A DNA stretch of 28,144 bases from Candidatus Saccharimonadales bacterium (lineage in GTDB: Archaea; Micrarchaeota; Micrarchaeia; Micrarchaeales; CABMGC01). Shown one piece after another: positions 1 to 28,144 of this stretch. The stretch covers positions 1 to 28,144 of the forward strand of contig DATJMH010000008.1 of assembly GCA_035508815.1 (NCBI GenBank), read 5' to 3'. The translations under genes and the position numbers were made by a program. A model generated the notes under the pieces. It did no database searches and had not been told where the DNA came from. It was given only the letters and a program-made list of their open reading frames with translations. Positions within the stretch are counted from its first letter, which is position 1. Each line of letters opens with the position of its first letter.

Positions 1-5
1 AGACA

Positions 6-779
6 TTATATGTAGAAGTACTCTTTAATGGTTTTGGTCATGCGCTCTCCGGCCTCATCGGGGCTTACCCCCTTCAACTCGGCGATTTTCGCCACGACCT
101 TCACTACATCGGCTGGACTTTTTCCCACTGCGGGAGAGTCCGTCTCGGCCACTATACTACTGAGGTCTAACTCCTTTATAACCCTTTTCCTTCTTCCAGA
201 CTCTATCGGAGGTATCGAGACGAGCCAGCCGTTCTTCTCGGCGGCCTTGGCCTCATCCACGCCTCCCTCGAAGTAGTGGAAGACGGCGCGCTCGACCTCC
301 CTTGACTCCAGTATCTCCATGACCCTCTTCAGGGCGCCCCTAGCATGGACCACCACCGGCAGCTCCATCGCCTTTGCGATGTCTATCTGTTTCTCGAAAG
401 CCTCTGCCTGCCTTTCCAATGGCGTATCCCTGACCTTGACCGAGTCGAGCCCGATCTCGCCTATGCCTATTATGTTCCTGTTCATCTTGACTATCTCGGG
501 CAGCTCCTCTATCTGGCCCGAGTCCTTTCCCACAAAATCCGGCGATATCCCCGCAACGCCGTAGACGCTCCCCCTTGCCAGCTCCAGCATCCTGAGGTTG
601 CTTGCCGCCCCGGCCCCGGCAGTTATGATAATCCCGACGCCCAGCTTTCTAGACTCCTCCACCACCCTCAACGGATCCGGGAAGAGGTCGAGATGGCAGT
701 GCGCATCGGCATACAGCACCGGTTCCTCCATCCTGAAGATCCTTGCAGAGACCTGGGCCGAGCTTTCCAAGAGAACCAC
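6..779 (-). CDS. tatD: TatD family metal-dependent hydrolase/DNase
   Basis: Motifs DAHCHLD, IGEIGLD, VVVHAR, FHYF and ETDSP. The start is uncertain (GTG 779 or ATG 731). The TAA stop overlaps an ATG at 6..4 of a probable next gene running off the window. Confidence 0.92.
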   Translation of the reverse strand: MVLLESSAQVSARIFRMEEPVLYADAHCHLDLFPDPLRVVEESRKLGVGIIITAGAGAASNLRMLELARGSVYGVAGISPDFVGKDSGQIEELPEIVKMNRNIIGIGEIGLDSVKVRDTPLERQAEAFEKQIDIAKAMELPVVVHARGALKRVMEILESREVERAVFHYFEGGVDEAKAAEKNGWLVSIPPIESGRRKRVIKELDLSSIVAETDSPAVGKSPADVVKVVAKIAELKGVSPDEAGERMTKTIKEYFYI

Positions 780-785
780 ACAGAA

Positions 786-811
786 CCTTTATATTGTTTC
801 ATATATAAAAA
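786..811. promoter_or_regulatory. Divergent archaeal promoter region with TATA-like boxes
   Basis: AT-rich tttatat (787-793) and tatataaaa (802-810) between divergent tatD and the ATG at 840. Confidence 0.55.
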
Positions 812-839
812 GATAATCATAAAAAAACAAGGATTAGTC

Positions 840-1943
840 ATGGCAGCGAGGAGCATCAGAAGGGGAGGAGCGCCTTCAGCGAAAGCCCTCCAGTCGCTCT
901 GCTACGCCGCAATACTGATAAGCGTAATGGCCGTGTTGGCCTCCGCCTACTCGCTCGTGCATTCGGGGAGGACCATATACGTAAACAAGACCGTCTACAT
1001 AAACAACACCGTATATTCCAACAGCACCAACAGCACGGCGCCCCTCTCGCAGTTCAATATCACCGGCAGCCTGATAACGCCGCTCTACTACCTGCCGAAC
1101 GACCCGGTCATAAACCAGAGCGCGCCATTCGGCAAGACCCTGCAGGGCATAAACTCGCAGCTCAACGCGACGGAGCTCTCCATAATAAACAACGCCTCGC
1201 AGTCGTACTTCGAGACGGCGGGGATGATGTACCTTAACAGGAGCCTTGCCAACTCAGTCTCTGCGACAGTTAAACCTGTCCCAACCTTCCTGGTTAACGG
1301 TAAGCCCTCCGTGATATACTTCGGGTCGATAACCTGCATCTTCTGCGGAGAGAACAGGTGGGCCATGGCGCTCGCGCTCTCCAGGTTCGGCAACTTCTCC
1401 ACGCTCTTCAACGGCTACAGCTCATTCGGGGACTACGACGTGCCCACGCTCTACTGGTCGCCTGCCCAGTACAACCAGTCTTCAGTTGATCTGGGCTCGT
1501 TCTACAACAGCAAGTACATAAACTTCATAGCCATAGAGGACACAGACCCGATAACCGCAGGATTCAACCTACAGTCGCTCCCGGTCATAGCGCAGGAGAT
1601 CAACAGCACGGGCAACCTCGCGTACGAGAGCGCCTTCCAATACATACTTGACATAAACAATTTCCAGGGAACACCATACACCATATGGGGAGGAAGCCAG
1701 GTGAGCGGCGCCGACGCGATAGACTTCGGCAACACGCCGCCGACAGGCAGCACGCTCGCGCTCTCCAACATGACCCATGCGCAGGTCCTTGGGCAGCTCG
1801 CCAACCCGGACAACCAGTTCAGCTGGACCGAGTACGCCGCGGCCGACCTTTACATAGCCATGACATGCGCCTCGATAAACAACACAGCTCCGGTGTGCTC
1901 GCTCCCTGCGATAATCGGGATAGAGAAGCAGAATGGTTATTGA
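840..1943 (+). CDS. DUF929-family membrane-anchored thioredoxin-like (CxxC) protein
   Basis: Likely start is ATG 840; the 345 start in the track overlaps tatD. Basic N-terminus then one TM, many NxS/T sequons, and NGKPSVIYFGSITCIFCGENRWAMALALSRFGNFS, which matches the DUF929 pattern (CxxC at 1335-1346). Confidence 0.78.
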   Translation: MAARSIRRGGAPSAKALQSLCYAAILISVMAVLASAYSLVHSGRTIYVNKTVYINNTVYSNSTNSTAPLSQFNITGSLITPLYYLPNDPVINQSAPFGKTLQGINSQLNATELSIINNASQSYFETAGMMYLNRSLANSVSATVKPVPTFLVNGKPSVIYFGSITCIFCGENRWAMALALSRFGNFSTLFNGYSSFGDYDVPTLYWSPAQYNQSSVDLGSFYNSKYINFIAIEDTDPITAGFNLQSLPVIAQEINSTGNLAYESAFQYILDINNFQGTPYTIWGGSQVSGADAIDFGNTPPTGSTLALSNMTHAQVLGQLANPDNQFSWTEYAAADLYIAMTCASINNTAPVCSLPAIIGIEKQNGY

Positions 1944-2478
1944 AGTGCCCAGCCCAAAGCCGACGAGGCCAGGAAGGCTTCTTATACTGAAGAACGCGGT
2001 CACCTCGCCGGCATTCCTGATACTGCTGGTCGTTGCAGCCGCAGTCTACTACCTTTTCATAAAATACATGATAACCATAAGCAGCCAGGGCGTCTTCCTG
2101 GTGACCGCGCCATGGTACCTGCTCTACATACTCTCTGCGACGTCAGCGCTCCTCCTTACCGTAAGCGCCTATTCCATCCATATATCGTTAAAGTACAGCC
2201 TGATGGGGCTGGAGGACGGCGCGGCTAGCGCCGTCACCACCTTCATAGGGAGCCTTGTCACCAGCTGCGGCTGCAGCGCTCCCATACTCGCGGTTATCCT
2301 CTACGGAATAGGCGTCAATGCCATAGGTGTCAGCGGAGCGATAACCTTCATAGCCGTCAACCAGGCCTGGCTCCTGGGCGCAGTCTCGCTTGTCAACCTC
2401 CTCCTCACATACCACTCCCTCGGCAAGGTCTCCAAAGGATGCAAAATAACCAGGACCGGAAGGATAACCGCGCGCTAG
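1933..2478 (+). CDS. Polytopic (about 4 TM) membrane protein with SCGCSAP motif
   Basis: Four hydrophobic segments, CGC at 2266-2274, and an 11-bp overlap with the DUF929 gene. Confidence 0.75.
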   Translation: MVIEVPSPKPTRPGRLLILKNAVTSPAFLILLVVAAAVYYLFIKYMITISSQGVFLVTAPWYLLYILSATSALLLTVSAYSIHISLKYSLMGLEDGAASAVTTFIGSLVTSCGCSAPILAVILYGIGVNAIGVSGAITFIAVNQAWLLGAVSLVNLLLTYHSLGKVSKGCKITRTGRITAR

Positions 2479-2589
2479 TAAAAAGAATAAATACCTTAAA
2501 CACGTAATGTGTTAGACGAGAAAATAAATAAGCTTATAAAGGCAGGGAGAAATTCCAAGTACTCAGCGAAATCCGGCAAATAGAAACTG

Positions 2590-2597
2590 TTTATATA
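2590..2597 (+). promoter_or_regulatory. TATA box upstream of nrdA
   Basis: TTTATATA preceded by purine-rich gaaa (BRE-like). A second candidate, cttataaa, is at 2533-2540. Confidence 0.55.
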
Positions 2598-2629
2598 CCT
2601 GATGTTCAATACACTATGGGCGTCCGTAT

Positions 2630-2645
2630 CCACCATCTATAGTGG
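2630..2645. promoter_or_regulatory. NrdR-box-like operator 1
   Basis: CCACCATCTATAGTGG resembles the consensus acaCwAtATaTwGtgt, has palindromic CCAC/GTGG ends and lies upstream of nrdA. Confidence 0.6.
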
Positions 2646-2661
2646 CTTTGGATGTCCAGGG

Positions 2662-2677
2662 ATACTACAGGTTGTAT
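2662..2677. promoter_or_regulatory. NrdR-box-like operator 2
   Basis: ATACTACAGGTTGTAT starts exactly 32 bp after box 1 and keeps the C4, A6, A8, T11 and G13 consensus positions. Confidence 0.55.
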
Positions 2678-2691
2678 ATGGGGTTGTTTTG

Positions 2692-5646
2692 ATGGCGTGG
2701 GAAAAATTCGAGAATGTGAAGAAGAGGGATGGCACTGTAGTTGAGTTCAAGCCTGAGAAGATAGCGGAGGCGATCAGGAAGGCGATACTTGCAACAAGGG
2801 GCAACACGGACAACGTTGACGTGGGCGCGCTCACCGAGCACGTCCTCAAGGGCATAGAGGTAAGGTACGCGGGCTACAAGACCCCGGACGTGGAGGGAAT
2901 ACAGAACCTCGTGGAGCGCACTCTCATGGAGTTCGGGCTTTTCGACGTTTCAAAGGCCTACATACTGTACAGGGAGAGGCACCGTGAGATAAGGGAGCAG
3001 AAGCAGAAGGACATAATACGCTACATAGAGGAGGGAAGGATACACGTCACGAAGAGGGACGGCTCCAGGGAGGTATTCAGCGAATCCAAGCTTAGGACGT
3101 TCATAGCAAGGGCCTGCAGGGGCTTCGAGGGCGTGGTCGACATAGACGGCCTGGTGAGGCAGTGCGAGCTGGGAATCTACGAGAACATAAAGACATCGGA
3201 GCTGGCAAAGCTGGCCATAATGTCATCAAAGGCCCTGATAGAGCAGGATCCAACCGCATTCGAGGCAATAACCACAAGGCTCTTCCTCTCATCTCTCTAC
3301 AAGGAGGCGCTGGCCTCTGGTTTCTCCAAGAACATACGCGAGGCATATGGAAGGTCATTCGCTGCCTCGATAAAGAAGGGAGTGGAGCAGGGCCTCCTGA
3401 CAAAGGAGCTCCTGGACTTTGACTTGGAGAAGCTCTCAAAGGTGCTGATATTCGACAGGGACCTCATGATGAACTCAAGGGGCATACAGACCCTTTATGA
3501 CAGGTACTTCGTCAGGGACAGGCGCACAGACCTGCCCACCGAGACGCCGCAGTTCTTCTGGATGCGTGTAGCCATGGGACTCTCGATAAACGAGAAGGAC
3601 AAGGAGTCACGCGCAATGCAGTTCTACGAGGTGCTCTCATCCATGAGGTTCGTGGCCTCAACCCCGACGCTCTTCCACTCCGGGACCATGCACCCGCAGC
3701 TCAGCTCATGCTACCTTACTACCGTCGAGGACGACCTCTCTCACATCTTCAAGGCCATAGGCGACAACGCCCAGCTCTCGAAGTGGTCCGGAGGGCTAGG
3801 CAACGACTGGACCAACATAAGGGCAACCGGATCGCTGATAAAGAGCACCAACGTGGAAAGCCAGGGAGTGATACCCTTCCTGAAGATAGCCAACGACACC
3901 ACAGTCGCGATAAACAGGAGCGGAAAGAGGAGGGGCGCAACGTGCGCCTACCTGGAGACCTGGCACATGGACATAGAGGACTTCCTCGACCTGAGGAAGA
4001 CCACCGGCGACGAAAGGCGAAGAACGCACGACATGGACACGGCCAACTGGATACCCGACCTCTTCATGAAGCGCGTCGTCAACGACGAGGACTGGACGCT
4101 CTTCTCCCCTGAGGAGGTTCCGGAGCTGCACCAGACATACGGCAGGAAGTTCGAGGAGAAGTACATTGAGTACGAGAAGAGGGCGTCGGAAGGCAAGATA
4201 GCGCTCTTCAAGACAGTCAAGGCGCAGCAGCTCTGGAGGAAGATGATCACCTCCCTGTTCGAGACAGGCCACCCTTGGATGGTCTTCAAGGACCCTGCAA
4301 ACGTGAGGTCCCCGCAGGACCATGTCGGAGTGGTCCACAGCTCGAACCTCTGCACCGAGATAACGCTGAACACCTCGAAGGACGAGACCGCGGTCTGCAA
4401 CCTAGGCTCGATAAACCTGGCAAACCACATAAAGGAGGGCAGGCTCGACTCCGGCCTGCTCAAGGAGACCGTATACACCGCAATGCGCATGCTGGACAAC
4501 GTCATAGACATCAACTACTACCCGACCGAAGAGGCCAAGACCTCCAACATGAGGCACAGGCCGGTGGGCCTGGGCATAATGGGCTACCAGGATGCACTCT
4601 ACATGCTGGGAAGGAACTTCGACTCGGACGCCGGGCTGGAGTTCGCCGACGAGAGCATGGAGATCATATCCTACTATGCGATACTGGCATCCACCGAGCT
4701 CGCCAGGGAGCGCGGGACCTACGAGACCTACAAGGGATCGAAGTGGGACCGCGGCATACTGCCGCTCGACTCCCTTGACCTGCTCGAGCAGGAAAGGGGA
4801 ATCAAGATAGAGGTCCCCAGGACCGCAAAGATGGACTGGTCAGTAGCCAGGAGGGAGGTGAAGCAGCACGGGATGAGGAACTCAAACACCATGGCCATAG
4901 CCCCCACAGCGACAATATCCAACATTGCAGGATGCTACCCTTCCATAGAGCCCATCTACAAGAACATCTACGTCAAGTCCAACATGAGCGGCGAATTCAC
5001 AGTGGTCAACAAGTTCCTGGTCGAGGACCTCAAGGCCAACGAGCTCTGGAACAAGACGCTTCTCGAGAAGATAAAGGAGAACGACGGAAACCTCCAGCAC
5101 ATAGAGTCGCTGCCGAAGAAGCTCAAGGACAAGTACAAGGAGGCCTTCGACATAGACCCGGAGTTCATGATAGCGGCTGCCGCAAGGAGGGCCAAGTGGA
5201 TAGACCAGAGCCAGTCGCTCAACATCTTCAGCGCGACAAGCTCCGGAAAGAGGCTCTCCGACATCTACATATACGCCTGGAAGATGGGCCTCAAGTCCAC
5301 ATACTACCTGAGGACCATTGCGGCATCGACAATAGAGAAGAGCACCCTCGAGATAACGAACAGGACAGCCGCGATAAACATAGAGACGGCGGGCACCGAC
5401 AACAGCGGGAGGGCGTACGCCTCCAAGCCAGAAAGCGCCGCGGAATCGAGGATAATGGACGTAAGCGAGAGCGGAATGGCCCAGGTCCAGGTCGAGCGCC
5501 AGGAGCCCGTGACGGTCCAAGTAGAGGATGCGATAATCGAGGCAGCCATGCAGGAGCCCGTCGCGCCACAGGCATTCGAGGCCAAGGTCTGCAGGATAGA
5601 CGGCCACAGCATGTCGGACGAGGAGAACTGCGAGGCCTGCCAGTAA
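2692..5646 (+). CDS. nrdA: Class I ribonucleoside-diphosphate reductase alpha subunit with two N-terminal ATP cones
   Basis: Two ATP-cone starts (VKKRDG and VTKRDG), QLSSCYL, SSNLCTEI, TAVCNLGS, KSTYYLR and C-terminal CEACQ. Start placed at ATG 2692 (MAWEKF), just before cone 1; the track start at 2602 would read through the regulatory region. Confidence 0.96.
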   Translation: MAWEKFENVKKRDGTVVEFKPEKIAEAIRKAILATRGNTDNVDVGALTEHVLKGIEVRYAGYKTPDVEGIQNLVERTLMEFGLFDVSKAYILYRERHREIREQKQKDIIRYIEEGRIHVTKRDGSREVFSESKLRTFIARACRGFEGVVDIDGLVRQCELGIYENIKTSELAKLAIMSSKALIEQDPTAFEAITTRLFLSSLYKEALASGFSKNIREAYGRSFAASIKKGVEQGLLTKELLDFDLEKLSKVLIFDRDLMMNSRGIQTLYDRYFVRDRRTDLPTETPQFFWMRVAMGLSINEKDKESRAMQFYEVLSSMRFVASTPTLFHSGTMHPQLSSCYLTTVEDDLSHIFKAIGDNAQLSKWSGGLGNDWTNIRATGSLIKSTNVESQGVIPFLKIANDTTVAINRSGKRRGATCAYLETWHMDIEDFLDLRKTTGDERRRTHDMDTANWIPDLFMKRVVNDEDWTLFSPEEVPELHQTYGRKFEEKYIEYEKRASEGKIALFKTVKAQQLWRKMITSLFETGHPWMVFKDPANVRSPQDHVGVVHSSNLCTEITLNTSKDETAVCNLGSINLANHIKEGRLDSGLLKETVYTAMRMLDNVIDINYYPTEEAKTSNMRHRPVGLGIMGYQDALYMLGRNFDSDAGLEFADESMEIISYYAILASTELARERGTYETYKGSKWDRGILPLDSLDLLEQERGIKIEVPRTAKMDWSVARREVKQHGMRNSNTMAIAPTATISNIAGCYPSIEPIYKNIYVKSNMSGEFTVVNKFLVEDLKANELWNKTLLEKIKENDGNLQHIESLPKKLKDKYKEAFDIDPEFMIAAAARRAKWIDQSQSLNIFSATSSGKRLSDIYIYAWKMGLKSTYYLRTIAASTIEKSTLEITNRTAAINIETAGTDNSGRAYASKPESAAESRIMDVSESGMAQVQVERQEPVTVQVEDAIIEAAMQEPVAPQAFEAKVCRIDGHSMSDEENCEACQ

Positions 5647-5653
5647 ATCAGAA

Positions 5654-5660
5654 AGGAGGT
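5654..5660 (+). promoter_or_regulatory. Ribosome-binding site for nrdB
   Basis: AGGAGGT 4 nt before ATG 5665. Confidence 0.8.
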
Positions 5661-5664
5661 AAAC

Positions 5665-6663
5665 ATGAAGAAGATACTAAACGCGTCAGAGGTCGACCCG
5701 AACAAGATACTCCCCATAAAGTACGAGTGGGCCAGGACGCACTACAAGGCCGGCGTGGCAAACAACTGGGTGCCGGAAGAGATACCCATGCAGCAGGACA
5801 TAGAGCTCTGGAAGAAGAAGGGCGGCCTGAGCGACGACGAGCGGAGGATGATCCTCTGGAACCTCGGATTCTTCTCGACGGCGGAAAGCCTGACCGCGAA
5901 CAACATCATACTCTCGATATACAGGCACATAACCAACCCCGAGTCGAGGCAGTACCTGCTCAGGCAGGCGTACGAGGAGGCCGTCCACACGGAGATGTTC
6001 CTTTACTGCTGCGATTCCCTGGGGCTGGACCCTGACGAGATCTACAACATGTACAACACCATCGCAAGCATAAAGGCGAAGGACGACTACGTCGTGGACC
6101 TCACAAAATCCATACTTGACCCGAACTTCACAACCACCGGCGTCGAGAACATACAGAGGTTCGTCTACGACCTCGTCGGATACTACATAATCATGGAGGG
6201 GATCTTCTTCTACGCCGGTTTCGTCATGATGCTCTCGATGCTCAGGAGCAACAGGATGGTCGGGGTGGGCGAGCAGTTCCAGTACGTGCTCAGGGACGAG
6301 ACCGTGCATCTGGCATTCGGAGCCGACCTGATCAACACCATAGTGGAGGAGAACCCCGAGATATGGACGGAGAAGTTCAAGAAGGAGATAACCGACTCGA
6401 TACTCAGGGGGGTCGACCTGGAGGTCCTGTACGCGAAGGACGCCCTCCCGAGGGGGATACTCGGCCTGAACGCCGACATGATCAAGGACTACATGCAGTA
6501 CATAGCGGACAGGAGGCTGGAGAGGATAGGCCTCAAGAAGGTATTCAGCTCTGAGAACCCGTTCCCGTGGATGAGCGAAATCATAGATTTGAGGAAGGAG
6601 AAGAACTTCTTCGAGACAAGGGTAACGGAGTACAAGAACAGGGGAGAGCTGAGCTGGGACTAG
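5665..6663 (+). CDS. nrdB: Ribonucleotide reductase beta subunit, class Ic (R2c, Mn/Fe)-type signature
   Basis: Ligands E74 (TAES), E105/H108 (EEAVH), E178 (EGIFFY), E212/H215 (DETVH). F112 sits at the His+4 radical-Tyr position. C-terminus EKNFFETRVTEY. Confidence 0.95.
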   Translation: MKKILNASEVDPNKILPIKYEWARTHYKAGVANNWVPEEIPMQQDIELWKKKGGLSDDERRMILWNLGFFSTAESLTANNIILSIYRHITNPESRQYLLRQAYEEAVHTEMFLYCCDSLGLDPDEIYNMYNTIASIKAKDDYVVDLTKSILDPNFTTTGVENIQRFVYDLVGYYIIMEGIFFYAGFVMMLSMLRSNRMVGVGEQFQYVLRDETVHLAFGADLINTIVEENPEIWTEKFKKEITDSILRGVDLEVLYAKDALPRGILGLNADMIKDYMQYIADRRLERIGLKKVFSSENPFPWMSEIIDLRKEKNFFETRVTEYKNRGELSWD

Positions 6664-6675
6664 CGGGAAGGCGAC

Positions 6676-7152
6676 ATGCAAGACCAAGCCCTCAAGTCGT
6701 ACCTGGAGAAACTGGGCATATCCTACAAGGAATACGGGCACAAGCCGGTCTTCACGGTAGACGAGGCCGCATTCCTCAAGAATGAGATTCCGGGCATGCA
6801 CACGAAGAACCTCTTCCTCAAGGACGACAGGGGGAATTTCTACCTGGTATGCATTGCAGCTGAGAAACGCCTTGACATGAAGGCGCTCAGGAAGCGCCTA
6901 GGAGCGGGCAAGCTGCAGTTCGCGACTCCTGAAGAGATGAAGGCAGAGCTGAACCTCACCCCAGGAAGCGTCTCGCTGTTCGGAATCATATACTCAAAGA
7001 GGACCAGGCTGCTTCTTGACAAGGATATATGGGATGCTGCCATCGTATCCTTCCACGCGAACATAAACACAGAAACTCTTGAATTAAGGCATGAGGGTTT
7101 GGAGAAGTTCTATAATTCACTAAGAAACGCAAAGGAAATTATGGTCATCTAA
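6676..7152 (+). CDS. YbaK/ProX family aminoacyl-tRNA editing protein (ProXp-ala/PrdX-like)
   Basis: HKPVFTV, TKNLFLKD, LNLTPGSVSLFG and FHANINT patterns in a 158-aa stand-alone domain. Confidence 0.85.
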   Translation: MQDQALKSYLEKLGISYKEYGHKPVFTVDEAAFLKNEIPGMHTKNLFLKDDRGNFYLVCIAAEKRLDMKALRKRLGAGKLQFATPEEMKAELNLTPGSVSLFGIIYSKRTRLLLDKDIWDAAIVSFHANINTETLELRHEGLEKFYNSLRNAKEIMVI

Positions 7153-7228
7153 GTTCTATACAAACACAAAAATGTCTATTTAAAGTTATTCGGTAAGGCT
7201 TAAGAACCATAAAAATTAGAAAACAGTC

Positions 7229-8377
7229 ATGGGAACAGCTACCAGAAGAGACCTTTATCTAGAGAAGCCGGTTTTGCTAGCAGGACAGCCTAAAAGGACC
7301 ATAGCCGAATATGCAAGCCAGAACGGAATACTCGTACCACGAATATTTGATTCTTTAATTGAGGCAAAACGTTTTGGACTACCTATAATTGCCAGAAGCG
7401 AGCATACCCAAGACTATAATGGTTCATCAGATCTATTCGCAAGTAAGGTGTTAAGAGAAGGCAATAGATTTAGCGGACTTAACGAGTCAGAACTGAAAAA
7501 AGCATTAGATAAGTATAATTTCCACACAGAGAAGCACTGCGATTTGCTCGGAATACACTTTGAGGAGTTCAAGAAGCAATTTTCATATTCTTTCTGGGAA
7601 TTTATAGAAGGTTTCCAAATAAGAGTTGTGGCTGACTCTGCAATCAAATCGCGTTATCATATAACTGCTTATAGGAGAAGGCAGGGAGATGGCGAGCCGA
7701 TTCATGATTATTCCTTCTTTGAAAATGGCAACGTAACAAACTTAACATCCTCTCAGATGCCTAATGAACTTCGAGCTAATCTAGCAAGTCTGATAGATAT
7801 TTATGATTCTATAAGAAATCTTGATAAGTTTGACCCTAATCATTGCCCCATAATGGAGTTTGTTACTACACCAGAAGGTAAACATTACTTTTTGCAATAC
7901 CACAGGTCTCGTGACTTCAGCCAGGCATCTTTCCTATTGGACAGAAAACCGATAAAAGACGAGGCAAGAGCCTTATTTGTCAGAGGAGCAACTCCTCCTG
8001 AAGGCATCACCTGCAAGGTAACTGTAGCTTATGGATGGATAGGCGGCACTGCAAAGTGTAGGCTTCCGAAAGTTGAACAGGGTGCTTTCGATTTTCATAG
8101 TACCGCAGCCTACTCGGAGATTATGGTTCGGAGGAGGCGCCTGCAAATAACAGATTCTGACGACTTAAAATCAGAAATGGAAGAATTTGTTGAGGGCCAC
8201 GGAAGGTATTCAAGATTAATTAAACCAGAAATTTCTGTAATTCTAGACGCTGGGAGGATCTTATCTAAAACTGAGAAGACCAAGCTGGAAAGGCAGGCGG
8301 AAAAGGAAAGCCATGATGTTTATATAAATGTTCATCTGACTTCAGATGGGAGCATCGCCTATCTTAGACGTGCATAA
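7229..8377 (+). CDS. Hypothetical protein, possible divergent ATP-grasp/PEP-synthase N-terminal-like fold; AT-rich
   Basis: 382-aa ORF. LVPRIF...PIIARSE...DYNGSSDLFAS and MEFVTTPEGKHYFLQ resemble PPDK_N-type ATP-grasp motifs. Codon usage is visibly more A/T-ending than its neighbours. Confidence 0.55.
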   Translation: MGTATRRDLYLEKPVLLAGQPKRTIAEYASQNGILVPRIFDSLIEAKRFGLPIIARSEHTQDYNGSSDLFASKVLREGNRFSGLNESELKKALDKYNFHTEKHCDLLGIHFEEFKKQFSYSFWEFIEGFQIRVVADSAIKSRYHITAYRRRQGDGEPIHDYSFFENGNVTNLTSSQMPNELRANLASLIDIYDSIRNLDKFDPNHCPIMEFVTTPEGKHYFLQYHRSRDFSQASFLLDRKPIKDEARALFVRGATPPEGITCKVTVAYGWIGGTAKCRLPKVEQGAFDFHSTAAYSEIMVRRRRLQITDSDDLKSEMEEFVEGHGRYSRLIKPEISVILDAGRILSKTEKTKLERQAEKESHDVYINVHLTSDGSIAYLRRA

Positions 8378-8408
8378 GTAAGACCATTAAGACGAATTAA
8401 CCAAGTAA

Positions 8409-8777
8409 TTAAACCTTGAACCTTGATCTTTCAGTCAGCTCGTACATGTTGCCGTCAGGCGCAATGAAGTGCATCCACCTGTTCCCCTTACCGTCGCCGT
8501 ATATCTCGCCGCACTTTATCCCGTTAGCGCGCAGCTCCTCGGTGCCTTTTTCTATGTCTTCCACAAGGAAGCCGGCCACGGGCGCAGTGGGGAAGAACTT
8601 GGCGTCCTCCCTGTCCATTCCGAAGACCTCGACGAGGTCGCCCCTTTCCGTCTTGAAGACGTTGAAGTCCTCCTCCTGGTGCACAAGCTTCATGTTCATT
8701 GTCTTGCTGAACATGCTGGAGAGCGCACCGAAGTTCCTGGTCCTGGAGCCCAGCCATGCAATCCCTATGACCTTCAT
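8409..8777 (-). CDS. VOC/glyoxalase-like family protein
   Basis: 122 aa with the paired beta-alpha-beta-beta-beta pattern: GFLVEDIEKGTEEL...G, FIAPDGNMYELTE. Confidence 0.85.
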   Translation of the reverse strand: MKVIGIAWLGSRTRNFGALSSMFSKTMNMKLVHQEEDFNVFKTERGDLVEVFGMDREDAKFFPTAPVAGFLVEDIEKGTEELRANGIKCGEIYGDGKGNRWMHFIAPDGNMYELTERSRFKV

Positions 8778-8789
8778 GATACCACAAGC

Positions 8790-9614
8790 TCAGTTCTGCG
8801 ACTCGAAGTGCTTCCTCAGCTCCTCCATTTCCATCACCCTGTAGTTCAGCCCATGGACTATGTGGAGCTCCCTCCCGACTATCCTCGAGATGCTCAGGTC
8901 AAAGGCGTTGAACACGGTCTGGAGATGGCTGAGCTGCTCGGTCAGGAGGTCGGTGGCCTCCTTCTCGCTGACCCCTACGGAAGTGCTCTCTATGTACATC
9001 GTGCTGTACGTCGGCATCTCGCCGTCCGATATCCTGTCTATCCTGGTCTGGACTATGTTTATCTTCCTCTGCAGCTCCCTTATGGTCAGCTCGTTCGGCG
9101 TGGTCGCTCCCTCCTCCTTGGAGAGCTGGAACTCCACGTAGCCCCGCTGGCCCTCGAGGTCCTCCCTGTACTTCTGGACGTCCTCGGCAGAGGAGATGAG
9201 GTTGAACTTGAACGGGAAGTTGGTGTTCATCACTATGCGCTCCCAGTTGTCCGGCGCCTCGGAGAGCCCATCCCCCTTCTCGGCCTCGGCGTTCTCCGCA
9301 GCGAAGACGTACTTGTAGACGTTCGCTGTCAGGTATCCTGTGGCGTAGTAGAGCCCGTTGACGTACTTCAGGACGCAGTTCTGCGACTTCGGCACCCTGT
9401 GGTCCTTGGAGAGCATTATCTCCACGTTCAGGTACTTGGTCAGGAGCGGGAAGACCAGGAAGTCGGCAAAGTTCATGATGAATATTATGCCGAGTATCAG
9501 GACCCCGAGTATTATTATCGGAAGGCTCATGAAGCCGTAGTTGGGCGCGCTGGCAAGCACCAGCACCACCACCGCCGCGGAGGCTCCCATGTAAAGAACA
9601 GTATCTATATCCAT
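8790..9614 (-). CDS. Membrane protein with 2 N-terminal TMs and a cytoplasmic coiled-coil domain (PrgI/TrsD-like candidate)
   Basis: 2 TMs followed by a soluble domain with a central coiled coil. Paralogous to 9614..10423 and coupled to it by a TGATG overlap. Confidence 0.7.
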   Translation of the reverse strand: MDIDTVLYMGASAAVVVLVLASAPNYGFMSLPIIILGVLILGIIFIMNFADFLVFPLLTKYLNVEIMLSKDHRVPKSQNCVLKYVNGLYYATGYLTANVYKYVFAAENAEAEKGDGLSEAPDNWERIVMNTNFPFKFNLISSAEDVQKYREDLEGQRGYVEFQLSKEEGATTPNELTIRELQRKINIVQTRIDRISDGEMPTYSTMYIESTSVGVSEKEATDLLTEQLSHLQTVFNAFDLSISRIVGRELHIVHGLNYRVMEMEELRKHFESQN

Positions 9615-10423
9615 CAGGCTCCACTCATTGTCTTCTGGCGTATCCTCTCGCTGACTGTCTCGACCGGTATCATGTACTCCGGCTCCAGGAGGGTCAGCAG
9701 CTCGCTGCCCTTGGCCACGTAGGCATTCACGCCGAGAGTGGCGCTTATCCCTCCGGCAAGCTCCTCGGCCCTCTGGTAGGCTATGTTAGAGGCCTCCTCG
9801 TCGTTGCCTCCCAGCGCGCTGACCATGGCGAAGAGCACCAGGGCCTGCGAGTGCGACTTGCTCACGCTGTCAAGTAGGTTCCTCCACATGGTCACCTCCC
9901 CCCTCGCCCTCTCCATCCCGCCGCGATGCTGGTCCCCATCCACGCTCTGCATGCTCCTGTACTTCTCCTCGGTCTCGTTGAGCATGGCGCGCAGCTTTGT
10001 TATGTACTGGTCCTTGTTGACCGCATACATCTCCGCCGAGAGCTTCATGGGCGTCTTCCCCAGGGTGAGTATCCTGCCGAACAGCTTCGAGAGGTCGGCC
10101 TTCTCCTCCTTGTTCATCTCGGTGCCGGACCTGTAGATCGGTATCTTTATGAATGCGCTTGCATAGACGTTCTGGCCCTCCCTCCTCACTATCGAGTTCC
10201 CCGAAGGCGCCATCGTGAAAGCCTCCCCGCCGTATATGACGAGGTTGGCTCCCTTCTTCTTGACAACCGACTCAAACATGTAGATGTAGTTCTTGGTGAG
10301 GAACGCGACAAGGGCCGCGAGCATGGCTATTATCGCCAGCGCCGCGCTCAGGAGGTGTATGCTCACCACCTCCGACGCGACCGTTATCATTATGGCCACG
10401 CCTATGCATATCCCGAAGAGCAT
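9614..10423 (-). CDS. Membrane protein with 2 N-terminal TMs and a cytoplasmic coiled-coil domain (PrgI/TrsD-like candidate)
   Basis: Same architecture as 8790..9614, with a similar C-terminal segment (VSALGGNDEEASNIAYQRAEEL vs TSVGVSEKEATDLLTEQLSHL). The start may lie further upstream (see findings). Confidence 0.7.
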   Translation of the reverse strand: MLFGICIGVAIMITVASEVVSIHLLSAALAIIAMLAALVAFLTKNYIYMFESVVKKKGANLVIYGGEAFTMAPSGNSIVRREGQNVYASAFIKIPIYRSGTEMNKEEKADLSKLFGRILTLGKTPMKLSAEMYAVNKDQYITKLRAMLNETEEKYRSMQSVDGDQHRGGMERARGEVTMWRNLLDSVSKSHSQALVLFAMVSALGGNDEEASNIAYQRAEELAGGISATLGVNAYVAKGSELLTLLEPEYMIPVETVSERIRQKTMSGA

Positions 10424-10481
10424 CAGTTGGGTGTTGGGTATCTAAGCACCATTCTCCTATGCCACGTGAAAACTTATATTG

Positions 10482-11591
10482 CTATAGCCTTATCCTTCCG
10501 GAGAGCTGCGCCATGCCGCCTATGAACTCCGCGACCTGGAGTATTATCGCGTAGGTCAGCGCCATTATCAGCGCCGGGTAGAAGAGCACCGAGAGCCAGT
10601 AGGAGTCCATGCAGACCTGTATGTTGCCCAGCGTCTGCTCGAGAGGCGAGGTCGCAGTAAGCGCGTTGGTCTGCGCGCCGGTCCCGAGGCCGTACTGGGT
10701 CAGCGCGGTGGTGGCCTCGCCCGTGCACTGGATGGTCTGCGTGTTTGTGAAGTAGTAAGCTACCGAGAACAGGAGCGGAAGCACCATGTAGAACCCTATG
10801 GCCACGGCTATCATCATGCCTCCCAGCCCCCTTGTGGGTATCAGCGACCTGAGGATGACCCCGGGGATCAGGAAGACGGGTATCGCGATGTACATGAATG
10901 TCAGTATTATCCAGAACTCCGCGTAGAGCACCCCTATGACCTCGAGCTGGAGGTCTATCATGACAAGCGCCGGGATGTAGAACGCGCCGTATATCGCATA
11001 GTAGAAGAGCTGGGGCACTACCGCGCAGTCGTTGGCGTTCGGCGGAGGGTATCCTGTGATGCCCAGCAGGGGGTTCGGGACCAGCGGCGGGCAGAAGTAG
11101 AACTTGACGTTCAGCCAGAACCCGTCCAGGGCCGCTATGTTGAAGAGCTGGGAAATCTCGGCGTTGAGCTGGGTGATGGTGTTGCTTATGTACGTCAATG
11201 CCACGTTGTACGGATTGACGGGCCCCGTGGCTATTCCAGGTATCAGCCCGAACATCACGCTGGCTATGAAGACGAAGCCTATGACTATTATGGCGCTTGC
11301 CGCCGCCTCGTAGTACTCGCCAATGCCGAAGTTCCTTATCCTCTCGCTCCTCAGGAGGACGCCCATCCCGAATATCACGCTCGCTATGCCGAAGGAGATG
11401 AAGACCGCTATGAAAGCCACCGGCTCCCACTGCTCCCAGTAGTTCGCGAGCGCCTGGTTTATCTGGCTGCAGTACCAGGGCGCGGTGCCCTGCACCGCCG
11501 GGGCGCATGCCGCGGTATCGGCGCCGAGCGGATGCAGGGCTAGCAGCACGAGCACCAGGGCCGGAACCAATATCTTTGCGAGTCTATCCAT
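10482..11591 (-). CDS. VirB6/CedA-like polytopic membrane protein, paralog 6 of 6
   Basis: Signal/TM, Cys loop, RIRNFGIGEYYE motif, PGVILRSLIPTRGLGGMMIAVAIGFYMVLP motif and a C-terminal TM ending IGG. The ORF is clear; the family call is inferred. Confidence 0.7.
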   Translation of the reverse strand: MDRLAKILVPALVLVLLALHPLGADTAACAPAVQGTAPWYCSQINQALANYWEQWEPVAFIAVFISFGIASVIFGMGVLLRSERIRNFGIGEYYEAAASAIIVIGFVFIASVMFGLIPGIATGPVNPYNVALTYISNTITQLNAEISQLFNIAALDGFWLNVKFYFCPPLVPNPLLGITGYPPPNANDCAVVPQLFYYAIYGAFYIPALVMIDLQLEVIGVLYAEFWIILTFMYIAIPVFLIPGVILRSLIPTRGLGGMMIAVAIGFYMVLPLLFSVAYYFTNTQTIQCTGEATTALTQYGLGTGAQTNALTATSPLEQTLGNIQVCMDSYWLSVLFYPALIMALTYAIILQVAEFIGGMAQLSGRIRL

Positions 11592-11598
11592 TGTAGCA

Positions 11599-12687
11599 CT
11601 AAAGAATCCTCTCCAGCATCGAGAGGAGATCCATCCTTTCTCCTATAGCCTGTGAAAAGTCAACTATAAAGACGTCGACTATGACAAGGTTTATCAGCGG
11701 TATGAGCGTCAGCCCTATCCAGACCAGCCCCACGTATATGAAGACGGGCTCAGGCACCGTGGTCGCGGTTGTAGTATACACGGAGCCGCCCAGCGCGAAG
11801 AGGCCCGCGAGCCCGGAGCTCGTGTATGTGGTTACAAGCGGAGGCAGGAACCAGATGGCGCTCAGCGCAGCGCCGTTCGCGAAGGCTAGCGACTGCGCCT
11901 GGTCAAGCCCGTAGTTTATGAAGCCGTAGTTCATGCAGACAAGCGCAGGGAAGACCACCCCGAGCCCCAGCGCGAAGGCTATCATGGCGCCGCCGAAGGT
12001 CCTGCTGACCCCGAATATCCTGGCGACCAGGCCCAGCGACATCAGTATTGCGAAGATCAGCGCCGACGCTGAGAGCATTATCAGCTGGACGTCGTTCGCG
12101 AGCGCGAAGGCGTAGATGAAGTCTATTGCGGGGCCCAGGTACTTGAAGCCCGTGTCCTTGGGGTAGAATGAGAAGGGAGCGGCGAGCCCTATGCTGCCCC
12201 CTGCCACAGGTATGTCGATCCTTATGTTGTAGCTGGGCTGGAGGGAGACTGCGACCAGGACGAAATAATACTGCGCGTTGTTCAGGTTCGCGGTAAAGAC
12301 GTTGAACTGGTACATGTCGCATATCGAGAGCGAGTAGATGTTGCCCATCGCGCCGGTGCATTCGTTCGGCACCAGGTTGTAGGTGTTTAGGAAGTTCAGG
12401 TTTGTGCCGTATATTAGGCTCGCAGCGAAGAGGAACGCGAATATCAGGAGCAGGGAGAGCATCACGTCGTATATCTTCACCCTGGTCCAGGACCGTATGT
12501 CGCTCCTGCCGACGAACTGGCTGATCCCGTATATCAGCGCCAGCACCGCCAGCACCGCGAGTGCTGCAAGCGCAGAGACCGAGAACCAGGCCTGGTAGGT
12601 GGAGTTGAAGCAGCTTCCAATCCCCGCAGCGGCGCATGTGCTGGTCGCAAGGAGGAATGAGTGCAATAAGGCGAGGTCTACTATCAT
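11599..12687 (-). CDS. VirB6/CedA-like polytopic membrane protein, paralog 5 of 6
   Basis: DIRSWTRVKIYD and LGLVARIFGVSRTFGGAMIAFALGLGVVFP motifs. ATGA overlap with the upstream paralog. Confidence 0.7.
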   Translation of the reverse strand: MIVDLALLHSFLLATSTCAAAGIGSCFNSTYQAWFSVSALAALAVLAVLALIYGISQFVGRSDIRSWTRVKIYDVMLSLLLIFAFLFAASLIYGTNLNFLNTYNLVPNECTGAMGNIYSLSICDMYQFNVFTANLNNAQYYFVLVAVSLQPSYNIRIDIPVAGGSIGLAAPFSFYPKDTGFKYLGPAIDFIYAFALANDVQLIMLSASALIFAILMSLGLVARIFGVSRTFGGAMIAFALGLGVVFPALVCMNYGFINYGLDQAQSLAFANGAALSAIWFLPPLVTTYTSSGLAGLFALGGSVYTTTATTVPEPVFIYVGLVWIGLTLIPLINLVIVDVFIVDFSQAIGERMDLLSMLERIL

Positions 12688-13970
12688 ATTATCCTCTCAA
12701 ACAGCCTGTTGCTCTGGAGAGACGGCGAGCCGAGCAGGTCGCCCAGCGCCTCCAGGAGGTCGAAAGATATTACAAAGGAGATGCCCAGCCCAATCAGCTT
12801 GCCTATGGCTATGGCGACCACCTCCACGTAGACGTCGAGGTTATTGATGAAAGGCGTGCCTCCACCTGTGAAGTCGCTGAAGACCGCGTTGAGGAAGGAC
12901 CATGCCTTGGAGAGGATGCTCTGCGTGAGGAAGGCCCAGGTACTCTGGCTCGTGGGAAGGTTCTGGCCCTGGCAGTTGCCCGCCACAAAACCTATCACGT
13001 CTGCAGCGATGTCGGATGTTGCGGCCATCGTGCAGGCAAATGATCCCGCGTTCGAGGCCGTCGCGTCGGTCTGCGGCACCACGGCCAGCGCCGAGAACGG
13101 GAAGTAAAGCGCTGGGAAGATGATGTAGAATGAGATGAACAGCGCGAGGAAGGAGCCTCCCGCGGCGCGGGTCCATGGGAAGGAGCGGAAGAGTATCCCG
13201 GCGTAGAGGAATATCGGGAAGAGGAAGTATATGACGTAGAACATGAAGATGGTGGCCACTCCGAGTATGACTATGATGAACACCGGGGACTCCTCAAAGA
13301 GGATCAGCTGGTAGAAGAGCGCCAGCCCTCCCAGCGGAGTGATGGTGAAGCTCGGCGCGTAGTTCGCTATCGAGGGACCGAAGTTGACCGAGATGACAAG
13401 GCTGGTCGCTATATCGTACAGCGGCTGGATTATGAGGGTGCCCACGAAGACGCCGAGGAGCGGCAGGATCTGCCCATCCAGGACGTTGGTGCATATGCTG
13501 GTGTAGAGCGTCTTCACGTTGCCGGTGCCTATCCCGCCGGTCTGCGAGACCCCGCCAAGGTTGGCCAGGTTGGAGAAGAACGCGGCGAAGCCCCCCACAG
13601 TGGCAAGGCCCCCGATTATCACGAGTATCATCAGGAGGTTGAAGAAGCTCTCAACGTATTCCGTCTTCGCGAAATCCACTAGCTTGTTTATGCCGAAGCC
13701 CCTGCCTATGCCGTAGACCGCAGAGATCACCACCAGGACCATCAGCACTATGAGGAGCGCCAGGTCGGCAACGCTCTGGAATATGCTACCGGTCCCCGGA
13801 GTGAATGCATTAGTAACTATTGCCCCCCCGGGCCCAGAAGACCCGGCGACCTGGTTGTTGAAGAGGTCGGTGCAGTACTGGTTCTGCACCGGCCCTGTTG
13901 ATGATGCCGCACTCGCTGTAGTGACCAGCAGCGCGAAGACGGCAAGATACAATATCAGTCTGTTCCTCAT
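12684..13970 (-). CDS. VirB6/CedA-like polytopic membrane protein, paralog 4 of 6
   Basis: KLVDFAKTEYVE and AGILFRSFPWTRAAGGSFLALFISFYIIFP motifs. Confidence 0.7.
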   Translation of the reverse strand: MRNRLILYLAVFALLVTTASAASSTGPVQNQYCTDLFNNQVAGSSGPGGAIVTNAFTPGTGSIFQSVADLALLIVLMVLVVISAVYGIGRGFGINKLVDFAKTEYVESFFNLLMILVIIGGLATVGGFAAFFSNLANLGGVSQTGGIGTGNVKTLYTSICTNVLDGQILPLLGVFVGTLIIQPLYDIATSLVISVNFGPSIANYAPSFTITPLGGLALFYQLILFEESPVFIIVILGVATIFMFYVIYFLFPIFLYAGILFRSFPWTRAAGGSFLALFISFYIIFPALYFPFSALAVVPQTDATASNAGSFACTMAATSDIAADVIGFVAGNCQGQNLPTSQSTWAFLTQSILSKAWSFLNAVFSDFTGGGTPFINNLDVYVEVVAIAIGKLIGLGISFVISFDLLEALGDLLGSPSLQSNRLFERII

Positions 13971-13977
13971 GCAACCA

Positions 13978-15474
13978 CTAAAGCAGCCTGCTTATTCCGA
14001 ACAGGCTCGTGTCCCCTCCCAGTACCGTTGATATGCCCTTGACTGCGGAAAGCAGCATCAAGATGTTGAATACCGGGAGCAGCAGAGTGAATACGAACAC
14101 CTGGCCGTAGAAGTTCGAGAGCGCAAGCCATGTCCTCTCCATGTTCGCTGGCGAGCAGTTGAATCCCGGAATGTCTGGCTCCGGCAGCGTCCCGGAGAAG
14201 GTGCCCACTGTATCCCTTATGGCAAGGTAGAGGCCTACCCCCGGGACTGAATACGAGCCCCCGAGAAGCGCCTCTGCCTCGAGCACGCTTCCGTTGGGCG
14301 GCCAGCAGCCGTAGTAGTTGATGATGTAGTCTATCCTCGGGAAGACGTAGAAGTTTATCTTGCTGGTGTCGTAATCTATCTTCGGGTTGGGGTTCGAGCT
14401 TCCAGGCAGCCAGCTGCCTATGGTGAATGCTTGAGGCTCCTGGCCGGTGAGGGTCATGGCTGGGAAAGCGGTCGAGGTCGCGCCGACGGCTGTCAGCGGG
14501 CTCGTCGCGTTGGTGAGCGAGGCGTACTCGAACAGGCTGAGTATAGGATATAGGAACATGCCCACAAGCACTATCGCTATCACCATTCCGCCGGCCCTGC
14601 GCGTGAACGACGACGCCCTCATTATCAGCCCCGCGGCCAGTATGTACGGCCAGCCGAAGAGCATCAGCATTATGAGCAGCATCTGGAGAAGGCCCATGTA
14701 GAACGCCAGCTGAGACTCCGTGTTCACATATATCGTACCGGCCCTCAGCTTGGTGTAGAACTGGAAGGGGGTGTAGCTGTAGACTGCGGTCGGGCCTCCG
14801 TACGGGTACGCAATGCACGGGGCGTTGGGCTCCGACATGCAGACTATCTCGGTCGGCGTGAAGGTGGCCAGCACGTAGAAGTACGTCTCATAGACGTTGA
14901 GGATGTCGAGGCTGAACGCCTCCTGGCTGGTCAGGTTGGCCGTTATGACATACGTCTCACCGAGGCCGAAATCTATGTTCTGCGTCGGGTCCCTGCTGCC
15001 CTGCGACGAGCTACCGCCGTTTATTATCTGCGAGCAGACGGCCATCGTGGGTCCGGGTATCATGGTGTTGGTGATGTCGAGCTGCGAGCCGGCGAGCTGC
15101 GTGCATATGTTCTTCACGCTGGTGGTCACCCCGGTGGCTCCGGAATAGACCGCGCTGCCATACACGTTGAATATCATTATCACTATGACAAGCACGACCA
15201 CGGTGCCTGTGACCTGGGCGAACTCGTTTATCGCCGCGGCCTTGAGCCTGCTGTTGCCCAGGAGCACCGCGGCCGCGTAGTACATCAGGGAAACCATGAT
15301 CCCCAGCATGGTGGCTAGGATGATCACGGGCATCCACGTATAGAAAGCCGAGACGTCTGTCGTCAGCGGGCAGGTGGTGGCGCCGGGGCATGGGTTGGTC
15401 ACCCCGGAAGAGTCGGCGATCACGGCCGAGAGAGACAGCAGCACGAGCACCAGTGCGAGAGTGAACTTCCTCAT
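13978..15474 (-). CDS. VirB6/CedA-like polytopic membrane protein, paralog 3 of 6
   Basis: RLKAAAINEFAQ and AGLIMRASSFTRRAGGMVIAIVLVGMFLYP motifs. Largest extracellular loops of the set. Confidence 0.7.
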   Translation of the reverse strand: MRKFTLALVLVLLSLSAVIADSSGVTNPCPGATTCPLTTDVSAFYTWMPVIILATMLGIMVSLMYYAAAVLLGNSRLKAAAINEFAQVTGTVVVLVIVIMIFNVYGSAVYSGATGVTTSVKNICTQLAGSQLDITNTMIPGPTMAVCSQIINGGSSSQGSRDPTQNIDFGLGETYVITANLTSQEAFSLDILNVYETYFYVLATFTPTEIVCMSEPNAPCIAYPYGGPTAVYSYTPFQFYTKLRAGTIYVNTESQLAFYMGLLQMLLIMLMLFGWPYILAAGLIMRASSFTRRAGGMVIAIVLVGMFLYPILSLFEYASLTNATSPLTAVGATSTAFPAMTLTGQEPQAFTIGSWLPGSSNPNPKIDYDTSKINFYVFPRIDYIINYYGCWPPNGSVLEAEALLGGSYSVPGVGLYLAIRDTVGTFSGTLPEPDIPGFNCSPANMERTWLALSNFYGQVFVFTLLLPVFNILMLLSAVKGISTVLGGDTSLFGISRLL

Positions 15475-16689
15475 CTAACTACCCCAGAACGGCCCTATGC
15501 CGAAGATCTGTCCCATCGCCTCGAGGCTCTTGTGGAGCCCAACTGCGAAGCCTATCGTTATCCCGACGTCAAGAGCTATAAGGAAGATGGCCTGGAACAG
15601 GTACTGCGCAGTCTCCATCACGAAGTTGTTAAGCAGGCTTGGCACGCTCACGAGCCCCTGGAAGATCTCGCTCACAGCGGCCAGGAACCCGCCGCTGCCC
15701 TGCGCCTGGAACGAATAGAAGTTGGTCCAGACATTGATAAGGGCTCCGATTCCGGAGATGCTGGCGGTGCTGGCGTACTCCGGGTTGGTGAAGAGCTGGT
15801 TTATGGGCAGGTTGTTCAGCTGGTATCCCGGGTTCAGGTACGGGGTCGCATAGGGGTTGCACGAGCCCCCGTTTATGCAGTACGTCCAATTGACGACGTA
15901 GTAATTCATCGCGAGGGTGAGCGGGAAGACGAAGTAGAAGGCTATGGCTATGGCCACCAGGCCGTTGGACACCTCCCTGAGCTTGGGCCCGGTGAATGCC
16001 AGGGAGCGCATTATTATCGCGACCGGTATGACCAGGGTGAGTGCCAGCGCCTCTATGACGTTGAGCGAGAGGAAGATCACGAACAGGAGGCCGAAGCTCA
16101 CCACCACCAGCGGCGCGAGCACCGTGTTGAGGACGTAGCTGTACTCGTATATAACGGTCGCCGGCTCGTCAGTGCCCGTTATCGCTATCTTCAGCCCCGT
16201 CCCGGAGTTCCTGATGGGGACGGCCTGCCCAATCTCCGACACGAAGAAGTTCACCAGTGTCGCATCGACCATCAGCACGGTGCCTGCGGAGAAGAGCCCG
16301 GTGACCAGGGCTATGCCCTTGGCGAACATGAGGTTGCCTATGTAGTAGCTTGCGAACTGGAAGGGATCCTGGTAGTTGAGCGGCGCCGCAGCGGTGCCGA
16401 CCAGGGCGCTGCCTATGCTGCACGCGCTGAACGAGAGCGTGAAGAGGACGATTATCAGTATTATGCTGAATATTCCTTGTATGTACTCGTACTTCACCAC
16501 ACCGCGTACCCTCTCCCTGGTGTTTCCCGGGAAGAGGCCGCTCAGCCCGTAGGCCATGGCGCTTATCATGAGCGACATCACAACCACGAGCGCAGTTATG
16601 GAGAGCCAGTTGTTGTTGTTCAGGAAGCTTATGTTGTATGCGCACTGTGACAGGAAGGTGCTCGACGATGAGAGGAGGAAGCCGATCAT
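15475..16689 (-). CDS. VirB6/CedA-like polytopic membrane protein, paralog 2 of 6
   Basis: RVRGVVKYEYIQ and PVAIIMRSLAFTGPKLREVSNGLVAIAIAFYFVFP motifs. Its stop directly abuts the next ATG. Confidence 0.7.
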   Translation of the reverse strand: MIGFLLSSSSTFLSQCAYNISFLNNNNWLSITALVVVMSLMISAMAYGLSGLFPGNTRERVRGVVKYEYIQGIFSIILIIVLFTLSFSACSIGSALVGTAAAPLNYQDPFQFASYYIGNLMFAKGIALVTGLFSAGTVLMVDATLVNFFVSEIGQAVPIRNSGTGLKIAITGTDEPATVIYEYSYVLNTVLAPLVVVSFGLLFVIFLSLNVIEALALTLVIPVAIIMRSLAFTGPKLREVSNGLVAIAIAFYFVFPLTLAMNYYVVNWTYCINGGSCNPYATPYLNPGYQLNNLPINQLFTNPEYASTASISGIGALINVWTNFYSFQAQGSGGFLAAVSEIFQGLVSVPSLLNNFVMETAQYLFQAIFLIALDVGITIGFAVGLHKSLEAMGQIFGIGPFWGS

Positions 16690-16691
16690 AG

Positions 16692-18062
16692 CTACACCAG
16701 TTTGAGCCTCCTTCCCAGACCCAGCCTCGTGGTCCCTCCGAGCATCCTCGCTATGTTGTTGGTGAGCGCGTAGAAGAGCATCAGGTCGAGCACCAGCATG
16801 ACGAAGAGCTGCAGTATCAGGTATATCCCGTATTTGACGAAGAGGTTGAGCGCCGGGTAGAGGTCGCTTATGGAGTCGAACGCGAGGGTAAACTCAAGCT
16901 TCCCGTTCGTCCATGCCTGCCCGACGAAGGAGAGGGCCTGGTTGAAAACACCCGTGATCAGGTTGGACTGGTCCGGCGCCGCAGCTGCTGAAGTGCTGCC
17001 CGTAAGCGCCTGGGTCACCGTGTTCGGATCCGGCCCTAGCGGCGTGCAGAAGCTGTTGCTGCCTCCGCTAAGTATGCTGCAGAAGTAGCTCGAGACCGGC
17101 GCATTGAAGAGTATCAGTATGCCTGGCCATATGAGCGCGAACCCGATGCCGTAGGCTATCAGCGAGCCCCCTATCCCCCTGGTCAGAGGGAGCGCCCTGA
17201 ATACCAGCCCGATAGGTATGAGTATGGTCAGGCCTATGGTGATGAAATACGGGAGCAGGATGACCTGGCCCGCGTATATGAGCTTGACCGGCACCAGCAG
17301 GAAGAGTATGAAGTCTATGAAGATAGACTGCCACTGGCCCAGGTAGATGTAGTTGACGTTGGCAAGCAGGCTTGCGAATATGTAGAAGTCCACCCCGGAC
17401 CTGAAGACGGGAAGGTATGGCGTGAACGTAACAGGCAGCCCAGCATAGGTTATCCTTATGCCGTTGTTGTTGTCCTGGTTCTCTATGATCCCAAGCCCTA
17501 TGACCAGAGGCGCTATGTTGTCTATCCCGAAATTGGCCTCGTTATTCACGGTGCAGAGGTAGCTCTCTGCGCTGTAGGTCAGGTCGTTGATGTTTGTGGC
17601 CACGGGCCCTGAAACAGGGGTGCCGCTCGACGGCTGGCCGCTGAGGATAACACCTATTCCGCTCACAAGCGTTATAACGGAGAATATCACCGCTATCAGT
17701 ATCGCCGACTTGGTGATCTCCCAGTACTCCCTGGGCAGCCAGTTCCTTATGTTTGTCGATGGAACAAGCCTGCTTATTATGTATCCCAGGCCCACTATGT
17801 CGAATGAAACCATCAGGCCTATCAGCGCGGCTATCACCGCATCCTGGAAGACATTCGCCGGGAACCCGGCAAAGCCCGGGATCTGCGTGGGCGCAGTGCT
17901 AGGACCGCCGCTTCCCGTGCCGCCGAAGATGTTAGTGCATTCCTGTGTCGGCGTGACAAGGGTTGTGGTGGCGGTCGTATCTGCCATGATGCCGGAGAGC
18001 ATGACCCCCACAAGAACTAAAGAGAGCACCATGTAGGGTCTCAGTCTCCCCGGATTCGGCAT
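16692..18062 (-). CDS. VirB6/CedA-like polytopic membrane protein, paralog 1 of 6
   Basis: NIRNWLPREYWE and PIGLVFRALPLTRGIGGSLIAYGIGFALIWP motifs. Confidence 0.7.
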   Translation of the reverse strand: MPNPGRLRPYMVLSLVLVGVMLSGIMADTTATTTLVTPTQECTNIFGGTGSGGPSTAPTQIPGFAGFPANVFQDAVIAALIGLMVSFDIVGLGYIISRLVPSTNIRNWLPREYWEITKSAILIAVIFSVITLVSGIGVILSGQPSSGTPVSGPVATNINDLTYSAESYLCTVNNEANFGIDNIAPLVIGLGIIENQDNNNGIRITYAGLPVTFTPYLPVFRSGVDFYIFASLLANVNYIYLGQWQSIFIDFILFLLVPVKLIYAGQVILLPYFITIGLTILIPIGLVFRALPLTRGIGGSLIAYGIGFALIWPGILILFNAPVSSYFCSILSGGSNSFCTPLGPDPNTVTQALTGSTSAAAAPDQSNLITGVFNQALSFVGQAWTNGKLEFTLAFDSISDLYPALNLFVKYGIYLILQLFVMLVLDLMLFYALTNNIARMLGGTTRLGLGRRLKLV

Positions 18063-18082
18063 GACTGATTATAAAATCATAA

Positions 18083-18090
18083 GCTATAAA
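18083..18090 (-). promoter_or_regulatory. TATA box for the paralog operon (probably leaderless mRNA)
   Basis: TTTATAGC on the minus strand about 20 nt upstream of ATG 18062. Confidence 0.5.
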
Positions 18091-18193
18091 TAAGCGTTAT
18101 CCGAGAGCCGACATCAGGATACAGAGCACACCCCATATCCCTGTTGTAGTGCAGTTCGCAGCGCTTGAGGCAAGCCACAGGCACGGGGCCCGT

Positions 18194-20023
18194 TCAGCCC
18201 TCCTCGTTCTCCGCGGAGGCGGCTCCCTTGCCCTTGTTCTTCTTCGCTTCAAGAGAGGACTCGTCATCTGCCTTGCCCTCGTTCTTCCCGGTTTCTGCAG
18301 GCCTTCCCCTCTCAACCACCACTGGGTGGTGCTTTATCTCATGAACCTCGGCATGGCCTCCATGGCTTCCGGCGGCCTTCTGCATGGCAGCGTCTTCTGC
18401 GACATCGCTCGCGAACTTCTCGCTGAACTTCTTCGGGTCATAGGAATTAGCAATCACTTTCAGACGAGCATTCTCTGCCGCATTATACGACTTGAAGACT
18501 CCGCCTCGCCGCTTCCTCTGCATGTCAAAGTTCGGGATGTAGTCGGGCTTGTAACTTTTGTCAAGACTTGCCCTGAGCTGCTGGAACCTTGCCACTGCGG
18601 CCTCTCCGGTGGCGATTGCGGCGGCAGGCACCGTGGCACCTACAAGTGCCGCGTTGTCCTTCGCAGTTGAGACGCTCTCAGCCAGGCTCGGTTTTTCGGG
18701 ATAAAGTCTGTCGTAGGTCTGATTGAATATGGCCTTGTGCTGGTCATCGCTTATCTCGCCCTTCATCAGCTTTATGTTCTCAACTTCCAGCTTCTTGACG
18801 CCCTCGTCCAGCTCCTTCTTCCTCTTCTCCATGCCCTCCACTCTCGCATTGATGACGTCGTTCTCGTGGCTGAGCTCCCTAGTCTGCTTTGCGGCCTCGG
18901 TGGGGCTTAGTTTTTCGTCCTTAGCGATCTTGCTTATCTTCTCGTTGTTCTCCGCTATCGCACCCTTCTGCTTGGCTATTACCTTATTCAAGTGCTCCTC
19001 TTCCGCCTTGAATATCGTTTTCTTCAGCTTCGGAGGATTGGAATTCAGCTTGCTGAGGCCATAAACGCCCAGCGGCCCGAGTACCGGTACCCTCGGTCCG
19101 GTGAAGGCGGCGCCCTCCTTGGTGGCCGTCCATGCATCTCCAAGGGTCTTGAACTTCCACTGTTTTACCTGGGCCATCTTCTGGTTCTTTACCTGCTCCT
19201 CCTTGCTCAACACCCTCACTCTGGGAACGCCGGAAGAGTCATCCGTCTTAACCCCGGGATTCCTGACGGGTATCTTTGTAATCCTTGTGAACAATACGGG
19301 CCTGGGGGCTGCGCCCTTGACAGGCACACGCTTGAAGCCTATCGGTATCTTTCCCAGGACTGCGACCACTCCTGCCGCTGCACTCCTCGTCCCCTTTCCT
19401 GCTATCACCTTAGGCGCCATCATCGCAGCTCCTGCCGCCCCGGTGCCTGCCGCCATCTTAACAGGTCCTCCGGTTTCAGTTGCCGCCCCCCTGCTCCTCT
19501 TTCCTGTTATTACCTTGGGCGCCATCCCTGCCACCCCGCCCACGGCAGCCGTGGTGCCTGCTGCCATCTTAACCCATCCTCCGCTTCCGGCAGCCATCCT
19601 GCCCTTCTTCCCTCCTATCACCTTCGGGCTCATGCCAGGCCCTCTGCCTCCCGTCGGGTTGGGCATCGCCGCAAGCATGGCAAGCCGGGATCCCTCCCTG
19701 AGGTTATTCCTGGCCACCTTCTTCTGCATCCCGGTAGGCCCTCCGCCTCTCCTGCGCCTGAAGAATATTCCCCTCTGGCTCTCTATTCCAGCTCCTTTCG
19801 GTGCGTCGAGATAGGTCCTCAGCGGGAACCCGGATTTCGCCATGCCGCCCCTGGAGCCGCCTCCAACCGAGCCCATGCCCCCAAGGAGCGAGGCGACGCC
19901 GAAGAGGTTGAACAGGCTGAACCCCCTCGTGGCCCCGGCAGCAGCCGCTATCAGCACTATGATCACCATTATCGGCACTAGCGCGTTAAGGTTCCCTACT
20001 GACAGGATCGGAGGTAAAAACAA
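18194..20023 (-). CDS. Membrane-anchored basic Gly/Ala/Lys-rich protein with tandem repeats and a coiled coil
   Basis: TTG start, N-terminal hydrophobic segment(s), low-complexity basic region, heptad-like stretch (HLNKVIAKQ...KLEVENIKLMK) and a charged tail. Confidence 0.75.
   Translation of the reverse strand: MFLPPILSVGNLNALVPIMVIIVLIAAAAGATRGFSLFNLFGVASLLGGMGSVGGGSRGGMAKSGFPLRTYLDAPKGAGIESQRGIFFRRRRGGGPTGMQKKVARNNLREGSRLAMLAAMPNPTGGRGPGMSPKVIGGKKGRMAAGSGGWVKMAAGTTAAVGGVAGMAPKVITGKRSRGAATETGGPVKMAAGTGAAGAAMMAPKVIAGKGTRSAAAGVVAVLGKIPIGFKRVPVKGAAPRPVLFTRITKIPVRNPGVKTDDSSGVPRVRVLSKEEQVKNQKMAQVKQWKFKTLGDAWTATKEGAAFTGPRVPVLGPLGVYGLSKLNSNPPKLKKTIFKAEEEHLNKVIAKQKGAIAENNEKISKIAKDEKLSPTEAAKQTRELSHENDVINARVEGMEKRKKELDEGVKKLEVENIKLMKGEISDDQHKAIFNQTYDRLYPEKPSLAESVSTAKDNAALVGATVPAAAIATGEAAVARFQQLRASLDKSYKPDYIPNFDMQRKRRGGVFKSYNAAENARLKVIANSYDPKKFSEKFASDVAEDAAMQKAAGSHGGHAEVHEIKHHPVVVERGRPAETGKNEGKADDESSLEAKKNKGKGAASAENEEG
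19383..19640 (-). repeat. Intragenic tandem repeat, about 3 copies of 105-111 bp (35-37 aa)
   Basis: PKVI codons recur at + positions 19404, 19509 and 19617. GGTGCCTGC(C/T)GCCATCTTAAC occurs at 19442 and 19553. Confidence 0.85.
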
Positions 20024-20054
20024 TCAGCCACCACTAAACCTACAGCATCTCAAA

Positions 20055-20062
20055 TTTATAAA
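20055..20062 (-). promoter_or_regulatory. TATA box for 18194..20023
   Basis: Palindromic TTTATAAA about 30 nt upstream of TTG 20023. Confidence 0.55.
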
Positions 20063-20075
20063 TCCTCTGACTGGC

Positions 20076-20708
20076 TCACCTGTTCATCTGCCACCTGAAC
20101 CCGAACGCGACAGCGACAATGAAGCCCAGCCCGCACAAGAGCCCCTCCACCTTGTCGGTCCAGCCCCCAGGCCCAGGATGGCTGCCGAAGGCGCCCTGGC
20201 TGACCGCCTCCGCGTTCTCCGCAATGATCCTGTTCTCGATGTTTGACATGAGCCCGCCCACCTGCGCAAGGGTCGGATGGTGCTTTCTTATAACCGAGGC
20301 AAGCCTCTCCCTCTCGGTGCTTATGAAAAGCTCGCGCTGCCCCTGCTCGTAGAACTCGTACCTGTCAATCCCGAGCTGTTTGGCCTTCGCGCTGTCCGCA
20401 TAAAGTATCAAGTCGCTCTTGCCGCTTATTATGCTGAGATCCACGCAGTCGTTGAACTCCTGCCTGGGCATCATGTAGATCTTCTCGGTCGAGCATATCC
20501 CTGCCACCCTCTTGTCGAGGGTGACAACCGGGTACCCGTTGCGGATCTCCAGAGGCGCATCCGGGCGAGAAGAAAAATGCACCGTCTGCGAGGCGACGCC
20601 CAGGAATACGGCAGCCAGGCCAATCGCGATAGAGTTCCTCCTGACCGCCCGCCTGAGGCTCATCCCTAGAGTCCCATGGGTGTGCCGCTCCGTCGCAAGT
20701 TTCCGCAT
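20076..20708 (-). CDS. Hypothetical protein with N-terminal signal/TM and C-terminal TM anchor
   Basis: Hydrophobic SIAIGLAAVFLGVA at the N-terminus and GLLCGLGFIVAVAFGF-RWQMNR at the C-terminus. Start is 20708 or 20663. Confidence 0.65.
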   Translation of the reverse strand: MRKLATERHTHGTLGMSLRRAVRRNSIAIGLAAVFLGVASQTVHFSSRPDAPLEIRNGYPVVTLDKRVAGICSTEKIYMMPRQEFNDCVDLSIISGKSDLILYADSAKAKQLGIDRYEFYEQGQRELFISTERERLASVIRKHHPTLAQVGGLMSNIENRIIAENAEAVSQGAFGSHPGPGGWTDKVEGLLCGLGFIVAVAFGFRWQMNR

Positions 20709-20807
20709 CTATACCAAGAGTGAAAGCGGCGTTTCTCATATAAACGGCTATCGGATCGGTACGACGCCAAAATCTTATATATTGAGATGCACATATTATT
20801 CAGTCCT

Positions 20808-20879
20808 GCCTTAGTTGTGTAACGGTTAGCACAGGGGCCTGTGGAGCCCCAGGACCGGGTTCGATTCCCGGCTAAGGCC
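20808..20879 (+). tRNA. tRNA-His (GUG)
   Basis: Acceptor stem GCCTTAG/CTAAGGC, D stem GTGT/GCAC, anticodon stem GGGGC/GCCCC with loop CTGTGGA (GTG at 20841-20843), T arm CCGGG-TTCGATT-CCCGG, discriminator C. No intron and no CCA. TATA-like ttatatat upstream at 20775-20782. Confidence 0.96.
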
Positions 20880-20973
20880 TAGGCCAAGCCATCTGCCCGT
20901 GGGGCGGGTTCGTCAATCGCCAGCAAAAAGCTCCATCTTAAGAACTTTTCCGCCCATATCCAAATGTGGTAAA

Positions 20974-21333
20974 ATGGCAAAATCGGCTAAAATGGACAAA
21001 ATCTGGGGGGTTCTGGGCTTTGAGTTCGTAGGAAGCATCTTCTTCCTCTCGGTTGCCCTCACCGCCGGGCTGACATGGACAGGTTCCTGGCAGTGGTGGC
21101 AGACGATACTCTTCGGAGTGGGCCTCGTAGGCTCGGTCTCGCTCTTCTTCATGTGCTTCGGCAATTTCGGGCTGATGAAGAGGATATCCATGACCATAAT
21201 GAAGACCGCCATGGTGACCGCAGTGGCCCTGGTGGCGATCTCGGCAGGCGACTGGCCCCTCATAGGCCTCACGCTTGTAGGCTTCATACTCACGTTCATG
21301 GGAGCTTCCTGGGGAATGCCAAAGGAATGGTAA
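20974..21333 (+). CDS. Small 4-TM membrane protein (paralog A)
   Basis: Start placed at ATG 20974 (MAKSAK). Four hydrophobic helices; aligns by eye with 21534..21917. Confidence 0.75.
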   Translation: MAKSAKMDKIWGVLGFEFVGSIFFLSVALTAGLTWTGSWQWWQTILFGVGLVGSVSLFFMCFGNFGLMKRISMTIMKTAMVTAVALVAISAGDWPLIGLTLVGFILTFMGASWGMPKEW

Positions 21334-21386
21334 AAGGCCAGAAAAAGGCGCAGGAGAGGCTTACCTTCCTTTGTCTCCCTCTTCCC

Positions 21387-21393
21387 TTTTTTT
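21387..21393 (+). terminator. Oligo-T archaeal terminator
   Basis: T7 run at the end of a pyrimidine tract about 55 nt after the stop codon. Confidence 0.5.
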
Positions 21394-21533
21394 GAGGCAA
21401 AACTGCGCAGATTCCCGGCCAATCCAGCGTCGACAGACAGCCACTACGTCAAGTGTCGTTTGATACTACCCATAAAAGCGTAGTCCATAGTTAAGTTTAA
21501 GAATCTTGGGGTCCCACTCTTTTACGTGATGAA

Positions 21534-21917
21534 ATGGCAGCAGCAAAGAAGAGTTCGGCGGGAATGGCAGGAGGAATCCTGGTCTTCCTGGGTTCGCTAA
21601 TATACCTGTATGTGGTTTTCACATGGTATAACAGCGGCGCAGCTTTGGGCGCTTGGGTAAGCGCGACGCAGTTCTTGGGTCCATTCGTGGTCGCAGTGGC
21701 CATGGTGAGCGCAATAACTCTGTTCTTCATGGGCATAGGCACCATGTCAGGCAAGGCAACCGGAGAGATGAAGTCCATGATGCAGATGGTGCTCTGGAGG
21801 TTCGTAATGCTCGCCGGAATAACCGAGATAATCGTAACGGGCGGTGGTGCTTGGTTCTACGCGGCAATACTGGGATTCGTCCTGACCTACATCGGAGCAA
21901 TGGCTTCCGCAATGTAA
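21534..21917 (+). CDS. Small 4-TM membrane protein (paralog B)
   Basis: Four hydrophobic helices, Met/Gly-rich, tandem TAA TAG stops. Confidence 0.78.
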   Translation: MAAAKKSSAGMAGGILVFLGSLIYLYVVFTWYNSGAALGAWVSATQFLGPFVVAVAMVSAITLFFMGIGTMSGKATGEMKSMMQMVLWRFVMLAGITEIIVTGGGAWFYAAILGFVLTYIGAMASAM

Positions 21918-21946
21918 TAGGCGCCAACCCCTGAAGCATATTTAAC

Positions 21947-21980
21947 TTTTGGTTTTTTTCTTTTGTTTTTCTTCCTTTTC
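21947..21980 (+). terminator. Oligo-T archaeal terminator
   Basis: Several T4-T7 runs about 30 nt after the stop codon. Confidence 0.6.
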
Positions 21981-22076
21981 CTTCCTCAATACCCTCTAAT
22001 CATTTGTGGGTCCTAGACAGGAGACGAAGGCAAGGCAAGGTCTAAATACCATAAAAGAGCGATAATATCTGGTCAT

Positions 22077-22481
22077 ATGGCTGTGCTTGTAAGGCATTCT
22101 AACGAAGCAAAAAACAGCCTGGGAACATTCAGGATTGCGGTGGCTGCCGCTGCGCTTGGCGCAATGGTGGCGTTTCCAGCAAGCGAATCCAAGGCAAGCA
22201 CAATTCTTACCATAACCATACCAGGCGCTGCAACAGCGCTTAGCAATGCGATGCGCAACAAGACGCCTCCCATAAATACCGACAACCCCGCTCTGGAAGT
22301 ACCTAATGCATGTAACCAGCCTTTGAACGAAGGATCAAATGTCAGTATACAAGGGACAAACCCCAACGAAGCCAAGAAGCCTCCGGAAGTTTACCAGGGC
22401 CCTATCCTAATACCCCCTCCCCTCTTCTTAAGAGGGACAAAGCCATGCGAACCGGAGATGAATCTACAACCACCACAGTAA
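22077..22481 (+). CDS. Small putative secreted Pro/Asn-rich protein
   Basis: Signal-peptide-like RIAVAAAALGAMVAFPASESKA followed by a low-complexity P/N-rich region with 2 Cys. AT-rich promoter-like sequence upstream. Confidence 0.5.
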   Translation: MAVLVRHSNEAKNSLGTFRIAVAAAALGAMVAFPASESKASTILTITIPGAATALSNAMRNKTPPINTDNPALEVPNACNQPLNEGSNVSIQGTNPNEAKKPPEVYQGPILIPPPLFLRGTKPCEPEMNLQPPQ

Positions 22482-22615
22482 ACACCTACAAATACCAACT
22501 AACTTCTTCTTTTGAAACAAGACCCGTACAAGCGGCTCTTCTGAATCTGTGTTATCGGACCAGTAACAAAATATATATACCTAATTACTCCACTAGCTAG
22601 CATAGGAAGGATTTG

Positions 22616-25600
22616 ATGGGTAAACTCGGATTCTTTATCTTTCTTATCTCCCTGTTTAGTTCCCTCAGCATAATACAAACTGCTCAAGCAGCCCAAGTGC
22701 CAAACGGAGTCCCACCCACATGTCAGTCATTATCATGTGGTAGCATACTTGGAAAATTTTCTCAAGGCATGCAGACAGGCCTGCTGTTTTCTGCCCCGCA
22801 GATCGGATTTACTGTTTCCGAAGACACTCTTTTGGCAGCGGTGGCCCAGGCAAAGGCAGCTGGCTACGCAGCAAATCCGTTGGTCGTTGCGAGTGGATAT
22901 ACCGGGGACCAATGGATACAAGTTATCGTATTGTGCGACCAGGCTAGTAACTGTTATGCAGGTTTTAATGCCTGGTCTGTTTCTGCTACTGGAAGTATAA
23001 ACCAATATTATTACGCCCAATCCCAATTGCCTATTGTGCCAGGTGCACAGTTTTCTGGGACTGTAAGCATAACTGACGGAACCCTAAACGCTTACGTGAC
23101 ATGCGATATCTGTCTGAATTTTCAACCGATAGTTATGCCTTCCATTACCGACCCGAACCCAATAAACCCTAACCTTTTTTCCACTCAGGGAGGCGCTCTA
23201 TTACCCAGTGGGGACATGGGCGAAACCTGGACCGACACCTATGAAGCCCCTATTGATTATAGCTTTATATGCAATCCATGCGCAAGCTCAGTAATTCCTT
23301 ACAACACTGCTTATTCCCTAACCTATACTTTAGGGGGGTATACAAGTACACTGCCTCAACTTAACATCGGAAGCCCAGTAGATTTGTCTACCGACACTCA
23401 ATTTACCTTCGGCGTGTCCTGCGCATCTTCCAGTGGCTGTTTCTCTCCCCCTTCACTAACTCTAAACTCGGGCTCCGTTACAATAGGCAGCCTGGCCACT
23501 CAAGACCAACTCCCCATCAATCCCGGAGTCACGCAGGTCACTATAAATCCTACCCCAATGTCCTTCATCTCGTCTAATCCATTATACCTTGACCTGCAGA
23601 ACCAGGCAGGGCAGCTCTGGGACGTGGCTGACCATCCTCTATCTGGCCTGGATTCCGGCTCAGGCGGGATTACGGTCATTGATCCCACGGTGTTGCCACC
23701 AGGAAGCCAGGTAGACATACAGTCCTTCTCGGAAACCGATACGGGGCAGCTGGGAGGATACGCAATTCTTACTAATCCTGGAGGCACAGAAAGCGCATAT
23801 CTTGACATTAACCAACTGGGGCCATGCACAGATGCAGGATGTTCATACTCGTTATCGCTGCCGCTGCCTTACGCGGCAGATACGGGCCTGCCTGGCGAAG
23901 TTGTGGCTACCATAAGTACAACCGTTCCGCTAGACACAGGAAGCAGCATGTCCATCAGTTCAGCCACGGGAGGCGGCACTGGTTCATACGTGGCCTACCT
24001 AGATTTGCAGCAATCCCCATACCTTGGGTCCTTCGGATCCCCCATCGACTGCAGCTCCTTCTGCTACTTAAGCACGCCAATACAATACCCTGGATCCTTC
24101 GCCCCCTCCATCGACTGCGGCCCCGATTGTAGCCTGTCATTGTCCTCAAATCCGCCAATCCCGCAGGACTCCGGAGTCCTGGGCCTCGACGAACAGCAGG
24201 CCCAGCAACTGCAGTTCATCGCAGCCGGATATTCACTTGGACTTACATGCGCCTTCAGCTCAACCACCTCCTGCCTTGAGTCTCTACCTTCAGCGGCATT
24301 GGCAATCCCAAGCGGCCTTGCCGCCTTCCAGGTAAGTGATTACCTGCAGAATCAAGAAACCCAGCTGTTCCAGAGCCTGTTCGGCAGTTCCGCCCAGGAC
24401 ATCTCAGAGGCCATCTCCTATATCCCATTCCTCAGTCTCGGGATAAGCATACTCGAAGGCAGCACTAACGTCCAGATCCCCCTCTCTCCGATACAATTCA
24501 CCACCACCTACACTGCGTCGCCTCCAAACGTGACAGTGACCAACAGCACGCCGTACAACTCCTCGCCAACCGGTCAGGTATTCAACGGCAACTACGGGGA
24601 GGCGCCGAATTACCTAACATGTCCAACTAACGCATCGTCTCTCAATCCAACCACCGACCTATACTTCTATGCGAACAAGAACACCGGGATAGCAGGGGAC
24701 AAATGCCTTACCGCTAACACAACCTTCTCGAGCACGCTCTACGGCCTTACCACTAGCGTCTCTGTCCCCCCGGTAGACGAATTCTTCCACATACTCTCAA
24801 GCGTGGGGAGCGGAGGCTACATCACCGGAGTCAGCGAACTCCAGATAGCCAATCCAGGTGCCGTCTCGGAGCAGGACCTCGGCTACTCGCCGAGCGTCGA
24901 CGGCGTCCTCTCGAACGGCTTCAACACCAGCTCCTACATATTCGACAAGGTGCCCTCGTTCGCACAGCACGGGATCTGGTCTTGGAACCTGGTCCTGCCT
25001 GACTTCTCGGCTGCATCTGTGCCGGCGAGCAGCAACCTCTTCTTCACGATGCAGACTATAACGGAGCCTGGAACCGGAGGAATATGCCTCTACACCGGCC
25101 CGTATTTCGAGCAGACCACACTAGACAGCGTAAATACAAACTACATACCCTTCACTGAGATCGAGCACAACTCAAGTTCAACAAATTACAACTCATCCAG
25201 CAGATCGACCTTCGACACCGCCGTCTATCCCTTCCTTCTGTACAGCTACGTACTGACCCAAGACAACGCCGGTCCGCTGAGCAACCCCAACCTCACGGGA
25301 ATGTCTGAGGACATCTACAGCCCGTGGAACTACTACACGCCTGCGAATTCTGAGGACCAGTTCCCCATAGACCTACCCAGCCTACTCTTCGCTAGATCCA
25401 CGACAAAAGGAAACCAGGTAATCACCATACCTGAGAACGGCACCGCGCCTGAGAACTCCGCAATCCAGACTCCAGTAGCAGCATACAGAACTTCACCTTC
25501 GATAAACCTTTCCATACCATCCACCCAAATATATTCAAACTATTCGTTCCTGACTTCCAACGCATTCTACCTTACCCTCCTAGACCCCATTGCAGCCCCA

Positions 25601-28144
25601 GGCATAGTGACTCAGGGTTCATCCTCGCTCATTGTTGATGATCCTGCAATCGGAGGCACCCCTCCCTACAAATATCAATGGTCCGTCGAGTCTCCGGGTT
25701 CCAGTTCCTATTCCAATATAACATCTGCAAACTCCATCACATACGACTTCCAGACGGCCTGGAATTCGACAATAGGGACGTACAATTTCAGGCTGACGGC
25801 GAATGATTCAACCATGGTGATCGACCCGATCACAGGTGCGCTGGTGCTCCAGCCGCTCAATATAACAAAGGACGTCTCCGTGACAGTCGTGTCATCGGGA
25901 TTCTCCATAACGGATCCAATATCAATAACTGCCACGGCGAACAATTACATCTACGTTCTATACGATAATTCCGGGAACTACACCATAGGCGTAATAAGGC
26001 TCTACCCTCACGGCTCGTATCCTGCATCAGTACCGCTGCCATCCACCAACGTGACCTGCGGCGGGACCGGCTCATGGTCAGGCTCCTCATGCTCAGGGCC
26101 ATGGGATGCTGAGTGGCAGGCCTACTGGGATCAGGTCATAGAGCAGCAGAATAACACCGCGTATCTGATGGGTACCATAAACATACCAAGTGTATTTTAT
26201 GCCGGAGGCAACCCCATTCCGTTCGTGCCCTACAACATCACCTCGGACAACAGCGGGGACATCTTCATCACTGGAGAAACTGTGGGCAGGCAGCTGCTTC
26301 TTGCCAAGGTGCTGGATATCCTGACTCCCTCAGGAACCCTATGCTATGAATCAGCAGGATGCGATCGACTGTCATGGAGCCCGCCTATCAGTGTTGTAGG
26401 GAACCTGACTGAGATAGCTGCTGCTCCTGTTTCTGGAGACATCTATCTCACCGGACCCGGGTCTCAGGGCATATACGTCTTCAGCGCAAACAACTTCACG
26501 CTCCTCAGGACGCTGCCGCTCGTCTTCAGCAACGACACCGCACTTGCCGGCAGCGCTTCGCCGCTGTCGCAGACAGCCAATTCCACGCCGCTCTCGGGCG
26601 ACCTCAACATAACGAAATGGCTCCGGCAGACCGGCCCGTTCGGAATAAACGGCCTCCAGACAGCCTCCGGCCCCGGAAATTCCGACAAGGAAGCCTACCA
26701 CCATCCGCTCTCGATCGCAGATGTAAACGGAGACATATACCTTCTGGACGACTGGTCCGGCAGCGCGGGTGGCAACGGCTTCGACTTCCTCACCCTAAGG
26801 GTGATGGACGCAAACGGCACCGAGGTGCCACTCAATCCATCAATTCTGAATGACGTATCCAATCTGACCGCCCGCCAGCTGGCGCAGCTCAACTGGGAGA
26901 CCCAGCAAGGCCTCCAGTACGAGTTCCCTCCATACGGCATAATCCTGTCGGGAGAGGTCAACGGCGTAAGCTTCTGCTCCTCCTCAACATGCGATTACCA
27001 CAGGGAAATAAACCAGACATACTATCCAATAGGTCCGATGCTTAACCAGTCCGGATGCGACGCCATAGGGAGCATATGCCCTGTGGTTGGCTTCTCCACA
27101 TATCCAGATGGAAGGGTCACAATGCTCATGCCGCCCCAAAGCACGGGATTCGGGTACGGCGAACTACTTGTCCTCAACCTCAACCCGGAGAACTACACCC
27201 AGTTGCTCAGCGGCCTGCCTCCATACATTTGTTATGTGCCTTCCAATATCGACTCTGGCATATGTGGCCACTACAACATCAGCCAGATAGCTCCTCCGAT
27301 ATACGGCGTAGACGATACCTTCAAGTACCTGGAAAACCTCGGCTCGCAGAACTACCTCAGCTTCAGCAACCAGTACTTCGCAGAGTTCTCCGCGGTGAAC
27401 AGCAGCAGGGCCACGAATCAGGCATGCTTCAACCAGATATCCAACTTTTCGAATCCAAGCGCCTGCTATGTCGGAGGCAATTCCACATTCCCTGCGGCAT
27501 TTAACGTAACCAAACTGCTGAACAGCTCGCTTCTCGGAAACGGTTCACAGCCGCGAAGCGGCAACCTGACCCTAAACTACACGGTCCTGGAAAACGTCAC
27601 ATCAACCCTGGAAAGCCACCTAAGCCTCGTGACAAACCAGTCCCTCCTTACATACCTCAACGCCTTTCTGGGCCAGGCCACAGCGTTCGGAAACGAGACG
27701 CTTGCATTCAACCAGTCCTATTCCAACCTTGCGCCGGCGTCCAACCTCACCACAATACTGGATTCCCAACTGAGCCGGATGACAGAACAATTCAAGATTC
27801 TCAACAACGAATCGGTGCTTCTCAACAACCAAACGGGTACGAATGCCAGCGTAACCTCGCCGCTCGCCGAGCTCCAGGCGCTCGAGGCAGAGAACAAAAG
27901 CTACTTGCTCAATGAGACCAAGGCATACCTGAACCAGATTTATATCTATATAGCGGAGAAGAACATCGAGGCCCAGGAGTACACCATGCTTACCGGAATA
28001 AGACTTTCCAACGGCTCCACGATAACCCCGCCAGTGACCGAGCTTACAAGCGAAATAACCGGCAACGCGTGGCTCTCCTACCAATACAGGTACGACACCT
28101 TCCAGTGGTGGGGCCCGTATATTCTAACGGGCGGAGAGGACACT
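22616..28144 (+). CDS. Giant secreted/surface protein, at least 1843 aa, truncated by the window end (absent from the ORF track)
   Basis: Translated by hand: no stop from ATG 22616 to 28144. RBS-like aggaagga upstream, signal peptide MGKLGFFIFLISLFSSLSIIQTAQA, Ig/PKD-like GGTPPYKYQW near 25650-25682, propeller-like blades from 25900 to 26760, and a helical segment near 27750-27970. Confidence 0.9.
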   Translation, partial: MGKLGFFIFLISLFSSLSIIQTAQAAQVPNGVPPTCQSLSCGSILGKFSQGMQTGLLFSAPQIGFTVSEDTLLAAVAQAKAAGYAANPLVVASGYTGDQWIQVIVLCDQASNCYAGFNAWSVSATGSINQYYYAQSQLPIVPGAQFSGTVSITDGTLNAYVTCDICLNFQPIVMPSITDPNPINPNLFSTQGGALLPSGDMGETWTDTYEAPIDYSFICNPCASSVIPYNTAYSLTYTLGGYTSTLPQLNIGSPVDLSTDTQFTFGVSCASSSGCFSPPSLTLNSGSVTIGSLATQDQLPINPGVTQVTINPTPMSFISSNPLYLDLQNQAGQLWDVADHPLSGLDSGSGGITVIDPTVLPPGSQVDIQSFSETDTGQLGGYAILTNPGGTESAYLDINQLGPCTDAGCSYSLSLPLPYAADTGLPGEVVATISTTVPLDTGSSMSISSATGGGTGSYVAYLDLQQSPYLGSFGSPIDCSSFCYLSTPIQYPGSFAPSIDCGPDCSLSLSSNPPIPQDSGVLGLDEQQAQQLQFIAAGYSLGLTCAFSSTTSCLESLPSAALAIPSGLAAFQVSDYLQNQETQLFQSLFGSSAQDISEAISYIPFLSLGISILEGSTNVQIPLSPIQFTTTYTASPPNVTVTNSTPYNSSPTGQVFNGNYGEAPNYLTCPTNASSLNPTTDLYFYANKNTGIAGDKCLTANTTFSSTLYGLTTSVSVPPVDEFFHILSSVGSGGYITGVSELQIANPGAVSEQDLGYSPSVDGVLSNGFNTSSYIFDKVPSFAQHGIWSWNLVLPDFSAASVPASSNLFFTMQTITEPGTGGICLYTGPYFEQTTLDSVNTNYIPFTEIEHNSSSTNYNSSSRSTFDTAVYPFLLYSYVLTQDNAGPLSNPNLTGMSEDIYSPWNYYTPANSEDQFPIDLPSLLFARSTTKGNQVITIPENGTAPENSAIQTPVAAYRTSPSINLSIPSTQIYSNYSFLTSNAFYLTLLDPIAAPGIVTQGSSSLIVDDPAIGGTPPYKYQWSVESPGSSSYSNITSANSITYDFQTAWNSTIGTYNFRLTANDSTMVIDPITGALVLQPLNITKDVSVTVVSSGFSITDPISITATANNYIYVLYDNSGNYTIGVIRLYPHGSYPASVPLPSTNVTCGGTGSWSGSSCSGPWDAEWQAYWDQVIEQQNNTAYLMGTINIPSVFYAGGNPIPFVPYNITSDNSGDIFITGETVGRQLLLAKVLDILTPSGTLCYESAGCDRLSWSPPISVVGNLTEIAAAPVSGDIYLTGPGSQGIYVFSANNFTLLRTLPLVFSNDTALAGSASPLSQTANSTPLSGDLNITKWLRQTGPFGINGLQTASGPGNSDKEAYHHPLSIADVNGDIYLLDDWSGSAGGNGFDFLTLRVMDANGTEVPLNPSILNDVSNLTARQLAQLNWETQQGLQYEFPPYGIILSGEVNGVSFCSSSTCDYHREINQTYYPIGPMLNQSGCDAIGSICPVVGFSTYPDGRVTMLMPPQSTGFGYGELLVLNLNPENYTQLLSGLPPYICYVPSNIDSGICGHYNISQIAPPIYGVDDTFKYLENLGSQNYLSFSNQYFAEFSAVNSSRATNQACFNQISNFSNPSACYVGGNSTFPAAFNVTKLLNSSLLGNGSQPRSGNLTLNYTVLENVTSTLESHLSLVTNQSLLTYLNAFLGQATAFGNETLAFNQSYSNLAPASNLTTILDSQLSRMTEQFKILNNESVLLNNQTGTNASVTSPLAELQALEAENKSYLLNETKAYLNQIYIYIAEKNIEAQEYTMLTGIRLSNGSTITPPVTELTSEITGNAWLSYQYRYDTFQWWGPYILTGGEDT

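Follow-up and report, generated by a model that had tools for sequence, protein, structure and literature searches.

What kind of machine do nine consecutive membrane-protein genes of a micrarchaeon encode? The window analysed here, a stretch of 28,144 nucleotides, comes from a Micrarchaeota metagenome-assembled genome of 475 kb that is about 50% complete, and the only sequencing run found to hold its DNA is that of the source metagenome. An earlier note, made from the sequence alone, read the genes as a chromosomal, non-mobile machine similar to type IV secretion systems (T4SS) and to the archaeal Ced system, in a probable host-dependent archaeon; the organism is indeed a tiny, host-dependent DPANN member of Micrarchaeota. 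We found no published description of this nine-gene system of Micrarchaeota, which is apparently unpublished.

Organization and conservation of the locus

Reading the sequence, we found nine intact open reading frames, all co-oriented on the minus strand (Table 1), as the earlier note had described. The tight junctions that it reported are present at six of the eight boundaries: g2/g1 overlap by one base (ATGA), g5/g4 overlap by 4 bp, and the gaps are 0 bp at g7/g6, 2 bp at g8/g7 and 7 bp at both g4/g3 and g6/g5. The exceptions are g3/g2 (58 bp) and g9/g8 (131 bp). Because TATA-like boxes precede both g8 and g9, g9 is probably a transcription unit of its own, apart from g8-g1, and the box TTATTTATAG probably serves as promoter for a leaderless transcript covering g8-g1.

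Table 1. Genes and putative promoter elements of the locus (positions within the window)
Feature	Position	Strand	Size or location	Description
g1	8790-9614	-	274 aa	2-TM hairpin + cytoplasmic alpha/beta domain
g2	9614-10423	-	269 aa	2-TM hairpin + cytoplasmic alpha/beta domain
g3	10482-11591	-	369 aa	polytopic paralogue 1/6
g4	11599-12687	-	362 aa	polytopic paralogue 2/6
g5	12684-13970	-	428 aa	polytopic paralogue 3/6
g6	13978-15474	-	498 aa	polytopic paralogue 4/6, long external insert
g7	15475-16689	-	404 aa	polytopic paralogue 5/6
g8	16692-18062	-	456 aa	polytopic paralogue 6/6; first gene of the g8-g1 unit
g9	18194-20023	-	609 aa, TTG start	anchored basic Gly/Ala-rich protein
TATA-like box TTATTTATAG	18084-18093	-	~26 nt upstream of g8 ATG	read from sequence
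TATA-like box ATTTATAAATTT	20052-20063	-	~35 nt upstream of g9 TTG start	read from sequence

The polytopic genes g8-g3 followed by the 2-TM genes g2 and g1 form a fixed order across the order, with the exact g8 to g1 arrangement in 28 of 53 loci and near-variants in most others. A positional orthologue of g4 is present in all 22 fetched loci, and the positions of g5 and g6 are likewise conserved among the loci of relatives. The nine genes had been taken as one set; this holds for g8-g1 but not for g9, which is no fixed operon head. In relatives only the N-terminal 60-170 aa of g9 are conserved and the gene lies mostly elsewhere in the genome, while seven other species have a g9-like gene between their orthologues of g3 and g2. 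The protein itself is basic, Gly-rich and anchored, as described before: it has a single N-terminal hydrophobic anchor, 99 Lys and Arg versus 57 Asp and Glu, 12% Gly, 13.5% Ala and three MxPKVIxGK repeats, and it is largely disordered with a coiled-coil part. Our comparisons of g9 with families and folds gave no match. Its place differs from genome to genome, and we class g9 as an accessory component.

Two families of paralogous membrane proteins

Sequence similarity among g3-g8 is weak by BLASTP (about 1e-6), and profile-profile comparison by hhalign relates every pair at 97.2-99.5% (against the other paralogues, 97.3-98.9% for g4, 97.8-99.5% for g5, 97.2-99.2% for g6, 97.2-98.6% for g7 and 98.6-99.5% for g8). 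This establishes them as paralogues, as had been proposed. All six have in common an R-x3-(P)-T-R-x2-G-G motif in the turn that connects two long helices.

Of these, g3 combines a signal peptide and five TM helices with an external helical/beta insert and the conserved cytoplasmic turn (here R-x3-P-T-R-x2-G-G), and its orthologues across Micrarchaeota are 40-68% identical. With its AlphaFold2 model (pLDDT 87), TrwI/VirB6 ranked third among 48,161 chains with 241 of 261 residues aligned, the longest coverage among the top fold matches, at a Z of 9.6 that lies within the chance range for helical bundles. Other matches were DotA (Z 7.8) and TraJ (probability 0.95), and the Foldseek E-value against the PDB was 1.3; VirB6 was absent from the Foldseek matches to Swiss-Prot models, and the fold neighbours in the ESM Atlas all come from Micrarchaeota. 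Furthermore, PF04610 (VirB6/TrbL) finds nothing in the cluster across 41 genomes, and hhalign of the six paralogues against a 121-sequence TrwI profile stays under 1%. Thus, of the suggested likeness to VirB6, TrbL and CedA, some resemblance in fold stands while homology at the sequence or profile level is undetectable. g3 occupies the VirB6/CedA position, and its fold resemblance to VirB6 is moderate.

The 2-TM proteins g1 and g2 are also paralogous, as had been claimed: hhalign matches them at 97.4% (E 1e-11, 226 columns), a similarity to which BLAST is blind. All named ESM Atlas neighbours of g1, which is present in 177 of 201 sampled genomes of the phylum, belong to TraC-like or PrgI families (scores 0.75-0.80), making it a candidate fusion of a VirB3/PrgI-like anchor with a VirB4-N-terminal-like (TraC-like) domain. 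For g2 (model pLDDT 77.5), the top Foldseek matches in the PDB are TrwK/VirB4 of R388 (E 0.037, probability 0.91), VIA places model residues 66-251 onto VirB4 residues 220-380 (Z 7.5), and the Atlas folds are TraC-like (TM 0.58), PrgI (0.50) and VirB4_TrbE_N (0.47). The TraC-like fold occurs also in CdpA-like proteins among the Atlas matches. These results point to the N-terminal/PrgI region of VirB4, as had been guessed for the pair. The complex of g2 with the ATPase described below was predicted with a score of 0.68, and the best of three controls scored 0.01. Scores at that mark were seen for 58 of 80 solved complexes and for 2 of 110 mismatched pairs; the cytoplasmic domain of g2 is therefore predicted to dock on the ATPase.

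A separate motor, a pilin candidate and a compact relative of the cluster

The motor, absent from the window, is present in the genome: a 502-aa VirB4/HerA-clade ATPase is encoded on another contig (C37:9521-11029). It exceeds the cut-offs of DUF87 (50 bits), AAA_10 (43.5) and the TraG P-loop family (39). Among NCBIfam models it comes closest to CedD (2.8e-21), the VirB4-like CD1110 (4.4e-19), CedB, TraC and VirB4_CagE, the alignment always falling in the C-terminal half of the model, and no NCBIfam equivalog cut-off is reached (75.8 bits versus 600; 56.7 versus 700). Alignments to VirB4/TraC/CedD models span more than 300 residues, those to TrwK cover residues 420-703, and tblastn leads to genes annotated traC on conjugative plasmids. 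Likeness to HerA is about equal to likeness to VirB4, the best PDB E-values being to HerA. In these alignments, the ATPase corresponds to the C-terminal motor half of VirB4 only. Its Walker A and B motifs are strictly conserved, identity across the order is 58-86%, and it occurs in 40 of 41 relatives. In 20 of 22 fetched loci and 61 of 72 species loci, the gene right after the g1 orthologue is that of the ATPase; array and ATPase are unlinked in the window's genome, its genus and distant families, and we infer that the genus-level separation of the modules on C22, C8 and C37 arose by rearrangement.

A search of the genome for a pilin located a VirB2-like candidate on contig C22. The pilin-like protein of the large cluster (up157) has a T4SS_pilin match (E 1e-4 to 3e-4), and a pilin from a compact cluster of relatives has one to TrbC/VirB2 (E 4e-6), both below the Pfam cut-offs. 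By hhalign, residues 31-81 of g7 match up157 (84%) and residues 38-87 match the compact-cluster pilin (85%), a resemblance of the N-terminal helix region of g7 to pilin-like proteins.

The compact cluster consists of the pilin, one polytopic protein, one 2-TM protein, an ATPase and a coiled-coil protein. Its components match those of the large cluster by hhalign: the polytopic protein matches g3 (99.5%, E 3e-23), the 2-TM protein g1/g2 (99.2%; E 9e-20 with g1), the ATPase its counterpart (100%), the pilin up157 (94%) and m225 the downstream protein dn3 (98%), which has weak ZapB/MreC-like coiled-coil matches. The two clusters are collinear and homologous component by component, which makes the large one an expanded version of a simple VirB2/VirB6-position/VirB4 module. 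Two pilin-like genes occur in some families, and a large membrane-anchored glycoprotein is located after the ATPase module.

A probable T4SS-related machine and its alternatives

With a probability of roughly 60%, we read the locus as the membrane core of a chromosomal machine driven by a VirB4/HerA-clade ATPase, related to T4SS and closest to Ced/Ted. The ATPase in the genome, some likeness to the VirB6 fold and the lack of a match to another known system support the T4SS/Ced-like reading of the earlier note. In the literature, Ced and Ted are described as domesticated T4SS and the N-terminus of VirB6 as similar to the pilin (PMC9905601). The Ced system of Sulfolobales (CedA/CedE, CedA1, CedA2, CedB/CedD) is likewise chromosomal, non-mobile, T4SS-derived and found in a single-membrane archaeon (PMC11868833, PMC9905601), with a small two-helix pilin, a polytopic channel-position protein that has a paralogue (CedE, a paralogue of CedA) and a HerA/VirB4-clade ATPase. 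CedB and CedD each unite the ATPase with a TM segment and a VirB4-like N-terminal domain (PMC11868833). Both systems have two paralogous units with VirB4-N-terminal-like domains, and CedD is the best NCBIfam match of the micrarchaeal ATPase. In Micrarchaeota, in contrast, the TM and N-terminal-domain unit is separate (g1, g2), the ATPase comprises no more than the C-terminal motor, six paralogues occupy the channel position, g3-g8 lack detectable sequence similarity to known families, and the ATPase scores below the equivalog cut-offs; DNA import is the function of Ced. Ted of Thermoproteales also combines a signal-peptide VirB2-like pilin (TedC), a VirB6-position protein (TedA), a VirB4-like ATPase (TedB) and accessory genes in one locus, its T4SS link being visible only by profile or structure methods (PMC9905601), and differs by a single TedA and a full-length TedB, without a six-fold array or split motor.

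The best solved structural match is the R388 inner-membrane complex (TrwM/VirB3, TrwK/VirB4, TrwI/VirB6; PDB 7o3v, 7o41, 8rtd), in which the g2 domain resembles the TrwK N-terminal domain, g3 TrwI and the ATPase the TrwK motor region; all these matches are weak (E 0.04-1.3, Z 7.5-9.6, TM 0.3-0.4), with no sequence-profile similarity to TrwI. The organism, in contrast, has one membrane only, and VirB5, VirB7-B11, VirD4 and relaxase were unseen among the scanned neighbours. Duplicated VirB6-position genes in host-dependent organisms are also found in Rickettsiales rvh (PMC2653234, PMC7648143) and Bartonella Trw (two distinct TrwI proteins lie on one Bartonella contig), but those copies are recognisable by PF04610 and belong to two-membrane bacteria, whereas the six of Micrarchaeota are very old, non-PF04610 and in fixed order. 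Patescibacteria/CPR carry a near-universal, chromosomal, non-conjugative, VirB4-centred T4SS in ultra-small episymbionts, whose PrgI/VirB3-like and VirB6-like partners are reported to be important for epibiotic growth (PMC12102498); that system is bacterial (MPF-FATA lineage), with full-length VirB4 and single HMM-detectable VirB6 homologues.

The near-universality and unusually high conservation of the ATPase would also fit an essential function in a lineage-specific housekeeping machine of the envelope (division, membrane or S-layer biogenesis, chromosome handling), with a HerA-type ATPase that has only ancient P-loop ancestry in common with T4SS and six paralogues of a novel fold unrelated to VirB6. 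The HerA matches in the PDB, the missing sequence link to VirB6, the exclusively micrarchaeal fold neighbours of g3, the TraC-like fold in CdpA-like (cell division protein A) clusters (PMC12126565) and the ZapB/MreC-like matches of dn3 lean the same way. We consider this unlikely, given that the collinear compact cluster starts with a TrbC/VirB2-like pilin, that the large cluster owns a pilin-like gene, that the ATPase has long alignments with VirB4/TraC/CedD models and with the traC genes of plasmids, that the top matches of g2 are VirB4, and that variable, sequon- and Cys-rich outer loops suggest a role in surface interaction. A VirB2-like filament serving host attachment, with no substrate passage, is quite improbable: in T4SS, Ced and Ted, pilus formation and transfer go together and nothing here separates them, and six channel-position paralogues plus a basic accessory would be superfluous for a simple filament, even though both clusters are headed by pilin-like genes, some families have two, a large glycoprotein follows the ATPase module, and the pilins of Ced and Ted assemble into pili (PMC9905601).

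Polytopic proteins in one operon of a nutrient-dependent organism might instead form a multi-subunit small-molecule transporter. This is very improbable, as we found no family or fold match to transporters or to any other known system, and the partner ATPase is of the FtsK/HerA/VirB4 pumping class, not ABC or P-type. Least credible is an integrated conjugative element or plasmid, although such elements typically carry VirB4-like ATPases and VirB2-like pilins and Golyshina et al. speculated on conjugative elements in a micrarchaeon (PMC5498576). The cluster is chromosomal and, as the earlier note held, non-mobile: no integrase, relaxase, transposase or coupling protein was seen among the Pfam-scanned neighbours, the flanks are housekeeping genes (RNR, TatD, tRNA editing), GC content agrees with that of the remaining window except for a separate low-GC patch, gene order has been conserved vertically, and orthologues extend through most of the phylum.

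In the T4SS-related machine that we favour, g1 and g2 would supply the membrane anchor and N-terminal domain, which VirB4, CedB and CedD have in one chain with the motor, and would tether the hexameric ATPase to the membrane. A channel or platform would be built from the six polytopic paralogues, perhaps arranged around the motor in single copies, with the conserved Arg/Gly turns on their cytoplasmic side directed at the motor and their variable, Cys- and sequon-rich loops directed outward. The pilin-like protein of C22 would be assembled on this platform, and g9 may be a variable accessory whose basic tail lies in the cytoplasm. The machine would most likely serve for ATP-driven passage of DNA or another macromolecule, pilus assembly, or both, across a single membrane at cell-cell contacts.

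Taken together, the system is most likely a heavily remodelled relative of bacterial conjugation machines and of the archaeal Ced DNA-import machines, and it provides a concrete candidate for how Micrarchaeota cells exchange material with other cells.

The nine-gene array and its neighbourhood

The array comprises nine intact ORFs on one strand, numbered g1 to g9 from the lowest to the highest coordinates, in agreement with the earlier note, which had described nine co-oriented membrane-protein genes. At 6 of the 8 junctions the genes overlap or are separated by 0-7 bp, as the note had also stated for most of them, the exceptions being g3/g2 (58 bp) and g9/g8 (131 bp). Both g8 and g9 are preceded by a TATA-like box, about 26 nt before the ATG of g8 and about 35 nt before the TTG of g9, and, together with the junction spacing, these boxes suggest that g8-g1 forms one tight unit and g9 a separate one. 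By hydropathy, g1, g2 and g9 each have one or two helices at the N-terminus, and g3-g8 at least five TM segments. No usable match to any of the nine proteins was found in Pfam and NCBIfam, nor to g3-g8 in Pfam at E values up to 1; the Pfam set searched left out PF27251 (CedA1), PF26593 (TraC-like) and PF26592.

Both the six polytopic proteins (g3-g8) and the two 2-TM proteins (g1 and g2) had been proposed to be paralogues. BLASTP similarity among g3-g8 is weak (best about 1e-6), and hhalign with orthologue alignments from 22 related loci returns 97.2-99.5% for every pair of the six and 97.4% (E 1e-11, 226 columns) for g1 against g2, which upholds both proposals. In all six polytopic proteins two long helices are joined by an invariant R-x3-P-x-R-x2-G-G turn, and external Cys/Trp positions are conserved as well. 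The remaining protein, g9, is basic, Gly/Ala-rich and mostly disordered, without family, fold or Atlas neighbour in the Pfam, NCBIfam, fold and Atlas searches, and its conservation is limited to the N-terminal anchor. Because g9 homologues lie mostly elsewhere in relatives' genomes or, in seven other species, between the g3 and g2 orthologues, we consider g9 a recurrent accessory of variable position. Upstream of g9, a giant exported sequon-rich protein is encoded on the opposite strand.

Coordinates of the array, its neighbours and related features (C numbers are other contigs of the same genome; G numbers are genomes; L numbers are fetched loci)
Feature	Location	Strand	Remarks
Low-GC patch	window 7001-8400		39% against about 57%
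382-aa ORF	window 7229-8377	+	in the low-GC patch; no Pfam or NCBIfam match
Small glyoxalase-fold gene	window 8409-8777		comes after the 382-aa ORF
g1-g9 array	window 8790-20023	-
Giant exported sequon-rich protein	window 22613-28144	+	more than 1,843 aa, open at end; 2.6 kb upstream of g9
ATPase	C37:9521-11029		502 aa; orthologue of the 505-aa protein of G032
dn1	C37:9216-9512 (L039)		98 aa; directly after the ATPase gene
up157, pilin candidate	C22:1650-2123		signal peptide and two hydrophobic helices; PF18895 match
Third DUF87-type ATPase with adjoining 313-aa protein gene	C33:11981-14577 (L012/L016)		ATPase 536 aa
Compact cluster	L008:2889-10079; L010:8690-12981; 17 loci L043-L059
p630	L007:5011-6921; L020:1377-3293; others		about 630 aa; several relatives

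The homologues of g3 and g2 are all without names (40-78% identity) and come from records labelled Micrarchaeota or Micrarchaeia. Across 22 fetched loci from the same taxonomic order the genes run g8-g7-g6-g5-g4-g3-g2-g1, and exactly this arrangement recurs in 28 of 53 further species loci with enough flank, near-variants being found in most of the others. Genes of the g1 family occur in 177 of the 201 sampled genomes of the phylum, usually in two copies, and an ATPase orthologue directly follows g1 in 20 of the 22 loci and in 61 of 72 species loci. The best 80 genome loci for this ATPase are all from Micrarchaeota MAGs. Members of the window's own genus have the array and the ATPase on separate contigs, and in the window's genome (475 kb, 46 contigs, about 50% complete, from a wetland metagenome) the pilin candidate, the array and the ATPase module are on three. 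The 382-aa ORF and the glyoxalase-fold gene fill the place downstream of g1 that the ATPase takes in most relatives, so that the region of the low-GC patch looks like a rearrangement breakpoint. In distant families, a g1-like gene, the ATPase, the dn2 and dn3 genes that come after it and a large glycoprotein are kept together as a core, with just one g1-like gene beside the ATPase (L060-L069; genomes G111, G042, G153 and G080), and tandem arrays of 5-6 polytopic paralogues are located away from this core, often two per genome.

A motor probably split between genes

The window itself holds no VirB4/HerA-like ATPase, and the search for one across the genome located it on contig C37. The g1 orthologue of genome G032 has a 505-aa DUF87/AAA_10/TraG-P-loop protein as its immediate downstream neighbour, and orthologues of this protein are present in 40 of 41 relatives (58-86% identity). 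The ATPase scores above the models' own cut-offs for DUF87, AAA_10 and TraG P-loop, and its Walker A (GxxGxGKS) and Walker B (DEAW) motifs are invariant. The nearest NCBIfam models are CedD (2.8e-21), VirB4-like CD1110, HerA, CedB, TraC and VirB4_CagE, with bit scores that stay far below the curated cut-offs (39 against 643 for VirB4_CagE, 51 against 567 for TraC, 76 against 600 for CedD and 57 against 700 for CedB), and the VirB4 family PF03135 has no match in the roughly 50% complete genome. The alignments cover the C-terminal half alone of each VirB4-type model (VirB4, TraC and CD1110), and hhalign maps the ATPase to residues 420-703 of TrwK, the VirB4 of R388. Plasmid genes annotated traC were found by tblastn, and HerA (partial) and the VirB4 C-terminal domain 4ag5 among PDB sequences. 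These matches identify the protein as a VirB4/HerA-clade motor domain that lacks the N-terminal half of VirB4. Its chain has no N-terminal membrane-proximal domain, and a fold resembling that domain was found in g1 and g2 instead.

In its AF2 model (pLDDT 77.5), g2 has two TM helices leading into an alpha/beta domain that contains a helical hairpin. In a Foldseek search of the PDB, TrwK/VirB4 of R388 takes the top three places and 7 of the 14 best (best E 0.037, probability 0.91). VIA-align superposes residues 66-251 of the model on residues 220-380 of TrwK, its N-terminal domain, at Z 7.5 (145-168 residues aligned at Z 7.2-7.5 for this domain), and the matches of higher Z span just the 57-residue hairpin. 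Among the Atlas fold neighbours of g2 are TraC-like (TM 0.58), PrgI (0.50) and VirB4_TrbE_N (0.47) proteins and a CdpA_N+TraC-like cluster (0.51), and all named language-model-feature neighbours of g1 are TraC-like or PrgI, with scores of 0.75-0.80 that serve as leads only. At the sequence level, PF12666 (PrgI) leaves no more than a trace at the g2 N-terminus (E 0.12, 11.8 bits), and hhalign of g1, g2 and the 2-TM protein of the compact cluster described below gave no match to the single sequences of TrwK and TrwM, the VirB3 of R388 (R388 sequences from NC_028464). Collectively, the models argue, with moderate confidence, for two TM helices followed by a VirB4 N-terminal/TraC-like fold in g1 and g2, and the earlier guess of a PrgI/VirB3-like partner of VirB4 thereby gains support at the level of the fold.

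A predicted complex of the ATPase with g2 residues 60-269 scores 0.68, the best of three controls reaching 0.01; for comparison, 58 of 80 solved complexes but just 2 of 110 mismatched pairs attain 0.68. The predicted interface joins the invariant N-terminal residues 12-52 of the ATPase to invariant residues of g2. The prediction thus favours a docking of g2 on the ATPase, which would match the published layout of Ced, where a single chain of CedB or CedD unites the ATPase with a TM segment and a VirB4-like N-terminal domain (PMC11868833).

Further genes were observed around these ATPases. The dn1 product is paralogous to roughly the final 77 residues of the ATPase (hhalign 97.5%, E 5e-12), being a free-standing copy of the C-terminal domain of the motor; 13 of the 22 loci have it. 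After the ATPase module on C37 comes an 801-aa membrane-anchored glycoprotein whose place beside the ATPase is conserved phylum-wide. On contig C33, a third DUF87-type ATPase (E 1.5e-30 with the HMM of the compact-cluster ATPase) lies divergent from the adjoining gene for a 313-aa protein, whose signal sequence is of the archaeal class III (type IV pilin-like) kind.

The polytopic family and the compact cluster

As modelled (pLDDT 87), g3 comprises a signal peptide, five long TM helices and an insert on the external side. An exhaustive search by structure ranked TrwI, the VirB6 of R388 (7o3v), third of 48,161 at a VIA-align Z of 9.6, a value that helical models reach by chance; its alignment, over 241 of 261 residues, was the longest by a wide margin. 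DotA was found at Z 7.8. Against the PDB, Foldseek places TrwI at E 1.3 (probability 0.44, TM 0.31/0.39), which is not significant, and among Swiss-Prot models it returned no VirB6 and nothing above chance. The significant matches among AFDB clusters are multipass proteins without names, and a conjugative-transposon TraJ appears there at probability 0.95 and E 0.38. Over 41 genomes, PF04610 (TrbL/VirB6) at E up to 1 gave three weak matches, none in the cluster. Comparison by hhalign of g3-g8 and the compact-cluster paralogue with a 121-sequence TrwI profile, whose members are at least 51% identical to TrwI, yielded probabilities of 0.5% or less, and the g3 profile found noise only among PDB sequences.

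A seventh polytopic paralogue is encoded elsewhere in relatives' genomes, in a compact cluster that in 19 fetched loci has the order pilin, polytopic protein, 2-TM protein, ATPase (350-460 aa) and m225, with a HerA-like protein (735 aa) further on. Its pilin matches PF04956 (TrbC/VirB2) at E 4e-6, with 27.3 bits against a cut-off of 27.9. Each part is homologous to its counterpart in the large cluster, the order being the same: hhalign gives 99.5% for the polytopic protein with g3, 99.2% for the 2-TM protein with g1/g2, 100% for the two ATPases, 94% for the pilin with up157 and 98% for m225 with dn3. It is this part-by-part agreement in order that argues most strongly for the large cluster being an expanded T4SS/Ced-like module. 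No compact cluster was found in the window's own MAG, which is only about 50% complete. The same genome does contain, on C22, a candidate for the VirB2/CedA1-like pilin that the earlier note had proposed to look for; this gene, up157, matches the T4SS_pilin family PF18895 at E 1e-4 to 3e-4, the C22 copy scoring below the cut-off (2.8e-4, 21.3 bits against 26.6). In several relatives a gene termed p630 lies between a pilin-like gene and the gene up243; its product, with 12 or more TM segments and a C-terminal domain rich in sequons, is without family match and is possibly a glycosyltransferase-like enzyme.

Polytopic genes are flanked, in relatives and in the compact cluster alike, by the gene of a putative VirB2-type pilin on one side and that of a VirB4-type ATPase on the other. 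We therefore describe g3-g8 as occupying the VirB6 position and loosely resembling VirB6, as candidate homologues at most: of the suggestion that they are VirB6/CedA-like subunits, the position holds, the likeness of fold is loose, and neither sequence nor profile comparison gave a link to VirB6/TrbL. The N-terminus of g7 resembles both pilins (hhalign 84-85%), a likeness that recalls how VirB6 and VirB2 have been related in Ced and T4SS (PMC9905601).

A probable Ced/Ted-like machine and its possible role

Taken together, these results point to a Ced/Ted-like machine of the VirB4 clade, in which the motor is split and the channel-position family is six-fold. The T4SS/Ced-like reading of the earlier note is thus supported overall, by the collinear compact cluster with its TrbC/VirB2-like pilin and by an ATPase whose nearest models are CedD and VirB4-like. 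The same genes could be read as a conjugative plasmid or ICE; we reject this mobile-element reading because no relaxase, coupling protein or integrase was found among the scanned neighbours and because the cluster is conserved vertically and not patchily, in line with the note's view of a non-mobile locus without integrase or relaxase. A transporter reading was also rejected, because the searches gave no match to a transporter family or fold and because the partner ATPase is of the FtsK/HerA/VirB4 pumping class and not of the ABC or P-type classes.

Functional parallels to such a machine are provided by the chromosomal T4SS of Patescibacteria (PMC12102498) and by the multiplication of VirB6 in Rickettsiales (PMC2653234, PMC7648143). 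For a micrarchaeon, Golyshina et al. speculated on conjugation-like exchange (PMC5498576), and Johnson et al. described by cryo-ET a barrel-like docking structure of 21 nm in the envelope of the micrarchaeon ARM-1, its identity not being assigned (PMC11329633). The literature search found no paper describing this cluster, and the sequencing-run search returned the source wetland metagenome as the sole run with this DNA, with no RNA run among the matches. To our knowledge, the uptake by DPANN archaea of what their hosts supply has not been tied to any machine.

We hypothesize, at perhaps one chance in seven, that g3-g8 form a one-of-each ring on a hexameric motor that serves as a symbiont-side host-contact uptake port. 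Under this hypothesis, six unlike paralogues would build a pseudo-six-fold ring matching the motor, three g1-g2 pairs would tie the ring to it, and the cell would import host DNA or other cytoplasmic macromolecules by way of the ring, which could be, for example, the docking structure of ARM-1, where host nanotubes arrive (PMC11329633).

The locus names about 15 specific genes, including the motor, the predicted docking pair, the six-member channel-position family and the pilin candidate, which are testable in existing Micrarchaeota co-cultures by tagging, purification, imaging and depletion. The cluster would represent an unusual course of T4SS evolution, in which VirB4 is split into three genes and the channel-position protein is multiplied six-fold, with the simple paralogous cluster within the same genomes as a built-in comparison.

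Follow-up and report, generated by a model that had tools for sequence, protein, structure and literature searches.

A conserved array of six paralogous membrane proteins in Micrarchaeota and its proposed place in a machine related to type IV secretion

Like other DPANN archaea, Micrarchaeota live only with a host, and the means by which the two cells exchange material are still to be explained. The window analyzed here, a 28,144-nucleotide stretch of a Micrarchaeota MAG, holds six back-to-back minus-strand ORFs (A1-A6) at 10482-18062. A preliminary description made from the sequence had read their products as six paralogs with conserved membrane cores and divergent external loops, forming either a fixed hetero-oligomeric ring or a set of interchangeable host-specificity subunits. 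The locus raises the question of whether the six genes are a fixed set and what such a set would build. The array and the region upstream of it contain the following features.

18194..20023, minus strand: upstream gene, 609 aa; membrane-anchored, basic, Gly/Ala-rich protein with M-x-PKVI-x-GK repeats
18085..18093, minus strand: TATA-like box TTATTTATA, read from the sequence, 23-31 nt upstream of the A6 ATG
16692..18062, minus strand: A6, 456 aa; opens the array; 5-TM core preceded by a signal peptide or N-terminal anchor
15475..16689, minus strand: A5, 404 aa; the most divergent signature copy of the six (A-x3-R...S-N, not G...GG)
13978..15474, minus strand: A4, 498 aa; the largest outer loops and 8 cysteines
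12684..13970, minus strand: A3, 428 aa
11599..12687, minus strand: A2, 362 aa
10482..11591, minus strand: A1, 369 aa; closes the array; six long helices in the AF2 model

Neighboring ORFs are spaced by 2 nt (A5/A6), 0 nt (A4/A5), 7 nt (A3/A4), a 4-nt overlap (A2/A3) and 7 nt (A1/A2), a range that fits translational coupling. The TATA-like box is a candidate promoter from which the array transcript would be near-leaderless. Genes related to the 609-aa upstream gene occupy the equivalent place in five loci of the genus (72-112 bits) and different operon positions in three further genera, and it is an accessory operon gene in this family; no Pfam or NCBIfam family could be assigned to its product by hmmscan. 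Among sequencing runs, one DNA run matched, a metagenome from a wetland and the probable source; none of the runs listed was an RNA run.

Six paralogs with one membrane core

Pairwise similarity among A1-A6 was weak yet collinear using BLASTP and phmmer. Profiles built from 19-24 orthologs each and compared using hhalign matched one another with probabilities of 96.7-99.6% (E 1e-10 to 1e-25) over 200-330 columns, as compared to less than 3% when the A profiles were set against four control proteins from the locus (other membrane proteins or small ones). The proposed paralogy was thus borne out, and A1-A6 are six ancient, non-redundant paralogs of one membrane-protein family that has no name. 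The six proteins had no match in Pfam at E<0.1 or in NCBIfam, the CedB and CedD models included, and PDB sequences searched with the HMM profile of A7, a lone paralog from a smaller gene module, returned only chance-level ABC-transporter matches. A search for fused domains in long family members found a single CARDB domain in one 1339-aa member.

All six proteins carry a 5-TM core of ~265 aa and constant length after the N-terminal signal or anchor. Conservation within this core was counted in a 236-sequence superfamily alignment using P0001 numbering, and all three motifs that had been described as shared were real, with the correction that the spacing in the motif following TM1 is x5 rather than x4. 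E92 of this motif was present in 200/236 sequences. The signature G-x3-R-x4-T-R-x2-GG-x2-IA...P, which is predicted to be cytoplasmic, was nearly invariant across the six, with P272 found in every sequence (236/236), R248 in 232, R254 in 230, G244 and G257 in 209 each and A262 in 196. The third motif, the C-terminal [LI]-G, retained G358 in 202/236.

The variable parts (64 to 355 aa) were lower in identity than the core both within the genus (30-48% as compared to 52-64%) and across the order (18-28% as compared to 33-43%), in line with the original reading of conserved cores and divergent loops. Loop and core were compared by amino-acid identity and indel load, and dN/dS was left aside because the closest orthologs are only ~60% identical and synonymous sites are saturated. 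The loops had also been called rich in cysteines and sequons. N-x-S/T occurred at 2.8 per 1000 aa in the six proteins as compared to 6.2 in the rest of the genome and was absent from three of the six, so the sequon part of this claim failed. Cysteine was modestly enriched (1.23% as compared to 0.79%), nearly always in predicted outer segments and mostly as pairs inside one segment. K/R residues concentrated at three conserved short loops with the cysteines in other segments, and in the predicted topology the conserved polar residues are all on the cytoplasmic face.

Six genes in one order

The relatives were MAGs of Ca. Micrarchaeota together with Ca. Micrarchaeum sp. A_DKE. We examined 35 complete arrays from about ten families and all 35 consisted of exactly six genes (22 arrays belonging to this order, 13 to other families); the only two arrays with fewer than six were both cut by contig ends. 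The gene sequence 6-5-4-3-2-1 was identical in every array of the order. Some genomes carried two complete six-gene arrays, indicating that the array was duplicated as a unit. Members of the A family were found in 111 of the 121 phylum genomes of at least 80% completeness. Three genomes of the order (G028, G056 and G015) seemingly lacked the array, and all three had an ortholog of ATPa, the operon ATPase. This ortholog was at the contig edge in G015 and within 8 kb of the contig start in G028, suggesting that the array gaps in the three genomes are probably assembly breaks and not losses.

In the tree, A1-A6 and A7 formed seven perfect clades. Class-wide orthologs of A1 (36/36, support 0.98), A2 (35/36, support 0.98) and A4 (36/36, support 0.75) each fell into one clade, the A3 clade was sister to A7 (support 0.93), and A6 orthologs, with an identical array position throughout the order, had a clade of their own. 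The duplications are older than the class radiation for at least three positions (1, 2 and 4).

These trees, proposed at the outset as a check, gave stable orthologous groups, which favored a fixed set over lineage-specific expansion, and copy number and order were not random among relatives. The rival reading, in which lineage-specific expansion yielded interchangeable or alternative subunits for host specificity, has in its favor outer loops that are highly variable in length and sequence. However, every relative had a one-to-one ortholog of each paralog at the same position, there were no lineage-specific duplications or losses within arrays, and the duplications at three or more positions predate the class radiation. 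Given the fixed number, the fixed order and the per-position clades we rejected this alternative, and consider it highly improbable.

Operon context and the proposed machine

Two further genes follow A1 in the window.

9614..10423, minus strand: B1, 269 aa; 2-TM hairpin with a soluble domain; paralog of B2
8790..9614, minus strand: B2, 274 aa; 2-TM hairpin with a domain modeled as the VirB4 N-terminal-domain fold

In most relatives the operon encodes a candidate VirB2-like pilin and a 6-TM protein ahead of the six paralogs, with two 2-TM proteins and a CedB/VirB4-like ATPase after them. The order c3-c4-A6..A1-B1-B2-ATPa-c6-c5, in which c3 is the candidate VirB2/TrbC-like pilin, c4 the 6-TM protein, c6 a zinc-ribbon membrane protein and c5 a coiled-coil protein, was kept in families f1 and f3 of this taxonomic order and, elsewhere in the class, in family f7. 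B1 followed A1 in 21 relatives and ATPa followed B2 in 17. The operon is split over three contigs in this genus, and this genome has all of the parts, contig C22 carrying c3-c4 and contig C37 carrying ATPa-c6-c5. A minimal module of a c3-like gene, A7, B7 and ATP7 was repeated as the same quartet in 19 genomes, and profile comparison using hhalign linked B1 to B2 (97.3%) and to B7 (99.2%).

B1, B2 and c4 could not be assigned to a Pfam or NCBIfam family using hmmscan. The AF2 model of B2 (pLDDT 78.6) returned TrwK/VirB4 for all of the top 9 Foldseek matches. Using VIA, B2 residues 67-271 aligned to TrwK ~220-384 with Z 11.4 and an rmsd of 3.1 Å over 153 residues, and the top five rows were all TrwK/VirB4 while the next unrelated row had Z 6.5. 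As modeled, the soluble domain of B2 has the VirB4 N-terminal-domain (NTD) fold, and in relatives it is encoded beside ATPa, an ATPase of the VirB4/HerA clade. ATPa matched DUF87, AAA_10 and TraG P-loop in Pfam. Its best NCBIfam match was CedB (NF041017; 1e-18, 67 bits as compared to an equivalog cut-off of 700), followed by CedD, VirB4-like CD1110/Mbov_0397 and TraC. The score, far under the cut-off, ruled out CedB/TedB orthology and makes ATPa a CedB relative within the clade. The c3 protein has a signal peptide and two hydrophobic helices with a basic loop between them. It had no Pfam or NCBIfam match by hmmscan, and its nearest Atlas cluster was TrbC/VirB2 pilin (score 0.95, 212 shared features; PF04956 in 17% of members), with 8 of the 10 best family-bearing matches sharing a family or clan with the best.

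The preliminary description had compared the array to VirB6, and here sequence, fold and context gave different answers. PF04610 had no match to the six proteins or anywhere in the genome, and an alignment of 116 VirB6 sequences, compared by hhalign with the superfamily profile and with every one of the paralog profiles, gave at most 0.4%, with a sensitivity limited by the narrow VirB6 alignment (at least 40% identity to VirB6 of the Agrobacterium Ti plasmid). Membership of the VirB6/TrbL family by sequence was ruled out on these results. The sole pointer of the A family to CedA was an Atlas lead (0.88) to a cluster with CedA1 (PF27251) in 23% of its members. Foldseek matches to the A1 AF2 model (pLDDT 79.6) were weak, with the best TM-scores for R388 TrwI/VirB6 chains. 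Chain 7o3v_F had the top Foldseek probability (0.80, TMt 0.41, E 0.4) and ranked third using VIA (Z 8.8, rmsd 7.2 Å, 246/261 residues aligned), values in a range where generic long-helix packing can score. DotA followed with Z 8.3. In both fold searches a T4SS polytopic protein came first among full-length matches, and R388 VirB6, the best full-length PDB match, is no more than suggestive of a VirB6-like fold for A1. The context agreed with the comparison, as in relatives the 5-TM core proteins share the operon with ATPa and c3, placing a polytopic protein with a VirB4-type ATPase and a candidate VirB2-type pilin.

It could be argued that the A proteins form a membrane complex functionally unrelated to the T4SS-like genes, such as a transporter or a complex for envelope or S-layer biogenesis, that shares their operon in some lineages. 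The A proteins have no assigned sequence family, the VirB6 fold match is statistically insecure, and the array does not adjoin the ATPase in this genus or in most of the arrays fetched from other orders. However, at least 17 arrays of this order, drawn from about 16 genera, were syntenic with B1/B2/ATPa, as were those of family f7, and the triad of A, B and ATPase together with a candidate pilin recurs independently in the small module. The leading place of T4SS polytopic proteins in both fold searches and the cytoplasmic location of the conserved polar residues, where a motor would dock, also argue against an unrelated complex, and we regard it as improbable.

We read the operon as a chromosomal, vertically inherited Micrarchaeota machine with kinship to type IV secretion and to Ced/Ted DNA import. 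HerA/VirB4-clade ATPases are hexamers. We favor, as the probable reading, that the six paralogs are the membrane part of this T4SS/Ced-related machine and assemble into one hetero-hexameric ring, a VirB6/CedA-like platform. One copy of each paralog would form a pseudo-sixfold ring in the cytoplasmic membrane, in the place that VirB6 and CedA have in the T4SS and in Ced. Its nearly invariant cytoplasmic face, made up of E92 after TM1, the stretch R248-x5-R254-x2-GG that links TM3 to TM4, and a basic C-terminus, would dock the VirB4-NTD-like proteins B1 and B2 and the hexameric ATPase. The diverged outer loops would form the external face, from which the pilin may polymerize or through which substrate may pass; the substrate may be DNA, as it is for Ced, or some other macromolecule that host and symbiont exchange.

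Modeling of the hexamer, proposed earlier as a check, was carried out for the A1+A2 pair, the full set being 2517 aa. The pair scored 0.34 as compared to 0.00 for the best control, with agreement between runs in at least 66% of contacts and a partner pLDDT of at least 60. The mark of this test was reached by 58/80 solved complexes and 2/110 mismatched pairs, and those reaching it with scores of 0.60 or less were only 7 of the 80 solved complexes and both mismatches. The predicted contact weakly favors an A1-A2 complex.

A T4SS/Ced-like machine could also be built with no single hetero-hexamer, each paralog forming its own homo-oligomer, or the six forming sub-complexes (for example two hetero-trimers, or a pentamer plus one) or stacked layers, or acting at different assembly stages. 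VirB6 of R388 is a pentamer, A7 in the small module evidently works without five partners, and the A1-A2 prediction is weak. Sulfolobales CedA/CedE paralogs have separable import and export roles (PMC11868833). Against these arrangements, the number six was invariant in the 35 complete arrays and was kept when the whole array duplicated, it matches the symmetry expected of a hexameric ATPase, and the tight coupling and fixed gene order suit co-assembly. We consider them a less likely outcome than the single ring, if a real one.

Significance and comparison with known systems

No description of the array was found in the literature on secretion-type, VirB4, VirB6 or Ced-type systems of Micrarchaeota and DPANN, including the Mia14 and A_DKE genome papers. 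The operon offers a concrete, nearly universal and chromosomal candidate for the host interface, with a candidate pilin and a motor that can be recognized as a split VirB4-like ATPase. The membrane core of the operon was multiplied six-fold and has been frozen since before the class radiation. If the ring reading holds, this would be an unusual case of a homo-oligomer becoming an obligate hetero-oligomer in a secretion-type machine. The operon also extends T4SS-derived archaeal systems past Crenarchaeota and parallels the essential chromosomal T4SS of CPR epibionts. Named targets are available in cultured A_DKE, Mia14 and ARM-1; the A1 ortholog of A_DKE is at around 814-815 kb of NZ_CP060530.1. 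In cryo-ET, the envelope of the micrarchaeon ARM-1 showed a barrel-like docking platform of 21 nm, so far unexplained, at the entry site of host nanotubes (PMC11329633). It is a speculative and rather doubtful identification that a 1:1:1:1:1:1 ring with its split VirB4-like motor and pilin is the symbiont-side junction machine seen as this platform, passing DNA or cytoplasmic material to or from the host.

Rickettsiales rvh systems, which the preliminary description had cited, also have tandem diverged VirB6-type genes with variable hydrophilic extensions in a reduced-genome, obligately host-associated organism. The rvh proteins are bacterial PF04610 members of varying number, whereas the array studied here comes from archaea, has no sequence relationship to them and always numbers six. 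As the organism is an archaeon and its proteins have no PF04610 match, rvh serves as an analogy and not as a relative, and the resemblance is at most convergence.

The VirB6/TrbL proteins themselves (PF04610; TrwI of R388, PDB 7o3v; VirB6 of the A. tumefaciens Ti plasmid) are likewise inner-membrane and polytopic with long helices and a large outer loop, and are likewise encoded with VirB4 and VirB2 counterparts (the VirB2 counterpart here being a candidate). TrwI is reportedly a homo-pentamer capped by VirB5, in contrast to the six distinct subunits here, and counterparts of VirB5, VirB8, VirB9 and VirB10 were not recognized in this system.

The T4SS of CPR epibionts is similar in being near-universal, chromosomal, VirB4-centered and without a relaxase in ultra-small host-dependent cells, and its VirB6 and PrgI (VirB3-like) genes were reported essential for epibiotic growth (PMC12102498). 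It differs in being of the bacterial MPF-FATA type, with recognizable VirB6/PrgI profiles and without a six-fold paralog array.

Ced (CedA/CedE, CedA1, CedA2, CedB/CedD; Sulfolobales), Ted (TedA, TedC, TedB; Thermoproteales) and the Micrarchaeota machine are all chromosomal, non-mobile, pared-down archaeal relatives of the T4SS, and in each a polytopic protein of 5-7 TM accompanies a HerA-clade/VirB4-like ATPase and a VirB2-like pilin, a candidate one in Micrarchaeota. Paralogs come in pairs in Ced too, and two proteins share the VirB4-NTD fold (PMC11868833, PMC9905601). Whereas Ced has one or two paralogs, the Micrarchaeota machine has six in a fixed tandem array, a VirB4-NTD-like domain carried by two separate 2-TM proteins and not by the ATPase, and the extra conserved genes c4, c6 and c5, and it belongs to a DPANN symbiont.

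Six paralogs in a fixed order

The array consists of six closely packed minus-strand ORFs, A1 to A6 (10482-18062; A1 at 10482-11591, A6 at 16692-18062), encoding proteins of 369, 362, 428, 498, 404 and 456 aa with successive spacings, read from A6 to A1, of 2, 0 and 7 nt gaps, one 4-nt overlap and a 7 nt gap. A6 is transcribed first and a TATA-like box was read from the sequence 23-31 nt 5' of its start. No Pfam or NCBIfam model matched A1-A6 at E<0.1. Pairwise BLASTP alignments among the six were collinear but weak (25-39 bits). To compare the copies by profile, 19-24 orthologs per copy were gathered from related genomes and the resulting group profiles were aligned using hhalign. Probabilities were 96.7-99.6% for all pairs, with E from 1e-10 to 1e-25 and 200-330 aligned columns, as compared to <3% for the A profiles against four of the locus's other membrane or small proteins.

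The preliminary description had proposed either a fixed hetero-oligomeric ring or a set of interchangeable host-specificity subunits. Six genes in the sequence 6-5-4-3-2-1 were found in 22 of 22 arrays of the order that were uncut by contig ends, one of which has a 5'-truncated first gene, and each gene of these arrays best matched the window paralog at the same position. Two further arrays of the order are shortened by contig ends to 3 and 4 genes. Arrays from other families had exactly six genes in 13 of 13 cases. In a maximum-likelihood tree, A1-A6 and a lone paralog, A7, each formed a perfect clade (support 0.65-0.99), with A7 sister to A3 (0.93). Class-wide orthology was recovered for positions 1, 2 and 4 (support 0.98, 0.98 and 0.75); positions 3, 5 and 6 formed coherent clades whose deep links the tree leaves unsettled. 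Two separate, complete hexa-arrays occur in some genomes from other Micrarchaeia orders (L071/L072 in G131, L073/L074 in G055, L077/L078 in G108) and positional orthology is kept in each of the paired arrays, indicating that the array was duplicated as a whole unit. Invariant number, invariant order and per-position clades support a fixed set of six, and gene number, order and trees contradict interchangeable subunits or lineage-specific expansion. Together these sequence comparisons indicate that the six-fold duplication is ancient and that the copies are not interchangeable.

A profile search detected the A family in 111 of the 121 genomes of the phylum that were at least 80% complete; it was not detected with this profile in the other ten, which belong to five families. 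A1 orthologs were located on contigs labelled Candidatus Micrarchaeota, Micrarchaeaceae and Micrarchaeia, one of them from the cultured Ca. Micrarchaeum sp. A_DKE. Clear A1 orthologs also occur in public bins labelled Marsarchaeota, Methanothrix or 'bacterium' (L098, L116, L141, L152, L159, L087); these are probably contigs of Micrarchaeota placed in the wrong bin or given the wrong label.

Conserved core and variable outer segments

Residue conservation was counted in a superfamily alignment of 236 sequences (P0001 numbering). The three motifs originally reported as shared by all six proteins, an amphipathic motif after a TM helix, an arginine-containing hairpin and a C-terminal [LI]-G, proved real by this measure, with the spacing in the first corrected from x4 to x5. 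E92, after TM1, was present in 200 sequences, R248 in 232, R254 in 230 and the C-terminal [LI]-G in 202; the G...GG...A residues flanking R248/R254 were also conserved, and one proline, P272, was invariant across the whole alignment.

The AF2 model of A1 (pLDDT 79.6, pTM 0.67) contains six long helices, and hydropathy, charge distribution and this model together give a predicted build in which a 5-TM core comes after an N-terminal signal or anchor. In this build the conserved polar residues all lie on three short K/R-rich turns, presumably cytoplasmic, and the variable segments are on the opposite side of the membrane. The core measures ~265 aa in every member and the variable parts 64-355 aa, with within-genus identity of 30-48% in the variable parts as compared to 52-64% in the core. 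The outer loops had been described as rich in cysteines and sequons. The cysteine enrichment held but was modest (1.23% in the six proteins vs 0.79% genome-wide, mostly pairs inside single outer segments), whereas sequons were depleted (2.8 vs 6.2 per 1000 aa) and absent from three of the six proteins.

Operon context, motor and putative pilin

Families f1 and f3, which belong to this order, and family f7 of the class have an operon in common, c3-c4-A6..A1-B1-B2-ATPa-(~100-aa ORF)-c6-c5, where c3 is a putative VirB2-like pilin, c4 a 6-TM protein, ATPa a CedB/VirB4-like ATPase, c6 a zinc-ribbon membrane protein and c5 a coiled-coil protein. In the window's genus this operon is broken into three pieces, and arrays of several other orders also lie away from the ATPase. 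A second, minimal module (c3-like-A7-B7-ATP7) was found elsewhere in 19 genomes; no copy was detected in the genome of the window, a 475-kb MAG that is 50% complete.

Operon pieces and associated features
Piece 1, window (contig C8): 609-aa gene (genus- or family-specific), array and B1-B2
Piece 2, contig C22: c3-c4
Piece 3, contig C37: ATPa-c6-c5
Window 18194-20023, minus: 609-aa protein directly upstream of the array; membrane-anchored, very basic, Gly/Ala-rich, coiled coil
Window 7229-8377, plus: 382-aa ORF, no Pfam match, inside an AT-rich stretch (window 7001-8400, GC 0.39 vs ~0.56)
Window 8409-8777, minus: interval in the same region
G000:C37:9216-9512, minus: conserved ~100-aa ORF directly after the ATPase gene
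G000:C33:12967-14577, plus: HerA/VirB4-clade ATPase, a third paralog of 536 aa that scores 109 bits with the ATPase profile of the small module
L020:4690-7866 (G010), likewise L019, L026, L053-L068: small module of VirB2-like c3, A7 (~345 aa), 2-TM B7 and a short CedB/VirB4-like ATPase (~375 aa)

The 609-aa protein carries three M-x-PKVI-x-GK repeats and its gene is kept at the same place in the genus, and three other genera of the family have weaker relatives, placed either in the A1-B1 interval or upstream of A6. The AT-rich stretch occupies the position where the ATPase comes after B2 in other genera, and may reflect an insertion or rearrangement by which the operon of this genus was divided. 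The ~100-aa ORF, also found just downstream of L021 16800-18317 and in L079-L081, matched ATPase profiles weakly (26-40 bits) and resembles a small partner or a C-terminal piece that has become detached. The third ATPase paralog, in the window's own genome (G000), is away from any A-family gene. In G010 two class-III-signal pilin-like genes (L020:923-2011) are found at a distance of 3 kb from the small module.

ATPa contains DUF87/HerA, AAA_10 and TraG P-loop domains, and NCBIfam ranked CedB (1e-18) and CedD first, followed by VirB4-like conjugation ATPases and TraC. A VirB4-type N-terminal domain (NTD) is absent from ATPa. B1, B2 and B7 are paralogs (97-99.6% by profile comparison), all three having two TM helices plus a ~200-aa soluble domain. 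In a PDB search with the B2 AF2 model (pLDDT 78.6), the best nine Foldseek matches were all R388 TrwK/VirB4 (probability up to 0.99). VIA-align superposed 153 residues of the soluble domain on TrwK residues 220-384 with Z 11.4 and rmsd 3.1 A; Z was 6.5 for the unrelated row that came next. With the NTD fold modelled for B2 and an ATPa that lacks this domain, VirB4 is thus divided here between NTD-like proteins anchored in the membrane and an ATPase of its own. The arrangement is reminiscent of Ced, in which CedB and CedD divide the VirB4 NTD between them (PMC11868833). The c3 protein has a T4SS pilin build, its nearest Atlas cluster being TrbC/VirB2 (score 0.95).

A putative ring and its relation to known systems

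Foldseek matches to the A1 model were generally poor, with R388 TrwI/VirB6 chains giving the highest TM-scores and 7o3v_F the highest probability (0.80, TMt 0.41, E 0.4). In a Foldseek-independent search TrwI/VirB6 ranked third (246/261 residues) with a Z of 8.8, in the range the tool flags as possibly generic for long helices. The near-full-length matches among the top rows were two, TrwI/VirB6 and the Dot/Icm polytopic protein DotA (Z 8.3). The earlier likening to VirB6 is plausible for fold and position. It does not hold for sequence: A profiles matched a narrow alignment of 116 VirB6 sequences at no more than 0.4% (hhalign). Because of this null result and the generic range of the Z score, we treat the A family as plausibly working like VirB6/CedA and not as a member.

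One copy of each paralog could form a pseudo-sixfold ring matching a hexameric motor. Its invariant cytoplasmic face would be the docking site for B1/B2 and ATPa, and the diverged, disulfide-bearing outer loops would form an external face at the pilus base or channel mouth. The ring is supported by the number six, invariant even through whole-array duplication, by genes that are tightly coupled and keep one order, and by the ATPase clade, which is hexameric. Complex prediction for A1+A2 scored 0.34 vs 0.00 for the best control (runs agreeing in at least 66% of contacts, partner pLDDT at least 60). Of 80 solved complexes 58 reached the mark, as did 2 of 110 mismatched pairs; at 0.60 or below it was reached by just 7 of the 80 and by both mismatches. 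This prediction weakly supports the ring.

DPANN archaea are not treated in the Ced/Ted papers (PMC9905601, PMC11868833), and the Mia14 and A_DKE papers name type IV pili, Sec and Tat, with conjugation-like exchange as speculation only; none of the papers searched links Ced, VirB4 or VirB6 to Micrarchaeota in such a way. In the micrarchaeon ARM-1, cryo-ET revealed a 21-nm barrel at the host-nanotube docking site (PMC11329633), and it is possible that this barrel is tied to the machine encoded by the array. The nearest precedent for a substrate would be DNA, imported or exported as in Ced.

Follow-up and report, generated by a model that had tools for sequence, protein, structure and literature searches.

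The window analysed here, a stretch of 28,144 nucleotides, is an entire contig of a metagenome-assembled genome (MAG; 475 kb, 50% complete), and its right-hand part is occupied by a single giant gene. An uninterrupted frame of 1,843 codons (22616-28144, forward strand) begins at TTG 22613 or ATG 22616 and reaches the last base, 28144, without a stop codon, the 3' end of the gene having been lost to the contig end. A preliminary description made from the letters of the window had reported a continuous frame of at least 1,843 residues, and this reading holds. When the last 50 bases were used to look for an overlapping contig among public metagenome contigs none was found, nor was a continuation or paralog of the gene found within the MAG. 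The sequencing runs listed for the window sequence comprise one DNA run, from a wetland metagenome that may be its source, and no RNA run. The frame is best explained as encoding the N-terminal ~77% of a predicted Sec-exported surface protein with a whole length of ~2,400 residues. The features of this gene and its surroundings are as follows:

18194-20023, reverse strand: partner gene, 609 aa (alignment, N-terminal profile, synteny)
20974-21333, forward strand: small protein with four transmembrane (TM) segments, paralog 1, between partner and giant (same flanking-ORF cluster as paralog 2)
21534-21917, forward strand: small 4-TM protein, paralog 2 (same flanking-ORF cluster)
22567-22611, forward strand: putative promoter and ribosome-binding region, read from the sequence
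~22567-22579, forward strand: TATA-like A/T-rich box, read from the sequence
~22604-22611, forward strand: Shine-Dalgarno-like motif GGAAGGA just 5' of the start codon, read from the sequence
22616-22690, forward strand: signal peptide, aa 1-25, translated as MGKLGFFIFLISLFSSLSIIQTAQA, with an A-x-A cleavage motif
22691-24526, forward strand: variable "head", aa 26-637, sequon-free, with nine close Cys pairs, no relatives and shifted codon usage
24203-24595, forward strand: linker, aa 530-660, overlapping the end of the head (local jackhmmer, BLASTP alignment)
24596-25375, forward strand: core domain 1, aa ~661-920, family blocks B0-B3, conserved in 19/19 aligned members
25373-27325, forward strand: predicted six-bladed beta-propeller with long loop inserts, aa ~920-1570 (AlphaFold2 model and structural alignment)
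25541-25855, forward strand: PKD/Ig-like unit, aa ~976-1080, within the propeller at the B3/B4 block boundary, a hot spot for insertions in the family
27536-28015, forward strand: probable helical stalk, aa ~1641-1800, by composition (sequon-dense, Cys-free, Pro/Gly-poor)
28058-28144, forward strand: start of a conserved C-terminal module (ITGNAWLSYQYRYDTFQWWGP...), where the alignment to two relatives reaches the last residues of the window

Cleavage of the signal peptide is placed in the translation between the 25-residue segment and the following AQ, and a signal peptide is likewise N-terminal in 22/22 full-length relatives. The giant frame is poor in Lys and Arg (1.0% each, 2% together) and rich in Ser plus Thr (21.7%), with 6.9% Asn, 7.1% Pro and 8.5% Gly, and most of its 33 Cys residues occur as close pairs. 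Sequons of the type N-x-S/T are about twice as frequent as expected (50 observed vs ~26), and all of them lie from residue 638 on, with zero before that point. The export signal, the S/T/N/P/G-rich and Lys/Arg-poor composition and the dense sequons, all of which had been remarked on in the preliminary description, are confirmed. We infer that the giant is glycosylated, and its ectodomain would be disulfide-stapled, acid-adapted and heavily N-glycosylated.

The head departs from the remainder of the protein in several respects. Across aa 26-663 only 3/28 Asn residues fall in sequons vs 13 expected at the rate of the core (P 4e-5), and the third-position GC content of the head is 0.51 vs 0.64-0.74 downstream. 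Homologs of the head were found neither among 172 family proteins nor in 5.8 billion proteins, searches of Pfam and the ESM Atlas gave no usable match, and no internal repeats were found in it. Sequon-free heads also occur in the two closest paralogs and in one more distant member (L040), and head lengths across the family range from 84 to 1,336 aa. The linker that follows was matched in local jackhmmer searches only in the two GCA_964550485.1 paralogs and one short fragment.

An AlphaFold2 model was built for aa 640-1640. Its pLDDT is 70-88 across most of aa ~1055-1570 and below 50 across aa 640-1055, with values of 26-48 in core domain 1, for which the ESM Atlas provided no lead. The preliminary description had spoken of propeller-like blades, and the model bears this out and extends it to a six-bladed propeller. 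By VIA-align its closest counterparts are nidogen 1npe (Z 19.6), LRP4 (19.4), ApoER2 and the Brat NHL domain (both 19.2) and TolB (18.4); the best alignments, to six-bladed YWTD, NHL and TolB propellers, have Z 19.6-18.2 over ~255 residues at an rmsd of 3.3-3.4 A, the aligned propeller comprising model residues 281-931. Foldseek agrees, with E 1e-5 to YncE, LRP2, NHL and the YVTN propeller 1l0q. Pfam gave no match to YVTN, NHL, YWTD or any other beta-propeller repeat family in the giant sequence; a common fold is seen, and no membership of these sequence families. More broadly, the sequence has no accepted match in Pfam, NCBIfam or PDB, and a PDB sequence search with the core and C-terminal family profiles returned nothing below E 0.3.

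Within the propeller lies the unit that had earlier been described as Ig/PKD-like. The support for that label is weak: the match to the K319L-like PKD domain PF22352 at aa 1019-1066 (E 0.02, 15.3 bits) stays below the gathering cut-off of 27. Eight further members of the family do contain homologous units in tandem. Together with the motif GGTPPYKYQW, this recurrence makes an Ig-like fold likely, the AlphaFold2 model itself being poor in this segment. At the same hot spot relatives carry lysozyme-like (SLT, SLT_3) and NlpC/P60 hydrolases, and the modules seen family-wide are SLT, SLT_3, NlpC/P60, PKD and InlB-type repeats. A lysozyme-like segment is present in ~19% of the searched family proteins, NlpC/P60 in ~6% and SLT in three. 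In the giant of the window, neither Pfam nor local searches started from the domain sequences of relatives detected an SLT/lysozyme-like or NlpC/P60 (CHAP) domain.

Downstream of the propeller, aa ~1641-1800 contain 7% Pro plus Gly, 44% helix formers, no Cys and 13 sequons. The helical segment proposed in the preliminary description is compatible with this composition; two close relatives bear additional LQTLE...NN..AM repeats in this region. The contig end falls 29 residues into a C-terminal module of ~560 aa, the best-conserved part of the family. Complete relatives add ~540 residues, consisting of a beta-rich, Cys-rich domain (modelled at pLDDT 46), a TM helix and, at the very end, a basic tail. 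The relatives' module ends N-Y-x-[WY]-x-P-N ... LS-x-G, followed by the TM helix and basic tail, and this combination is present in 22/22 complete relatives, with a K+R content of 1.4-3.8%; by homology, the truncated copy in the window would be TM-anchored as well. An enzymatic or other activity may reside in core domain 1 or in the C-terminal domain, both of which were modelled at pLDDT below 50. We considered whether the giants are archaeosortase substrates of the PGF-CTERM type, whose signal is common to several proteins, and rejected this, the giants' C-termini matching no CTERM model. A sortase-family gene was found in 4 closed relatives; the C-terminal module is restricted to the giant in 5 closed genomes and its motif occurs on no other ORF of the MAG, and a dedicated single-substrate sorting system may serve the giant.

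As judged from sequence, the protein is a member of a conserved family belonging to the order that includes Ca. Micrarchaeum harzensis and Ca. Mancarchaeum. This so far nameless family of 1,600-4,000-residue proteins was found in 137/176 genomes of two Micrarchaeota families (63/82 in f1 and 74/94 in f2, ~78% of the order's sampled genomes, mostly in single copy), and in 4 genomes from the other sampled families of the phylum. At E<=1e-30 the family profile matches 195 cluster representatives, and the window protein is itself recovered at 2.4e-258 in this search of representatives. It scores 2341 bits against the family profile, with core blocks B0-B8 covering aa ~640-1640. Over aa ~530-1839 it is 44-52% identical to the two paralogs of GCA_964550485.1. 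The common core, the stalk, the start of the C-terminal module, the signal peptide, the K/R-poor ectodomain and a partner gene nearby are shared with its relatives, whereas its orphan head, a PKD-like insert in place of hydrolases and a 3' end beyond the contig are its own.

The partner has a conserved TM segment in its N-terminal part; what follows is Gly/Ala-rich, coiled-coil and strongly basic (16% K+R) and presumably lies in the cytoplasm. Partners of some lineages also contain a J-domain. Its N-terminal profile matches 162/201 genomes of the order. By hand comparison of the giant and partner profile results, the gene immediately 3' of the giant is the partner in 64/76 genomes that have both on one contig, and each of 5 closed genomes has one partner match, invariably downstream of the giant. 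The window departs from this usual order, its partner lying divergently 2.6 kb upstream. The preliminary description was right that the giant is oriented divergently, about 2.6 kb from a membrane gene cluster, of which the nearest gene is the giant's partner; it had counted this 609-aa gene as the head of the cluster, and that assignment falls, given that the gene travels with the giant. The reading of the neighbouring cluster is thereby corrected, its first gene belonging with the giant in most genomes. Homologs of the small 4-TM proteins, the second of which has no Pfam match, adjoin giant genes in three other genomes (G320, G004 and G076), and these proteins may belong to the giant system.

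The suggestion that the giant may work with the putative channel encoded by the cluster's paralog array is weakly supported. At the level of the order, a lack of genomic association, which had been named as evidence against the proposal, is largely what is found, because the array lies >240 kb from the giant gene in 5/5 closed genomes of two families. Linkage is seen only in the window's genus, where it recurs in three arrangements (the window, L002 and G320): a distance of 2.6-8 kb separates giant and array in the window and in L002, the giant comes straight after the array in G320, and the array directly follows the partner in the window, G320, G377 and G403.

The reading we favour, with a probability of about 0.55, is that the giant serves host contact or adhesion as a membrane-anchored protein distinct from the S-layer lattice protein, a function deduced from architecture and gene context; its family is the best candidate we see for the way in which these tiny, host-dependent archaea make contact with a host. 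The exported adhesin or scaffold envisaged in the preliminary description fits the signal peptide, the presumed acid-adapted, glycosylated ectodomain, the anchor in 22/22 relatives, the propeller, the Ig-like module and the variable tip, and it is the connection to the channel that is weak. Membership of an ordinary S-layer or enzyme family, which would have spoken against an adhesin, was not seen in Pfam, NCBIfam or PDB. From the inside outward, the protein would consist of a basic cytoplasmic tail, a TM helix, the ~540-aa Cys-rich beta domain, a glycosylated helical stalk, the propeller with the Ig-like unit inside it, then core domain 1, and outermost a variable head that would be free of sugars and apparently was swapped recently. 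Such a long projection could present the naked head past the S-layer, where it would bind the host cell or host matrix. The propeller with its interchangeable inserts, Ig-like here and glycan- or peptide-cleaving enzymes in relatives, may be the working platform, and the giant is probably coupled to the basic partner (18194-20023) in the membrane or cytoplasm, presumably through physical contact. Modular variability of heads and inserts is typical of contact proteins and supports this assignment; the near-universal, mostly single-copy presence and the fixed partner would equally suit a structural role in the envelope.

Several described surface proteins resemble the giant in part. In Mia14, huge secreted beta-propeller/PKD surface proteins, for which cell-cell interaction with the wall-less host was proposed, were treated as strain-specific and laterally acquired (PMC5498576), whereas the core of the giant family is order-wide and has a fixed partner; Mia14 encodes a 2,795-aa family member, which may be among those proteins. 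Like the giant, the Methanosarcina mazei protein 1L0Q is an archaeal surface protein combining a beta-propeller and PKD (Z 15.2 over 250 residues; Foldseek E 9e-5), but there a seven-bladed YVTN propeller is followed by PKD, whereas the giant's predicted propeller has six blades and encloses its Ig-like unit. Propellers of the YWTD/LDL-receptor class and NHL type (nidogen 1NPE, LRP4, ApoER2, Brat) serve as extracellular ligand-binding platforms in large receptors; with 9-14% identity, long inserts and an embedded domain, the giant's propeller has the fold alone in common with them. Similar in concept are the SPEARE proteins of Nanohaloarchaeota, likewise very large secreted surface proteins of a DPANN episymbiont, with a proposed role in attachment at the host interface (10.1101/2023.02.24.529834). 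They combine domains of protease, adhesion and restriction-endonuclease type; Pfam detected no such domain in the giant.

The alternative we take most seriously, though unlikely, is a membrane-anchored stalk or pillar (SlaB-like) that holds or spaces an S-layer lattice of the PF05123 type above a pseudoperiplasm 20-25 nm deep. The 101-kDa S-layer protein SLP_Mh (Micr_00292; PF05123-like) lacks a clear anchor, so that a second membrane-bound protein may be needed (10.1101/2021.04.28.441871), and the C-terminal TM anchor, the long glycosylated ectodomain, the usual single copy in ~78% of sampled genomes and a fixed partner gene suggestive of a housekeeping complex would all suit that role. Set against this, hypervariable and sometimes orphan heads and swappable enzyme or Ig inserts are unexpected in a lattice anchor, some genomes (GCA_964550485.1, G069) carry two divergent copies, 39/176 genomes gave no family match (though many of these are incomplete), and 1,600-4,000 aa far exceeds known stalks. 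SLP_Mh is, like the giant, a secreted, glycosylated envelope protein of the abundant type from the same organisms, but identity of the giant with an S-layer protein of this kind was rejected: it has no S_layer_N (PF05123) match at E<=1, a weak domain test, and at least 1,843 aa vs ~100 kDa, and in A_DKE the 101-kDa SLP_Mh is separate from the 2,010-aa, TM-anchored family member. Genome searches with PF05123 gave no match anywhere, even in A_DKE with its known S-layer protein, and are too insensitive to be informative for the MAG.

A more ambitious and rather improbable extension of the host-contact reading would make giant and partner an order-wide transmembrane coupling device, analogous to integrin and adaptor, in which the head would sense or bind the host, the partner would relay the signal cytoplasmically, the J-domain of some lineages could recruit Hsp70, and in the window's genus the device would have been wired directly to the putative conjugation/Ced-like array. 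Quite improbable, too, is that the giant is the receptor or docking arm of that neighbouring putative conjugation/Ced-like machine, with a VirB1/CwlT-like envelope cutter in relatives. The proximity of the array within the window's genus points in this direction, as do relatives bearing SLT/lysozyme-like plus NlpC/P60 domains, a pairing known from the hydrolases with which conjugation systems open cell walls. Such enzymes (VirB1, CwlT and PrgK types) have SLT/lysozyme-like and/or NlpC/P60 domains and are encoded inside the conjugation cluster. The window copy lacks these domains, and the giant gene is near the array in the window's genus and, with its partner, remote from it in the 5 closed genomes; the known hosts (Thermoplasmatales) have no murein wall (PMC5498576). 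An extracellular enzyme scaffold for self-envelope remodelling or for scavenging host glycans or peptides, with a catalytic or substrate-binding propeller, is very improbable: hydrolase modules in relatives, the many hydrolases and lyases among the six-bladed structural matches and one NCBI record named "lytic transglycosylase domain-containing protein" speak for it, but most members, including the window copy, have no recognisable catalytic domain, and the enzyme structural matches are no better than the receptor propellers.

Published candidates for how DPANN archaea, Micrarchaeota among them, recognise and hold their hosts are few and have been described as strain-specific. The host-contact reading would place at this interface one giant surface protein with an order-wide conserved core, a site for the exchange of adhesive or lytic modules and a sugar-free variable tip, together with a predicted cytoplasmic-side partner co-located with its gene. 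The episymbionts of both cultured pairs, A_DKE/Scheffleriplasma and Mia14/Cuniculiplasma, encode giant and partner, which makes the host-contact hypothesis directly testable; in A_DKE the family member spans 400,579-406,608 and its partner starts at 406,656. In public records, apart from the NCBI entry mentioned above, family members are named "hypothetical protein", and in three members checked the public gene calls are short by 300-500 N-terminal residues.

The giant surface-protein gene runs in one frame, with no stop between its possible starts (TTG 22613 / ATG 22616) and the final base of the window, where its contig (C8, entire in the window) ends. The source is a 475-kb, 50% complete metagenome-assembled genome (MAG) of 46 contigs, in which a search found neither a paralog nor the continuation of the gene. 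Ahead of the start are a TATA-like box, rich in A/T, and a GGAAGGA motif. Translation gives a textbook signal peptide and a protein with 1.0% Lys, 1.0% Arg, 21.7% Ser+Thr, 33 Cys, mostly as close pairs, and 50 N-x-S/T sequons, where about 26 would be expected. The preliminary description had reported this frame, unstopped from ATG 22616 to the last base, as well as the signal peptide, the poverty in Lys and Arg and the dense sequons, and translation and composition counts bear it out on each. A very low Lys+Arg content, common to the giant and every relative, is consistent with what is seen in the extracellular proteins of acidophiles. In all three family members checked, public gene calls are N-terminally truncated, so that the signal peptide is missing along with most of the variable N-terminal region (the head).

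Public gene calls and true frames of the giant and its two closest paralogs
Window 22616-28144 (+), giant: called as 1,529 aa, true frame at least 1,843 aa
L002:8471-16294, paralog: called as 2,097 aa, true frame 2,607 aa
L004:8624-15847, paralog: called as 1,948 aa, true frame 2,407 aa

A word-based search with the giant returned only these two paralogs, both in one related genome. Their true frames (2,607 and 2,407 codons) each open with a signal peptide, share 44-52% identity with the giant across its residues ~530-1839, and run on for about 540 residues past its end into a transmembrane helix and basic tail. A profile built from the three proteins and run on 401 sampled genomes of the phylum matched 142, including, within the window's order, 63 of 82 genomes in one family and 74 of 94 in another; elsewhere in the sampled phylum only four genomes matched, one from the order's third family and three from other orders. 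Exhaustive profile searching gave 195 cluster representatives at E<=1e-30, the longest of ~4,050 aa; where family records are named at all, it is as ‘hypothetical protein’ or ‘lytic transglycosylase domain-containing protein’. All twenty full-length genes retrieved encode a signal peptide, contain 1.4-3.8% Lys+Arg, and end in an N-Y-x-[WY]-x-P-N ... LS-x-G motif, a transmembrane helix and a basic tail.

Twelve conserved blocks make up the family core, to which the shortest member (1,638 aa) adds almost nothing. An AlphaFold2 model of giant residues 640-1640, computed from a 20-sequence alignment and confident for the beta-rich part only, bore out and extended the propeller-like blades described at first: this part is a six-bladed beta-propeller (match over model residues 281-931), with VIA-align Z scores of 19.6 for nidogen, 19.4 for LRP4, 19.2 for ApoER2 and the Brat NHL domain, and 18.4 for TolB (~255 residues, rmsd 3.3-3.4 Å), and Foldseek agreed. 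The family varies in two places. One is an insertion site that separates blocks B3 and B4 and, in the giant, holds a PKD-like unit. The propeller match starts ahead of this unit, so that, in the model, the variable modules are inserted within the propeller, after its first strands. This unit, initially read as Ig/PKD-like, has homologous units in tandem in eight other members; its PKD-type Pfam match (residues 1019-1066), the only one on the giant, falls below threshold. The helical segment proposed to follow is helix-like at residues 1641-1800, as judged by composition alone. A PDB sequence search gave no match for core domain 1 (residues ~661-920) or the C-terminal module, and the ESM Atlas no lead for domain 1.

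Heads vary from 84 to 1,336 aa and most lack annotation; one carries InlB-type B-repeats, one an Ig domain, and two have helical low-complexity matches to DUF445 and GerPC. The giant's own head matched none of 172 family proteins, and no relative of it turned up among 5.8 billion proteins, either in a search with the head by itself or in one with the full protein. Its residues 26-637, and indeed the first 637 altogether, are free of sequons, and over residues 26-663 only 3 of 28 Asn lie in sequons where the rate in the core would predict 13 (P 4e-5); this depletion recurs in both closest paralogs and in a more distant member (at L040). GC3 rises from 0.51 in the head to 0.64-0.74 further along the gene; in the ribonucleotide reductase (RNR) genes it is 0.80-0.86. 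If the head is a bare tip, exchanged not long ago and borne on a glycosylated stalk, it would look as a recognition surface is expected to look.

Comparison of flanking ORFs showed that in seven loci, from both families, the giant is immediately followed by a homolog of the window's 609-aa ORF at 18194-20023 (-), here called the partner. Five closed genomes have one partner match each, always downstream on the giant's strand: as the next gene in A_DKE (Ca. Micrarchaeum harzensis, G109), G101 and G043, 2 kb off in G039 and 14.5 kb off in Mia14 (Ca. Mancarchaeum acidiphilum, G017). Of 201 genomes from the order, 162 matched a profile of the partner's conserved N-terminal transmembrane segment, rarely with more than one match each. 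When coordinates from the two genome profile searches were compared by hand, giant and partner shared a contig in 76 genomes and lay on separate contigs in 30 more; in 64 of the 76 the partner was co-directional and began no more than 0.6 kb past the giant, in nine it lay 1.4-15 kb downstream, and three were exceptions (G076, G320 and the window). Genome G069 carries two complete pairs on different contigs (G069:C37:4217-5431 and G069:C32:2059-4036), and the pair can thus duplicate as one unit.

Partner proteins contain 13-19% Lys+Arg versus about 2% in exported proteins of the same organisms, so that their bulk is presumably cytoplasmic. This location is supported by J-domains with an intact HPD motif at the end of two partners, in Mia14 (L126:14528-16966, PF00226, E 1.4e-17) and G180 (L040:631-1614, weak); the A_DKE partner retains a degenerate trace, and a domain search found no J-domain in the window's copy. 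A membrane-anchored J-protein beside a giant surface protein recalls DjlA-type co-chaperones. A short motif, L-S-x-G-x-I, stands right before the transmembrane helix, on the presumed outer face, in both giant C-termini and partner N-termini, perhaps as an element that serves contact or recognition in both. Between partner and giant lie two small four-helix membrane paralogs, 20974-21333 and 21534-21917 (both +), without a family match; homologs adjoin giants in G320 (both copies), G004 and G076.

We favour, at slightly better than even odds (about 0.55), a membrane-anchored, glycosylated surface projection. The giant would project from the membrane, its variable head and propeller platform would make contact with a host cell or matrix, and it would couple to the conserved partner on the cytoplasmic side. 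Among Micrarchaeota, giant beta-propeller/PKD surface proteins had been described for Mia14, with a proposed role in host interaction (PMC5498576). The core's conservation across the order is new, as are the propeller and the insertion site inside it, the orphan and presumably sugar-free head of the window's copy, the conserved partner gene, and an association with the array that is specific to the window's genus.

An S-layer stalk or anchor, which the anchored C-terminus would also suit, is an unlikely alternative. Identity with a PF05123-type lattice protein was rejected: the S-layer protein of A_DKE is 101 kDa (10.1101/2021.04.28.441871), and its giant-family member has 2,010 residues. Genome searches with PF05123 gave no match but missed the known S-layer protein even in A_DKE, and are uninformative. 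Also rejected was a recognisable archaeosortase substrate, as the C-termini match no curated signal and the C-terminal module is confined to the giant in five closed genomes and in the window's own MAG. An exosortase/archaeosortase-family gene occurs in all four closed Micrarchaeales tested (A_DKE, L125:704-2323; Mia14; G043; G039), encoding proteins of ~520-540 aa with PF09721 above cut-off, a TIGR04178 signature and no curated subtype; judged by its C-terminus, the giant does not seem to carry a shared sorting signal.

Distinctly improbable is a surface arm of a putative conjugation/Ced-like machine, which the neighbouring six-paralog membrane array would encode. The proposed association with this array holds within the window's genus, in three different arrangements, and fails across the order, array homologs lying >240 kb from the giant gene in five closed genomes. 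The array comes straight after the partner gene, and on its strand, in the window, G320, G377 and G403; G320 reads partner, array, giant, with every gene in one direction; and in the related genome (L002) the giant is 8 kb from the array end, adjoining a transposase. The array is thus embedded in the giant-partner neighbourhood in this genus alone, an arrangement suggestive of co-function and not conserved. The DDE transposase (L002:21567-22523), between the RNR genes and the array and beside the relocated giant gene, is a plausible cause of these rearrangements.

An extracellular enzyme scaffold is very unlikely: other members do carry enzymatic modules at the B3/B4 site (SLT_3 plus NlpC/P60 at L030, SLT at L032, NlpC/P60 at L036), and local searches of 172 family proteins found a lysozyme-like segment in 32, NlpC/P60 in 10 and SLT in 3, but neither Pfam nor local searches seeded with the relatives' domains found a hydrolase domain in the giant. 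Secreted ‘lytic transglycosylases’ have been described in three genomes (PMC5864196).

Elsewhere in the window, the class I RNR genes (2602-6663, +) have a few relatives in Micrarchaeota MAGs at 83% (large subunit), 69% and 58% identity; the other nearest relatives are mainly bacterial (49-58%; Patescibacteria, Bdellovibrionota, Planctomycetota and others), which suggests a bacterial-type RNR in an archaeon. Between a tRNA-editing gene and the array, a 382-aa ORF (7229-8377, +) without a Pfam match lies in a stretch of 39% GC, against 52-59% in the remaining window except 47% at 22-23 kb, and is possibly foreign DNA. The window's own MAG (G000) also encodes four Lys/Arg-poor paralogs, a putative pilin-like surface family: their N-termini resemble those of archaeal type IV pilins (QSAMEYLMTYGWAILIIAV), and they have the C-terminal motif NANDYSGNLNNG...SSWTSGYSAP in common.

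Pilin-like paralogs in the window's own genome
C13:1728-2723
C29:8997-9950
C33:11981-12922
C38:8238-9062
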